DNA of 64,000 nucleotides, taken from Gordius albopunctatus (taxonomy: Eukaryota). Position numbers and translations under genes: made by a program. The notes beneath the pieces were generated by a model, which was not told the origin of the DNA, did not search any database, and saw nothing but the letters and a program-made list of their open reading frames with translations. Numbering within the stretch: the stretch's first letter is position 1; each line of letters opens with the position of its first letter. The stretch is taken from contig OZ193909.1 of assembly GCA_964276515.1 (NCBI GenBank), positions 14,942,001 through 15,006,000 on the forward strand. Direction: 5' to 3'. This document shows, in pieces, positions 1-64,000 of the stretch.

Positions 1-240
1 AATTTTTATTACTCTCGCGTTTTATACCAAAATTTGAAAAACGTTCGAAAGAGATTCGGTTAAAATTTTTTTAAATCTTTTGGGTGGGGCCGGGTCGGGT
101 TCGGGTTGAAAATTTTAAATTGCATTTGGGTCGGGTTCGGGTTGAAATTTTAAAAATGATTTTGGGTCGGGTTTGGGCGGAAAAATTTAAAATGCTTTAG
201 GGTCGGGTCGGTTTCGGGTTGAAAAAAAGTGACTTTGCAA

Positions 241-300
241 TGCGAGGACCAACAGCCTCGTATCTCTGCCACATTTCATGGGAAGTATGGCAGAGGGGCC
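241..300 (-). pseudogene. Distal fragment of the MULE (Mutator-like) transposase split by the LTR element at 301-10933
   Basis: Joining 10934 onward to 300 backward across the GGGCC TSD reads WVGPSAILP/HEMWQRYEAVGPR (1-nt slip). This matches the MULE W..Y...GPRTNN region. Confidence 0.7.
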
Positions 301-976
301 TGTCATATCCATGAGAAACTATCAAAAAGGGACCAGCCCTTATAAGGCATGGGCACGTGATAAGATAAAAAAAAAACGAAGGGAGAAGAAGGTTACCGAA
401 ATTTGGGTTGGTAGTTAAATAGTACAAGGATACAGCTATAAATTAAGACTTGGCCCGAAAGAAGTAGCAAAGAGAAGCAAGGATACAACAAACCCTGGTA
501 ATAAATATCGAATTGGCACAAGACTGTCAGCCGAAGTTTCCAAAGGCATTGTAAAAACCTTGGAAGTGGAGGGCCATTCATCACGAAATTGGCGCGGTAA
601 AATGGGTCGAGAAGAAAAGAAGTTTCAAGAATCAAGATACGAGCCAGAAAAATAAACCTATATAAGCCCCAATAAAATCGATACTGGAGAGAATGAGAAT
701 TTTCTCTCAAAGTTAATTAATTAATTTCTCGCATAGAAAAGTCGTTCCAAAATAATCTTTACTAGACTTGGTGTTATTTCCCCCTTGTAATCGCTAAAAT
801 TATATCCCCGCGCTTTATTGTGGTGTTAACAATTATTTCAGCGTACTTCAATTATATACCTTGTCCGGAATTGTATCATAGTTATTTGAGTGAATAAACT
901 AGTATTTGGAGTATCACAGATTTCGTGAATAATCGTACAAATATATAATTCCCTCTTTTGGCGGAGGATGTAAAAG
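301..976 (+). repeat. 5' LTR of Gypsy A (~675 bp)
   Basis: Starts TGTCATATCC. Repeated at 6345, 10255 and inverted at 7682. Confidence 0.9.
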
Positions 977-987
977 TGGTGCCCCGG
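977..987 (+). promoter_or_regulatory. Primer-binding site (TGGTGCCCCGG), possibly elongator tRNA-Met type
   Basis: TGG-initiated motif directly after the 5' LTR and absent after the 3' LTR. The tRNA identity is from memory only. Confidence 0.65.
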
Positions 988-1201
988 TTATACTCGTACA
1001 AGAGTCAACCTTAAGATTGAACACAACGTACAAAACACAACCGCAAGACTCAACCGCAATCAGACGCGATCATAACAGACGAAATTCGTAATGGACACAC
1101 ACGGGAACCAGCGTTATAAAAAGGTATGTTAATTTATCATATAATATTTTTCGTGATTTTATTAATTTCATTAATTATTAATTTAAAAAATATATATAAA
1201 C

Positions 1202-1429
1202 ATGTTTGGTAAAAGCGATAATCGACTTTATTTAAGAAATTTGTTTGGTGATTTATATCAATATATTGATTACCTTGTTATTTTGATATTGGGCATTTTA
1301 ATTGGACAGGTAATTAATAAATTAAACAAGATAGTGAGGTGCTTTACGTGCGGAAACACAAATCATTTGCAGCGTAATTGTTATTTTAATAATAAGCAAT
1401 TAAGTAATCCAAACCAAAGTAAAAAATAA
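1202..1429 (+). CDS. Gypsy A gag-position mini-ORF: hydrophobic helix + CCHC zinc knuckle
   Basis: YLVILILGILIGQVI followed by CFTCGNTNHLQRNC (CX2CX4HX4C). No capsid-like region. Confidence 0.7.
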   Translation: MFGKSDNRLYLRNLFGDLYQYIDYLVILILGILIGQVINKLNKIVRCFTCGNTNHLQRNCYFNNKQLSNPNQSKK

Positions 1430-2644
1430 TGTGCAATTACTAATAATATAAAAAATAATTGTTAGCACTTTCCCCATAATGTTCGTAACCCCCCTGCTCT
1501 TGCTTTTATAAGGATGCGGTTTGTCGATTAAAATATTAATATATGTTGAATTTGTTATATAATATAAAATATTAATTATCATAATAAATTTTATTGATTT
1601 TATCGCATAATATGTTTATTGTTCAATTTGCATGGAATATATTCATATTGATATGTATAAATAAAAAATTTTTGACTACTAGTGTTGAACTTTGATTTTG
1701 ATCAAAAAAAAATAATAATAAACGGTATCATTAGCATGAAGAATTTAAAGTAAAAGGGCATAGTAAAAAATTAATAAAGGATTAATAGAAATTTTAACAC
1801 GTTGAACAAATTATTTTGGGGTTTGCAACTTTTTATTAAAATCATGATAAATATAGTGCAGTTTGGTACTTTGAAAATAAATGTGAGGCATAACACACTT
1901 AAACGGGACAAATATTATTCTTCTAAAAACACTTTTAATATACAAAAAAATTGTATATTTTATAAAGAAACTCAAAAAGGGTATTTTTCATATATTTTGG
2001 GTGAGTATAAAGAGATGGTTTGTCGAAAGATAAAAAATCTTGGGAATAGGTCGATTGGAAAGTTGCGAGAAATCGTGGTTAAGCCATTCGAAATTCCTAA
2101 TACTCCACCAACGTATATAATTAAATCGTACTCACGGGCGTGTTGGCGATTTAAAATCTGGAATAAATTTTATTGGTTAGGAAATACCAATTTTTGTGTT
2201 TTGGGCGAATATACTTACGACCGTTTAAATCTGGAAGCTTTTATGCACTCTACCCTTTTTAAAGTACCAAAAAGCAAAACCCAGTACAAAAATAAAATAG
2301 GGAAGGGAAGAAATAATTTAATGGAAATAAATAAATATAACAAAAGTAAAATGAACCTTTATTTAAATCCTTGGAAGGGTAGCGAGCGAATTGATAAGGT
2401 CAACACGAGTAATTTTTACAAGTATATGTGTCGAAGATTTTTATTTTTAACATATGAGTATTGGTATGACTATGGAAAATTGAACGAGTTTACAACAACA
2501 AAAACCACCCCTGTTATCTATCCTAAATGTAAATTAACTCTAATACCCATTAAAAGAAATTGGGGAGTGTTTAACGTAACATCGCCGCGTAATCATGATC
2601 TTTTAGGGAATTTTATCAAACAAAAATCAATAAAGAAGGAAGTA

Positions 2645-5512
2645 ATGCAAATTTCTTTTATAAACATGCTTGAAATTAAAAATAACCAAGTTCCCCGCGT
2701 AAAAATAACTTGTAACAAAATTCAACTTAATTTTATATTTGACACCGGTTCATCCAAGACGGTAGTTAATAGAGATGATTGGTTTAGAATTTGTAACGGT
2801 GGATTATTTAAAGAGTCAAAATTGGAAGTGAGGCTATTTAATAACGACAATATAAAATTAATAGGACAATGCGACGTACGTGTGACCGTAAGTGGAGTTG
2901 TCAAAAATTTAACATTATATATATCGGACCTAAGAGTTAATAATATTTTAGGATGGGACTGGATTCAAAACTTTGAGATTGAGTGGTTTAATAAAATAAA
3001 AAACGAACCGACATCATGTAGTGGTTTGATAAATATAGAGTTAATGTTGCAAGTAAGTCCAGGCCCGAAAATTGATAAGATTTGTGCCGAGTTTTCAAGA
3101 ATTTTCAGTAAGGAATTAGGGTGTTTGAAAAATTATGAGGCCATTATGAAAATAAAGCCAGGAGTAAAACCGAAATTTTGTTCAGCTCGAAGAGTACCTT
3201 ATGAATGGCGCAGTGAAATAGAGGAGGAGTTAAACAAGTGGGTTAAAGAAGGAATAACCAAACCGGGTATCCTTTAGTTATTGGGCAACGCCCTTAGTAC
3301 CGGTAAGGAAGGCCAATGGTAAGTTGAGATTGTGTGCGGACTTTCGTATCACGCTAAATCCTTGTATTGAGAGTCTAAAATTTCCATTGCCGCGTCTAGA
3401 GGAGATTTTGGTTGATTTGAATGGATGTAAATACTTCTCAAAATTAGATTTTGTAACGGCTTACCTACAATTGAAGGTATCTAAAGAGATGAGTCAAGCC
3501 CTAGCCATAAACACACATTTAGGTCTATTTACGTTTTTGAGATTACCTTTTGGATTAAGTATTTCGGCTCCAATCTTTCAGATGGCCATGAATTCATTAT
3601 TTTGAGGAATAGAAGGTGTCTTCTATTATATAGATGATCTCTTAGTGGCAGGAAAAACACAAGTGGAACATGATTATAAATTAAGACAAGTTTTACAAAT
3701 TATTGATGACAATGAATTAAGAGTTTCCAAAGAAAAGTGTATTTTTGATGTAAATACAGTAGAATATTTGGGTAATATTATCGAAAATGGTACCATTAGG
3801 CCCATAGAGAGTAAGATCGCGGCAATAAGTAACCTTCGTGCACCAACTTCCAAAAAAGAACTTCAATCCTTTCTGGGATTAATAAATTACTCTGATTAAG
3901 GGTAGAACAATTTTTAAATGGAGTGAGGAAGTGGAAAAGAGTTTCCAGGATTTAAAGGAATGTGTAACTAAACCCCCTATATTAACTTGTTTTGACAGTA
4001 GTAAGGAAACTCACATAGTAGTGGACGCCTCGCAAGAAGCTGTCGGTGGGGCGTTATTACAAGTCGAAGATGGGAACGAAAAACCAGTTATGTATTTTTC
4101 GCGAAAATTTAAAGATACAGAATTGCGATATTCGGTAATCGAGAAAGAAGCCGCAGCAGTCGTATATGGACTTCATAAATATCGGGAGTATATTATAGGC
4201 AAACCTGTTGTGTTATATACGGATCACAAATCTTTAGTATCATTATTTAAGAAGGATAACAAGGAGCTTATGTTATCTACTAGACTACAGAGATGGCTAG
4301 TAATGGTAGGAGTGTTTGAAGTGGAAATAAAATATAGAAGAGGCCAGGATAATTATATCGCAGATACCTTATTACGAATGGGCCCTCAAAAACAGGAAGA
4401 AGATTAAGAAGTAGGCAGCGGATCAATGGAAAAAAACTATAATAACAATGATGCACCATAAATTTTAAGAATATCAGACGGAGGACCAATCTCCTGGATG
4501 AATGTCAAGGAAGCAACGGAAAAGGATATCGAACTAAAGAAATTAGGCCAGTGTATCCGAGGAGAAGCCGAGTGGCCCCTCGTACTAAGAAAGGCAATTA
4601 AGCATAGTGGATGGATGTATTATTAAAGGTCTACAGTTAATTATCCCCAATAAGTTAAGAAATGAGGTTTTAAATGAATTACATAAAGGGCATCAAGGTA
4701 TGGTAAAAAAGAAGAGATGGGCGCGAGAATATATCTGGTGGCCAGATATTAGGGAGGATATAGAATCTCGCTGCAGGCAATGTGAGGCATGCAATAGCAT
4801 AGCAGCGATGCCACATAAAGTTAAAGGCAGCCAATGGGCTAAGGCACAAAATCTGTGGGATAGGGTTCATCTAGATTTTTTCAAGTGTCTAGGGAAGGTA
4901 TATTTTATAGCGGTGGATGCCTGTACTGAATGGATAGAGTACGAAAGGTTTAGTGGGAGTTCGACACGAATTGTGATAAGGGTATTGTAAGGACTCTTGG
5001 CTCGATATGGGTTACCCAAACTGATAGTGTCCGACGGAGGTCCAGCATTTAGTAGCGTAAAGTTTAAAGAATTTTGTGGAAGTCAAGGGATAGGACATAT
5101 TATCACCCCACCCTATCATTCCAGTTCCAACGGGTAGGTGGAAAGAATGGTGGGAGTAGTTAAAGGATGGATTCTTAAGGAGAAAATGGAGACATCCGAG
5201 CAGTGGCAGATGAAGTTAATGTATAATAACGCGGAGGGAGGAGATGGCCAGTCCCCGTCATCGAGATTCTTGGGACGACGAGGGAGAGTATGGCTAGACG
5301 AGTTGAGAAGCGTAGAGGGAAGGAGTGATTTAGGGAGGGCAGCCCGCTTTAAATTAGGGGATACCATTTGGGTTAAAATGTATCAAGGTCCGAGTAAGTG
5401 GGTAAAGGGGTTAGTGATCGCCGTAGAAGGAGGGGTAAGGTGTCGAGTGACGATAGAAGACGGTAAGGAATTTTGGAGGCATATTGACCAGTTACGGCGA
5501 CGAGACCAGTAG
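2645..5512 (+). pseudogene. pol: Gypsy A pol (protease, RT, RNase H, integrase) with stops and frameshifts
   Basis: FIFDTGSS protease; LRLCADFR...SKLDF...RLPFGL...FYYIDD RT; VVDAS...YSVIEKE...YTDHKSL RNase H; H..HQG...C..C and VHLDF integrase. Split into several ORFs. Confidence 0.93.
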
Positions 5513-5539
5513 GGACTAAGGAAATCTATTTTATTACAG

Positions 5540-5887
5540 CTCCAATGTAAGGTGTGCTGGCAGTATGACAGCCATAGAACATGGCAGTTTTACTATTGGT
5601 CGGAAGTGCAGGTCGAAGGAATAATTTGTTATATATGTGATGAGCGAGGAACTCATCAATGGCAGACGTGGCCCTGGAGGAGCAGGGGAAAAAAGTGTAC
5701 AACGAGAAGGATTAAAAAGAAATAAACGAGGGAAAAGGTGGAGAAGGCGAAGAAGGAAGACAACGTCAAAGGTGTAGGGACCCAGACGGATGTAGAAACC
5801 CAGATGAACGCTAGACCCCCAACAAACATTTTGGAGGAAATTGAAAAAAGATTAAAGAATTTTAAACTGGAAGAAATGAAGGAGTGA
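5540..5887 (+). pseudogene. Gypsy A post-pol ORF3 (two Cys/His knuckle-like motifs + basic/coiled-coil tail), probably spliced
   Basis: Acceptor ttttattacAG at 5539. Reads LQCKVCWQYDSHRTWQ..CYICDERGTHQ. Premature TAA at 5723 is TGG in the inverted copy (8152-8472). Confidence 0.55.
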
Positions 5888-6332
5888 AAAGCCACCCTTG
5901 AGGGACAATCGCCCTATTATGTATATAGATTATTTACCCGATAGACCTGTTATGCATATAATTTATTCCCTGTGTGCTGTGTCGTTTATAAAATTATTCC
6001 CCATGTATCAATATGAAAATTCGGTGTGTTGATTGGAAATAAAAGTGGTTATAACGTAAAAAGGTGTTGATGTAGAGTTGGATATGGCTACTGATCCTGT
6101 ATTAGTAGGGATCGGGCAGCATTTATATTTTATAATAGGGGGCGTACTACGATGACCACCGAAAGGAACAAAACATCAACAGGAAACCTTAAACAAGGAC
6201 CAGAAAACGAACGACCGAAATTGGAAGATCCCAACCACTTGACCCAACCACCTGTTCCACCCACCTATCCAACCACTTGTTCCAACCACCGTGAACACTC
6301 AACCAGAAGACCCCCCTGGGACGTGATCCCCG

Positions 6333-6344
6333 AAAAGAGGGAGG
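6333..6344 (+). promoter_or_regulatory. Polypurine tract of Gypsy A
   Basis: AAAAGAGGGAGG immediately before LTR start TGT (also at 10243-10254). Confidence 0.8.
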
Positions 6345-7000
6345 TGTCATATCCATGAGAAACTATCAAAAAGGGAACCAGCCCTTATAAGGCATGGGCA
6401 CGTGATAAGATAAAAAAACAAACGAAGGGAGAGGAAGGTTACCGAAATTTGGGTTGATAGTTAAATAGTACAAGGATACAGCTATAAATTAAGACTTGGC
6501 CTGAAAGAAGTAGCAAAGAGAAGCAAAGATACAACAGACCCTGGTAATAAATATTGAATTGGCACAAGACTGTCAGTCGAAGTTTCAAAAGGCCTTGTAA
6601 AAACCTTGGAAGTGGAGGGCCATTCATCACGAAATTCGCGCGGTAAAATGAGTAGAGAAGAAAAGAAGTTTCAAGAATCAAGATACGAGCCAGAAAAATA
6701 AAACCTATATAAGCCCCAATAAAATCGATACTGGAGAGAATGAGAATTTTCTCACAGAGCTAATTAATTAATTTCTCGCATAGAAAAGTCGTTCCAAAAT
6801 AATCTTTATTAGACTTGGTGTTATTTCCCCCTTGTAATCGCTAAAATTATATCCCCGCGCTTTATTGTGGTGTTAACAATTATTTCTGCGTACTTCAATT
6901 ATATACCTTGTCCGGAATTGTATCATAGTTATTTGAGTGAATAAACTAGTATTTGGAATATCACAGATTTGGTGAATAATCGTACAAATAAATAATTCCC
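6345..7000 (+). repeat. Internal LTR copy of Gypsy A (3'-truncated at the fold-back point)
   Basis: Near-identical to 301-955. Confidence 0.9.
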
Positions 7001-7029
7001 CCGGAATTATTTATTGTTTCTCGTCTGGG

Positions 7030-9773
7030 TATTATTTATTTGTACGATTATTCACCAAATCTGTGATACTCCAAATACTAGTTAATTCACTCAAATAACT
7101 ATGATACAATTCCGGACAAGGTATATAATTGAAGTACGCAGAAATAATTGTTAACACCACAATAAAGCGCAGGGATATAATTTTAGCGATTACAAGGGGG
7201 AAATAACACCAAGTCTAATAAAGATTATTTTGGAACGACTTTTCTATGCGAGAAATTAATTAATTAGCTTTGTGAGAAAATTCTCATTCTCTCCAGTATC
7301 GATTTTATTGGGGCTTATATAGGTTTTATTATTCTGGCTCGTATCTTGATTCTTGAAACTTCTTTTCTTCTCGACCCATTTTACCGCGCCAATTTCTTGA
7401 TGAATGGCCCTCCACTTCCAAGGTTTTTACAAGGCCTTTTGAAACTTCGACTGACAGTCTTGTGCCAATTCAATATTTATTACCAGGGTCTGTTGTATCT
7501 TTGCTTCTCTTTGCTACTTCTTTCAGGCCAAGTCTTAATTTATAGCTGTATCCTTGTACTATTTAACTATCAACCCAAATTTCGGTAACCTTCCTCTCCC
7601 TTCGTTTGTTTTTTTATCTTATCACGTGCCCATGCCTTATAAGGGCTGGTTCCCTTTTTGATAGTTTCTCATGGATATGACACCTCCCTCTTTTCGGGGA
7701 TCACGTCCCAGGGGGGTCTTCTGGTTGAGTGTTCACGGTGGTTGGAACAAGTGGTTGGATAGGTGGGTGGAACAGGTGGTTGGGTCAAGTGGTTGGGATC
7801 TTCCAATTTCGGTCGTTCGTTTTCTGGTCCTTGTTTAAGGTTTCCTGTTGATATTTTGTTCCTTTCGGTGGTCATCGTATTACGTCCCCTATTATAAAAT
7901 ATAAATGCTACCCGATCCCTAATACAGGATCAGTAGCCATATCCAACTCTACATCAACACCTTTTTACGTTATAAACACTTTTATTTCCAATCAACACAC
8001 CAAATTTTCATATTGATACATGGGGAATAATTTTATAAACGACACAGCACACAGGGAATAAATTATATGCATAACAGGTCAATCGGGTAAATAATTTATA
8101 TACATAATAGGGCGATTGTCCCTCTAGGGTGGCTTTTCACTCCTTCATTTCTTACAGTTTAAAATTCTTTAATCTTTTTTCAATTTCCTCCAAAATGTTT
8201 GTTGGGGGTCTAGCGTTCGTCTGGGTTTCTACATCCGTCTGGGTACCTACACTTTTGACGTTGTCTTCCTTCTTCGCCTTCTCCACCTTTTCCCTTGTCC
8301 ATTTCTTTTTAATCCCTCTCGTTGTACACTTTCTTCCCCTGCTACTCCAGGGCCACGTCTGCCATTGATGAGTTCCTCGCTCATCACATATATAACAAAT
8401 TATTCCTTCGACCTGCACTTCCGACCAATAGTAACACTGCCACGTTCTATGGCTGTCATACTGCCAGCACACCTTACATTGGAGCTGTAATAAAATAGAT
8501 TTCCTTAGTCCCTACTGGTCTCGTCGCCGTAACTGGTCAATATGCCTCCAAAATTCCTTACCGTCTTCTATCGTCATTCGACACCTTACCTCTCCTTCTA
8601 CGGCGATCACTAACCCCTTTACCCACTTACTCGGACCTTGATACATTTTAACCCAAATGGTATCCCCTAATTTAAAGCGGGCTGCCCTCCCTAAATCACT
8701 CCTTCCCTCTACGCTTCTCAACTCGTCTAGCCATACTCTCCCTCGTCGTCCCAAGAATCTCGATGACGGGGACTGGCCATCTCCTCCCTCCGCGATATTA
8801 TACATTAACTTCATCTGCCACTGCTCGGATGTCTCCATTTTCTCCTTAAGAATCCATCCTTTAACTACTCCCACCATTCTTTCCACCTACCTGTTGTAAC
8901 TGGGATGATAGGGTGGGGTGATAATATGTCCTATCCCTTGACTTCCACAAAATTCTTTAAACTTTACGCTACTAAATGCTGGACCTCCGTCGGACACTAT
9001 CAGTTTGGGTAACCCATATCGAGCCAAGAGTCCTTACAATACCCTTATCACAATTCGGGTCGAACTCCCACTAACCCTTTCGTACTCTATCCATTCAGTA
9101 CAGGCATTCACCGCTATAAAATATACCTTCCCTAGACACTTGAAAAAATCTAGATGAACCCTATCCCACAGATTTTGTGCCTTAGCAGATTGGCTGCCTT
9201 TAACTTTATGTGGCATCGCTGCTATGCTATTGCATGCCTCACATTGCCTGCAGCGAGATTCTATATCCTCCCTAATATCTGGCCACCAGATATATTCTCG
9301 CGCCCATCTCTTCTTTTTTACCATACCTTGATGCCCTTTATGTAATTCATTTAAAACCTCATTTCTTAACTTATTGGGGATAATTAACTGTAGACCTTTA
9401 ATAATACATTCATCCACTATGCTTAATTGCCTTTCTTAGTGCGAGGGGCCACTCGGCTTCTCCTCGGATACACTGGCCTAATTTCTTTAGTTCGATATCC
9501 TTTTCCGTTGCTTCCTTGACATTCATCCAGGAGATTGGTCCTCCGTCCGATATTCTTAAAATGTATGGTGCATCATTGTTATTATAGTTTTTTTCCATTG
9601 ATCCGCTGCCTACTTCTTAATCTTCTTCCTGTTTTTGAGGGCCCATTCGTAATAAGGTATCTGCGATATAATTATCCTGGCCTCTTCTATATTTTATTTC
9701 CACTTCAAACGCTCCTACCATTACTAGCCATCTCTGTAGTCTAGAAGATAACATAAGCTCGTTGTTATCCTTC
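7030..9773 (-). repeat. Inverted duplicate of ~4251-6997 (RNase H end, integrase, ORF3, PPT, LTR)
   Basis: Mirror-image ORFs: 8512-8886 vs 5138-5512, 9034-9417 vs 4607-4990, 7669-7875 vs 6152-6358. Confidence 0.95.
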
Positions 9774-10933
9774 ACTGGAAGAAATGAAGGAATGAAAAGC
9801 CACCCTTGAGGGACAATCGCCCTATTATGTATATAAATTATTTACCCGATTGACCTCTTATTCATATAATTTATTCCCTCTGTGCTGTGTCGGTTATAAA
9901 ATTATTCCCCATGTATCAATATTAAAATTTGGTGTGTTGATTGGAAATAAAAGTGGTTATAAAGTAAAAAGGTGTTGATGTAGAGTTGGATATGGCTACT
10001 GATCCTGTATTAGGGATCGGGCAGCATTTTTATTTTAACTATAGGGGACGTACTACGATGACCACCGAAAGGAACAAAATATCAACAGGAAACCTTAAAC
10101 AAGGACCAGAAAACAAACGACCAAAATTGGAAGATCCCAACCACTTGACCCAACCACCTGTTCCACCCACCTATCCAACCACTTGTTCCAACCACCGTGA
10201 ACACTCAACCAGAAGACCCCCCCCCCTGGGACGTGATCCCCGAAAAGAGGGAGGTGTCATATCCATGAGAAACTATCAAAAAGGGAACCAGCCCTTATAA
10301 GGCATGGGCACGTGATAAGATAAAAAAAACAAACGAAGGGAGAAGAAGGTTACCGAAATTTGGGTTGGTAGTTAAATAGTACAAGGATACAACTATAAAT
10401 TAAGACTTGGCCGGAAAGAAGTAGCAAAGAGAAGCAAGGATACAACAAACCCTGGTAATAAATATCGAATTGGCATAAGACTGTCAGCCGAAGTTTCCAA
10501 AGGCATTGTAAAAACCTTGAAAGTGGAGGGCCATTCATCACGAAATTGGCGCGGTAAAATGGGTCGAGAAGAAAAGAAGTTTCAAGAATCAAGATACGAG
10601 CCAGAAAAATAAAACCTATATAAGCCCCAATAGAATCGATACTGGAGAGAATGAGAATTTTCTCACAAAGCTAATTAATTAATTTCTCGCATAGAAAAGT
10701 CGTTCCAAAATAATCTTTACTAGACTTGGTGTTATTTCCCCCTTGTAATCGCTAAAATTATATCCCCGCGCTTTATTGTGGTGTTAACAATTGTTTCCGC
10801 GTACTTCAATTATATACCTTGTCCGGAATTGTATCATAGTTATTTGAGTGAATTAACTAGTATTTGGAGTATCACAGATTTGGTGAATAATCGTACAAAT
10901 AAATAATTCCGCCTTTGGGCGGAGGATGCAAAA
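9774..10933 (+). repeat. Third copy of 5866-onward region including PPT and complete 3' LTR (10255-10933)
   Basis: ACTGGAAGAAATGAAGG restart matches 5866. LTR ends ...GGAGGATGCAAAA followed by the TSD. Confidence 0.92.
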
Positions 10934-13336
10934 GGGCCCACCCAAATATTATATACATATGTTAAAAATGAATGTAATTTTGCATGTTGGGAGACAATAG
11001 GGTCTTCCCAACATGCATCATAAATATTGAGAGCGTCTTCCCGTTTCAGAAAAGCCAAGCCTGTCATCCTCTTAACCATCTGTCGTACTAATGGATTTCC
11101 GTTGTAATCTCGGCGGAACTCGAGCTTGTCCACCCGTTTCAACAGAGCTTTCGCAAAGTGAAACTGGCAACCTTAATAATAAAATAAAGACAATAAAATA
11201 AAATATTTATTACCTTTAATCTCAGAGTTTGGGAAGCAGCTCTGCAGGGCTGACTTTGCAGAGGGTTCAAAATCTTTCTGGATGTACGTTGGATTCAATT
11301 GCAATTTAAATTCCAAACATATTTCCTTCAATTTTTCGAACACTCTGCAATACGTAGCTTTTTTTCGGTTTGGCATAAATACATATACTATAGGGATCAT
11401 GTGATCCTTATAGTATGCTATGCATGTATAGTGTACAGCTATAATAATATATATATAGGCATTAAGGGTATTGTTTACCTGATAGAACAAGGCCGGGCAT
11501 ACTTTAAAGGTTCCATCCATGTAAATAGATGCAGGGTTTCCTTCAGGGGGGAGCCCGGGGGGGGGCGGGGTATTACCGCCCCAGAAATTTCAAATACCCC
11601 CCCTCCCGGAGAGTTTTGATTGAAGCATGAACTCAAGTTCCATCATGAAGTCATAAATTATATTAATAGGCTAAAATTGAAATTCAATAAATTATTTTAA
11701 TTTGTCAATAACAAAAATATAAAATTGGCGAAATTAAATTTTTTTCAAATAAGGTGGAAATCATTTATAGACATCATTTTTTAACATCTGTGAACCCTAA
11801 TTTAAACGGGTTTTTTAATAGGCATTTTTTCCAATCTTGAAAGTTACAAATTATCTTTAATTAAAAAATATAAATAGGTAAATAAACATAAATAAATGCT
11901 TTTAGAATTATTAAATGACTATCTTATAAACTTAAAAAGAATTATTATTAATAATAGATTCTATTGTTTGTTTTTTATTGATATAATATGCTTATTTTGA
12001 ATTGCAGATGTCTGGTAAATATAAAAGTACTCTTTTACACTACTTTAGTAAAAAGGAAAACCTAATAAAAAAGATGGTAAATATGATTTAATTTGGAACA
12101 ACAGGTGATTATTTTTAAGCATTAGATATTTTAAATATATATAAGTTAAAGGCAAATATTATTCTGCTTCCAGCAGTGAAATTCACATGAACTCTGAAAG
12201 AGGCAAGAAAGATTTTGGTTTAATATAGAAGTATTATATATATTTTCATGTTTTAGGTCAAGATGAAAATTGTAATTCTGCTGGAGTGGGGAAAACTGTC
12301 TCTTCTTTTTCTTATGCTAAAAATGATGGTAATTAAAATTATGCAAGTTGTTTTTATTTTATTAATATATATTGATAAAGATGAGTGTATTGGCAGCTCT
12401 ACTAATTGCTCAGTCTCTAAAAGTGAAAAATATGGGCAAAATTTAAAACTTAAACCATCATATAAATTTATGATTTCATGGACATCTAAATACAAATGGC
12501 TAATTTTTGATAAAGCCTTAGGTGGGGCTTTATGCTCTGTCTGTTCTCTTCACAACAAAAACGATTTATTAATTCAACAAAAAACACTTATATCACTAAT
12601 AAAAATCAGTAAATATTATATAAAATGGTTTAGCAATTAAAACATCTTTTACCCCCCCCCCCCGAAAGTTGAAAATACCCTTTCGGAGCATTTTTTCTGA
12701 AGGAAACACTGAATAGATGAAACCTGACACAACACCCTCAAAAGCGATGGCGTCCCAAGAACGAGCAAATTGTTTCCATCGTTCCAAAGCAAAAACCTTT
12801 CCTTGTTAGGGGTCAGAGTTTGAGCTGTGGTAATCGGATGGTGCTACAATGACCCGGAACCGACTGCTTATTCGGAACGGCCCTCTTCATTGTCATCCTC
12901 ACAGATTTCAAGGAAGAATAGCCATAGGAAAATCAGCCAAATCCAGGACTTGACGAATGCCGGCACTCAGGGTCTCATGATACAACCTACTAATTTTCTT
13001 AGTAGGATTAGCAACTACAGGCTCTTTAATTGCCCGCATGGTAACCAATGACTCATACTCTTCCCGCTGGGGGCCATGGTTGTGGGGGCGGTTAACGGTA
13101 ATATGGCCATCAACATCCTTCGCAGTTGCCGGGCACATAGAGTTCCGGCATCTGTAATAAATTTTGTTGGCTACCTTTCTGTTGAGTTTATATAAGAAGG
13201 AAGAGTAATACAGAATTACTCCTCCCCTTTGGGATGGTAGATATTCCGGTGTGTGCTCTAAAATAATTATAGAAATATCTTCTAAATATATACCTCTATT
13301 AATTGCATCAATTTGATTAGTTGTATCAATTAGCAT
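10934..13336 (-). pseudogene. MULE/Mutator-like transposase with N-terminal FLYWCH-type zinc finger, disrupted by insertions
   Basis: SQRGG...YYRCRNSMCPA...HNH (FLYWCH-like); MDGTFKVCP..FYQ, PIVYVFMPNRKKATY, DFE and GCQFHF MULE motifs. Short introns likely. Confidence 0.85.
11532..12711. mobile_element. Non-autonomous hAT-type element inserted in the MULE transposase
   Basis: TIRs CAGGGTTTCCTTCAG / CTGAAGGAAACACTG. Perfect 8-bp TSD AATAGATG (11524-11531, 12712-12719). Related copy at ~36002-39270. Confidence 0.85.
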
Positions 13337-15981
13337 TAATGCAACTTGTATTGTAGCACCTATAAAATAGATTTTTTTAATTGATATGTTATGACATGTT
13401 TAAGTAGAAATTAAAAAAAGAAGAATTAAAAAATTTTACTGGATGAGTTAACATTAGTGGCCAAAGCGCTCTGAGGCATATTGCACGTAGAAACCAAATT
13501 TAAATAAGGATGCGAAGATTCGAAAAATACATTAAGACTCGATTCGAATATTTTTCAAATTTCTTTAATTCCTAAATATTGCATTAAATTAATAGTGCAT
13601 TGCAAAAAAATTATTTATAATAAAAAGATTAAATATAAAAACATTAAAGGCGAAAAGGACAAAATATCAATATCTCTTAAACAATGAAGAATTGAATTTT
13701 AGTCAGTTTTTATTTGTTATATAAAAAAACTTTCACAGGGATTGCAGGTAAAATAATTAGATGATTTATTATGGTCCATGTACATTAACGTACTTTTCTT
13801 TTTAAGTATCATAATTTTTCTAAATTTAACTTAGTCTTTAATTAAAAATTTCGCCACGATGGCATTTTATATTTTATTTAATATTTACCTTGCGGTACTC
13901 ATACATCGGGTTATTATTTTGTTTAATTATAGATATATAATTTTATGTATATATATATATAATCTCGATATATAAAAGGATATTAAAATATATTATTTTA
14001 GTTTAATAGAATCTATGTTAAAGTATAATGCATAAGTACAAAAACAATATTAAACATAGAGGTCGACCTAAACTCATAGCAAATTATTGCAAATTTTTTG
14101 GAAGTTGAAGCCCATATTATATGTAAAAAGCTATTTTAATATATTTTGCGTATAATATATTTGAATTTAATGATGAAGGAAAATAACTAATATGCGAAAA
14201 GATAAAAACATCGTAATTATTTTCGTCTTGTTTTTAAAATAACTTCCAAGTTTACATTCTTCGAATCCCTTTTTGAAGATTCGATCCGAAATTTAGACCT
14301 AAAGATTTGAATTCGGATTTGATTCGACATTTTGAATATTTCCCAGGGGCGTAGTTAAAACTATATAGCGTCTGTCTTTATAAAATATTGGTAATACCCC
14401 AATTCCAATTAATAGATCCAAAATATTTAATTAAAGCTGTTGTTTGGAGCTTTTTTTAATTGCCCACCATTTTTAATCGCGTGTTAATACATGACGGGGC
14501 GGAAATTTAAGAGATGTCACTTAGCTCAATTGAAAGATTTACATATTTAAAAACTAATAAAAATAATTATTATTATTAATTAATCTAAATTAGGATATAT
14601 ATCTAGCTACGCCCCCTGTCCATAACCGTTGTAATTGCAAAAGAAAAATATATTATTTTAAGAGTACAACTTGTTTTAGGCATAGATGGAACCAAATTTC
14701 GAAAAATTATTTGTTTTAGTCGATATTATGGATTATGACAATTGTTACTAATGTGACTACTATGCTTCATACAAATATTTATTTATTTGTATACATAAAT
14801 AACGCAAATTAAAAATAAATATTTCAATTTATACTATAAATTATGACAAATGTTACCTAGGTGACCACAAAACTTCACAATAATATTTATTTTTATAGTA
14901 CAACTTGTTTTGGACATAGATACGGCCAAATTAAAAAAATATTTTAATCGATGAATTCTAATGTCACCGCAAAACTTTGCAAAAATATTTGTTTAATAGT
15001 TTAACTTGTATAAGCCACAAACGAAGACAAATTTCTAGCAAAATATTAATTTTAGTGAATATCAAAAATTATGACAATTGTCACCTATTTTACCACGAAA
15101 CAGCAAAAAATATTTTTTTAATATTAAAAGTTATCAATCCATATAATACAAATTAATTAGGGTGCACCATAACAACAGATTAGGGATTTATTTGACAAAA
15201 TAAAAAAAATACGATTCAAACATTTCCTATCTCATTATAAATACAGCAACTATGAACATTATAATAAATTGACAACAAAAACCTAACCGAAATATTTTTT
15301 TTGGGGGGGGGGGCCGGCTCAAATTTTTTCTTCGCATATCAAACAAATTTATAAGAATCATTTTTTATGCAATTTGATTAAAGATCTATAAATGGGTTTC
15401 GCCCCCCCCCCAATCCAAAACCTGGTTACGCCTATGGATATACATAATGTAGCCTGTATGTGAGTTTGTCCAGTCAAATTTAGATTTTAAACAGCAGGTC
15501 CTTGTTCCACATGAACTAAATCCAAAATTACTATCTAACTATAATCATTTAAAAATCTTAGCAGCAGCAGGTTCGTGTTCTACATGATTAACTTTTTTGA
15601 CACAAAATTTAAATATTGTGCCTTTTCTTTTATATGAAATGCTTACGTTTTATAACCACAAGGAAAATTCTGGAAAAATATATTAACGCGTTAAAATACT
15701 TAATGGTTGTTGAATGTAAGTGCTCATAGTTAATTAAGTAACACTCATTTCATAATTTTTATTATATAATGCGATATTAGAAAATAAAAAATATTTTTTC
15801 CGAAATCCGCGGGGGGGGGTTGAACCCCGCAACCACCCCCTTGCGTACGCCATTGCCGAAAGGTTTTTAGAATTACTCGCCCCAAACACTTCACCCGGCA
15901 ATAATATACACTAACACTTGCAGGCATTCAACCTTAAAACATTTTCACAATGCTACGTGAGGCATTTCTCTATTTGCTTTT

Positions 15982-16818
15982 CAGAGACCAGATTGCCCGG
16001 CCCGGCCCGCTGCCCGAACAGGCCTGGCCCGGCACACCAACTGTCTTAAATTTTTATTTTCGGGCGGGCCCGGGCGGGCGGCACGAAGATAGGATTGGGG
16101 TAATTCGGGCTTAATAAGATTTTTTAAATAGTGTATGATTTTGTTACTTTTTATTTTATTGCATATTAAAATGCTAAAAAAGTTAAGAAACTTGATTTCG
16201 CCATCACAAAGTTTCTCCAATTAACCTTTATTATTCCCTTATCATTCGTCGCTTTCGCTAAGTTACTACTTATTTTCATGATAAAAAATTTCTATACCTT
16301 TCTTTTTTGCTTTAAGTTCAAAGAATTATCAATTAATTGCATTTAAATTCTATTGATAAATTATTGTCTTTTTATCAAAAAAAGTAAGTTTTAACAGAGC
16401 ACAGATTGACTAATTCAACTAATTTTATTCATTGAGAAGTTTATTTATGGGCAGGGCAAAGGAGTTAACTCAAAAGGGGAGTATAATTTTGTTTATTGTA
16501 ATATTATTTATTAAATATGTAAACTTTAAACTTAATTAAAAAATTGCTACATAAATATTTTCATGGACTTGTTTTATTAAATATGCCATTAATTTAATGC
16601 TTATTTTTTAATTGTGGTTGAAAGAATTTGAGATCGCAAAATTTCGGACATAATAGGCAAATTTAATATTTCGGGCCGGGCAGTTCGGACAGCTTTAATG
16701 TTTCAGGCTGGCCCGGGCGGGCACCTAGAAGGTTCGGGCGGGCTCGGGCGGGCAATGAAGTTAAAAAATTGAATCGGGCCGGGTTCGGGCATAAAATTCC
16801 TAACAAATCTGACCTCTG
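15982..16818. mobile_element. hAT-type MITE (GCCCG-rich subterminal repeats)
   Basis: Ends CAGAGACCAGATTG / AATCTGACCTCTG. 8-bp TSD TTGCTTTT/GTGCTTTT. Second copy at 50861-52000. Confidence 0.75.
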
Positions 16819-17806
16819 GTGCTTTTTACTAGACTTAAACGCGTGAGCTTTATGACCAAAATATAAGGTAGCATTTTTCTCCTTTCTTAATTTCTAATCT
16901 AAAACAGCATATAGATGCTAACAACGCTGCATTTCATTAAAGCTTCAAATGAACTAATTTATTACAAATTAATTAGTAATAAATATAAATTTGTTATTAT
17001 TGTTTAATCATTAATCATATTCCTTAACTTATTGGCTTTAATTTATTAAAAATTATGCAAATGCAAAATTATAAGTATAATAAATTAAGTTATCATCGCT
17101 GTCCTCATTACAGATTTGCAACGGGCCCTTTTTTAAAGGTCTGTCCGCCCGTACCCCTTTTCAAAACTTCAAAACCCCTACGAGACAGCTCGTAATTTTT
17201 TTAGGCCCGTCCGTAAATCTTTTAGCTCCGTTCGTACCCGTTTAGAAAAACTCCAGGACTTCCCAAGCCCCATCAAATTTTTTTGACAGAACTCCGCTCC
17301 CGGATCGAAAATTTCACTATTTTATTTTTTTACACATTTATAAAAACATCAATAATTATCATGTAAAAATAATAAATCACCAATCATTTCTGCACTAAAT
17401 ACACCTAAAATTTTTAATATTGTACTACCATTAATTTACTTTAAAAATTACATAAAAATATTCTACTTTCAACAATTTACTTTTATTTTATTTATTTAAG
17501 TTAATACACCTGAAGTTAGAATTCAGTATCATTAAATCTAAATACTTTAATAAAATTACATGAGGATATTCAACTTTTAAATAAGCAGTTTACATTGATT
17601 TGAATAATTTATATAAGTTAATACACTTAAGTTTTAGATTAGAACAAAAATATTTATTAAATTATATGGCCCTAAAAATTAAACACAAAAATTTTGGTGC
17701 ATTGTAAATAAGTAATTGAACTTACTTATAAAAGAATATACGAAGCAATAATCTTAAATTATGTAAACGAAAATCTATAGGAAATAGAATAAAAATGGTT
17801 AAAATC

Positions 17807-18088
17807 TGTTGTGAAGGGTGTTTACACTTCTCTATTTCTCCTCCCCTTTCCCCCCTACCCCTTTGTAGTTTACACGGTCGTTGTCTCTCGATCTCTCGTT
17901 GTTATAGAGCGTCAATAATATTATTTATTACGCGAGATATTATTTATCGTATATATATGTTTATCACGCGTTGTGTGAGCGAAAAAAAGCATTATTAATA
18001 AAGTTTGGTCTCATTACCTTTCACATTTTTTCATCATCCTAGTACGAGTAAGAAATCAGTTGGATAAACAGTATTACACATTTATTAA
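17807..18088 (+). repeat. 5' LTR of Gypsy B
   Basis: TGTTGTGAAGGG...ACACATTTATTAA, repeated at 23400. Confidence 0.92.
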
Positions 18089-18827
18089 TGGTGATAGCTA
18101 ATTTAATATTCTTTGTTTAATGAATAATGTAATATTTCTGATTTTTTTGATGCTTTTTGGATATTTTCTTCTTACAATTAAATTTTTCAGGCTGTTTATT
18201 ATAAGAATTTTATTATGCTATTTACTTGATTCAAATTAGTTTTAGATCACGCTGATATATATATAGTTTACTTCAAGTGAGTTAATAAATACATGCATAT
18301 TTGGTATTTACGTAATTTTTTAATAATTTTATCTTTGAATTAGTTTAAATATAACTCACAATTTTGCTATTAGATTTAGGGGTGCAATATATTATCTTTG
18401 AAAAGTTTTGGTAACATTTACTAATTTTGCCATTAGTTTTTTTTTATATTTCGGCTTCGATTTAATTTAGTGATACGTACTATTTTGCTATTTGATTAAA
18501 TTGTGCAATATTTTTGGGCTTCAAATTAATTTATATGTTACAATTTGTTCTTGTTGTATATTGATTTTGATGTAATTTGATATTGGTAACATTATAAGTT
18601 TTGAACAATTAACCAAGTTGTAGTAAAGGTATCGTATATCTTACATTGTTTTAAAGATTGCGCGTGCATTAATTAATTTGCAGAGTAATATTTATATATT
18701 TGCCATAGTTTTTTTATTTCGATTAGGGTTTAATTTTTCTATTGTGGGATATTGCATTAATTGCAGGCGATTAGAGTAAGCATTTAACTTTTTTACTAGC
18801 GTTAATTTGTTAAGCTGTGTAGCAGAT

Positions 18828-19331
18828 ATGTTATTATTTTTTAAAACGACACAGAGGGTGGACTTATATGTGGATATTATTAGAGCGAACTGGTTAGTCC
18901 TGGTTTTATTAATCGTTTTAATAGCTGCTTTGTGGAAGATGTGGTGTTTAAGCATTAGGGTAAATGTAGTAAAACAAGCGATAAAATGCTTTCACTGTGG
19001 GGGACCACATATGGTTAGATATTGTAATAAGAAAGCAGGAAGGATGTTCAAAGGCAGAATTAGGCAAAGTTTTAATAACAGGGATAATGGCAGAGATGGG
19101 AATTATTCTAGACCACTGCCAGATGGTTATAGGGATAAATTTAATAGTGCTAATTTTGATGACAGGAATTATTCGGGTAATAATGTTTCGCATCCCTCTC
19201 AGAATGCTTTTTGTAATGGCAATATGAACAGGGATAGTGAGAGGGGAAATAATTTTAATAAGGGTGTTTCAACTTCGTGCGGGTGTAGCCTGCCTTCCGC
19301 GATGACTGCTAGTGGAGCGGGGGTGCGTTGA
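18828..19331 (+). CDS. Gypsy B gag-position ORF: transmembrane-like helix + CCHC knuckle + Asn/Arg/Gly-rich tail
   Basis: NWLVLVLLIVLIAALWKMW; CFHCGGPHMVRYC; ends in TGA followed by CTAG, in frame with pol. Confidence 0.75.
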   Translation: MLLFFKTTQRVDLYVDIIRANWLVLVLLIVLIAALWKMWCLSIRVNVVKQAIKCFHCGGPHMVRYCNKKAGRMFKGRIRQSFNNRDNGRDGNYSRPLPDGYRDKFNSANFDDRNYSGNNVSHPSQNAFCNGNMNRDSERGNNFNKGVSTSCGCSLPSAMTASGAGVR

Positions 19332-22300
19332 CTAGATGTCAACGTACCTAATTCATCCAGCTCCATTGTAACGTTTAATTTAACAAGCGCTTTGCCCCGT
19401 TTATTATTTGGTACACAACTGCCCACATCAAAAGTGTGGGTGGAAGGTGCGTTAATTAATTTTATATTGGATTCCGGCGCTTGTGTTAGTTTAATTTCAT
19501 TAAAGCATTTTAAGTTATTTTGGCCCTCTAAAAAGATATCCCATTCCCTTTTTAATGCGCGCCAGTTAGATGGTGCGTCTGTCCAATTAGTAGGGAAGGC
19601 CTGTGTGGAGGTGGTGGCTGGCGGCACGAGGTGTAATTTACCTATTTTTATTACGGCAGCTAATATCGCCCCTTTAATGGGCTGGGATTGGTTGCAAGTG
19701 ATAGGCCCTCGTGTTAGGTGGTTCGGGTTATGTGACACGTTAGAAGTACCTACCCCGGAGTTGAAGTTAAAGCGTAGTCGTAAAGTAAGCCCAGGGGGGA
19801 GTGCGATGATATGTAATATTGAGCCTCCGAGTACCAAGCAAGCGACTAAGTCGTGTGCGATGATAAACATCGGGACGCCTGCGGGCTTGACACCTTCGGG
19901 TGCTGCAGGTGTGACACCTTCGGGTGAGTGTAAGTGTTTGGGCGACCTGGGCGAATGGCAATCTAATTTGCGTAATTTAGTGACGCGCTACGCCGAAGTT
20001 TTTTCGGAAGGTTTAGGATGTTTAAAGGGGTATGAGTACGATGTGCTGCTTAAACGAGGTGCCTGTCCTAAGTTTTGCCCGAATAGGCGTATTCCGTTTA
20101 TTTGGCGGGACGAAGTTAATGCCGTGCTTCGGGACTGGGTTGATCAGGGGATAGTTTCGCCCGTTGATTATAGTGAGTGGGCGACCCCTCTGGTTCCGGT
20201 TAAGAGCGACGGTTCGCTTCGTCTGTGTGTAGATTTCCGGGTTACACTTAATCCGTGGTTGGTGGAAATTAAGTACCCAATTCCGCGGGTTGAGGAGATT
20301 TTAGCTAACCTGAGTAACGCATGTTATTTTTCAAAACTTGATTTAAGATCGGCATATTTGCAGATCAGATTAAATGCTCGATCGGCACGGTTAATGACGA
20401 TAAATACTCCTTTGGGGTTGTTTGCGTTTAATCGTTTGCCGTTTGGCTTGAGTATTTCGGCGTCTGTTTTCCAAAAGACGATGGCCTCGGTTTTCCAGGG
20501 TTTGAACGGCGTGTTCTTTTACCTGGATGATGTGCTGATTGTGGGCGCGTCAATGCAAGAGCATGATATGCGTCTAGAATCGGTACTGAACCGCGTCCAG
20601 GAGAGAGGATTACGTTTAACCAGGAAGAAGTGCATGATTGGGGTTACCGAAGTTACTTTTTTAGGGCATGTTATCGCATGTGGGAGAATTAGACCTCTGG
20701 GTAATAAGGTGGCTGCGATTAAGAATATACGGGCCCCGGTTAGTAAAAAAGAGGTTTTAGGTTTCATGGGGTCGGTTAATTATTATCGCAAGTTTATACC
20801 ACATTGTTCGGAGGTGGCGGCTCCCTTGCATAGACTGACGCAGAGTAATGTGCGTTTTGTTTGGGCCGAAAAGGAGCAGTTAGCTTTCGATAAGTTAAAG
20901 AACTTGTTAGGAAGCGATCCTGTTTTGGTGTGTTTTAATCGTGACCTGCCAATAGGTCTAGCGGTAGACGCATCGAATAGTGGTATAGGTGGCATGCTCT
21001 TTCATATTGTTATGGGCGTAGAACGGCCAATACTATTTTTCTCGCGTAAATTAACGGCGGCGGAGCTTAATTATTCAGTTATTGAGAAGGAGGCTCTTGC
21101 CGTGGTTTTTGCGTTAATAAAGTGCCGTGAGTATCTTATTGGTCGAGATTTTAAAGTTTTTACGGATCATAAACCGCTAATTCCTCTGTTCGCGAAGTGT
21201 AACAGTAGTTTGTTGCTTAGCCCTAGGTTACAGAAATGGTTGTTGTTTTTGGGGAATTTTAACGTAACCTTAGAGTATAAAAAGGGGGCAACGAATTATT
21301 TACCTGATACGTTGTCGCGCTTAGGTGAGGATAATGGTACCTTACCTGAGGAGGAATTAGAAGGTGATAAATTTTTGGTCAATATTGTAACGGAAACTTT
21401 CCCATCAGTTAACCTTAAAGAGGAGGTTAGTAAAGATGAGGAGTTGAGTCGAGTTACAAGATGCCTGATTGACGGCGAGACGCTCGAGGAGATTCCTGTG
21501 GGTTACCGTGGGGTGAGGAACGAACTCTGTTTTGAGAACGGTATCATTCTGCGGGGTGAACGCATAGTGATTCCACGAGTGTTACGTCCTCAGGTTCTGA
21601 ATTTATTGCATGCTGGACATATTGGGACGGCTAAAATGAAGGTTTTGGCACGTAGATATGTTTGGTGGCCTAAGATGGGAAAAGATATAAGCATGTATGG
21701 GCGTAAATGCGTTGCATGTAACAAGAATGCGAGTATGCCCAGGCATGATAAAAAGGCGAGGTGGCCTCAGGCACATAATGTGTGGGATCGAGTGCACCTT
21801 GATTTTTTTGATTTTGACTCTAAGCAATATCTTTTGTTGGTGGATGCGACATCGAGTTGGGTTGAATTCGAGCGGGTGTCGAAACTATCTACTAAAAGCG
21901 TAATTGTTTTTTTGGAAAAATTAATGGGCGCTTTTGGCATACCGAAGTGCGTGGTGTCAGATAATGGTACCGCGTTTACTAGTGCCGAGTTTAAAGCGTT
22001 TTGCGATAGGTGGGGCATACGTCACGTATTAACGCCTCCCTATCATCCTAGTTCTAACGGGCTGGCTGAGCGACATGTGGCGATAGTTAAACGATGGTTA
22101 AAAAACGAGAAGGTGGAGAAAGAAGGCATTTGGATGTACAGGTTGTTGCACAATGCTTCCCCTCGTTTCCCGTGTCGCGCGCCGGTTAGTAAGGTTTTTT
22201 TAAATAGGATACCGCGAATACCGATCGATGTGTTCGTAGATAGCGAGTTGACATCTCGTGTATCTGACATTGGCCGGTTTCGGGTTAATGAGGCAGTTTG

Positions 22301-22445
22301 GGCCCGGGGTTATGGCGGGTCTGAAAAATGGCTCGAAGCGGTAGTTAAATCCCGCGTGGGCTCTAAAGCTTACGACGTGGAGTTTACGGCTGCAAATAAC
22401 CATGCTATGAGGCATGAAGAGCAATTGCGGCCGCGTTTTGAATAA
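19332..22445 (+). CDS. pol: Gypsy B Pol polyprotein (PR-RT-RNase H-IN)
   Basis: FILDSGA protease; FYLDD RT; VDAS/EKEALA/TDHKPL RNase H; HHCC and D..D..E integrase (VHLDF, VSDNG, GLAER). Open from the UGA with no early in-frame ATG. Confidence 0.95.
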   Translation, partial: LDVNVPNSSSSIVTFNLTSALPRLLFGTQLPTSKVWVEGALINFILDSGACVSLISLKHFKLFWPSKKISHSLFNARQLDGASVQLVGKACVEVVAGGTRCNLPIFITAANIAPLMGWDWLQVIGPRVRWFGLCDTLEVPTPELKLKRSRKVSPGGSAMICNIEPPSTKQATKSCAMINIGTPAGLTPSGAAGVTPSGECKCLGDLGEWQSNLRNLVTRYAEVFSEGLGCLKGYEYDVLLKRGACPKFCPNRRIPFIWRDEVNAVLRDWVDQGIVSPVDYSEWATPLVPVKSDGSLRLCVDFRVTLNPWLVEIKYPIPRVEEILANLSNACYFSKLDLRSAYLQIRLNARSARLMTINTPLGLFAFNRLPFGLSISASVFQKTMASVFQGLNGVFFYLDDVLIVGASMQEHDMRLESVLNRVQERGLRLTRKKCMIGVTEVTFLGHVIACGRIRPLGNKVAAIKNIRAPVSKKEVLGFMGSVNYYRKFIPHCSEVAAPLHRLTQSNVRFVWAEKEQLAFDKLKNLLGSDPVLVCFNRDLPIGLAVDASNSGIGGMLFHIVMGVERPILFFSRKLTAAELNYSVIEKEALAVVFALIKCREYLIGRDFKVFTDHKPLIPLFAKCNSSLLLSPRLQKWLLFLGNFNVTLEYKKGATNYLPDTLSRLGEDNGTLPEEELEGDKFLVNIVTETFPSVNLKEEVSKDEELSRVTRCLIDGETLEEIPVGYRGVRNELCFENGIILRGERIVIPRVLRPQVLNLLHAGHIGTAKMKVLARRYVWWPKMGKDISMYGRKCVACNKNASMPRHDKKARWPQAHNVWDRVHLDFFDFDSKQYLLLVDATSSWVEFERVSKLSTKSVIVFLEKLMGAFGIPKCVVSDNGTAFTSAEFKAFCDRWGIRHVLTPPYHPSSNGLAERHVAIVKRWLKNEKVEKEGIWMYRLLHNASPRFPCRAPVSKVFLNRIPRIPIDVFVDSELTSRVSDIGRFRVNEAVWARGYGGSEKWLEAVVKSRVGSKAYDVEFTAANNHAMRHEEQLRPRFE

Positions 22446-22494
22446 AATATTAATATGGATATGTTATAATGTCTAATGTTTTTAGTTATATTAG

Positions 22495-23241
22495 ATGGAT
22501 ATAATTGCTTCGTGGTGCCGAGTACGAGTGGTGGTTCAGGCGATCGATCCACTGTACGCCCCAAGCAATTTACACGTGTCGTTTGTGGTGGGTGCAGACG
22601 GTGTGCCCCACATGGTCAACTTCCATGAACAAATCTACCCTCAGGCGAGGAGAGAGATCCGACCCGGGGGTGAAAGATTTGTGAATATGGGTCGACGTGG
22701 CGGAGTGGCTCGTAACGTCGCCCCGATAGTGAGGATCCCGATAGCGAGGATTCAAGAGAATCCGCAACGCGGCGTAGCCGCTGGGCGCCAGGTACGGAGG
22801 GGCGCGGAAGCTGCCCCACCGGCGACGAATGGCGGCAGGCGACGTCGTGTTGCACGGAGGTGGTGTCATGGGTGTCATCGTCGGCATCGTGGGCTGAGAT
22901 GTAACCCACAGATACCGCCGGAGGGTGGTAATGCCGTAGGTACGGTAGTAGAGCGTATCATTGAGGCAATGGACGCGTCGGAAATAGTGGCGGGTGCGAA
23001 CGTTGTAGGGACGGTAGCGCTGCAGGGTGACAGTACCTTGGTACGGTCGTCCGCGGTGGCGTCGCAACGGAGCGTGGTAGCGCCAGGTGAGGCAACGATT
23101 GTCTGTCAGGTGGAAACGTTGTCGTTACAGGAAGAGGAGGCTTTATTGCTTTCTCCTGTAATGGTGGCTCCACCGGATTCGGCAGTTGAGTCGAACGTAG
23201 TACGCCGGTCTGCAAATATGGACCAGCGTGGGGAACAATAG
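22495..23241 (+). CDS. Gypsy B ORF3, Arg-rich protein with CHGCHRRHRGLRC knuckle-like motif
   Basis: 248-aa ORF between pol and PPT, preceded by an intron-like T-rich tract ending AG (22493-22494). No TM segment, so not a typical env. Confidence 0.65.
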   Translation: MDIIASWCRVRVVVQAIDPLYAPSNLHVSFVVGADGVPHMVNFHEQIYPQARREIRPGGERFVNMGRRGGVARNVAPIVRIPIARIQENPQRGVAAGRQVRRGAEAAPPATNGGRRRRVARRWCHGCHRRHRGLRCNPQIPPEGGNAVGTVVERIIEAMDASEIVAGANVVGTVALQGDSTLVRSSAVASQRSVVAPGEATIVCQVETLSLQEEEALLLSPVMVAPPDSAVESNVVRRSANMDQRGEQ

Positions 23242-23399
23242 GGTGAAGCGAAGTGCAAGGCGGGAGAATGGGGTAAAGACATCGAGCCCAACTACGTCGT
23301 CCGAGGAGCTCTCGATTTCTAAACAATCAAGAGGTCGTGCTAACCGGTTGCGCTATCTCATTTGTCTTGCCCCGGATGGAGTTATTTTAAAAAGGATGG

Positions 23400-23681
23400 T
23401 GTTGTGAAGGGTGTTTACACTTCTCTATTTCTCCTCCCCTTTCCCCCCTACCCCTTTGTAGTTTACACGGTCGTTGTCTCTCGATCTCTCGTTGTTATAG
23501 AGCGTCAATAATATTATTTATTACGCGAGATATTATTTATCGTATATATATGTTTATCACGCGTTGTGTGAGCGAAAAAAAGCATTATTAATAAAGTTTG
23601 GTCTCATTACCTTTCACATTTTTTCATCATCCTAGTACGAGTAAGAAATCAGTTGGATAAACAGTATTACACATTTATTAA
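23400..23681 (+). repeat. 3' LTR of Gypsy B
   Basis: Copy of 17807-18088, preceded by the PPT. Confidence 0.92.
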
Positions 23682-24122
23682 TAATTCAGCACTTTAAAAA
23701 CAAATGAATACCACAGGATATACAAAAATTAGATGTTAAAAAAATTAAGCAATTAATAAATCTATATATTTAAGAAAAATCTTATATTTATATAGTTGTT
23801 TGACTTCTAAGGACCTTTGTAATTCAATCGCTGTAAATAATCTCTGTCCCGTTCAAGCCAGTTTATAAAACGTCAGGCCCGTTCAAGCCCGTTAAAAAAT
23901 TTCAGGCCCGCCCTAGGCCGTTCCATTAATTGTTAAGCCCGTCCATACCCGCCTGAGGGTCGGGCTTTTAGGCCCGTCCGCGTGCCGGGCCTGCCCGTGC
24001 AGATCTCTAGTCGTCATTTATATCAATTCATTGTAAAATCCCTGAAGCATTACCCTTTATTTTCTAGTTAATTTTTTATGATAAAAAATGCTTTTAAAAA
24101 AAGTATTAAACATATAAAGAAA

Positions 24123-25700
24123 TTAACAAAATGATATAAGAAAAAAAATATTTACATATAAATAAAATGATAGGCATTTTACATCTTCTTTAAGTATGGG
24201 CATTGTACCCATCAGGGAATAAAAATTAGATTTAGCAATGGCCATTGATTTTCTCAGCATAAAACTATTCGATATTTTTGAAGGGGGCAATCGTTTATTA
24301 AGTTCATTAAAACAATTGAAAGCGCTCTTCCCAAACTTCCCCAAGCACGACGAAACGATAGGGATAAAAATGGAGGATCCTATTAAAACTGAATATTTTA
24401 AGGATTTACGATGCTCTGCCGATCCTAATGGGTGGTGAGTATCGTTAGGGGTTGACAGATCAATACAGGTCTGGTCCCATTTAAACAAAAGGCCTTTGTC
24501 CCATGGGACAAGTGACATACCGCCTGGACACATCCACCCTTCAAGAGAGGGATCTGAGGGTTCAAAGATGGAGGGAACTTTTGCCTGTTTGAGGGCAGCT
24601 ATGTTTTTATTTTTGATGCCTACTATACCTGCATTTGTTAAATTTACAATGTAGAGGGTGACGCGCTTTCTCATCTACAAGTGAATTAAAAAGCCGGAAG
24701 GAGTATGGTGACGTATACAGCCCAAGCGGAGGGCTATGGCCGGATTGGTCAAAAGCCAATGACCTTAGAGTGCAATGCTGCTTGGCGTTGCATGTTGAGA
24801 AAAAGTAAGCAACGGACCGCGACCCCAAACTTGCATCCAAATCTTTTTGGGCATGTTATTGTGGTTTATTAACTACTAAATACACATTTTCATTCCATAG
24901 AGATAAGGCTTGATTGATGGAAGTATTTTGAGAATGTGACGAGGTCGTTAACGGATTGTTTAAAAGATAGGGAGGATGATATAAGAGCGGCTAGGAAAAT
25001 CGCAGCTGGTATGTCTTTAGGATGGGGTTAGGCCAATTTTTTCAACGACAGTTGCTATATAGTTTTACTTTAACATTTTTGTTCTCAATATACCCGTGTC
25101 CATTTTGGTTAAAACTCACTTTACGCCATACAACTTTATGTAGCCATAATATAATCTTTTTAATTAAATTGTTTTGTTAACACTACTCACGACGGTCCCA
25201 AGTCCGTTAGCAATAAGAAGAGAAATGACCTCAGGTCGAAAACCGGCCATAAAAATTAACTCCGAAAAAATGATAGCTTTAAAAAAAACTTTACAACAGA
25301 AGGCTAAGGCTTCCTCCCTAAACGGCGCACTCCATACCCCGATCGTGCAATGTGAAAAATACACTTGAGCCGACTCACAACAAAAGTGGCTAAGGAAATT
25401 AGTGGTACACATCGCCTGTCTGCAAGAGACGAGATGGAACAGAACCAAAGCTCGGGAGTTAGGAGAAGGATGAAAATCATCCTAAAGTGGGTATCGTTCA
25501 AAGCGAATCGCTAAAGGACAAGGTGGTAGAACTAGAAGTCAAGCGTTGTTCAGATAGGCTAATAAGGGGGCCTTCTAACCGTTATGTGCGAGTTTCCTCC
25601 CCAAATTGCATATATGGAACCACAGAAAGATATATTCTTTGATTCATTCGAAAAGGATCTACAAAGTATAAGACAAAGGCAATTTTTTGTTGGCCAATTT
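24123..25700 (-). pseudogene. Degenerate CRE-clade non-LTR retrotransposon
   Basis: EPSDPSLEG..PGGMSLVPWDKG...WDQTCID...E.RK..KY matches the endonuclease region of the 43-46 kb element. Confidence 0.75.
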
Positions 25701-26848
25701 TAAAGATATCATTAATTGAAAGAAAACAGGATAGGGGCGGAATGACTGGGAAGGGAGAGGGGTATTTATATTTTAATTAATGTATAAAAAACAAAGCGCC
25801 CCTAAAGGGATTTCGACCTAAATCCCGTCTCAAGCATAGGAAAGATTCAAATACCGGGTTTAAAAATAGCTTAAGATTAACAAGAGATGTCTGGCCGAGC
25901 TCTAGTTGGGCTCATAAATAAAAATGGTTTCAGGCCACGGGCCGCTCAGATAAAAATGTTGGCAGAGGTCATTTCGATAACAGAATTGTAGGTTGGTCAT
26001 AAATAAACCAACGACGTGGATAAGACAGGCAGACATTTTTTGCAATGGCCTTTATTGCATAGCAATCAATAGGAATTAAAATTAACGATTGACTATAGCT
26101 AGGTAGCAATATTCCAAGACCTTTATTTAATTTAATTTTAGGGCCAAAACCTGGATATACTGCAATACCAGGTCGACCCGTAGAAAGAGTTGAGCAAGCT
26201 CATAGCTCCTCCATAAAGCCTAAAAATAAGGATAATTTCTGGTTCCTCAATGAGGAACTACCAGAGATTAAACTGATAAGAACAGAACTATACACTTGAT
26301 CTTAGATATAAAAGCCGAGAAGCGATGCATATCTAAAAAGTCCCCTTTTTATATACCACTAAAATTATGATCTTCTATGGTAATTTAATATATTATCCTT
26401 GTAATCTAGCATTTCCATAATTTTTCATAGATTAATGGTAATATAATTTAAAAAAATGATTTTTATCTAAATAATAATAATATTTGTGCAATTAATACTA
26501 CAAGTTAGCAATAATAATATTCCTTCGGAGTTTTAATAAAAATCAACGTTGATAACATCTATATGTTGTTTTATTTTAGAAACTAAGAGTAAAGCAATAA
26601 ACTATTCTATTGTGTTGGTAAGGCTCATCTAATTAAAGCACATAAGGAAATGCCTCACGTAGCATAAAGCGTTGGTTTTTATCTTTGTTGGGTGAAAATT
26701 GTCACTAGAACTTTGGCCTTTAGCGTTAGTATATTGTCATGATGAGTGATGCATGCACATGGGCGCAGCCACCATCGTCGATATACAAATGAATAATATC
26801 CAAAATCAACATTTCCTCCCCTTATTTTAACGAAAAAATTGCTCATAA

Positions 26849-29484
26849 TAGAGGTGGGCGCGGGCCTAATTTTTTATTCACGGCCCGCCCACTCACGGTG
26901 GTATTAAAAAAAATTCACGCCCACTCACGAAAGGCAATATTTTGATTCACGCACGTCACGCCCGAAAATTCACGATGTTTTTAAATTTTTCAAAATTGGT
27001 AATGGTAACTAGAGGTGGGCGCGGGCCGTGAAATTACGCGTGACCCATCGTGTCACGGTGGGTCACGGCGTGAATGTGAAGAAATTATAAATTAGTAGGC
27101 GTGACTGGGCGTGACGGGCCTTTCCAAAATTTTTCATAAATCACGGAGGCGTGAACACAAATTTCCATAAATCACGGAGATTTTAATTTTTAAAATTGTT
27201 TTTTATTAATATAAATTTGCAGATTTATAATTTTAAAAAATATATATATTATTTATTATTTTGTGGGACATTAAATTCGGCGAGATTGTTTTCGGCAAGT
27301 TGACGGGACACCTACAACAACCAATGAAAAATAATAAATCAGTGGAAATATGGTAATACATAAATATATGTTTTATTTTCATTTATCTTTATTATTTATA
27401 GTAATCATACACAAAGCAGTGGTGAAGGAGATAATAATTAAATAATTGAGATGGGCATGATTTCAAAATCAGAGATGTTAATTAAAATAAGAAAGAAAGA
27501 CATTGATATTGAATTTAAAGCTCCAGAAAACAGAAAAAGCAAGATATGGGATAACTTCTTAACAATTTATTATAAAGGTACCTTACAAAATTTTGTAAAA
27601 TGTACAAGTTGCCAAAACGTGATGTCATATAAATGTAAAACAGGAACTGCTAGTTTATTAAGACATAAATGTGTCATAAAAAATACAACAAAACATTCTG
27701 AGTCAATATATAACTTGTTTAAAAGACAAATATCAGATAAATCAAAAGCAGTTTTACAAAAAAATCAGTTATATTTTATATGTAAAGATCTACGACCTTT
27801 AAATGCTACAGAAAGTGAAGGATTTTATAAGCTTGGCCAAGAGTTAATTAATGTTGGTGTTACATATGGACAACAAAATATAAAAGATATACTTGTTAGT
27901 AGAAAAACTCTTATGAATACAGTAACTCCAAAAATATATGAAGAAATTAAAATTAAGATAAAAAGCTTGATCAAAAACAATTACTTGTCCATTACCACCG
28001 ACTTTTGGACAGATGAGTATAAAAATCGTAGTTTTTTAACTATTACTGGGCATGTTATCAATAAGGATTTTGAATTAAAATCATTTGTTTTGGCTACAAG
28101 GGTAATGGATGAAAAAAAACAGGAGCCAATATCAAAATTATAATAAATTCAATTTTGGAAGAATACACAGACATAGAAAATTATTTAAGTAAATGTATAG
28201 TGGTAACTGATAACGGGGCAAACCTAATATGTGCATTTAGAGATGATGAAAGGCTACCCTGCATATGCCATATATTAAACAACATTATGCATTACATTTT
28301 TGATAATTGTTTACATGAAATAACTGAAAATATAAATGGTGTGAAAAAAATAGTACAGTATTTCAAGCAATCAACAGCTAACATCAAACTAGGCTATACT
28401 CTTAAACAAGATGTGACAACTAGATGGAACTCTGTATATATCATGATACAGAGTTTCTTAAAATCATATTCCGAAATTCAGGTGTACTTGCTTAGCAAGC
28501 AAGAATTAAATCGACTAGCGACTATTGATATTACCATCTTACGGCAGTTAGAATTTTTTTTATCAATATTTAAAGAATGCTCGGAAAATTTGAGTGCCGA
28601 TTCTCATCCCACAATAAATGAAGTTTATCTGTGGCGACAAAAATTATTAAAGTTTTGTCAACCCTCTGAAGGGGATACAACAATAATAGAAACCTTAAAA
28701 ATCAGAACTGGATGTCTTTTAAAAGAAAGATTCATCATGCAGCCCCTACATAACGTAGGCTTAATTTTGGATCCCAATTTCAAAAGCCTTAAGTTTTTAT
28801 CAGAAGAAGAAAAAAACGATATATATAAAACTACCATAAAAATGCTAAATGTCATAAAATATGATATGAATGAGTTGCCAACACCAACTATTAGCTGTCA
28901 AAATTCGTCCTACACTCACAAGAAACCTAATATTCTAAATGAAACATTTAGAGAATTTCTAGATGATACTGATGAACCCTCACCATCTATTGAAGAAAGC
29001 TGCGAGGATGAACTTAAAAGATTCATCGCTCAAAAGACAAATAATAATGATAGTATTTTGAAGTTTTGGAAGCATGAAAATTCGTTTCCTTTTTTGAAAA
29101 AAATAGCGAGTAAAATTTTATCGGCCCCTGCAAGTTCGGCATCTAGTGAAAGATTGTTCTCTGTAGCCAATCGCGTGTTGGAGGAAAGGCGTACTCAATT
29201 AAAATCAAAAAACATGGATATTATTCTTTTTTTAAATAAAAATTTCGATTTATAAATTGTAATTATTTTTTGTTATGGAATTATAGAAATAAATAGAATA
29301 AATTCAAAAAAGTGTATAATTATAGGTTACCATTAGAGGTGGGCGCGGGCCTAATTTTTTATTCACGGCCCGCCCACTCACGGTGGTATTAAAAAAAATT
29401 CACGCCCACTCACGAAAGGCAATATTTTGATTCACGCACGTCACGCCCGAAAATTCACGGTGTTTTTAAATTTTTCAAAATTGG
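26849..29484 (+). mobile_element. Rearranged hAT element with three co-oriented TIRs
   Basis: TAGAGGTGGGCGCGGGCC at 26849, 27010 and 29334. 26849-26999 is a direct repeat of 29334-29484. TCACG/CGTGA subterminal motifs. Confidence 0.75.
27451..29255 (+). CDS. hAT (Hermes/hobo-like) transposase; one frameshift at the A8 run ~28112-28119
   Basis: BED finger (W..F...C..C...LLRH.C), TTDFWTD, VTDNGAN, CICH, TRWNS, C-terminal FW...P.L..IA..ILSAPASSASSERLFS. Confidence 0.9.
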
Positions 29485-29850
29485 CCAAAATGTGAATCGA
29501 AAATATTTTTTTCGTTTTTTTTGACTATTATGATTGTTCCTGTTCCTACCATTGCTATTATGACTTTTTGGCCGTCCGCTGGCTGCTGACCAATGGAATA
29601 AAATGACCATTGGCCAAAATGTTATTCGAAAATTTTTTTTTCGTTTTTTTTTTACTGTTATGAATTTATATCCACTTTTACCGTGTCCTGGCTGCTGACC
29701 AATGGAAAAAAATGACCATTGGCCAAAATGTGAATCGAAATTATTTTTTCCGTTTTTTTTGACTATTATGATTGTTCCTGTTCCTACCATTGCTATTATG
29801 ACTTTTTGGCCGTCCGCTGGCTGCTGACCAATGGAATAAAATAACCATAA
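29482..29850. repeat. Tandem repeat, ~3 units of ~110-128 bp
   Basis: Recurrent GGCCAAAATGT..TCGAAA...GGCTGCTGACCAATGGAA..AAATGACCATT. Confidence 0.8.
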
Positions 29851-32313
29851 GGCTGGCTCTACTAATGTGAGTTCGAATCCCGGAGAAGGCAATTTTTTTT
29901 AATTAAATCGAAAATTTGTATTAATAATTAACTAATTATTTTACATTTAATACCCCCCCCCCCCCGCCTATAGGCATTCTCACCCCTTCCCACCTTTCTC
30001 GCCCATAAATTGCATAGCAAATATGATACATTTATACGGAGTGTAGATGAGTTCCCCCTTCCCTCCCCTCCTCCCCTTCCCCCTTCCCACGAGGGCCGAA
30101 GGCCCGAGTTTTTATATATATCTTATTAAAAAATCTTATCATAGGTAGGCGGGCAATCATTTTCCTGCGTAACCAATATTTTTTCGTTTTTTATATTATA
30201 CTCGAGGAGTTATGATATAACCAAACGATAATTATCATATAGAAAAATCAATGGGAACTAATTTTTTAGGTAATCTCCTTAATAATTGTTACCGTGTTCA
30301 TTTTAGGGACTAATCACTCTAAAATTGTCAATAAATCTTTCAAAAACATTTTTAAAAAATACAAATCACACATGTTATTAAATTCGAAAATGTATCAAAA
30401 GTTTAGTAAAAAAAAATTCAAACGAAAACAATTAAAGGTAAATTTATTTTAAGTGTCTACTAAAGTTTATATAGATTAAAAGAGAAAAATTTCTTATTTT
30501 AATTAAAATTACGAAGGCAGAAATGTTTTATTTTAAAAACAAATAGTATGAAAATAAAAGGTACGCAACAATAAAATAATTTTTTGTCGTTTACATCAAA
30601 CGTGTACTGTTAAAGAATATTGATTTAACATTCTAGTTTTGGAAGTATTAAATTTAATCTGTATTCCTAACATTTGTAAAAATTTTGCCAATAAAATGAT
30701 CCATTGTCGAACTTAAAAATTTCCACCTGATCAACATTGTACAAACACTTATTTTTCACGTAACAAAATATTTAAACAAAGGATTAAAATGTTTATCTGG
30801 CCACAAAAAATATTATTTTCGTATGATATTTTGCACATAAAATTTAGATATTTGGTGCCTTTATTCATCTCTTGTTGAGGTTAGGCCAACTTGATTTCAG
30901 ACATTTAAGCGTTTAGACATTAGCATATGCAAGAGGGGGCGCGGACTTTGAAATGACTTTCGGTTTGAAAATTTGGAAAAAAAAAATTCGGGTTTAAAAA
31001 AGTGACTTTGCAGTTCTCTAGATTATTATGGCTCATCTTTTAATACTTACTATTTGAATATATTAATCTCATTTATTTTGAATGATATTTATTATTGAGA
31101 TCTATTTAAATTTATTTTAACCGATTTATTTGAAAATATTCTAATTAACCTTTCTCCACCAACATATATAGCTTTCAATGCTTAGCAAAAGACACTCTTT
31201 TCTCTCCTCTCTTTTATTTTAATCTCCTCCTGTTAAGATGTGTAGTGTATGCTTCTAATCGTTTAGTGGTTAGGGAACGATTTTGACTATTTAAATTCAA
31301 TTCATTGCAAGAGATTGGAAAGCGAAATTATAAGTGATCCATTTACTGCCGCCCCCCCCCGATCGGCGAAAAAAAATTTTTAATGCAAAAACCCTTAAAA
31401 ATTAAAAAATTTTATGTTTTGCCCCTCCTTAATTGAACTTTTAAACGTTTTGTCCCCTCCCCAAAAAACCTGGCTACACCCATGATTAGCCTCATATAAG
31501 TTGTCACTATATTATATGTAGATTGCTTGTTGCAAATTTGTTTAAAGTTTCAAGTTAAATTAAAAAATCTATATTAAGTTGCTTTATATAAATTATCATA
31601 AATTATTATTTAGAGTTTGACCATTTTCCCCTCCCCCTGATAATAGGCATTGTCAAGCCTTTCCCCTTTCTCGCCCATAACTTGCATAACAAATGTGCTA
31701 TGTTACAAAGCATGGACAAATTTTGTACAAATAATACTCCAGAACTAGGCACAAGTCCCAAGGAGAAAATTTTACCTTAATATGCTATGTATATTGTTAT
31801 ATTAATATTTGTATTTTATAACACTTATAAAACAACCCCTAGAATTCTAACCAAAATTTTGAAAGCTTAGTGTCTTTGAACCCCATTAGGCACACAATGT
31901 ACTAAAAACAATTTCAAGATCATTATTCTAACTGAGTCCTGAAAATAATCAGCATATTACACAAAAAGTCTTCTATAAATGAATTATTGATTGTAAAATA
32001 GAATTAAATTTTAATCAATGTTTCTATGCCAGCCTATTAATTCAATTACATTTTAGATCTATTATCTTTTTTGTATTATGATTTGTAAATACATGTATGA
32101 AAAAGTGTAATAAAACAGATAAACGGATTTTTGAATGATAATTTAAAATCAGTTTACATTGTTAATTTTATCTCATTTTAAAACCCAGAAGGCATATTAA
32201 ATATATTACAAGCAATAAAAGATTTTTAAGTTTCTAAGGGTTAAAGGTTAATATAAAAAATTTTAAATTACATTGGCAGAGTTAACATTTATTGGCAATA
32301 AGTGTAAACATAA

Positions 32314-32899
32314 TTATTTTGCAAATTCCACATTAGCACTTGTTTCAATTTTAATTGGTATTTTAGGCTTTTCTTCATTTTTACCCCCTTTTTCAATATC
32401 CCTTAAAAGCTAAAAAGTTTATATTAATGAATATAAATTTACTAATAGATTTAATAATGGGGGTATTTCAATGTATTTTGGAACAAATTTTGGAGGTGGT
32501 GGTGGCAAAGAGTCGAAATATTGTTTTCCTTCATGTTTTGGAATAAGGTACCAATCAGGAATAAATGCATCAGTAATTTTTTGTTCTTCAGTTATTGGAA
32601 AGTCTAAAAAATTAAGAAATATATTTTTAGATTACTTCTAAAAACTTTTTTCCCGTATACTATTCCACGTTCAAAATCCTTAATGCCTATCAAACATACT
32701 AAAAAATTAAACTAACTTCTGTTTTTAAGGAAGGGTAAGCCCGACTTATAATAACGAAACTTTTTTGTGGATATTGTTGCCAACTTGTCCTACTTACCAT
32801 GCGGCCGGCCCCAACATTTTTTAAGTTGGCAACTATTTCAAACAAAGACTTTCCATAATATTTTACCAATGGGGTTCCAATTTTCTTTATTTTCGGCAT
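32314..32899 (-). CDS. MRPS34: Mitochondrial ribosomal protein S34 (spliced, ~3 short introns)
   Basis: MPKIKKIG...YGKSLFEIVANLKNVGAGRMVSR...YPQKSF; later RGIVYGKKVFR and DWYLIPKHEG; stop TAA at 32314-32316. Confidence 0.8.
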
Positions 32900-33284
32900 T
32901 TTATTCAAAAACCCAAATGAATGTAAACATATGTTTATTAAAAATAAGTCGTTACCATACACTAATATTGTTTTATTGTCTATGGTCCTTACAACCTACT
33001 AAAATTTGAGTTTTTTAAAGTCAAGTTGGCCTAAATGCAAGGTATATTAAATTTTATACTCACTATTTGTGAGATTAATAATTCTATAACGAGCGATAGT
33101 TGGGGTATGTTGCTATAATAAAAAAGACAACGATTTATTATTTAATGGTCGGGAGTAGGGTGATTACTTTCTGAATTTTTATAATTTTGCTTGAGGTTCG
33201 AATTCTCGTGGACATCTTTATCTTTATCAATGATTTGGTCCCATTGTCATGGGGTTTTTTTTGATGAGGTTGTTGACCGGGTAA

Positions 33285-34320
33285 GTGCCATGCTTGAGTA
33301 ACCTCTTTTGTTTTAATAAATTTATCGACTTGCCCTTCTCCTCCATGTCCAGTAATTTTCTAGTTGGATCATGCTTCTCCTTTCTTAGTATATGCCCCTA
33401 CCACCTTAACAATTATGCCCGTCATAGGCTGAAATATTTTGGTCATAAGAAAACTCGTCATATGGTCGAGCTTAATATATCCCAAACTCCACCATATCAT
33501 TCTCATATCTGTAGATTGTATTCGCTTTTTTTCGTGGTGTTTAATGTCCATGCTTCACTTCCTTAGAGTAACACAGGTGCTATTTAAATAAAATTTTCTT
33601 GTCGCATGATATGTTAATCTGTCTACTTTTGGTTTCTTTAGATGGTCATCCAAGGATCATTTCCATGTATACCGTTTTTCGATCGTTGACCTTTAAACCA
33701 TATCCAGCTAAGCGCTTAGACCACTTTTCGGCTTCTTCGAATACTTTACCCTTTGTTTCCTTTGCATAGTACTTATCATCGTAATATAGCATACATTATG
33801 GCGATGGCTTTGGAATGTTTTTTGTTATCGTGTCTATAATTATATTAAATAAAAAGGAACTTAAAGCTAAACCTTGATGTAATCCAATTTTAACCCGAAA
33901 AGGTTTAGAGTCTCTAACTGTCGTCCTAACGCAAGAGTTTGAAGCCTCCTAAATATTTTTCATAAGCTGTTATATATGCGTCAGGGATATTTTGTTTTCT
34001 CCGGCACCACCATTTTAAATCGCGAGGAAGTCCCTCGCGATTAAGATTCCTACAATCGATAAAGGCCATATGTAAGCCTGCTCTCAGATTTCTACAAATC
34101 GATAAAGGCCATATATAAGCCTCCTCTCTTTTCATCATATTTATCCATAATTTGTATTAGTGCGAATATTGGGTCAATTGTGGATTTGCCGGCCACAAAT
34201 CCGAATTGGTTAGCCTATATTCTCACCTCGTTTTCAGGCTTGTTACTAAGATCCTTTCCATAAGCTGCAAGAAGTTACACGCTAACTTGATACCTCTGTA
34301 ATTGCACAGTCCTGAGGGTC
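33285..34320 (-). pseudogene. Degenerate RTE-like LINE reverse transcriptase fragment
   Basis: YRGIKL, GKSTIDPIFAL, LHMAFID, F.VKIGLHQG.ALS.FLFNII motifs across broken frames. Confidence 0.75.
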
Positions 34321-34999
34321 TTTTTTGTCTTTATTTCTTATATGAATTATTATTTTTTCACCTTTAAAATTTTATTTATGCTCCTTTAACAAATTTTCAG
34401 TGTCAAATATACTCAGAATATAATTAGTCACCGATTACCAGCCTCAAAGATAGATGCATAAGCAAGGGTACGGGATCGAGTTAAATCCCCCCTCTCCTTT
34501 TTGCCAAATATTTAATTTTTCTCTTGAATTATATGGAAAATTTCAAAGATTGTACTCCATTCCTCCCAACTAGTGTTGTAAAAAAACCAAAGGGTTTTCG
34601 ACCAGGTTATGGCTAAGGTTTGATCTTGGTCTATTTTTCAAAAAGACCTCAAGGTCTTTTGGTCTGTTTTCTTAGTCGACCTTTAGGTTTAGCCGATATT
34701 TGGAGAAAAGACCTAAAGGTTGTTAGTCTGTTTTGTCTAGCCAACCTGTAGGTTTAGTCATAATTTTGTTAATAAACCAAAGGTTTTTACTTGTTATTAT
34801 TAGTCGACCTTTTGTTTGGCTTAGGTGTTTTAAGGTGCTAGGAAAATAATATATAATTTAATGAGTGAATTTAAAATTAAGCAATATAGTTACGGGTAGA
34901 TTTTTAATTGTACTGATTTGATTATAACAATCGTTGAGGGTGATTTTTAATATTGATACCTAGTTGTAAAATATAATTTTAGGAATCAATCATTTGTCA

Positions 35000-36000
35000 A
35001 CCTAATTTGGTGACAATTGTCATAATTGTCGTTTATGAAGTAAAATAAATTGTTTAAACGAAAATTGGAGGGTTAGGGTGTCATAAAATTTTTGCAAACT
35101 TAAAATTTAAGTTTGTCACCTTATCTAGGTGACAATTGTCATAATTGTCGTTTATGAAGCAAAATAAATACTTTTAAAGAAAATTGGTGGGTTGGGGTGT
35201 TATAAAATTGTTGCAAACTTAAAATTTAGGTTTGTCACCTTAGCTTGGTGACAATTGTCATAATTGTCGGCAATGAAGCAAAATGAATTGTCTTAACAAA
35301 AATTGGTAGGTTAGGGTGTCATAAAATTGCTGCAAACATAAAATTTAAATTTTTCACCTTAGCTTGGTTAAAATTGTCATAATTGTCATTTTTATAGCTA
35401 GATAAATTCTTTTAACGAAAATTGGTGGGTTATGGTGTTATAAAATTGCTTCAATTTAACTAAAAAGATAAATTATAAAAGGAACTTTTAGCTTCGGATA
35501 ACCTAATTTTGTATCTTTTTTCCAACACTTTTAAATTTAAGAGAGCATTTAATCACTTTGACTGGTAAAATGTCAATTGATTACTAGGTGTGGGAAGCGC
35601 TTATTACTGTTTTAAAATAATCAAAATAAGTTATTATTATAAATAACGAAGATAAAAATATCAATTTAAATAAAAAAATTATTATGGTGCAATTATACTA
35701 TTTAGCAAAGGTAACTAAAATAATTTGACGACTTTTTAAAAAAAAATACTTTGTTGAAAAAATTTTATGACACCCTTACCCACCAATTTTCGTTAAAAGT
35801 ATTTATCTAGCTTTGAAAATGACAATTATAACAATTGTCACCAAGCTAAGGTGACAAACTTAAATTTTAAGTTTGCAACAATTTTTGACACCCTAACCCA
35901 CCAATTTTTGATAAAAGTATTTATCTAGCTTTGAAAATGACAATTATGACAATTCACCACGCTAAGGTGACAAACATAAATTTTAAGTTTGCAACAATTT
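35000..36000. repeat. ~120-bp minisatellite (GGTGACAATTGTCATAATTGTC core), ~4 forward and ~2 inverted units
   Basis: Units recur at ~35010, 35130, 35250 and 35370. Reverse-complement units at 35760-36000. Confidence 0.8.
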
Positions 36001-36745
36001 TAGCATGAACTCAATTTCCATCATGAAGTCATAAATTATATTAATAGGCTAAAATTGAAATTCAATAAATTATTAATTTGTCAATAAAAAAATATAAAAT
36101 TGGCGAAATTAAATTTTTTTACAAATAAGGTGGAAATCATTCATAGACATCATTTTTTAACATCTCTGAAATCTAATTTAAACGAGTTTTTAATAGGCAT
36201 TTTTTACAATCTTGAAAGTTACAAATTATCTTTAATTAAAAAATATCAATCGATAAATGAACATAAATAAATGCTTTTAGAATTATTAAATGACTATCTT
36301 ACTTATAAACTTAAAAAGAATTATTATTAATAATAGATTCTATTGTTTTTTTAATTGATATAATATGCTTATTTTGAATTACAGATGTCTGGTAAATATA
36401 AAAGTACTATTTTACACTACTTTAGTAAAAAGGAAAAGCTTAATAAAAAAGATAGTAAATATGATTTAATTTGGAATAATTTTAATTATGCAACAGGTGA
36501 AGATGTGAATAATTGTTCTGTAGAAAAAACTCTGGTTTGTTCCATTCAATGTTATAATGAAAAGGATGGTATTTATATTAATGACAAAATATTGGTCATT
36601 TTAAATGTACATTAACTAATGATAATTTGCTTGCAAGCATATAAAAAGATATTTTTTGTCTATTCAATTATGTATTACGAAACTTATTCCATAGATAGTC
36701 AAAATAAAAAAATGGTATTTGTTAAGAATGGAATTTATTAACTAT

Positions 36746-38400
36746 TGTAGAATATGCGCACGATAGAACTAAGAACAATAATGGCGATATCAGGTGATAA
36801 GGGAATATATATATGAATTGGAACTAAGGGTATTTATAAAATAAGAACCGAAGTTTACAAACAACATTAAAATACAATATTAAAATATCCATATTAAAAT
36901 ACAATATTAAACTATATAACACAAAATACAATATTCAAATATATAACATATCTCCTCCCTTTCTTTTTTGGCTTTTAATTATATTTCCTCGATAAGTATT
37001 GAAGGTGGGTTAGGCTTGATTGACAGTGGTACACTTGCACCAGCTCTTGTGTATCTAAGAACATCTTCCTTAGTTGGTCGATATGCTTCCGCAATAGCCT
37101 TCCATCCGCTTCCACTGAGTAAGACCACGGTTCTGTTCTTGTTGCAATGAAACCCTCATGCCAACCTTGACTCGATTTTTTTCTCACCCATCCCGGTTGC
37201 TCGGGAAGGAATACTCCTGCCTTTAATTCCTTGTCATGCGCCAAGCTATTGCCATTGGCTGCAGATTTATGCCGAATCCCGTACTCAAACCCAGAAACGG
37301 CAGTATCGGTAAGGCCATCACCACCCTTGTAATTTTCTTGACTCTCTTTGGCCACTTTCCATATCGGCCTGGCTTCTTCGTTGGTGGCTTCACTTGTATT
37401 TATTTGCTTGTACCATGTCTCGGTTTCCTTGTAGTTGCCCTGTTTCCCATATAAAACGGCTAGATTGTCGAGTGTGCGAAGTATTTCGTAACCAGAATTC
37501 AAGATGGAACCCGACCCATTGCTGCTTCCCGATTGGCCGTATATACTAGTTCCGTTATTAGCACCATCTGAGTCTGCCTGGTTATCTTCGAACCCGAGAT
37601 CACAGAGCGTTTAGTTTTTTGCTTTATGGTCACCCCTTATATGGCTTGCCGCCCGGTGTTGATGGCAGAAATGTTTTCATCGTATTTCTTAATGTCCGCC
37701 ATGTATTCCAAGTGTTTGCCCATTTCTTCCAACGCAGCCACGTTCTGTTCGCTAGCCATCAGCTTTTGATGAGTCTTATCCAACTCGTCTCGTAGCCAAG
37801 CATTTTCTTGACACGTAATCGAGGTTTGATTGTTCAGACTACTTACATTATGAACTTCAACCATTGGGGGAAGTGATAAATTAAAAGCTAAACTCCATGG
37901 TAACCCAAAAAGATGATTTCCGTCGTAACGTTGGTATTTAAAAATATTGTGGGTTTTAAAAGACCTGTCTCCTTGCGTCCTCGATATCTTTTGAACCATA
38001 TGAAAATTTTCCTGCGTCTCCTTCTCAGCTCTTTCTATCGTTAGTGCCATGTCTAGCACCTTCTCCAATGTGAGAGAACTTCCTTCCTTTTCCTCACAAT
38101 CGGGAAAATTTGTCTGAATTTTGAGTTCCAGCCGTTGAATATCCACTCCAAAAATCAGCTGATCTCGAATACGTGCCTCTATGTCTACCTTAAAGTTTCA
38201 ATTCTGCACAATAGAATTGATTTTACGATAGAAATCCAAAACCGATTCACCTTAACCTCTTTTCGATCGCATCAGTTCCATTCTTGCTGCAATTGCCCAA
38301 GTTGTATTTTTAAATACTTTACGCAAAGCCGAGACAATTTTGTCCCATATGGCATCCTTAAATAGTTTTGGATATAAAAATTGAGCCACTTTCCTTAAAT
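36746..38400 (-). mobile_element. Internally deleted Gypsy relic containing captured kinesin light chain sequence
   Basis: gag-like LTLEKVLDMALTIERA; integrase-tail W.EG.I..RT.PWSY.VEADGRLLRKHIDQLR; PPT AAAGAAAGGGAGGAGA then candidate LTR TGTT...TACA (36948-36746). Confidence 0.65.
37260..37813 (-). pseudogene. KLC: Processed, internally deleted kinesin light chain fragment
   Basis: CQENAWLRDELDKTHQKLMASEQNVAALEE..KHLEYM..IKKYD; GYEI-LRTLDNLAVLYGKQGNYKETETWYKQI; PIWKVA; EYG..HK. Confidence 0.85.
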
Positions 38401-40289
38401 TGGCCGTGCCTAGGAATGATACACAAAATAATGTTTATAACTAATGATAATTATCTGTCATGCATTTAAATTCTGATATAAATAAAATATCTTTTTTATC
38501 TATTTGATTTTGAATTAGAAAAAGACAAGAAGAGATGTGTGGGGAATACTATGAGTATTTGTGTTTATATAAAATAACGCATGAATATGTTTGTTTGTAA
38601 TAGGTGAAGATGGGACTGAATTAAAAAAAACTCTTGTTTTCTCCCTTACTATGGGAAATTAAGGTAATTATTTTTAAGCATTAGATATTTTAAATATATA
38701 TAAGTGGAAGGCAAATATTATTCTGCTTCCAGCAGTGAAATTCACATGAACTCTGAAAGTGGCAAGAAAGATTTTGGTTTAATATAGAAGTATTATATAT
38801 ATTTTCATGTTATAGGTCAAGATGAAAATTGTAATTCTGCTGGAGTGGGGAAAACTGTCTCTTCTTTTTCTTATGCTAAAAATGATGGTAATTAAAATTA
38901 TGCAAGTTGTTTTTATTTTATTAATATATATTGATAAAGATGAGTGTATTGGCAGCTCTACTAATTGCTCAGTCTCTGAAAGTGAAAAACATGGGCAAAA
39001 TATAAAACTTAAGCCATCATATAAAATTATGATTTCGTGCACATCTAAATACAAATGGCTAATTTTTAATAAAGCCTTAGGTGGGGCTTTATGCTCTGTC
39101 TGTCCTCTTTACAAAAAAAACGATTTATTTATTCAACAAAAAACACTTATATCACTAATAAAAATCAGTAAATATTATATAAAATGGTTTAGCAATTAAA
39201 ACATCTTTTACCCCCCCCCCCCGAAAGTTGAAAATACACCCCCGGAGCATTTTTTCTGAAAGAAACCCTGAGTACAACTAAAAATCTAGCCGTAACTATA
39301 TTGCTTAATTTTAAATTCACTCATTAAATTATATATTATTTTCCTAGCACCCCAAAACACCTAAGCCAAACCAAAGGTGGACTAATAATAACAAGTAAAA
39401 ACCTTTGGTTTGTTAAAAACAAAATTATGACTAAACCTAGAGGTCGGCTAGACAAAACAGACTAACAGCCTTTAGGTCTTTTCTCCAAATATCGACTAAA
39501 CCTCAAGGTCGGCTAAGAAAACAAACCAAAAGACCTTGAGGTCTTTTTCAAAAATAGACCAAGACCAAAGGTCGGCTAAAAAAACCCAGGTCTTTTTAGA
39601 ACACTGCTCCCAACCACCATTGACAAATAAAATTCCGAATTATATATAAAAAGGTAGATATTAATAGAATTCATGTTAGTATTGCGGATAGAATTTGAAA
39701 TGAAAATATACTAATTTTAAGGCTTTTTATATTCCGCCCCTAGTGCGTGTTTTAAAAAGAAAAAATATTTTATTATTAATTATTTCTCTAAAAACTCAGA
39801 AGATGCCAATAGGCAATTAAATTTTTCCTAGCATGTAAAAAATATGCTCATTTAAACTTACCTTAGAAATTGTGAGTGTCAATACTACCAGATAAGAGCA
39901 TAATAAATACAAATAATTAATTGAATAAATGATTATTTTACATAGCGTTTTGCATGCTTTATTTATATGCCTGTTTCATTTTTAAACTTACTTTTAAATC
40001 TATTTTCTTTAGAACCCTAGTGTGCTAATGCTAAAGTAAAGATTGATGAACGAATTCAACTAAGAATTAATAATCCTTTTGAAGTTTATTTCCAAATAAT
40101 TATGTATGTTATATGCTAAAATATATTAAATTAATAAGCTGGCATCGAGCCATGGATTCAGATTGTATTAGATTTTACAATTTCCATTCTGATTTTCTGC
40201 TTGATGTAGAAAAATTCTTTGGGATCGTGTGTGATGGAGGTTATAAATTTTGATGTTTGTTAAATGAATTGACTGCCCCCGGGACCTAA

Positions 40290-40460
40290 ATTACGGAGGG
40301 TCGTGGCTACTACTGGTACAAAATAATATTGCTGAGGTATTTGTATTTTTCCACTTTCTTTCTCTCAGTAGAAGAGATGAGGTCGGGAGAGGCGTTAGAT
40401 TTGGCAAATATATCCACTGTAGTGAAGTCCCAGCAGGCGTTTAGGCCACGAGCCCACAAA
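40290..40460 (-). pseudogene. CRE-like endonuclease-domain fragment
   Basis: W.RGLNACWDFTTVDIF....TERKKVEKY resembles LKWDFTCIDLF...EGRKTTKY. Confidence 0.55.
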
Positions 40461-41467
40461 TTATCTTTTAAAGACCTTAAGATGATCACGTAAACAACTA
40501 ACTTTATTAAAGCAAATGTAGTTGGCGTTGGCAAATTTAAAATAATAAATTTCGGCCTTTGGATGGCTTATAAACGTGCTGGGCATGGTTGGGGTTCAGG
40601 CTTTGAGGTAATTTAACAAGTCCGCCTGGGCCTAGCAAAAAAATTATGTAAAAAACATTTTAATTTTGGTATTTATTTTTTTTGAAGGTTATCAAATATA
40701 ATTATTTAATATTTACAATAATTATTTAATCAATATGGATATATCTTTAACATTTATTCTTAGAACTTCTGATTTTTAAATAAATTTATCCCAAATTTTA
40801 TTTTTAAATAAGGTTGAAATTAACAAAGCTAAGTAATATTTGTTAAATAAAATTAACCTTGCATAGAAATCCCATTTAAATTTGACATACTTGGTTTTAT
40901 GCAACTGTGTCTCTTGATGGAATTAACAAAAACCTTTTAAAGACTAATGATCTTTTAATATGATTATTATTCCACTTTTTAATAAATAAATATATTTGGT
41001 TTAATAATAATAGAATTTGAGTCTAAAAAAGCAAAATATACTTTTTGGAAGGGTCCAGACAGGGCCCTTACTTTTCCTAAAAAAATAAGCAGGCTGGGCT
41101 CAAGCCTATAATTTGATCTCAACAATGTACATATTTTTGATTGAATTTTGTTAAATCAAAATCATTGGACACAGAGCTAACCCCTCCCTGCTCTCCAATT
41201 AGGCAATTCCACATGAAACTACTCAAATCTTATGTTACTTTATAAGACTTGACTTTTAATATAAAAAATGGAGAAATAATTTATAGGTCCAAAATATATA
41301 AACTAAACATATGTAAACCTTCATTTATCCCGTAATAAAAAATTAATGCCAAACCTTTTATAAAAATTCACATCAGACTTTGATCTTTATTAAGTCACAA
41401 ATATAATTTGCCTAACAAAAAAAATCTATCATGTAAAATATAATTTAAATTATTAAAAATATAACGA

Positions 41468-42456
41468 TTAAACTTTTTGTAATATATATGCCCAGTTCCC
41501 TTTATCATAATACGAGTAGAGTAACTTCAAACCTTTAATTTGCATTAAAAATTTGTCCATTTCATTTTGCTTAAACACATGATAGTAGCGATAATAGATA
41601 TTATCTTTAGGTAAGTTATTGTGAGCATTTGAGTGAGAATTAGTTTTAAGATTCCATGGAACTAAAACATCTTTATCAAGAAATTGGGTGCGATTTTTAT
41701 GTATTAATAAACTACAAGGCAAATGCTCAGCATCCAAATCTTCTGAATTCTGTCTATTTTTGTTAATGATGCTATGTGATGCCAAATTTGTTTCCAATAT
41801 ATTTTTATCATCAATTGTAGGTTCTTTTGGTAATGTGTGTTGTTCATATGCCCAGACCTGCAATAATATTTTCCCACCAGTTTTTGTAGCACTCATTATC
41901 TGATTTAGTGCTCTCAGCCTTCTTTCCTAAAATAAAAGGGTTAATAAATATTAAGGCAACACTGTAAATAACGGCAATCTATACTTGTGTTGATAAGTGA
42001 TGCAAAACTGCAATACAAATGCAAGCATCAAATATCTCATTTTTAAAGGGCAAATTCAATGCATCTCCCTCAATTACTTCTGAGCCTTTAGATGCAACTA
42101 TGTAGTTTAGATTCTTGCACCTATCAATTCCAACCATCATAACATCATTCCCTGCAATACACATTTAAAATAAACTTAAGATTCCTAAAACATGGGTTTA
42201 AAAAATTATACAGCTTTTACTTATTTTATGGTACTTTCCATTACCGCTTCCAACATCCAAAATTAAAGAAGCTGGTTCAAGATTATCAATAAATTCTTTA
42301 ACTTTGGGCCAAGGATTAAACCTTGTGTGATCAAAATGACTTGCAATTTTATCATAAACCTAGAAATCAAATGCTAAATTTTTGGATAAATACCTCATGG
42401 ACGTACCTATTTTCGAAAGATTTTGGATCTCTTTCTTCGATTTTTGAAAATTCCAT
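41468..42456 (-). CDS. tRNA wobble-uridine methyltransferase, Trm9/ALKBH8-MT-domain/TRMT9B-like (3 introns)
   Basis: YVHEVYDKIASHFDHTRFNPWPKV..F...LILDVGSGNGKY; DACICIAVLHHL; VWAYEQ; DVLVPW; YYRYYHVF...E; YYDKGNW. Confidence 0.9.
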
Positions 42457-42489
42457 AAAATATGGTAGCTTTCAGATCGCAGCTTGCTT

Positions 42490-42665
42490 AAAATCGTCAC
42501 CTATTTGTACCTATTTTGGAAATTACTTGTTTGCATAGTAAAAGTTACTAGTAGATCACTTTATAAAAGGTGCGTTAAATTAGTTTTAAATTTACGAGAA
42601 AATTATATAAAGAGCATTCTTTAATTTCTGATAAAATTATTCAATGCATAAGTTAATTTTCATAA
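42490..42665 (+). repeat. Left copy of ~175-bp duplication flanking the CRE element
   Basis: Matches ~46334-46509 with 2 visible mismatches. Confidence 0.9.
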
Positions 42666-45600
42666 ACCAGCTTTAAAAGATTAATAAATATTCTATTATC
42701 CATGCCTATATAACAATTACAACCCAATAGAAGTGTCGGCTAAATCGAAAAATGCTTATTATGATTATCATAACATAAACTATATGATGCATACTTAAAA
42801 AATTCTGCATAATTCCAATTCAATGGATAGAAGAGATATTGTGTTACACTTAGAATTTTATTATCTTAATGGCATTCTTTAACATCTCATCATCACAGCA
42901 TTTTGATTTTTTTAACAGACAAGCAAATTGAAGCCCTCAAACATTCATCACTAAACCAATTATGAACATTCGTTTTAAACAAAAAATCATTCATCATTAT
43001 ATTAAACCTACAAAAAAATACAAAGAGAAAGTCATTGATCAAATCACTTTCTATTGATTTTACTTCCAAACAACAATCATATATCATGTGGAAGCATTAA
43101 TCAACTTAACTATTATCAGAAGAAACTCCATGTTTAAAAACACTTTATAATGTTTCCATATCACAAAAGGTAAGCAATGTATACCTTAAAGGTTTTAATA
43201 TGACCTTTGTTGAATCCTTTGAGCCTTTTTTTCTCCAATATCATACAATTAATAACACTTTTCCCAGATACACTTTTGTATTATTAAACTTACAAAATTC
43301 TTATAAATCAAACAGCTTTAAAATAATCCCAACTTTAATTTTAATTGTCCAACCTCATCATGGCTTTTTTATTCCACATATGTTAATCTCTAAACCCCTA
43401 TGCCCAACTTGTAAGCGACGAATATGCCTTGATAAACATAATTGTTTCTGGATTCATTGCCCAGTGTCTTCAAGATGCCCTTCTTCGGGCAAATTACCTC
43501 CACCCTGCTTACCAATTCCACCCCTGGCTTCTAACTTTGAAGAGGCTCCCCTATTGCCAATTCCTAGCCCCGTCATCCCCCCATCCTTACAATGCTCCCC
43601 ATCAATTAATCAACCGCCTGACTCATCTTGGAGCAATTCTTTTTTAACAAACCCATTTCCTAATACTATCTCCAGAATCCCAAGAGGAGCCAGACCTTCC
43701 ATCCAACAATCTCTGCTAAATATATTCACTTCCATTATCAAATACCCTTATAACTTAACCAATTGGGACAAACTTTTTAAATTCCCATATTATATCCTTT
43801 ATGTTAGGGAACCTAATGAACATAATTTATCAAGCCTCATCAAGGAATCCCTTCTGTGTTTTAATACTGATGTTCCCATTACATGCACAAGTAAAACAAA
43901 ACCCTTTCCACTGGAACCCACAATTAACCAAACAGCCAAGCACATTTCAAATAAAATCCATAATTTCAACCCAAAAAGTGCCCTTAGAGCTTTTTATGAT
44001 AACAACTCAATTGCCCCTTGTTGTCCTGACTCTTATAGGGAGCTTAATCAAAAACACCCAGCAGCATCCTCAGCCAGTAAATACCCCACATCTCCATCAT
44101 CAATAGTGCTCGAGTCTTCAGACATCCGTGAAGCCCTTAACTCCTTTCCTTTGGACTCCGCAGCCGGGCTCGACGGATGGCGCCCAGTATATCTACAAGA
44201 TTTACTCAACCTGAATAATTTAAATACTGAACCTCTTTTAAATTCTATTACTTCCTTTTGTAATATCATTGTTAACGGAAAATTTCCTCATGAAATCATC
44301 CCTATTTTATTCGGTGCAAAACTTATCGGCATCAAAAAACCGGATAATTCAGTAAAACCCATCGCCATTGGAAGTCTTTTTCGCCGTATTATATCAAAAA
44401 CCCTCTGCAAACTCATAAAACCCTCCTTATCCGCCAAGCTCCGCCCACATCAACTCGGCTTCGGAATTAAAGGCGGATGTGAGGCAGCCAGCCATGCTGG
44501 CCGGATCACACTCCAAAATATTCCCACCGAGTCCTGCTTTGTTAAATTAGATTTTGCCAATGCTTTTAACTGCATTCGAAGAGAAACCCTTATTAACACT
44601 TTTTTTAGCTGAATTCCCACAATTCGTAAATTACATTTTATTAAGCTATGGTTCTACAACCAAGCTTCGATTCGGCGAATACGTCATTGACTCGTCCGAA
44701 GGCATCCAACAAGGAGACCCATTAGGCCCTCCTTTGTTTTGTTTAGCCATTCATAATTTAGTCGAGGCTATATCATCTCAGTGTATCCTGGATTTAAATG
44801 TTTGGTATCTCGACGACGCCACCCTATGTGGCCGCCCGGAGGAGATCAGTAAAGCTATACAAATTATCAACAATTTTAAACCCACTCTGAATCTTACATT
44901 AAACTCGAAAAAATGTGAAATCTTTCAGGCCCCCAACACTATTGACTTTCCAATTTTTAAACCTATTTTAGTTTTAGAGAAGGAAAACATATCCCTTTTG
45001 GGATCACCCATTGGCGGTGAAAAATCTCTCTTAAATTTTCTTCATAAGAACCTTGAAATTTTAAAATCTAAAACGGAACTTTTAAAATGCTTGCCAGCGC
45101 ATCACTCATTTTACATAATCAAAAACTATTTTAACATCTCAAAGATTAATCATTGTTTTCGCTCATCTGGCGCATTTTTACATCCAGACGTTTTAAAGTC
45201 GTACGAAGGCTTTCTAAAAACGTTATTAGAAAAAATTTTAAATTTAAAATTTAATACTAACAATTGGATTCAAGCATCCCTCCCAACCAAATCTGGAGGA
45301 TTAGGAATTCGCCCTCCCGGCAGCATATCGCTAGCCGCTTTTATTTCCTCTTTTAAGTCGATCCAAAACTTAATTTTTAATCTCATAAAACATGATTCCG
45401 ACCCCTTGCTAACTCAAGCCTTGGAGCTTTGGAATTTGAATGCCACACCCGAGACCATCCAACCTCAAAGTACGAGACAAAAGGATTGGGATTCTGGACT
45501 AGTATCGCGCTCCGTTGATTACCTCTTATCGAGCAGCGATGATAGCCAGCATTACAACCTTAGGTCCCTCGCTTTTGACGGTTCCAGTCACGAGTGGCTT

Positions 45601-46337
45601 GAAGCCTATCCCAGCGAACTTTTGGGAATGCTGCTTGAAGACTTTGAGCTATCATATTCCATAGCTTTAAGGTTGGGGATTAGTTACAGCAGAGAATTCA
45701 ACTGTCAAAACTGCCTTACCGTTGTAGACGAATATGCTAGGCACCCTCTACACTGCCTAGCAAACAAATATAAATACGTTAGGCACACTAAAGCTAATTT
45801 ATTAATTCAAGCTGCCCATAAAAAGGCCAAAATCCCCTCAATCCTTGAGCCGTCCGATCCCTCCCTTGAAGGTAGGATGCGCCCTGACGGCTCTTCTCTA
45901 GTCCCCTGGAAAAATGGCCTATCCCTCAAATGGGATTTTACTTGTATTGACCTTTTTGCACCTTCCCATTTTAATTACGACCCTATCGCTACAGAAGAAG
46001 GGCGTAAAACTACAAAGTATTCTGCCCTTTTGGCATCCAATATTTTTATCCCTGTCGTTGCCACGTGCTCCGGTTCCTTTGGCAAACAGGCAATGGGGTT
46101 TTTTAAAGAAATCGGAAAACGCACCCCGAGATCTAAAATTTCTGCGTCCTTTTTACTCAGGCAACAACTAGGGATTCTTGTTGCACGATACAACTTTAAA
46201 TCCTTTGCCGACTCATGGCCCATTTTAGAAGAGAATGATATAGATCTTTGTATTTAACCAATATGTCTTTATTTTTGTATTTCGCTTATTAATGTAACTT
46301 TGTTTCTTGAAAATAAACTTTTTAACAACAAAAAAAA
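42666..46337 (+). mobile_element. Near-full-length CRE-clade non-LTR retrotransposon (RT + restriction-like endonuclease)
   Basis: N-terminal CPTC...H finger; VKPIAIG, HQLGFG, KLDFANAFN, GIQQGDPLGP, WYLDD; C..C...HPLHC, RH, RPDG..WDFT endonuclease; AATAAA and A-rich tail. Confidence 0.9.
43200..46257 (+). CDS. CRE polyprotein, one frameshift at the T-run ~44600-44606
   Basis: ORFs 43200-44612 and 44554-46257 join into one RT-RLE protein if one T is removed. True start uncertain (possibly ATG 43380). Confidence 0.85.
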
Positions 46338-46509
46338 TCGTCACCTATTTGTACCTATTTTGGAAATTACTTGTTTGCATAGTAAAAGTTACTAGTAGAT
46401 CACTTTATGAAAGGTGCGTTAAATTAGTTTTAAATTTACGAGAAAATTATATAAAGAGCATTCTTTAATTTCTGATAAAATTATTCAATACATAAGTTAA
46501 TTTTCATAA
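46334..46509 (+). repeat. Right copy of ~175-bp duplication
   Basis: Begins at the A tail: AAAATCGTCACCTATTTG...TTTTCATAA. Confidence 0.9.
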
Positions 46510-49500
46510 CGTTTTCTCCGTCATTAGGGTTAGTGTTTTAAAAATGGAATATTAAAATGATTGAACTCATTGATTCCACTCAAGTTTTAAAACATTTAGA
46601 ATAATAAATATTTTTATGATAATTTTAAATTAAAGAATCATAGAATATCTTCAGTGGCATAGACAAAGGGGTGAGGAGGATTTCGGGCTAGAACCACCCC
46701 CCCCTTCCATTGACAAAAAAGAATCAAAAAATTCCAATTATATGGAAAAATTAATGATGTTTAAGTTAAGATGTTTATTAGGGTTAGAAAAATACTACTC
46801 TGCTTATAAAGATTAATGACACTAATTTTGATTTTGTAGAAACGTTAATAATTTGTTTAGAAGCGGATTGTATTTTAATCTATTCGAAATTTATGTATTA
46901 ACCATCATTTGTAATTTCAACCATAACAATTTAAGGTGATTGTACAAGATAATTTCGGTGTACTTTGTACTGTGGTGATTAGGAATCGAATGTATATTAA
47001 TTACCATAGTTAAATTTTGTAATTTCCATTTTGGGGAAAAATCGATAGCATATCAAATAAAATTTGATGAGGAATAATTTTTATTAAATCATCCTACAAT
47101 AATTATAATCATAATAATCAGGATATTAGGATGGAATGGAGTATACATAAAACGAAAAGTTCATACATAAAGCAAAAAGTTCTGAGTCAAATCTATTTAT
47201 TTGGTTCTTCTTCAATAATATCGTTTGTAATTACTGAACTATAAAATACAACACACATGAAGTATCCCGATAAAACTAAATAGTCTTAGGATACATCATG
47301 GACAAAACACTCCTTATGAATTTAAAATGGGTTTTTGACTAATTTTACATTAAAAATGTGGTTGGCGTCGGCAAAGTTAAATTTATGGTCGCACCTGAAC
47401 GGGCTTAAGGTAATCAAAGTGCTCCGCCGGGCTTAGCTATAAGTAGGCCACAATCAGATTAGCAAAAACTATTTAAGTCATGTTTTTATTTTTGTATTTT
47501 GATGCATAAAAATAAAAAATTGGTGATTTTTATTACCCTTATCAATTCTATAATTATGTAATTTCTACAATATTAATATAATAAATATTATTTTTTCATT
47601 TTCGTTCATTCATAGAACTTTTGATGTTCAAATAAGTGGATTTGAAAAGATTCAATTCTTTACTAAGGTTAAAAATTAACAAAAACAGGAAATTTTAGTT
47701 AACCACGCATCCAGTTTTAAATCATATTTGAGATAAATGGTTTTATGCAGCTACAAGTGCTACTGGTGAAAGTGAGGGGTGTGGCTTCTTATGAGAAATA
47801 AAATCCGTTTAACACTGATGATTTATTAATATGATTATTATGGAACATTTTTCATTTATAATTAATTGTTTTGATATTGGCAAAAACTTTGCATTTAAAA
47901 AGTAGCAAAATAAAGAAATTGTCTGATAAGACTGTGCCCGTGCTTTGCAAAAATTAGCGGGCCGGACTTGAGCTTAAAATTTAATCTCAACGAGCCGCCC
48001 ATGCCAAGCCCGGGTTTTTAATTTGTACTGGTGGGCCACTCCAGCCTAAAGGGCCGGTGCATATATACAGAAGAATCAAAAGGAGCTTATTGGAAAGTGT
48101 CCTTGGGAGAAACAATGGCGAAATTAGGTTAGAAAATTTATATAAATTTAACAGTTAATGCTTTTTTAAGTAGAAACATAATACAGAAGATATTTTTAAT
48201 TTTATCAAAAGCCCATTGTAAATATTGAATTTATATTACATAATCATAAAATTTTGACACAATGTTAACCCCCCCCCCCCCAGACAACCCTGCTGCCTAC
48301 GACAATGAGTTTATTATTCATGTAAAATTTGTAAGCATTTAAATTACACATCTCACCATCAATTATTGATTCCGTTATTTTCGATAACATATTTATTTAC
48401 TTATAATACATATTTTCAAATTACTATCACAACTTAATTGTAATCTTGCTATATTGGATTTAAATTTAGGTTAGGGAAGGGGGCAAATTTTAATTCCATC
48501 AGACAAAGTTTGTAAAATAAAAGGGAATAGCTATCCCTCTCTATCTCTCCTTTGGGCTAAACTAATTTATTGAGATAATGTTGTCGGAATCGTATATTTA
48601 AGTTATTTGAATTATCATCATTGCAGTATATTAAATATCTAACCAATTTTTGGTTGCTGCTCAAAAGGCATTTATTTTAAATCTAGCCGTTCAGAGCAAC
48701 AATCAAAAGCGGTAAAATAGCAAAATTTATATAAAAAAAAATAGTTAAAATTTACCTCCTTTGCGAAATTATGGTGGAATTTCCATTTTATGTGTAGAAA
48801 TTTTGGGAAAAATAATTGATGAGAACTTGATTCCTTAAGTATCACATTATATAGCCTAGTTCATAAAGGCATCAACAAAGGTTAAACGTGGATAATTGAC
48901 GTGAAAATAATAGTTAAATAGTCGAAGTGCTTTTGCACTTTTAAAGGAAATAACAAATTACCCTTAATTATAGAAGTGTGCTAGTCTACATTATATGTTA
49001 GATGATTCAAGTGGGTGGAAGTAAGCACGTTTTCAGCCTTATTTTTATCGAAATAACAGTTTGTTTAATTTTTTTACGGTTTTAAAAAGGGGGGTGGTAA
49101 AATTATTTACAAAAAAGTTAACCTGATCTTAAGTAGTTAGTAGAGTAATTTATTAAAGTGAGATGACCCATTTGAGACGGGGTAACAATCATTGAGTTCG
49201 ACACAAACCACCGGATGGACACTACTTTAATGAACAAAAGTCTATATTATAAATCAAAATTATCTCTTAGGTCATCGCGATCAAAACGAATAAAAGTGAT
49301 AGGGTCGAGGGAAAGGGTGGTTACAATGGGAGTTGGCAAACAATAAAGGTCCCCTTTGTCCAGTTATTACACCTTTGTACAAAGTGTAAATAATTAATTT
49401 TACCTAAAAAATTAATTTAGCAGTGGTGCATAGAATAATGGCAAGGTGTATGAAGATGTAATAATGAAATGTAGCAAATATAAAATTATAAGTATTAGGT

Positions 49501-49915
49501 GGGAGGAAGGGGGGGGGGGAAGGGGCAAAAGTTTTATACTGATTTAGTTGGGTCAATTCTTTTGTCAAATTTGGTTAAAATTTCGTTAAATATAATAAAT
49601 TGGGCTTTCTTTCTGTAACCCCCTGGCAAAGCTTATGGGGCATACAATGCTTTATCTATTGTGCCTTGACATTTTTGTATAAATTCAACTGTCGAAGCAT
49701 TGCATTAGTTATAAAATTGCTATTAAATGACTCTGTATATTTTTTACCAATAAAAATAACAATTCTTAGCAAATGTTTCTTTTAAATAATATGAAACACA
49801 AAAATTGCAATAGCTGTTCATCAGTGGTCACCTTCTTTAGGTATTTTGATGAGGGGTGACGCTCGGCTATCCAGGCATGATACGCGTGTTGACGATCTGA
49901 ATCTTTTGAAAGAAA

Positions 49916-49990
49916 GTGCCAAAAGCGGGATTTGAACCCGCAAGCTCATGTACAAAGACAAAGCCTATACCAACTACGCTCCCACGCCCC
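49916..49990 (-). other. tRNA-derived (SINE-like or pseudo-tRNA) head
   Basis: Reverse strand has A-box-like GCGTAGTTGGTA and B-box GCGGGTTCAAATCCCGC. No clean cloverleaf. Confidence 0.35.
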
Positions 49991-50860
49991 GCATGAAACG
50001 CAAAAATACTTAGAAATTATGGAATTTTAAAATATGTGTGAAATTAAGTTGAAATTTTAATATATTTTAGAACACTTAAACTTATTTAAAACGGGCAAAA
50101 GCGGCCTTTAGCATCTGGCATAAAGTATAAGGAGCGGAAAATCTTACCAATGAATACGATATTGGGATTATATACACTATATAATGATTTCTTAAACATA
50201 ATTGCTTATTACCAACAAATTTAAATATTATTGTGATTTTTTAAAAAACATTTAAAGCCAAACTTAAATATTTAAGAGATTTCGTTAGAATAATAATTAA
50301 AATGCATTTAACTTACAACAATACAAGACTGAAAATTCTAGGCTTACTAAATATTTAAAATTTTAAGGTCAGATATGGGTTTATGAGTAAAGAAATATTT
50401 CAAAGTATCTAAATAATTACTAGAGATGTAAAATTTTTATTACGAGATATAAGGCATTTAGGAAACCTGGAATATTGCTGACCTAACAAAATCCGTCATG
50501 ATATTTTTGTTTAATATCTGCAACGGGCCGTTTAAAGCCCGTTTGTACCTACCCCGGGCCGGGCTTTTAGGCGCGTCCTTGAGCCGGGCCTGTGCGTGCA
50601 GATATATATAATTTCAATGATAGAGATGGTTATTTTTATATGTTATAAAAAATTATGATTATAACTCATTATTTTTAAAGTTATAACAGTACAAACATCA
50701 AGTTGTACTATCCTAGTCAATTTGTGGCGATTTTTAAAATTTCCCATTGTTTTTTGCCGCGTTTATATCTCATGCTTCTTACTAAATATAATTTTGTTTA
50801 CAAAATTATTTGTCATTTTATTTAATTTTATATATATAATATGAATTTATATATAGCTAT

Positions 50861-52000
50861 CAGAGACAAGATTGCCCATCTCAGCTCGCTGCCCGAAAAG
50901 GCGCGGCCCGGCCCGTGGGCTGGGCCGGGCAAATGTCCTAAATTTTATTTTTCGGACGTGCCCGGGCGGGCACGGTGATAGGACATGCTTCCATACATAA
51001 TACAAAAGCGTAATACCCAAATTTACACAATGCATGCAAGCGTTAAATTTAATTCTAATATCATTTACTTTTTTTACCAAATCTTATTTGGTTTAACAAA
51101 GCTTCCTTAATGCGCCTTTATTATTTCCTTATCACTCGTTGCTATCGCTAAGCTATTACTTATTTTTATAATAATAAATTTCTATACCTTTCTTTTTTTG
51201 CTTTAAAATTAAAAAAATTTCCATAAATTACATTTATATTCTATTTTTAAATTGTTGTTTTTTTTATCAAAAAAGTAAGTTCTAAGAGCACAGATTGATT
51301 AATTGAACTATTTTATTCAAGAAGTTTATTTATAGGGTACGGGCTTATACGGGTTAGCCTAAAAGTGGAGTATAATTTTGTTTATTGTAAGATTATTTAT
51401 AAAATATGTATACTTTAAACTTAATTAAAAATTTCTACATAAATATTTTCATGGACATCGGCTGCATTTAATTAATATTTTGCTGTTATATGATTTGTAA
51501 ACGTTCTAACATGTTTGTACCTAAATGCATTAGGAATTAATATATAAAAATATTGTGACCTAGAGCGGTTTAGCCAGTGATAACAATATTTTAAAGAAAC
51601 TCTGGCCAAATATTTTAGAAAGACCAAATACTACTTTTTTGACTTATTAGGATTAAAATTAAAGTTTTAAAGTTTCAGTTGGAAAAATCATTCGACTTTT
51701 AAATAATATAGGAAATTAGAATTTGTCTGGTATAATAAAATATTGCTATATTTGTTTTATTCAATATGCCATTAATTTAATACTTATTTTTTAATAGTGG
51801 TTGAAAGAATTTGAGATCGCAAAATTTTGGGCCTAAAAAGCAAATCTAATATTTCGTGCCGGCATTTCGGGAGCTCTAATGTTTCGGGCGGGCCCGGGCA
51901 GACACATAGAAGGGCCCGGGCGGGCTCGGGCGGGCAATGAGGCTAAAAAATTGAACCGGGCCGGGTTCGGGCATAAAATTCCAGACAAATCTGACCTCTG
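50861..52000. mobile_element. hAT-type MITE, same family as 15982-16818
   Basis: Same ends. TSD ATAGCTAT/ATAGCCAT. Confidence 0.75.
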
Positions 52001-53775
52001 ATAGCCATATTAATTTTTATAAGAGATAAATACTTTTACAACTATTTTTTCACTTATTAGATGATATAAGGTAATTTTGGAGTCTTTTTATTGAAATAGT
52101 ATCATAATTTTTTTAACATTTTGATCATAAAAGCTTAAATTTTTTATATCGAATTTTAAATATATATAGAAATGATATAATGCTTATTAAAATCTAAAAA
52201 GAACTATGGGAGCGGGGCTATCGCGACCATAAAAAATATGGCCTATATATTTTAACCGATTTTCATACTACTTTTTTCACAAAATGTTCTTGTCCACAAT
52301 GTTAGAGGAAAATATTGGCGCAACACAGTTTATAGATTTTTATAAAAGGTTTTTAATAATTTTGACTATAGCCTAATCTACTCTAAAGTCTATTTGACTA
52401 TTTACATTTTTACCTAATGTAAAATTTTTCTTTTACAGAATATTTAAGTTATGTATTATAATAAATTCCAAGGTTCAAAAATGATATTAATATTTGGTTT
52501 TAGAAAATATATTTATTTATGGTTTTTGTGTTGCACTACAGATGGTGCGCATCAGTGGCGTAGCCAAGGGGAGGGGAAAGCAAGAAATCCATCCCCCTCC
52601 ATTTGCAAAAATTCAAAAATTTTTGATTAATGAATAAATTATCAAGTGAATAAGAGTATTTATAATTGCATTAATGACTAAGATACTTTCTCTCATGTTC
52701 GACCAAAAAAGCTTTTCAAATTTCTTTTTAGCGAATTTTTTGTTAATTTACCAAAAAGCTCTATTTAAAAAAAATTAATTTTTTCCTCAAAAAACAAATA
52801 TATTCCTATCTAAAAAATAATATACTCTTATTTCACCCCTATACTACAAAAAATTATCCACAGGTCAACCTAACCACAACCCCGGGTTAAGGTTTGGGTG
52901 TATAAAAGACCTTAAGGTTTTTAAGGTCTTTTTTGAGGTTCCACCCCAGGTTTGGGTTGGGGAAGCTAAAAGACCTTGAAAGTCTTTTTCCAACCTAAAC
53001 CCAAAACCCACCTCAGGTTTGACTTCGGGAAAACCCAACCTAGGTTTTGATCATCACTACTCCCATATCTAGTAAGTATCAAATCAATTTTATAAATTAT
53101 AATTATAGGAGTAGTTCTCTTCAGCAATCTGAATACTTAATTTGATAAATATTTCAGCATACATTTTTACTATGCAAATACTTGCAGAAAAAGGGATTTT
53201 ACAATAGATGATTGTACAAGCAAATAACATGGCAACTAAGATAAAATTTATGGGAAACAGTGTTGACGAATAAGATTTTAATTAGCAAAAGCTAAAGGTG
53301 ATTTAAATGTTAAACCTAAACCTCGATTTGCCAAGTGGCAAATTTTTTATACTAATGTTTTAACTAAATCCCTTAATATTTATTTAAATTAACAATTGTA
53401 ATCTCCTTGATCAAATCCATCATTATAACAGTTTTTGATAAAAAAAAGGTTCAACTAACCTGAAATCTTGTTTTAGCAAGAAGATCCGGTAAATTATTGT
53501 GCACGAAACTAAGGATTTTTTGGCTGAATTTAACTGAGGTGATTTGAATGGCACAAATATTAACTAAAACTAGAGGATTTATGGTATATAACTTTATCTC
53601 AAACTTAAGAGACGAGTGGTCCCAAAAATCAAATTTTTATTAAAACCACTGCCTAATATAACCACACCTTTGTATTCCCATAATCACATGCATCACTGAA
53701 TGAAATTTTTCACATTCAGAAAAAGAAAACTTTTTAAATAGTAGGTTCATCGATAGAGGGATTGACATTATTAAT

Positions 53776-53776
<1 letters not shown>

Positions 53777-53810
<34 letters not shown>

Positions 53811-54299
53811 TTAAAAAGTTTATTTTCAAGAAACAAAGTTACATTAATAAGCGAAATACAAAAATAAAGACATATTGGTTAAATACAAAGATTTATATCA
53901 TTCTCTTCTAAAATGGGCCATGAGTCGGCAAATGATTTAAAGTTGTATCGTGCAACAAGAATCCCTAGTTGTTGCCTGAGTAAAAAGGACGCAGAAATTT
54001 TAGATTTCGGGGTGCGTTTTCCGATTTCTTTAAAAAACCCCATTGCCTGTTTTCCAAAGGAACCAGAGCACGTGGCAACGACAGGGATAAAAATATTGGA
54101 TGCCAAAAGGGCGGAATACTTTGTAGTTTTACGTCCTTCTTCTGTAGCGATAGGGTCGTAATTAAAATGGGAAGGTGCAAAAAGGTCAATACAAGTAAAA
54201 TCCCATTTGAGGGATAGGCCATTTTGCCAGGGGACTAGAGAAGAGCCGTCAGGGCGCATCCTACCTTCAAGAGAGGGATCTGACGGCTCAAGGATTGAG
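53777..54299 (-). mobile_element. 5'-truncated copy of the CRE element with long poly(A) tail
   Basis: Near-identical to ~45830-46330; ~30-nt T-run at 53777-53809. Confidence 0.9.
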
Positions 54300-54879
54300 T
54301 GGATGAAAACGTAGATTGAAAATCGATAAGCAAAAGAAAGATTAACATTGTCTTATAATGACTATTTTTTATAGTGATTTCTATTTATTCACAGAATGAA
54401 TATCATTTTAGAGGACAGATTGTTGGAAATATCTGCTTGAATCCTCCCCGATTTTATAACTGAATTGCCCGCCAGGACCCGCTTAAACACTTCTAAGATT
54501 CCGCCCGGCTAGATTTAATTATTTGAGATGCACGACCCAAAATCAGGATTTTTAAATCGTTCAGCAATAATCTCGTTATATTTCAAAAAATTATAAATGT
54601 GATTTGCTTTTGTTAGATAAGAAACATGATTAGTACATCTCAAAATCAGAGAAGGGCCTATTATTAAAAAGGAATCAATTAAAAGGGTGACAAAATAATA
54701 CACAAAAACTATATAATACACTACATAAAAAATCTTTTTTAGGACTGGTTTGCTAAAATCTTGTTATGGTGCCCGCGGGCGCCTACCATAAATCTAATTT
54801 TACGGAAGTTGCCCCAACCGACTTTTTTCTCCTCTTGAGAAAATCCAGGTTATGCGCTTGGTAAAATTGTCGCCCTAAT

Positions 54880-57030
54880 TTCTACTACCTCATCGAATAG
54901 CCTATAGCGCCGGTAAACGCGAATCTGTAAATCTTTTTAGCCTAAGCAGGATTTGATTGCAGTTTCGGCCGATTTCTTGGACCCGCTGCAGACCTGTCCC
55001 CCAAGTCACACATATTGTTGGGAAATTCCTTTTGAGATAACTTAGCGTCCACCAATAATATTTATCGGTATACATTGTATCCTATTCAAATACTATACTA
55101 ATTGCCGCGCGACACGGAAAAAGAGAAGGTGCGTTGTTAACAACATATAAACCCAAATTCCATCTTTTTCCACTTTGTCGTTTTTAAATTATCGTTTGAC
55201 TATCGCTAGGCTTCTTTCGACGAATCCATTATTGATGGAGTGATGTGGAGGCATTAAAACATGTTACCCCATTTACTACAAAATATCCTAAATTCAGTAC
55301 TTCGTAAATTCAATACCGTTGTCTGTTACCGCAAACATGGGAATAAGCATTGTAATGGCTGGCGGCTAAGACGAAAATTCGCGACTTTATTAAAAAGATT
55401 TTGAAATATTAGGAATTAATTTATTCACGCGAATACGATTAAATATTTACAGCAATACAGAGCGATTTACAATTAAATTATCTGCGACGGTAAAATTATA
55501 ATATTAGGTAAAATTACGATAAACAGGGGAAGCGTAGGGATTGAGAACAATTACAAAGGGTTTAGGACGAATACAAAGTTTTGGGGAAAAACTTTAAGGA
55601 CTGCAATATGGATGTAAGATCTCGCTTTTAAAGTTGTTGAATCTTCCCTGGGTGGTGGGCTTGATTTAACTGGCGATGACCTGGCGATCTTTGGATGGGG
55701 CTTCGAAAACGAGTACCAGATGTGGCTGAGTTAAAAATAAAAATAAAAAGTAATTTAAAAAAAGAGCGTCAAAGAAACTTAAGCACTTCCGCGTCTAGGT
55801 TAACCCGCGGTAAAAGTGTTTCCTTTGACCAATCCTTTTATTTTAATTATAAGGATCGCAGAATCGTTCTTTAACCCTTTTATATTAACATTAATCAAAT
55901 AAATCTAGTAAGATCAAAGTATACCGCGGATATTACAACGCTGTATACTAACATATGGTAACGTGGTATACACGTATACTACAAGTATAGGCACCCATCA
56001 TTGTTTTTAGAAATTTGATCTCAACCTTTGTAGATAAAATAGGATTAAAATTCCATTCAACTTGACCAAGCGTTCACCAACAACAGGTATTGTATCGAAC
56101 CCAGGCGTTCCAAGCACGCGTATAACACACCGCCGAAATATTCAAATCAAACGGCACTCAAACGTAAATAAACATAAAGGCGCACTATTCGTCACCTATG
56201 TGAGGCTGACAATAAATCTAGCTCACTAAAAACATGCCTTACTTAAACTGGCTAAAATCTTTTTAGTCCCAGGAATACTTAATTTCCACCAACCACGGAT
56301 TATGTTACCCGATAATTAATACATCGACGCAACGTTCTATCGGCTTTCTTCACTGTTACGAGGGGCGTCGCCTTTTCGCTATACTGGTATAACCAGTCAA
56401 TAACAACGGAGTCAAATTCCTTTTACATGACGAGCGGAATGCGACAATCTCGGATAAAATCTGGACAGGCTCCACTTTTTTATAACTTATAAAACACGTT
56501 ATACTCGCAACCTTTTAAACACCCTAGATCTTCGGCATAAACCGATTTGTAACCCAAATTGTGAAAATTAGAATACCATCTGCCCAGGCATCAGAAATTA
56601 TTTAATTCACACAAGGGTATCACGACGTTCAGGTTCATCGTTTCGGAACTTCCTGAGCGATCAATGCTAAGTACCTCGGCCTTCCGTTCTGGGCTTGAAC
56701 TATTGTTGCAGGTCAAAAAACAATTAAGTGGTTGGTAAGGTTACACTTTCACACAGACCGAAACATTTAAATTTGTGCCTACCATCTGCAACCCATCACA
56801 ATTCATTAATGAGGCAATAACAGCAGTGATATTTAACCCATTTCCACCATGTGCCACCACTTCTTTGTTGGATATTCTTATCAACTTCACTTTTGCTACA
56901 TCCAATTGATGGCCATTTATAAAAGAGTGCCCATTTTTACTGCCAATGGCTTTGATATTTCATAGCTTTAAAACACATAAAAGTCTATTCGCATACTATA
57001 ATAAATATTAAGGTGCATTAAAAATTTTAT
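54880..57030 (-). pseudogene. Degenerate pol relic of the Gypsy B family
   Basis: Reverse strand YSEKATPLVTVKKADRTLRRC..YRVT/NPWLVEIKY, plus protease and integrase-end segments aligning to Gypsy B. Confidence 0.75.
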
Positions 57031-57318
57031 TTCTTATTAAATGTGTGTAACAAAAAGATGAGATGTCAAGGGATTGGTATGTTAGAACTATTTCAATAGA
57101 GGGATTATAATAAGAACAATGATAATATATGTATACACCAGGAACAATATCTATATAAATAAGAATATATTACAAGAACATAATTAGAGATTGTGCCAAG
57201 TAATAATAATTATACATTAGAGTTACACGAAACAGTGTTATAACGAAATTACAAGAACATCTATTTAGAATATACCGAAATATGGACCAAAATGTAATCA
57301 ATAGTATTTATTCTGCCC

Positions 57319-58556
57319 ATGTCAGCGTTACCACTTGAACCGAGCTGCAAGAATATTATTGATCAAAAATCTTTGAAATGGATATTTGTTGGCGGTAAAG
57401 GCGGTGTTGGTAAAACAACATGTAGGTAATTTTTGTTGGCAAATGTTTAGCAATTCTTTAATAGTTGTAGCCTAGCTGTTCAGTTAGCCAAAGTTCGTGA
57501 ATCAGTGCTTATAATTTCAACGGATCCAGCTCATAACATATCGGACGCCTTCGATCAAAAGTTTTCAAAAGTCCCTACTAAAATAAATGGATTTGAAAAT
57601 TTGTTTGCCATGGTATTGACAAATAGTTTATTTTCAATCAATTAATTTTAGGAAATTGATCCTAACTTGGGAATTACAGAATTACCCGATGATTATTTCT
57701 CAGAAAACGGTAAATAATCGTTTTTTTAAATTAATATTGTGTAGATAGTTGGGCTGCAGGAAAAAATGTGGTGAAAGAGTTAATTGGTGCATTCCCAGGG
57801 ATTGATGAAGCAATGAGTTATGCAGAAGTTATGAAGTACTATATAAATACAATGCTTATTTATTTTTTAAGATTGGTTAGGGGCATGCATTTTTCTGTAG
57901 TTGTTTTTGATACTGCCCCCACTGGTCATACTCTTAGACTTTTATTCTTTCCTTCTGTTGTTGAAAAGGGGTTAGGAAAACTACTTCAATTAAAGGCTAG
58001 TTTTGGTCCTTTTATTTCTCAAGTAAGTTGATAGTTATCTTTCTTAATTAAAAAATCAGATAGCTAATCTTATGGGTGAAAGAGAACTCAATGCAGAGTT
58101 AATGTCCTCAAAATTAGAATCCACCTTAGATACAATTAAATATGTCAATCAACAATTTAAAAATCCTGTAAGCTTTATATTACATAGCGTATCATTATTT
58201 AGACACAAACAACATTTGTTTGTGTGTGTATAGCAGAGTTTCTCTCCCTATATGAAACAGAAAGATTAGTACAGGAATTAGCCAAATGCGATATTGACAC
58301 TCACAACATAATTGTGAATCAATTACTTTATCCTGATGATAATAAGCCTTGCAAATTATGTGCCTCAAGGTGTAAGCTTCAAGCTAAATATTTGGAACAA
58401 GTAATAAAATGTTTTTATATATAAGTTCTTTAGATTGATGACTTGTACGAAGATTTTCACATAACAAAACTGCCTTTAATGGATAATGAAGTTCGTGGAA
58501 GGGAAAAAATTATTGCCTTTTCACAAAATCTAATCATTCCATATAAAACAATGTAA
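57319..58556 (+). CDS. GET3: ATPase GET3/ASNA1 (TRC40), ~7 short introns
   Basis: [74 protein letters not shown]...Q.KYL; stop TAA at 58554-58556. Confidence 0.95.
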
Positions 58557-59255
58557 TGGGCACTTCAATATCTTGAACAAATTATTGTGTTAATTATGTA
58601 TTTTTAATAAATTATCTATTTTGTCATAGGATTGTTTTGATTAAAATGTATTCAAGCTTTGGCAAAGGTCTTTTACAATTTTTTAAAATTTAATGGTTTT
58701 TAATTATATATAAAAATATTTTATTTTTTCACAATTATCACTTCAATTTATAAATTTTAATTCAAAATGTTAATTTTTATAAATTAAAAAGATGTTTTAG
58801 GCCAATTCCTTTTTTTGCTTAGCTCTTTACATGGGCGTAGCCAGGTTTTGAATTGGGGGGGGGGGGCAGAGTAAAAAAAATTTCCTTACCAAAAATTTTT
58901 GGCGAGCAAAAAAAAGGTCTCCAGTATCCAAAACGAAGGAACTAACACAAACGCAAATACTAATCTCAATATTTAATTATTATAAAATTTTCAACATAAA
59001 ACTTAATTGGGGGGGGGGCGAAACACTAATTTTTTCCAATTTTTACAAAAATTACATTAAAAAAGAGAAAAATTCTCATTTAGGGGCCAAGCATGAATAC
59101 CGTAAAAGAGTTTAAGAATTCAGGTATAATTCATCACCCCTTTTTTACTCTTCATCGTTTCCCCCCTCGGTGCTTATTGAACCCTTGCCCCTCGTCGGTG
59201 TGTTAATTTATTAGTTTTTCCCCAATAATTGGTCCTTCTGTGGTTTAGATTGCTT

Positions 59256-60002
59256 ATGACAAGGAAAACTTCTTCCAAGAAGAACGTTTCTGATACTACC
59301 CCTCTTAATAAATATTTTTCCAAATCGACGTCTCTTAGTAATATAAATTCGTCTTTACTAAACGCCCCTATGACGTCCCCGGATAAATCTTCAACTGGTG
59401 CTACTATCAGCCGTGACGCAATAGGATCGGAATCAGTGGTAAAAGTGATTCTGGATCGGCTAGCGGCAATGGACGCTAAGATTGAAAGAAGTCTTCTGGG
59501 AAGGAGCGAGGAAACGATCGGGCCGGGAGATAACCCGCCACACTGGGCTCCTGCCCCTGTCACAGACACGATTACTATGACACGGGCGGAATTGGATGCG
59601 CTCTTAGCAAGGGAAAGAGCACGCCCCAGCAACCTACCAAGCTCCAATATTGAAATACTCAAACTTCGACTCAAAGGTTTACGTGAGGCTGTGGAAACCA
59701 ACTACACTATGCCGGCGTACCAAAAACACGAAACAGAATTTCTACTCAGTATGGGTAACTCGATTGAAGACTTCAACAAAACCATAGACAAATTCTCAGA
59801 TCGGGTCAGAACATTAGCAATGGCGTCATACTATGGATGGCAGGCCGTTACCGGGAAGTCAAAGGATTGGGCTGAGAAAATGGGCATGGGCCAGTACACC
59901 GAACCGGTCCAGCTTTTTCGTGCGCCTGATCCAAGACATGGTCAAAGGAAGAAAGGCTCTCAATCCAAAGGGCCGCCTCCGCCTCGGGCGGAGAGAACGT
60001 AA
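59256..60002 (+). CDS. Gag-like/unknown protein convergent with the RT gene
   Basis: ~248-aa ORF with coiled-coil segments, RVRTLAMASYYGW motif (reminiscent of DIRS-type Gag R..L..A...GW) and a basic Pro-rich tail. Confidence 0.6.
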   Translation: MTRKTSSKKNVSDTTPLNKYFSKSTSLSNINSSLLNAPMTSPDKSSTGATISRDAIGSESVVKVILDRLAAMDAKIERSLLGRSEETIGPGDNPPHWAPAPVTDTITMTRAELDALLARERARPSNLPSSNIEILKLRLKGLREAVETNYTMPAYQKHETEFLLSMGNSIEDFNKTIDKFSDRVRTLAMASYYGWQAVTGKSKDWAEKMGMGQYTEPVQLFRAPDPRHGQRKKGSQSKGPPPPRAERT

Positions 60003-60041
60003 ATATGTTAGGACGGTAGCGGCGACCCTCGGCAGCGGTGA

Positions 60042-61154
60042 TCACCCAGTGAGCATGTAGACATAGTGCGTGAGGATCCCTAAGCACTTTTGGGTAACCA
60101 GAGGGTAAGGAGCCTTCTTTTCAATTAGGAAGTGGTTAAGTATTTGCGTGGCAGCGTCGATTTTGCTTACGAATTTCGAATTTACCTCGAGGGACTGTGA
60201 TTCTAGATTGACATTTATGCCCAAATAGTCCATGATAGTGCGGGGGACCAAGCATGATTTGTTGCGGTTGATAGTTAGATTCCAACACTTTGCAAGGTAC
60301 AAGAATCTCCTAGTATCTGCTAGGACCAGTGTATCGGAGGGCCCATATATTAGGATGTCGTCCAAATACACGTTGTATTTGGATTTTGTAATGGATTTTT
60401 TGCAGAGATCGAGCATGACCTGTTGTAATACGAATGGAGAAAAACCTGCACCCATGGGTATAACTTTGTATGCATATTTACGACGTCGGTACCGGAACCC
60501 GAAGAATTTGGCCGAGTCCGGTGCCAGAGGAATGGAGAAAAAGGCTGCTTTCATGTCAATCTTCGTCATGTATTTCGCCTCAGAAAGTGATGAAGCAATG
60601 AGCGGGATTGACTTAAGTGAGAAGGGATATTTAACGAAGTTTTTGGATATTTGTGATAAATCCGCAATTAGTCGTGGTGAACCATCGCTTTTAGGAATAA
60701 AGTACATGGGGGAAGGAATGGTTCCAGGGTTCTCACGGACAATGTTTGACAGAATAATTTCGTCGACCAGCGGCTTATGTTCCCGGGGGATTGCTTTAAC
60801 GTATCTGGGGACATGATATCTGCCGTGATTGTCAACGATGGCTTTGCGAGATAATTTCGGTTCGAACCCATATTTCGCGATCCTTAGGGTAAAATTGCTT
60901 TGCAGCCTATGGGGTTTCAAGATTGTTGTGCGTAGAGATGTAAAGTTGCTATTATGCTCCAACTTGGACGGAGCATAATAGCTACCATATGTGCTTGGAC
61001 GCATAAGCTCTGTCATCAAGAGGGGTAAAATGCTTAAGAGGTTAAGTTGTAACAGCAAATACAAGCTCAAGCAGAAGGAATGAGGCGGGATCAACAACTT
61101 TAAATAAAAGTAGTTTTGTGCGAGCAATTGCTGATTAGCAAGCTGCTCATCCAT
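60042..61154 (-). CDS. Reverse transcriptase with hepadnavirus/DIRS-like motifs, no RNase H
   Basis: YFIPK...RLIADLSQIS, KIDMKAAFFSIPL, YKVIPMGAGFSPFVLQ, VYLDDILI, IN..KS, DYLG. Start at ATG 61154 or 61016. Confidence 0.88.
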   Translation of the reverse strand: MDEQLANQQLLAQNYFYLKLLIPPHSFCLSLYLLLQLNLLSILPLLMTELMRPSTYGSYYAPSKLEHNSNFTSLRTTILKPHRLQSNFTLRIAKYGFEPKLSRKAIVDNHGRYHVPRYVKAIPREHKPLVDEIILSNIVRENPGTIPSPMYFIPKSDGSPRLIADLSQISKNFVKYPFSLKSIPLIASSLSEAKYMTKIDMKAAFFSIPLAPDSAKFFGFRYRRRKYAYKVIPMGAGFSPFVLQQVMLDLCKKSITKSKYNVYLDDILIYGPSDTLVLADTRRFLYLAKCWNLTINRNKSCLVPRTIMDYLGINVNLESQSLEVNSKFVSKIDAATQILNHFLIEKKAPYPLVTQKCLGILTHYVYMLTG

Positions 61155-61218
61155 TTTGCTCAACGAATGTGTTAATTAATTATGTGACATATCGCAATTA
61201 ATCTGCTCAGCAAATGTA

Positions 61219-61428
61219 TTGGAATGGTGGAAAATGAATGAGACACGCTTTCCGACACTCAGCAAAATGGCTAGAGACTATTTAGGGCAGTCCACCACTT
61301 CAGTTCCGGGTGAACGAATGTTTTCCTTGGCAGGAAATATTTTTACAGCTAGAAGAAATCGGTTGTCCTCAAATACGATTACCCAAATTATGTGTTTAAA
61401 GTCTTGGGGAAATGTTAATTTAAAATAA
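61219..61428 (+). pseudogene. hAT transposase C-terminal dimerisation-domain fragment (repeated at 63751-63960)
   Basis: LEWWK.NE.RFP.LS.MARDYL....TSVPGERMFSLAG....RRNRL...I..IMCLKSW. Confidence 0.85.
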
Positions 61429-62108
61429 TATTGTAATTTATGTGTATTTTTGGTGACATTTAATAAAATAATAATGCTGATTTGGTGTCAATACTTTAAT
61501 TTGAACTAGAAACAGATATCAGACATCTAAATCAAATATATGTAAATAAAATAAAAATATTTTTCCCATGTTTTAAACAATAAATTTCAAAATCTTTTGC
61601 CAAAAAAATATTACATTCTAACCTGGCTTAAAAGACCATATTAAAAATGTCAAAAAATTTATTAGCATTTGGGTGAGATAGAAAATTAAAAAAATTTATA
61701 ATGCCAAAAATTTTCAATTTTAATATCATTAAGCTATTTTAGCCATATATAAAGAATATTCTATAAAGCGAAATTTCCCACTTTTTATAAAACATTGCAT
61801 TGTGACCTGGACTAAAAATATTATTAAATATAAATTTAGAAACATTAAGTCATATTTAGAATGTCAAAAAAATATTTATACAATAAAATATAATTTCGCC
61901 ATTTATAAAAAATAAATTTTTAAAAATCATTTTAGATATATATAATTATATTCGAAAAAATATTAGTTCGTACCTTTAATAAAATTTTAACATTGACACC
62001 TGTTCTTAAAAACGATAAAATATAAAGTTAAACCATATTAAAATTGTCAAACAGATTATTACTAACCCGCCACACTGGGCTCCTGCCCCTGTCACAGACA
62101 CGATTACT

Positions 62109-62534
62109 ATGACACGGGCGGAATTGGATGCGCTCTTAGCAAGGGAAAGAGCACGCCCCAGCAACCTACCAAGCTCCAATATTGAAATACTCAAACTTCG
62201 ACTCAAAGGTTTACGTGAGGCTGTGGAAACCAACTACACTATGCCGGCGTACCAAAAACACGAAGCAGAATTTCTACTCAGTATGGGTAACTCGATTGAA
62301 GACTTCAACAAAACCATAGACAAATTCTCAGATCGGGTCAGAACATTAGCAATGGCGTCATACTATGGATGGCAGGCCGTTACCGGGAAGTCAAAGGATT
62401 GGGCTGAGAAAATGGGCATGGGCCAGTACACCGAACCGGTCCAGCTTTTTCGTGCGCCTGATCCAAGACATGGTCAAAGGAAGAAAGACTCTCAATCCAA
62501 AGGGCCGCCTCCGCCTCGGGCGGAGAGAACGTAA
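62109..62534 (+). pseudogene. 5'-truncated duplicate of the Gag-like ORF
   Basis: Near-identical to the C-terminal 141 aa of 59256-60002. Confidence 0.7.
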
Positions 62535-62573
62535 ATATGTTAGGAAGGTAGCGGCGACCCTCGGCAGCGGTGA

Positions 62574-63686
62574 TCACCCAGTGAGCATGTAGACATAGTG
62601 CGTGAGGATCCCTAAGCACTTTTGGGTAACCAGAGGGTGAGGAGCCTTCTTTTCAATTAGGAAGTGGTTAAGTATTTGCGTGGCAGCGTCGATTTTGCTT
62701 ACGAATTTCGAATTTACCTCGAGGGACTGTGATTCTAGATTGACATTTATGCCCAAATAGTCCATGATAGTGCGGGGGACCAAGCATGATTTGTTGCGGT
62801 TGATAGTTAGATTCCAACACTTTGCAAGGTACAAGAATCTCCTAGTATCTGCTAGGACCAGTGTATCGGAGGGCCCATATATTAGGATGTCGTCCAAATA
62901 CACGTTGTATTTGGATTTTGTAATGGATTTTTTGCAGAGATCGAGCATGACCTGTTGTAATACGAATGGAGAAAAACCTGCACCCATGGGTATAACTTTG
63001 TATGCATATTTACGACGTCGGTACCGGAACCCGAAGAATTTGGCCGAGTCCGGTGCCAGAGGAATGGAGAAAAAGGCTGCTTTCATGTCAATCTTCGTCA
63101 TGTATTTCGCCTCAGAAAGTGATGAAGCAATGAGCGGGATTGACTTAAGTGAGAAGGGATATTTAACGAAGTTTTTGGATATTTGTGATAAATCCGCAAT
63201 TAGTCGTGGTGAACCATCGCTTTTAGGAATAAAGTACATGGGGGAAGGAATGGTTCCAGGGTTCTCACGGACAATGTTTGACAGAATAATTTCGTCGACC
63301 AGCGGCTTATGTTCCCGGGGGATTGCTTTAACGTATCTGGGGACATGATATCTGCCGTGATTGTCAACGATGGCTTTGCGAGATAATTTCGGTTCGAACC
63401 CATATTTCGCGATCCTTAGGGTAAAATTGCTTTGCAGCCTATGGGGTTTCAAGATTGTTGTGCGTAGAGATGTAAAGTTGCTATTATGCTCCAACTTGGA
63501 CGGAGCATAATAGCTACCATATGTGCTTGGACGCATAAGCTCTGTCATCAAGAGGGGTAAAATGCTTAAGAGGTTAAGTTGTAACAGCAAATACAAGCTC
63601 AAGCAGAAGGAATGAGGCGGGATCAACAACTTTAAATAAAAGTAGTTTTGTGCGAGCAATTGCTGATTAGCAAGCTGCTCATCCAT
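62574..63686 (-). CDS. Second copy of the RNase-H-less reverse transcriptase
   Basis: Same protein as 60042-61154 except Y>H near the C-terminus. Confidence 0.85.
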   Translation of the reverse strand: MDEQLANQQLLAQNYFYLKLLIPPHSFCLSLYLLLQLNLLSILPLLMTELMRPSTYGSYYAPSKLEHNSNFTSLRTTILKPHRLQSNFTLRIAKYGFEPKLSRKAIVDNHGRYHVPRYVKAIPREHKPLVDEIILSNIVRENPGTIPSPMYFIPKSDGSPRLIADLSQISKNFVKYPFSLKSIPLIASSLSEAKYMTKIDMKAAFFSIPLAPDSAKFFGFRYRRRKYAYKVIPMGAGFSPFVLQQVMLDLCKKSITKSKYNVYLDDILIYGPSDTLVLADTRRFLYLAKCWNLTINRNKSCLVPRTIMDYLGINVNLESQSLEVNSKFVSKIDAATQILNHFLIEKKAPHPLVTQKCLGILTHYVYMLTG

Positions 63687-64000
63687 TTTGCTCAACGAAT
63701 GTGTTAATTAATTATGTGACATATCGCAATTAATCTGCTCAGCAAATGTATTGGAATGGTGGAAAATGAATGAGACACGCTTTCCGACACTCAGCAAAAT
63801 GGCTAGAGACTATTTAGGGCAGTCCACCACTTCAGTTCCGGGTGAACGAATGTTTTCCTTGGCAGGAAATATTTTTACAGCTAGAAGAAATCGGTTGTCC
63901 TCAAATACGATTACCCAAATTATGTGTTTAAAGTCTTGGGGAAATGTTAATTTAAAATAATATTGTAATTTATGTGTATTTTTGGTGACATTTAATAAAA

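Follow-up and report, generated by a model that had tools for sequence, protein, structure and literature searches.

Non-autonomous LTR elements are common, and those of the TR-GAG, TRIM, and LARD types lack pol or all coding sequence. The capsid (CA) is regarded as a core component that LTR retrotransposons and retroviruses have in common and that goes back to the ancestor of both (excerpt of PMC6525542). In Mag-clade Ty3/Gypsy elements, a capsid region lies ahead of the Gag zinc knuckles; in bdelloid Mag, two such knuckles are adjacent, and gag and pol form a continuous frame with no frameshift (excerpt of PMC5408684). Element B, located in a 64,000-nt window of Gordius albopunctatus contig OZ193909.1, shares with this clade the LTRs, the PR-RT-RH-IN order, and the CX2CX3HX4C knuckle spacing, but it lacks the capsid region, carries a single gag knuckle, and has an in-frame TGA between gag and pol. 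Element B additionally has a long T-rich leader and, behind pol, a 3' ORF that encodes another knuckle. We tentatively propose, at a likelihood just short of even, that a Mag-type Gypsy lineage has shed its capsid and relies for replication on a nucleocapsid anchored in the membrane. The features of element B are the following.

17807-23682, plus strand: element B, Ty3/Gypsy, Mag-type
17807-18089, plus strand: 5' LTR, 283 nt, its last base possibly part of the PBS
18089-18100, plus strand: putative PBS, starting with TGG and adjoining the LTR, called by position
18090-18827, plus strand: non-coding T-rich leader, probably with an intron; 7 upstream ATGs
18828-19331, plus strand: ORF1, a reduced gag of 167 aa and TGA
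18891-18944, plus strand: predicted transmembrane helix, ORF1 residues 22-39, hydropathy 2.66
18987-19025, plus strand: CX2CX3HX4C zinc knuckle of ORF1, followed by a basic patch
19068-19265, plus strand: Asn-rich low-complexity tail of ORF1, 16 N in 66 aa, 52% N/Q/G/S/Y
19329-19335, plus strand: TGA-CTAG at the ORF1/pol junction, same frame, candidate readthrough signal
19332-22445, plus strand: intact pol (PR-RT-RNase H-integrase)
22495-23241, plus strand: ORF3, Arg-rich and 248 aa long in this copy, with an AG ahead of its ATG
22864-22902, plus strand: second CX2CX3HX4C knuckle, within ORF3; motif in 0 of 20000 shuffles
23385-23399, plus strand: putative PPT, a purine-rich tract ahead of the 3' LTR, called by position
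23400-23682, plus strand: 3' LTR, 283 nt

The preliminary description regarded the LTRs as identical and pol as intact. Both observations hold, since the 283-nt LTRs are 100% identical and pol is one unbroken open frame of 1037 codons, in which PR, RT, RNase H, the integrase zinc finger, and the integrase core follow in order. The LTR pair, the putative PBS and PPT, and the PR-RT-RNase H-IN order of Ty3/Gypsy (Metaviridae) are thus all present. The flanks show at best an imperfect target-site duplication (AAATC / AATTC, with at most 4 of 5 bases matching) or none at all, and no empty insertion site was found within the 64-kb window. In contigs assembled from read run X1, loose ends start behind 18088, at the 5' LTR edge. 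Element B is a young, recently active, multi-copy element.

ORF1 occupies an open frame at 18780-19331 with its first ATG at 18828, and it is the sole sense ORF of more than 60 aa from the putative PBS (18089) to pol. The leader ahead of it measures 738 nt, is 47% T, and has stops throughout its three sense frames. This agrees with the earlier claims of one substantial sense ORF between PBS and protease and of about 700 nt of T-rich upstream sequence with no sense ORF of at least 60 aa; the hydrophobic stretch, single CCHC knuckle, and low-complexity tail claimed for this ORF were likewise all recovered. The best 19-residue Kyte-Doolittle mean of the hydrophobic stretch is 2.66, whereas the region upstream of the first knuckle gave 1.64 or less in all 37 canonical relatives with a knuckle. 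The helix is predicted to act as a membrane anchor. The ORF1 knuckle begins at residue 54, leaving 53 residues ahead of it, as compared with residues 197-346 for the first knuckle of the same relatives (37/37), 14 of which share its CX2CX3HX4C spacing. A PDB sequence search with ORF1 gave a sole match, the integrin alpha-1 membrane helix, which was not significant (E 1.9), and the MGxxxS/T myristoylation motif is absent from the element B protein. No ORF1 homologue was found in a word-indexed protein database covering near lengths only; a length-free search returned three matches, of which two were to the knuckle and the third was to an unrelated repeat protein. The nearest ESM Atlas clusters were small viral hypothetical proteins (0.76), which we treat as a lead only.

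A distant sister of element B, termed element A, lies in the same window.

301-7010: element A, with pol pieces 40-52% identical to element B
1202-1429, plus strand: element A ORF1, 75 aa, with a short N-terminus, helix, and CCHC knuckle
1262-1318, plus strand: hydrophobic helix of element A ORF1, hydropathy 1.93
1340-1381, plus strand: CCHC knuckle of element A ORF1, PF00098 above cut-off
5513-5887, plus strand: element A 3' ORF behind pol, with one stop in this copy
8155-8511, minus strand: 3' ORF in the second, inverted copy of A, free of stops over 119 codons, with CX2CX5HX4C at 8478

The knuckle of element A ORF1 begins at residue 47, and about 400 codons of unassigned sequence extend from it to the protease. 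No readthrough junction is visible in element A, and its own 3' ORF has knuckle-like motifs with no ATG ahead. Global alignment of the pre-knuckle regions of A and B scored better than 4997 of 5000 shuffles; their local alignment was not significant (262 of 5000 shuffles). Exactly four CX2CX3-5HX4C motifs occur in the six frames of the window, located in ORF1 and the 3' ORF of B, ORF1 of A, and the 3' ORF of the second copy of A. The helix-plus-knuckle layout is thus found independently in element A. A decayed relative at 55-57 kb is missing its 5' part and gives no third example. The matching layout in element A, the ORF3 knuckle, and the UGA-CUAG junction were absent from the preliminary description.

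The nearest RT and integrase relatives of element B show 31-38% identity, and we take the database label "K02A2.6-like" to denote the Mag clade. A, B, and P0001, a Gordionus gene model with neither knuckle nor capsid, formed one clade on RT (SH-aLRT 100, quick tree) and again on integrase (95, FastTree), in midpoint-rooted trees whose rows held no named Mag reference. Of the 50 relatives around this clade, 42 align with upward of 100 profile positions in the capsid region, and the trees place A, B, and P0001 among these capsid-bearing Mag-type elements. Viral contigs contained no relative; metagenome contigs gave 10 loci (25-46% identity), all outside the A/B/P0001 clade, which were excluded from the comparisons.

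Capsid homology was searched for with a profile built from the Gag of the relatives, and its positive control was a locus of the window itself.

38000-38420, minus strand: remnant, now broken, of a capsid-type Mag gag of canonical form, matched at E 1.8e-19 over profile positions 57-187

This remnant was detected, indicating that capsid-type Mag elements exist or existed in the genome. In element B, the profile aligned with the knuckle only. Neither ORF1 nor ORF3 showed CA homology, the leader showed none in any of its frames, and no frame of A or B gave a CA match. Profile-profile comparison likewise yielded only the knuckle for both ORF1 proteins and nothing for ORF3 or the pre-protease region of A. 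At the sequence level, element B consequently has no Gag with a recognizable capsid domain, as the preliminary description had stated; that part of its interpretation is supported and is extended by the repeated layout in A, while the membrane role it suggested is a proposal only. A capsid encoded on the minus strand was rejected as well.

The helix-plus-knuckle form was also observed in read data. In run X1, contig depths were 4024 for ORF1, 4014-4649 for pol, and 3766 for ORF3, as compared with 137 for a flank contig; leader, ORF1, and pol of this organism stand at similar depth, approximately 25-30 times that of the flank contig. A single X1 contig spans 18754-19440 with 2 differing letters and no gap, and read contigs of a second organism cover all bins of element B. 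Since depth is even and two organisms are represented, this form is considered the normal form of the family and not one deleted copy. The preliminary description named related copies with a full gag as a refuting finding, but no commoner full-gag form was seen in the read contigs; with the negative CA searches, two of its three refuting conditions have thus failed to overturn it. In run X4, one contig skips or replaces 18694-18838, a region including the ORF1 ATG. In 40 rows of 835, chosen by the search tool, each of the 6 ORF1 differences listed for other runs is amino-acid changing, as against 5 of 11 in pol; the helix and the knuckle ligands carry none of them. A single deleted copy or an assembly artefact was rejected by read-contig depth together with element A.

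ORF1 ends in UGA-CUAG, after which pol continues in the ORF1 frame. UGA-CUAG is a described readthrough context of alphaviruses and mammalian genes (excerpt of PMC4132726), and TGACTAG occurs at only 2 of the 1933 TGA triplets in the window, one being this junction. No stimulatory RNA fold was detected downstream of the ORF1 stop (z 0.2 and -1.2). The leader probably holds an intron, with a donor-like site after 18276 and an acceptor-like site at 18799, and it has non-triplet indels among copies at 18438, 18515, 18708, and 18739. A joint at 23012-23333 in run X2 has GT..AG ends, yet also a 4-base overlap, and was rejected as splicing.

On this basis the proposal of a membrane-anchored nucleocapsid can be put more fully, in a form whose probability we place somewhat under one half: an old, active Ty3/Gypsy branch abandoned the capsid and carries out autonomous reverse transcription on membranes, using a transmembrane nucleocapsid, a readthrough-tethered Pol, and a second nucleocapsid behind pol, maybe with movement in vesicles. 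Under the general proposal of a membrane-anchored nucleocapsid, the leader intron would be removed by splicing, and ORF1 would yield an abundant protein that crosses the membrane once and keeps its knuckle on the cytoplasmic side. A few per cent of ribosomes would pass UGA-CUAG to place Gag-Pol on the same membrane, from which the protease would then release Pol. The ORF1 knuckle would bind genomic RNA while the Asn-rich tail clusters the protein, and ORF3, likely translated from a spliced RNA, would serve as a second basic knuckle protein condensing and chaperoning RNA. Membrane and condensate together would concentrate RNA, primer, and RT, which is the job of a capsid, so that reverse transcription would proceed in a membrane-anchored RNA-protein patch or vesicle and not in a protein shell.

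It is unlikely, in our estimate, that the capsid is instead borrowed in trans, such that element B supplies its own enzymes and nucleocapsid, particles come from a canonical Mag element that this genome also carries, and the helix may tether element B where this helper assembles. The commonness of non-autonomous LTR elements and the capsid-type remnant at 38000-38420 fit such borrowing, as does capsid assembly being the conserved route of Ty3/Gypsy (excerpt of PMC6525542). However, that remnant is the sole helper candidate in the window and is broken, and the layout has been kept over an A-B divergence of about 1.1 changes per site on RT, which calls for a lasting helper; a Gag-Pol with no CA domain would also miss the usual co-assembly handle.

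We consider it improbable that an unrecognized protein forms the shell, either ORF3, which may be joined in frame to ORF1 by splicing that removes pol, or the 290-residue pre-protease domain of A. Two donor-like sites in B, which follow 19322 and 18959, and two in A, which follow 1123 and 1309, share phase 0 with the AG ahead of the respective 3' ORF, but they were scored with a rough in-house matrix by which pol has 7 such sites at an equal cut-off. ORF3 has no homologue in the word-indexed database (near lengths only) and no usable ESM Atlas match, and 3 of its 5 listed differences before codon 182 are silent; against a shell role, it is largely Arg/Gly-rich, its low-confidence AlphaFold single-sequence model (mean pLDDT 35) shows little helix bundle, and its last third shifts frame among copies beyond codon 182, where the X1 contig has a gap of 1 nt at 23040. 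The pre-protease domain has no Pfam match; B has no counterpart of it, and the 3' ORF of A spans only about 120 residues. Foldseek gave no match, but the models of ORF3 and of the pre-protease domain (pLDDT 30) were too poor to be informative about the fold.

There is, finally, little probability that the helix is a by-product of a T-rich intron end and the true Gag a small soluble nucleocapsid made via splicing or a downstream start, which would leave the lineage still capsid-less, yet not membrane-bound. Hydropathy of this order arises in 9-16% of open frames simulated with leader-like composition or that of A itself; with leader base composition, 283 of 3004 (9%) attain the value of element B and 14% that of element A, so that the element B helix by itself is little beyond chance. 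The second ATG of ORF1 is at residue 38, and in A, the CAG at 1309, directly behind the helix, is readable as an acceptor that would continue the frame of a leader exon which has an ATG and ends at 1123. Nevertheless, in both A and B an open frame with an ATG at its head runs across the helix, and frames both open and this hydrophobic were reached in 366 and 283 of 200000 simulations, respectively; the pre-knuckle part of ORF1 is 36% T as against 47% for the leader, and when frames were simulated with the composition of that part, only 21 of 1479 open ones attained the value of B; and no ATG-led open exon was found ahead of any leader donor in B.

If real, a lineage that spread recently and lasted through deep divergence with no capsid would let nature itself show whether a protein shell is required for LTR-type reverse transcription, and the two small proteins and the candidate readthrough junction of element B are each assayable separately. 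Even with a borrowed capsid, an element that keeps all enzymes and parasitizes only the shell would represent an unusual non-autonomy. No published description of a capsid-less helix-plus-knuckle layout was found in the open-licence text of PubMed Central and bioRxiv.

Among known systems, non-autonomous LTR elements resemble element B in their incomplete canonical coding set; they lose pol or everything, whereas element B keeps an intact pol and misses only the capsid. In gammaretroviruses, pol similarly lies in the gag frame after a single stop, though that of MuLV is UAG (excerpt of PMC5009743), and the exact UGA-CUAG context of alphaviruses and mammalian genes (excerpt of PMC4132726) recurs at the putative readthrough junction of element B. 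The low-complexity tail recalls the prion-like domain of Ty1 Gag, which could nucleate RNA-protein foci; prion-like behavior of the ORF1 tail is a guess from composition, and the Ty1 domain aids capsid assembly, while element B has no detected capsid (excerpt of bioRxiv 10.1101/2023.02.27.530227). As judged from hydropathy and charge, ORF1 also has the build of MDG1-group sORF2 and reovirus FAST proteins, namely a small protein with a short N-terminus, a single helix, and then a basic patch, and sORF2 is likewise encoded upstream in an LTR element (excerpt of bioRxiv 10.1101/2025.03.14.642691). In that excerpt, sORF2 is described without a zinc knuckle and accompanies an intact capsid-forming Gag, to which it is accessory; no such Gag was detected in element B, where a single protein combines helix and knuckle, with pol added to it by putative readthrough.

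Element B, an intact Mag-type Ty3/Gypsy retrotransposon, is organized as follows.

Element B: 17807–23682, with identical LTRs of 283 nt
Putative PBS: directly 3' of the 5' LTR, beginning with TGG
ORF1 (reduced gag ahead of pol): start 18828, 167 residues
pol: 19332–22445, unbroken; domain order protease–RT–RNase H–integrase, as in Gypsy elements
Purine tract: immediately 5' of the 3' LTR

The 738-nt leader (T = 47%) has no open sense frame among the three. ORF1 begins with 21 polar or mixed residues, followed by a hydrophobic stretch (residues 22–39), a CX2CX3HX4C zinc knuckle (residues 54–66) and a basic patch; its tail is Asn-rich. The preliminary description of the LTRs, pol, closed T-rich leader and ORF1 with hydrophobic stretch and CCHC knuckle was accurate. 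The target-site duplication (17802–17806 and 23683–23687) is imperfect or absent despite the identical LTRs, the LTR terminus is AA or AT, not CA, and the surroundings are a high-copy AT-rich repeat.

A Gag profile was built from 35 of 50 pol relatives (at least 1250 aa, with a protease motif in range) and run on the window in all six frames, stop codons being treated as X. Its capsid coverage rests on PF03732 touching P0004, one of these relatives, at 67–136 (E 0.0011, below the Pfam cut-off), and on a precomputed PF03732 annotation carried by 4 of those 50. The profile detected a broken capsid-type gag at about 38000–38420 on the minus strand (E 1.8e-19). Its sole match in element B was the knuckle (E 0.06), with none in the leader, the minus strand or ORF3, a frame behind pol carrying a further knuckle; profile–profile comparison agreed with this. 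More than 100 capsid-region positions are covered by 42 of the 50 relatives, a partly circular count since 35 of the 42 built the profile; the other eight, including P0001, are shorter entries (662–1028 aa). The knuckle is present in 37 of 38 long relatives, at residue 197–346, and the maximal hydropathy of 19-residue windows upstream of it is at most 1.64 in these relatives versus 2.66 in element B. Mean pLDDT of predicted structures, at 35 for ORF3 and 30 for the pre-protease domain of element A, was too low to speak for or against a capsid fold. The element B lineage probably has no canonical capsid of its own. Because no capsid was recovered by sequence, element B is not classed as a canonical Mag-type member.

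Judged by its enzymes, element B descends from Mag-type Gypsy elements. It grouped with element A and with P0001, a protein from Gordionus that was the top match to its pol (47%), in a quick RT tree of 51 rows (support 100) and in a FastTree integrase tree of 35 rows excluding matches covering <80% (support 95). The simplest reading of these trees, which are midpoint-rooted only, is capsid loss on the stem of this clade. The Gordionus match makes a nematomorph the probable host. A decayed relative of the element B pol (55057–56938, minus strand) adjoins the start of a host gene with an ATG at 57319 and very short introns, which resembles the GET3/ASNA1 ATPase by a motif of 10 protein letters (not shown).

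Element A, a distant cousin, was reached via the next match of the Gag profile.

Element A: two LTRs, beginning at 301 and 6345 and about 97% alike; pol broken
ORF1 of element A: 1202–1429, 75 residues, comprising a short N-terminus, then a hydrophobic stretch (hydropathy 1.93) and a knuckle

This knuckle scores above the Pfam PF00098 cut-off, and the helix-plus-knuckle plan recurs in element A. The two elements share 40–52% identity over RT, RNase H and integrase pieces. Their pre-knuckle regions aligned better than 4997 of 5000 shuffles globally but better than just 4738 of 5000 locally, so that homology of the helices is plausible, not proven. Downstream of element A come an inverted partial copy (7027–9773, 98%) and another partial copy, which ends in an LTR (9774–10910); together (301–10910) they make up a large near-palindrome whose centre measures 26 nt. 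About 300 open codons of roughly 30% GC lie upstream of the element A protease (1778–2680); they gave no Pfam or Gag-profile match, and their predicted fold was unusable.

Elsewhere in the window, within 36975–38420 (minus strand), a Mag gag remnant is followed by segments resembling kinesin light chain in its coiled coil, where TPR matches weakly and below cut-off (PF13374, E 2e-4), and then by an integrase C-terminus-like end; this is possibly a retroelement with captured host mRNA. At 59229–63707, two tandem units, almost identical and spaced by 2532 nt, carry a gag-like ORF on the plus strand and an RT ORF on the minus strand; they are possibly DIRS-like. Further features are a hAT transposase (PF05699) at 27442–29255 and, at 43110–46257, a non-LTR RT element interrupted by a one-frame break.

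Contigs of four of the seven listed sequencing runs, none recorded as RNA, were compared with 17300–23399; run X1 or X2 may come from the very source of the window. Single-contig depths in run X1 were alike for ORF1 (4024), pol (4014–4649) and ORF3 (3766), with 137 for a flank contig; in run X2, the ORF1 contig reached 12632 versus 497. The resulting figure of 25–30 copies is a rough hint, depth itself being no copy number. An X1 contig spanning 18754–19440 differed by two letters (one at 18835) and no gaps; because the other difference lacks a listed position, sharing of the ORF1 stop at 19329 is likely rather than certain. Run X4, from a second organism, had depth in 30 of 30 bins across this stretch. 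Leader indels, among those listed, were mostly non-triplet, and ORF1 had none of the 12 indels that were listed out of 104. Among 40 of 835 rows, the residue was changed by all 6 differences in ORF1, by 5 of the 11 in pol and by 2 of the 5 that lie in ORF3 before codon 182; none of the six in ORF1 touched the helix or a knuckle ligand. The layout is present across the element B family; against this reading stand one X4 contig, which skips or replaces 18694–18838, and the residue changes made by all six listed ORF1 differences. Between the window copy and the main X1 contigs there is a 3-nt gap at 20201 in RT and a 1-nt difference at 23040, and therefore the last third of ORF3 is not identical across copies.

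ORF1 and pol meet in frame at TGA-CTAG, a heptamer that begins at 2 of the window's 1933 TGA triplets. UGA-CUAG is a context that promotes readthrough both in alphaviruses and in genes of mammals, and readthrough at UGA-CUA alone was 1.5% (PMC4132726); gag-pol readthrough is known in MuLV (PMC5009743). This candidate regulated junction would therefore make ORF1 the working gag of element B. The whole window holds four CX2CX3-5HX4C motifs, located in ORF1 of each element, in ORF3 of element B and in the 3' ORF of element A's inverted copy. Two adjacent Mag Gag knuckles thus appear redistributed, one on a predicted membrane helix before pol and more behind pol. Each leader has one strong donor-like site and an AG in AT-rich context precedes both 3' ORFs, as scored by an approximate self-made matrix, neither AG passing the pyrimidine filter applied. 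In LTR elements, an ORF3 is typically expressed from a spliced message (PMC5408684).

We tentatively favour a membrane-anchored nucleocapsid for element B. The ORF1 product would cross the membrane once, with its knuckle in the cytoplasm, and stop-codon readthrough would tether Pol there as well. Its Asn-rich tail may cluster the protein, much as the prion-like domain of Ty1 would suggest (bioRxiv 2023.02.27.530227). ORF3 could chaperone the RNA. A capsid borrowed from another element is rather unlikely, but it keeps some weight because a capsid-type gag remnant lies in the same window, the stretch surveyed for such donors. We doubt more strongly that the hydrophobic helix is only where a T-rich intron ends. 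Open frames of leader composition reach such hydropathy by chance in 9% (B) and 14% (A) of cases, and an alternative splice reading removes the helix in element A, but none does so in element B. It is equally improbable that the shell of element B is an unrecognised protein.

No description of the capsid-less helix-plus-knuckle layout was found in the literature searched, and a nematomorph comparative paper mentions Gypsy at the superfamily level only, in its accessible portion. The sORF2/FAST proteins are small membrane proteins like the predicted ORF1 product, but unlike it they accompany real capsids (bioRxiv 2025.03.14.642691). The layout of element B is real.

Follow-up and report, generated by a model that had tools for sequence, protein, structure and literature searches.

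Two convergent frames and their flanks

Two open reading frames lie tail to tail at the locus with their stops 39 nt apart, as an earlier reading made from the DNA letters alone (the sequence-only reading) had described (Table 1). Here and below, the window is the whole 64,000-nucleotide stretch of Gordius albopunctatus DNA that was analysed. The plus-strand frame (ORF1) is open from stop to stop over 257 codons, with ATG codons at 59256, 59370 and 59469, and the minus-strand frame, which encodes a reverse transcriptase (RT), runs over 377 codons (61175-60042). When 59150-60050 was shuffled 1000 times, no open frame of at least 210 codons appeared. The ORF region has 44-45% GC, the 1-kb bins of the window range from 22 to 52%, and transposons are abundant in the window.

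Table 1. Features at the locus, numbered from the first letter of the window.
Feature	Position	Strand	Basis
Stretch upstream of ORF1, repeated in another copy	59145-59202	+	X1 contig joint, 59202 to 59464
ORF1, coding, predicted helical; gag-like role suggested by position only	59229-60002	+	Third-position variants; no homolog
Open +1 frame (80 codons) that begins within ORF1 and runs past the ORF1 stop	59818-60057	+	Variant pattern; no Pfam match
Breakpoint, past which other copies continue with different letters; contains the RT stop codon (60042-60044)	60040-60047		Loose ends, depth drop
RT fragment (fingers, palm, thumb), cut before RNase H	60042-60935	-	RVT_1, Gordionus alignment
In-frame extension of 80 codons, unlike relatives	60936-61175	-	Alignments, depth
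Near-perfect hairpin with arms of about 16 bp	60945-60985		Edge of RT homology; fold -24 kcal/mol
hAT transposase C-terminal remnant	61183-61425	+	PF05699, E 1e-20 at 61210-61407
Second copy of 59531-61468	62063-64000	+	99.8% over 1938 nt, 4 differences

The minus frame matches the Pfam family RVT_1 at residues 160-322 (60210-60698; E 3.8e-22) and carries YLDD at 60357-60368, and the motifs RLIADLSQIS, DMKAAFFSIPL and VTQKCLGIL quoted in the sequence-only reading are all found in its translation. RT homology begins at residue 81; the first 80 residues match no terminal-protein family, and the N-terminus of the RT model has a pLDDT under 50. The model as a whole, made from an alignment with DIRS and Gypsy rows, has a pLDDT of 58. 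Foldseek places retro- and caulimoviruses first and the first hepadnavirus 13th, an order that cannot rank DIRS, no DIRS structures being in its library. In the Atlas, eukaryotic RVT_1 clusters without a name come top and hepadnavirus polymerases rank 21 of 30, while metagenome and viral contigs yielded no close RT relative (0 of 324 and 0 of 202 stretches). Pfam gave nothing significant in the plus frame or in the two antisense frames scanned. The lack of RNase H, integrase and recombinase, also reported from the letters alone, holds: Pfam has no such match in the four frames scanned, and Gordionus RNase H proteins match nothing in the window. No tyrosine recombinase ORF occurs among the frames at the locus, and neither a protease nor a DDE integrase was found there or in the Gordionus proteins.

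ORF1 has no homolog among 1.84 billion representatives, in Gordionus or in the Atlas, no significant Pfam or PHROG match, and no match to the ORFs of 102 loci or to 7 DIRS gag rows. The earlier label "DIRS-Gag-like" therefore finds no backing: the pattern R..L..A..YGW, offered there as DIRS-Gag-like, occurs in none of the plus frames of 13 DIRS-side loci. A fold from the single sequence (pLDDT 39.5; 0 Foldseek matches at E 0.001) is too unreliable to mean anything. Only the size of ORF1, its predicted helices, its basic tail and its position ahead of a potential overlapping ORF hint at a gag-like protein.

The limits 59199-61182 first proposed for the element are not its true ends. The repeat begins to the left of 59199, since 57 letters up to 59202 are common to another copy; these letters form the shorter side of the joint in the one X1 contig concerned, where 35 other letters stand between the two sides. 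On the upstream side of the RT frame the hAT remnant adjoins it, with no element end there. Terminal repeats are absent from 58700-62200 apart from AT-rich chance repeats, in agreement with the sequence-only reading, which saw no LTR. The inverted terminal repeats and internal complementary region of DIRS1-like elements are likewise absent there, although a fragment need not keep such repeats, and the locus has no split direct repeats (A1-B1-A2-B2) of the PAT-, Ngaro- or VIPER-like kind. Rfam gave 0 matches at E 1 in 58700-62100, and a promoter scan stayed at chance level, its consensus being bacterial and irrelevant to this host. The hairpin (z -4.96; 0 of 200 shuffles as stable) lies in one of five stretches folded, chosen since a repeat had already been seen there, and could be a rearrangement scar or a cis signal.

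The second copy of the locus had been overlooked in the earlier note. It is spaced 2532 nt from the first, begins within ORF1, takes in the junction, the RT and the hAT remnant, and reaches the end of the window. This only second copy is a segmental duplicate that carries its flank.

Gordionus relatives, other copies and the breakpoint

The closest relative of the RT is the Gordionus protein XP_065315139.1 (P0003; 46% identical), the best of 6 matches among 3038 candidates. Position 230 of its 460 aligns to the last residue of the window RT, and 230 residues more follow. Further Gordionus proteins cover either the RT (P0021, P0024) or the part beyond it (P0022, P0025), and on one contig the gene models for RT and for RNase H carry accessions that follow one another. 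P0022 and P0025 keep four acidic RNase H columns in common with 2 hepadnavirus and 2 DIRS rows; the Gordionus part beyond the RT scores 18.5 bits on a DIRS RNase H profile, and Pfam does not call it RNase H. A Dam methyltransferase was not matched in P0003, P0022 or P0025, whereas P0005 and L022 do match. The Gordionus genome is given as 26.9% GC and 63.8% repeats (10.1101/2023.06.26.546503), and the surroundings of the locus, rich in AT and in repeats, together with its closest RT relatives would point to a nematomorph or a similar animal. Since the window RT is cut at a breakpoint and its relatives have RNase H, it is truncated rather than minimal, and the parent polymerase likely carried RNase H.

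The breakpoint emerges from other copies of the two ORFs. Contigs of the runs X1 and X2, which belong to one study and either of which may be the source of the assembly, carry diverged copies of both ORFs, several of them 8-20% different, in the form of short contigs. Among the 12 of 111 loose-end rows listed, with 8 pieces listed per run, loose ends of 4 contigs lie behind 60040 (X1) and of 9 (X1) and 6 (X2) behind 60047, with an agreement of 0.89-0.92; none of those listed belongs to an RT copy at the junction, and the letters beyond 60047 in other copies are known for at most 30 bases. Sequencing depth falls at the same place. Summed contig depth, which is not copy number and was mapped to 59780-60320 from X1 and X2 (X3, of short pieces only, was left out), is 199,580 (X1) and 26,447 (X2) at 60008-60026, then 124,835 and 18,975 at 60027-60045, and finally 2,272 and 176 at 60103-60121, a 55- and 108-fold fall from 60027-60045. 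Single-copy flank has a depth of 558 (X1) and 131 (X2). In this interval very high depth is confined to 59800-60047, and most of ORF1 reaches only about 2-3 times the depth of the RT. The abundant diverging copies could thus be short derivatives that are uninformative on full elements. Upstream of the RT homology, the bin 60972-61188 has an X1 depth of 120,800, compared with 893-3,658 in this copy's RT core, and the 80-codon extension is likely in part a read-through of flanking repeat DNA.

Of the 8 pieces listed per run, a single one crosses the junction itself (depth 1,617 in X1 and 176 in X2), and both of these contigs are identical to the second copy. Their occurrence in X1 and in X2 indicates that the junction is real DNA, but low in copy. 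Only one divergent RT contig is listed, which stops at 60054 and has no loose end, and no diverged junction copy is among the pieces listed.

These results bear on the central proposal of the sequence-only reading, an intact ambisense element in which ORF1 and an RNase H-free RT make up a mobile 2-kb unit. Both frames are indeed open and coding, the junction is present in two runs, and a stable hairpin lies near the RT start. However, the RT stop is the very site where other copies diverge, and the first 80 residues, unaligned with relatives, fall largely in the very-high-depth bin next to the hAT remnant, leaving RT homology from residue 81 only. The relatives have RNase H, termini are lacking, the sole second copy arose by segmental duplication together with its flank, and the listed pieces include no diverged copy of the junction. 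The frames can hardly be called intact, and I give a minimal element of this kind next to no credence.

Both ORFs are genes of multi-copy families, under coding constraint across the other copies. Third codon positions hold 24 of the 32 variant places listed for ORF1 (p 2e-6) and 27 of the 35 listed for the RT (p 1e-7), these places coming from 40 of 433 and 40 of 150 rows, from which 6 rows of the hAT flank and 2 places that lie between the ORFs were dropped. All 22 variants at 59800-59910 are synonymous in the plus frame, as are 9 of the 12 changes at 60048-60320 in the RT frame. Past 59910, only 1 of 6 changes inside ORF1 is synonymous in the ORF1 frame. At 59911-60047 there are nine changes (7 from run contigs, 2 from the second copy), of which 4 are synonymous and 0 nonsense in the +1 frame, whereas in the RT antisense frame, which shares its third positions with the +1 frame, 3 are synonymous, two are radical replacements and one creates a stop. 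The stop is carried by 15 contigs, about half of the X1 depth. Since the +1 frame accounts for the constraint better than does the antisense frame of the RT, these nine changes weakly favour a second ORF that would overlap the end of ORF1 on the same strand. A likeness of the +1 frame to the N-terminus of the Gordionus pol was considered and rejected (best p 0.07 of 12 frames).

The same changes tell upon the idea that the parent was truly convergent, with ORF1 and RT-RNase H on opposite strands, and that this copy is an internal deletion in which RNase H and the middle were lost. Such a history is attractive in that one deletion would explain the orientation, and two sources (PMC4157794, PMC3266345) describe a precedent within the DIRS order, Kangaroo, with an inverted recombinase and opposite-strand ORFs. 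The variants that are in phase past 59911 also fall on third positions of the RT antisense frame, and what follows 60047 is known over those few bases only. Yet it is the antisense frame that takes the stop and the radical changes, the antisense text past the RT stop is similar to neither the Gordionus RNase H nor its tail, and the DNA upstream of the RT is a hAT remnant with no element end. I therefore regard a convergent parent as unlikely. An RNase H left on the plus strand beyond 60985, as by an in-place inversion, was not found either.

The locus is probably a non-autonomous, rearranged and duplicated relic of a multi-copy RT-RNase H retroelement, the parent of which would have encoded ORF1 and, overlapping it on the same strand, RT-RNase H. 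The loose ends, the depth drop at the RT stop, the low-copy junction, the want of terminal repeats and the start of the second copy in the middle of ORF1 all speak for this relic, and so do the Gordionus relatives that run on into RNase H. In addition, all 5 metagenomic loci of the trees described below that have an RT and a recombinase-family match carry both on one strand (L019, L020, L022, L024, L025). Against it, no full-length copy was seen, the co-orientation of the parent is drawn from 9 variants, and stops and frameshifts are absent over 257 and about 300 codons. From this last point it follows that the break is recent or that the piece was kept. The explanation assumes that ORF1 and the RT come from one family. 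Such a parent, with pol (RT-RNase H) after ORF1 on the same strand and overlapping it, would be ordered like tyrosine-recombinase retrotransposons and would multiply via an RNA intermediate. Integration may be by a recombinase like that of the DIRS order, which is the best guess, although none was seen. The RT piece may then have been turned round, and its stop created, by an inversion accompanied by a deletion or by the insertion of one fragment into another; the plus-strand ORF1 piece now abuts the minus-strand RT piece at 60040-60047. Later, a duplication of about 2.5 kb that included the hAT flank would have carried the scar along as plain DNA, with no retrotransposition involved. Because it has no RNase H, no integration enzyme and no ends, no known route would allow the locus to be autonomous.

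Placement of the reverse transcriptase

Trees were built from 80 metagenomic and 5 viral-collection loci found by RT profile, plus hepadnavirus records. Group labels came from Pfam for 44 ORFs and from clustering otherwise, so that part of the DIRS and Gypsy labels date from after the first tree. In the maximum-likelihood trees the RTs of the window and of Gordionus make up a clade of their own (support 98/99 and 100/99), which in all trees lies outside DIRS1 and Gypsy as sister to hepadnaviruses. Support for the sister position is 90/77 with 49 rows, 93/87 with 26 of those, and 97/94 with 24 rows of RT and RNase H, the RNase H of the lineage coming from P0003 alone. This placement is relative to a sample without PAT, Ngaro, VIPER, HEART, retroviruses or caulimoviruses, into which nackednaviruses and proto-nackednaviruses were not knowingly taken, and hepadnaviruses sit on a long stem. 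Approximately unbiased (AU) tests gave p 0.317 and 0.063 for a joint clade with DIRS and p 0.094 and 0.076 for one with Gypsy, so that neither is rejected.

Profile scores point elsewhere. The window RT scores 115 bits on the DIRS profile (10 rows), 107 on Gypsy (12 rows) and 39 on hepadnavirus (13 rows), where DIRS members have a median of 38; P0003, on the other hand, reaches 55 bits on the hepadnavirus profile, where the highest-scoring of the 10 DIRS rows gets 46. Among 102 loci, the five with the highest scores fall in the DIRS clade. The sequence-only reading, which called the RT hepadna/DIRS-like, is partly supported: the RT is an unusual member of the DIRS and hepadnavirus neighbourhood, and the trees set the lineage beside hepadnaviruses, but the alternatives stand in the AU tests (p 0.06-0.32) and the profiles favour DIRS. 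On these alignments, the window and Gordionus RT lineage appears to branch off deeply, outside both DIRS1 and Gypsy, and to lean to hepadnaviruses, a lean that is real in these data but unproven.

One way to explain the lean is that the locus consists of endogenised fragments of a non-enveloped hepadna-like virus, with a core-like ORF1 and a P-like RT. The sister position in the trees and the hepadnavirus score of P0003, above that of the best DIRS row, would suit such a virus, as might the helices predicted with low confidence for ORF1. The window RT itself, however, scores far higher on DIRS and Gypsy than on hepadnavirus profiles, its pre-fingers motif and YLDD are of the DIRS kind, and Foldseek reaches a hepadnavirus only after twelve other matches. 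Neither the terminal protein (PF00242) nor the viral C-terminal Pfam family matches anything in the window or in the Gordionus proteins, whereas control hepadnavirus ORFs match (PF00242 in L008 and L009), and many diverged, coding-constrained genomic copies suit a transposon. A viral origin is consequently improbable. A shade less probable still is the combination in which the parent is an undescribed, recently multiplying horsehair-worm retroelement, sister to hepadnavirus-like viruses and with ORF1 facing RT-RNase H, of which the locus is a deletion derivative. A new hepadna-leaning lineage with an ordinary gene order has rather more in its favour than either, although I hold even this to be doubtful.

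The lineage among known systems

As a scrambled relic the locus is ordinary, and its interest may lie in its family. The literature searched, to which most subscription journals and Repbase do not belong, contains no account of a nematomorph hepadna-like or ambisense retroelement, nor of this lineage. Among the nematomorph and nematode genomes of one preprint, DIRS elements are reported only in Mermis (10.1101/2024.06.11.598342), so the family seems to have been missed by routine annotation. The RT-RNase H lineage common to the window and Gordionus is apparently undescribed. With its many copies, coding constraint and intact catalytic motifs, it would offer complete elements that could be inspected for a recombinase, a terminal-protein precursor or a core-like ORF1, and a hepadnavirus-sister parent, if true, would be a second bridge besides HEART.

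Gypsy elements (Metaviridae) have a protease, a DDE integrase and LTRs that are absent here, and the window RT falls outside their clade in the trees, although the AU tests do not reject a joint clade. The DIRS order shares the best profile scores for both RT and RNase H, YLDD, the absence of protease and integrase and, as a likeness, an ORF1 with a possibly overlapping second frame; PAT, Ngaro and VIPER sequences did not enter this comparison. Integration in the order is by tyrosine recombinase, according to PMC3266345 and PMC7192593, and its monophyly is described as unsettled in PMC12440569. An earlier grouping of the VIPER RNase H with hepadnaviruses is reported in PMC6681497. The locus differs from DIRS1-like elements in having no recombinase, methyltransferase, inverted or split repeats or RNase H. 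Their gag lies upstream on the same strand. At this locus ORF1 and the RT are on opposite strands and ORF1 does not resemble the 7 DIRS gag rows, but the overlapping +1 frame hints at a second ORF in the direction of ORF1.

HEART is likewise an invertebrate genomic retroelement with an RT near Blubervirales and no settled mode of mobilisation, as PMC12691608, PMC11551314 and PMC12440569 have it. In data set S6 of PMC12691608, the catalytic motif reads DN in 7 of 7 HEART rows, which also have LPFG, whereas the window has DD and PMG; this distinction is my reading of the published alignment, which states no such definition, and it sets HEART apart by motif only, outside the trees.

Within Blubervirales (hepadna-, nackedna- and proto-nackednaviruses), hepadnaviruses are the nearest group in the trees, and the PMG.G.SP motif, the after-fingers motif and the RNase H end motif are alike. 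PMG also occurs in an Ngaro row of PMC12691608 and is hence not diagnostic. The hepadnavirus and proto-nackednavirus rows given there have YMDD or close variants and a different pre-fingers motif, in contrast to the DIRS-kind motif and YLDD of the window, which is further distinguished by lacking a terminal protein and a detected core homolog and by being a multi-copy genomic repeat. The unannotated Gordionus RT-RNase H proteins (XP_065315139.1, CAK9296137-9.1, CAK9300581.1), compared as proteins only, are 44-46% identical over the RT and, unlike the window RT, run on into RNase H and an acidic tail.

Copy differences within the reverse transcriptase and ORF1

At position 60107, in the reverse transcriptase of the locus, the two copies in the window (59531-61468 and 62063-64000) were compared with contigs from X1 and X2, two sequencing runs of one study. 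All covering contigs from both runs carry the second copy's letter and none carries that of the first, so the letter in the first copy is either a private change of that copy or an assembly error at that position. Separately, a reverse transcriptase ORF of the DIRS clade occupies positions 2874-7040 of L100, a 30.6-kb viral-collection record.

Comparison with X1 contigs shows that the N-terminal 80 codons of ORF1 vary from copy to copy. In one X1 contig, 261 nt at 59202-59464 are swapped for 35 other nt, and the ORF1 start in that copy would therefore be the ATG at 59469. Directly left of the locus lies a small, very abundant element with G runs, and ends related to it are present at 15358-15436 and 31454-31484.

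Neighbouring features of the window

Features of the window outside the ORF1/reverse transcriptase locus
Feature	Position	Strand	Basis or remark
Inverted repeat, 5.5 kb, near-perfect (97.8%)	4251-9773		
Gypsy pol, intact-looking, 1037 codons	19332-22445	+	Pfam: protease, RT, RNase H, integrase
GC-rich ORF, 248 codons	22495-23241		3' of Gypsy pol
hAT transposase, two overlapping frames	27442-29255	+	PF10683 (weak), PF05699
Non-LTR retrotransposon, two overlapping frames	43110-46257	+	Pfam; RVT_1 split
Fragments of this non-LTR retrotransposon	24123-24674; 53799-54304		
Host gene, ArsA/GET3 ATPase family	57500-58540	+	PF02374
Small G-run element	58830-59070		Depth 457,279 in X1 (summed contig depth, not copy number)

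The host gene is single-copy in X1 and X2 and looks to be interrupted by very short introns of ~40-50 nt. The inner part of the inverted repeat has an additional 1.1-kb copy at 9774-10913; the repeat may represent a fold-back structure, or it may have arisen in the assembly. A Pfam scan of the 248-codon ORF returned no match. The non-LTR retrotransposon may have a CRE/R2-like endonuclease end.
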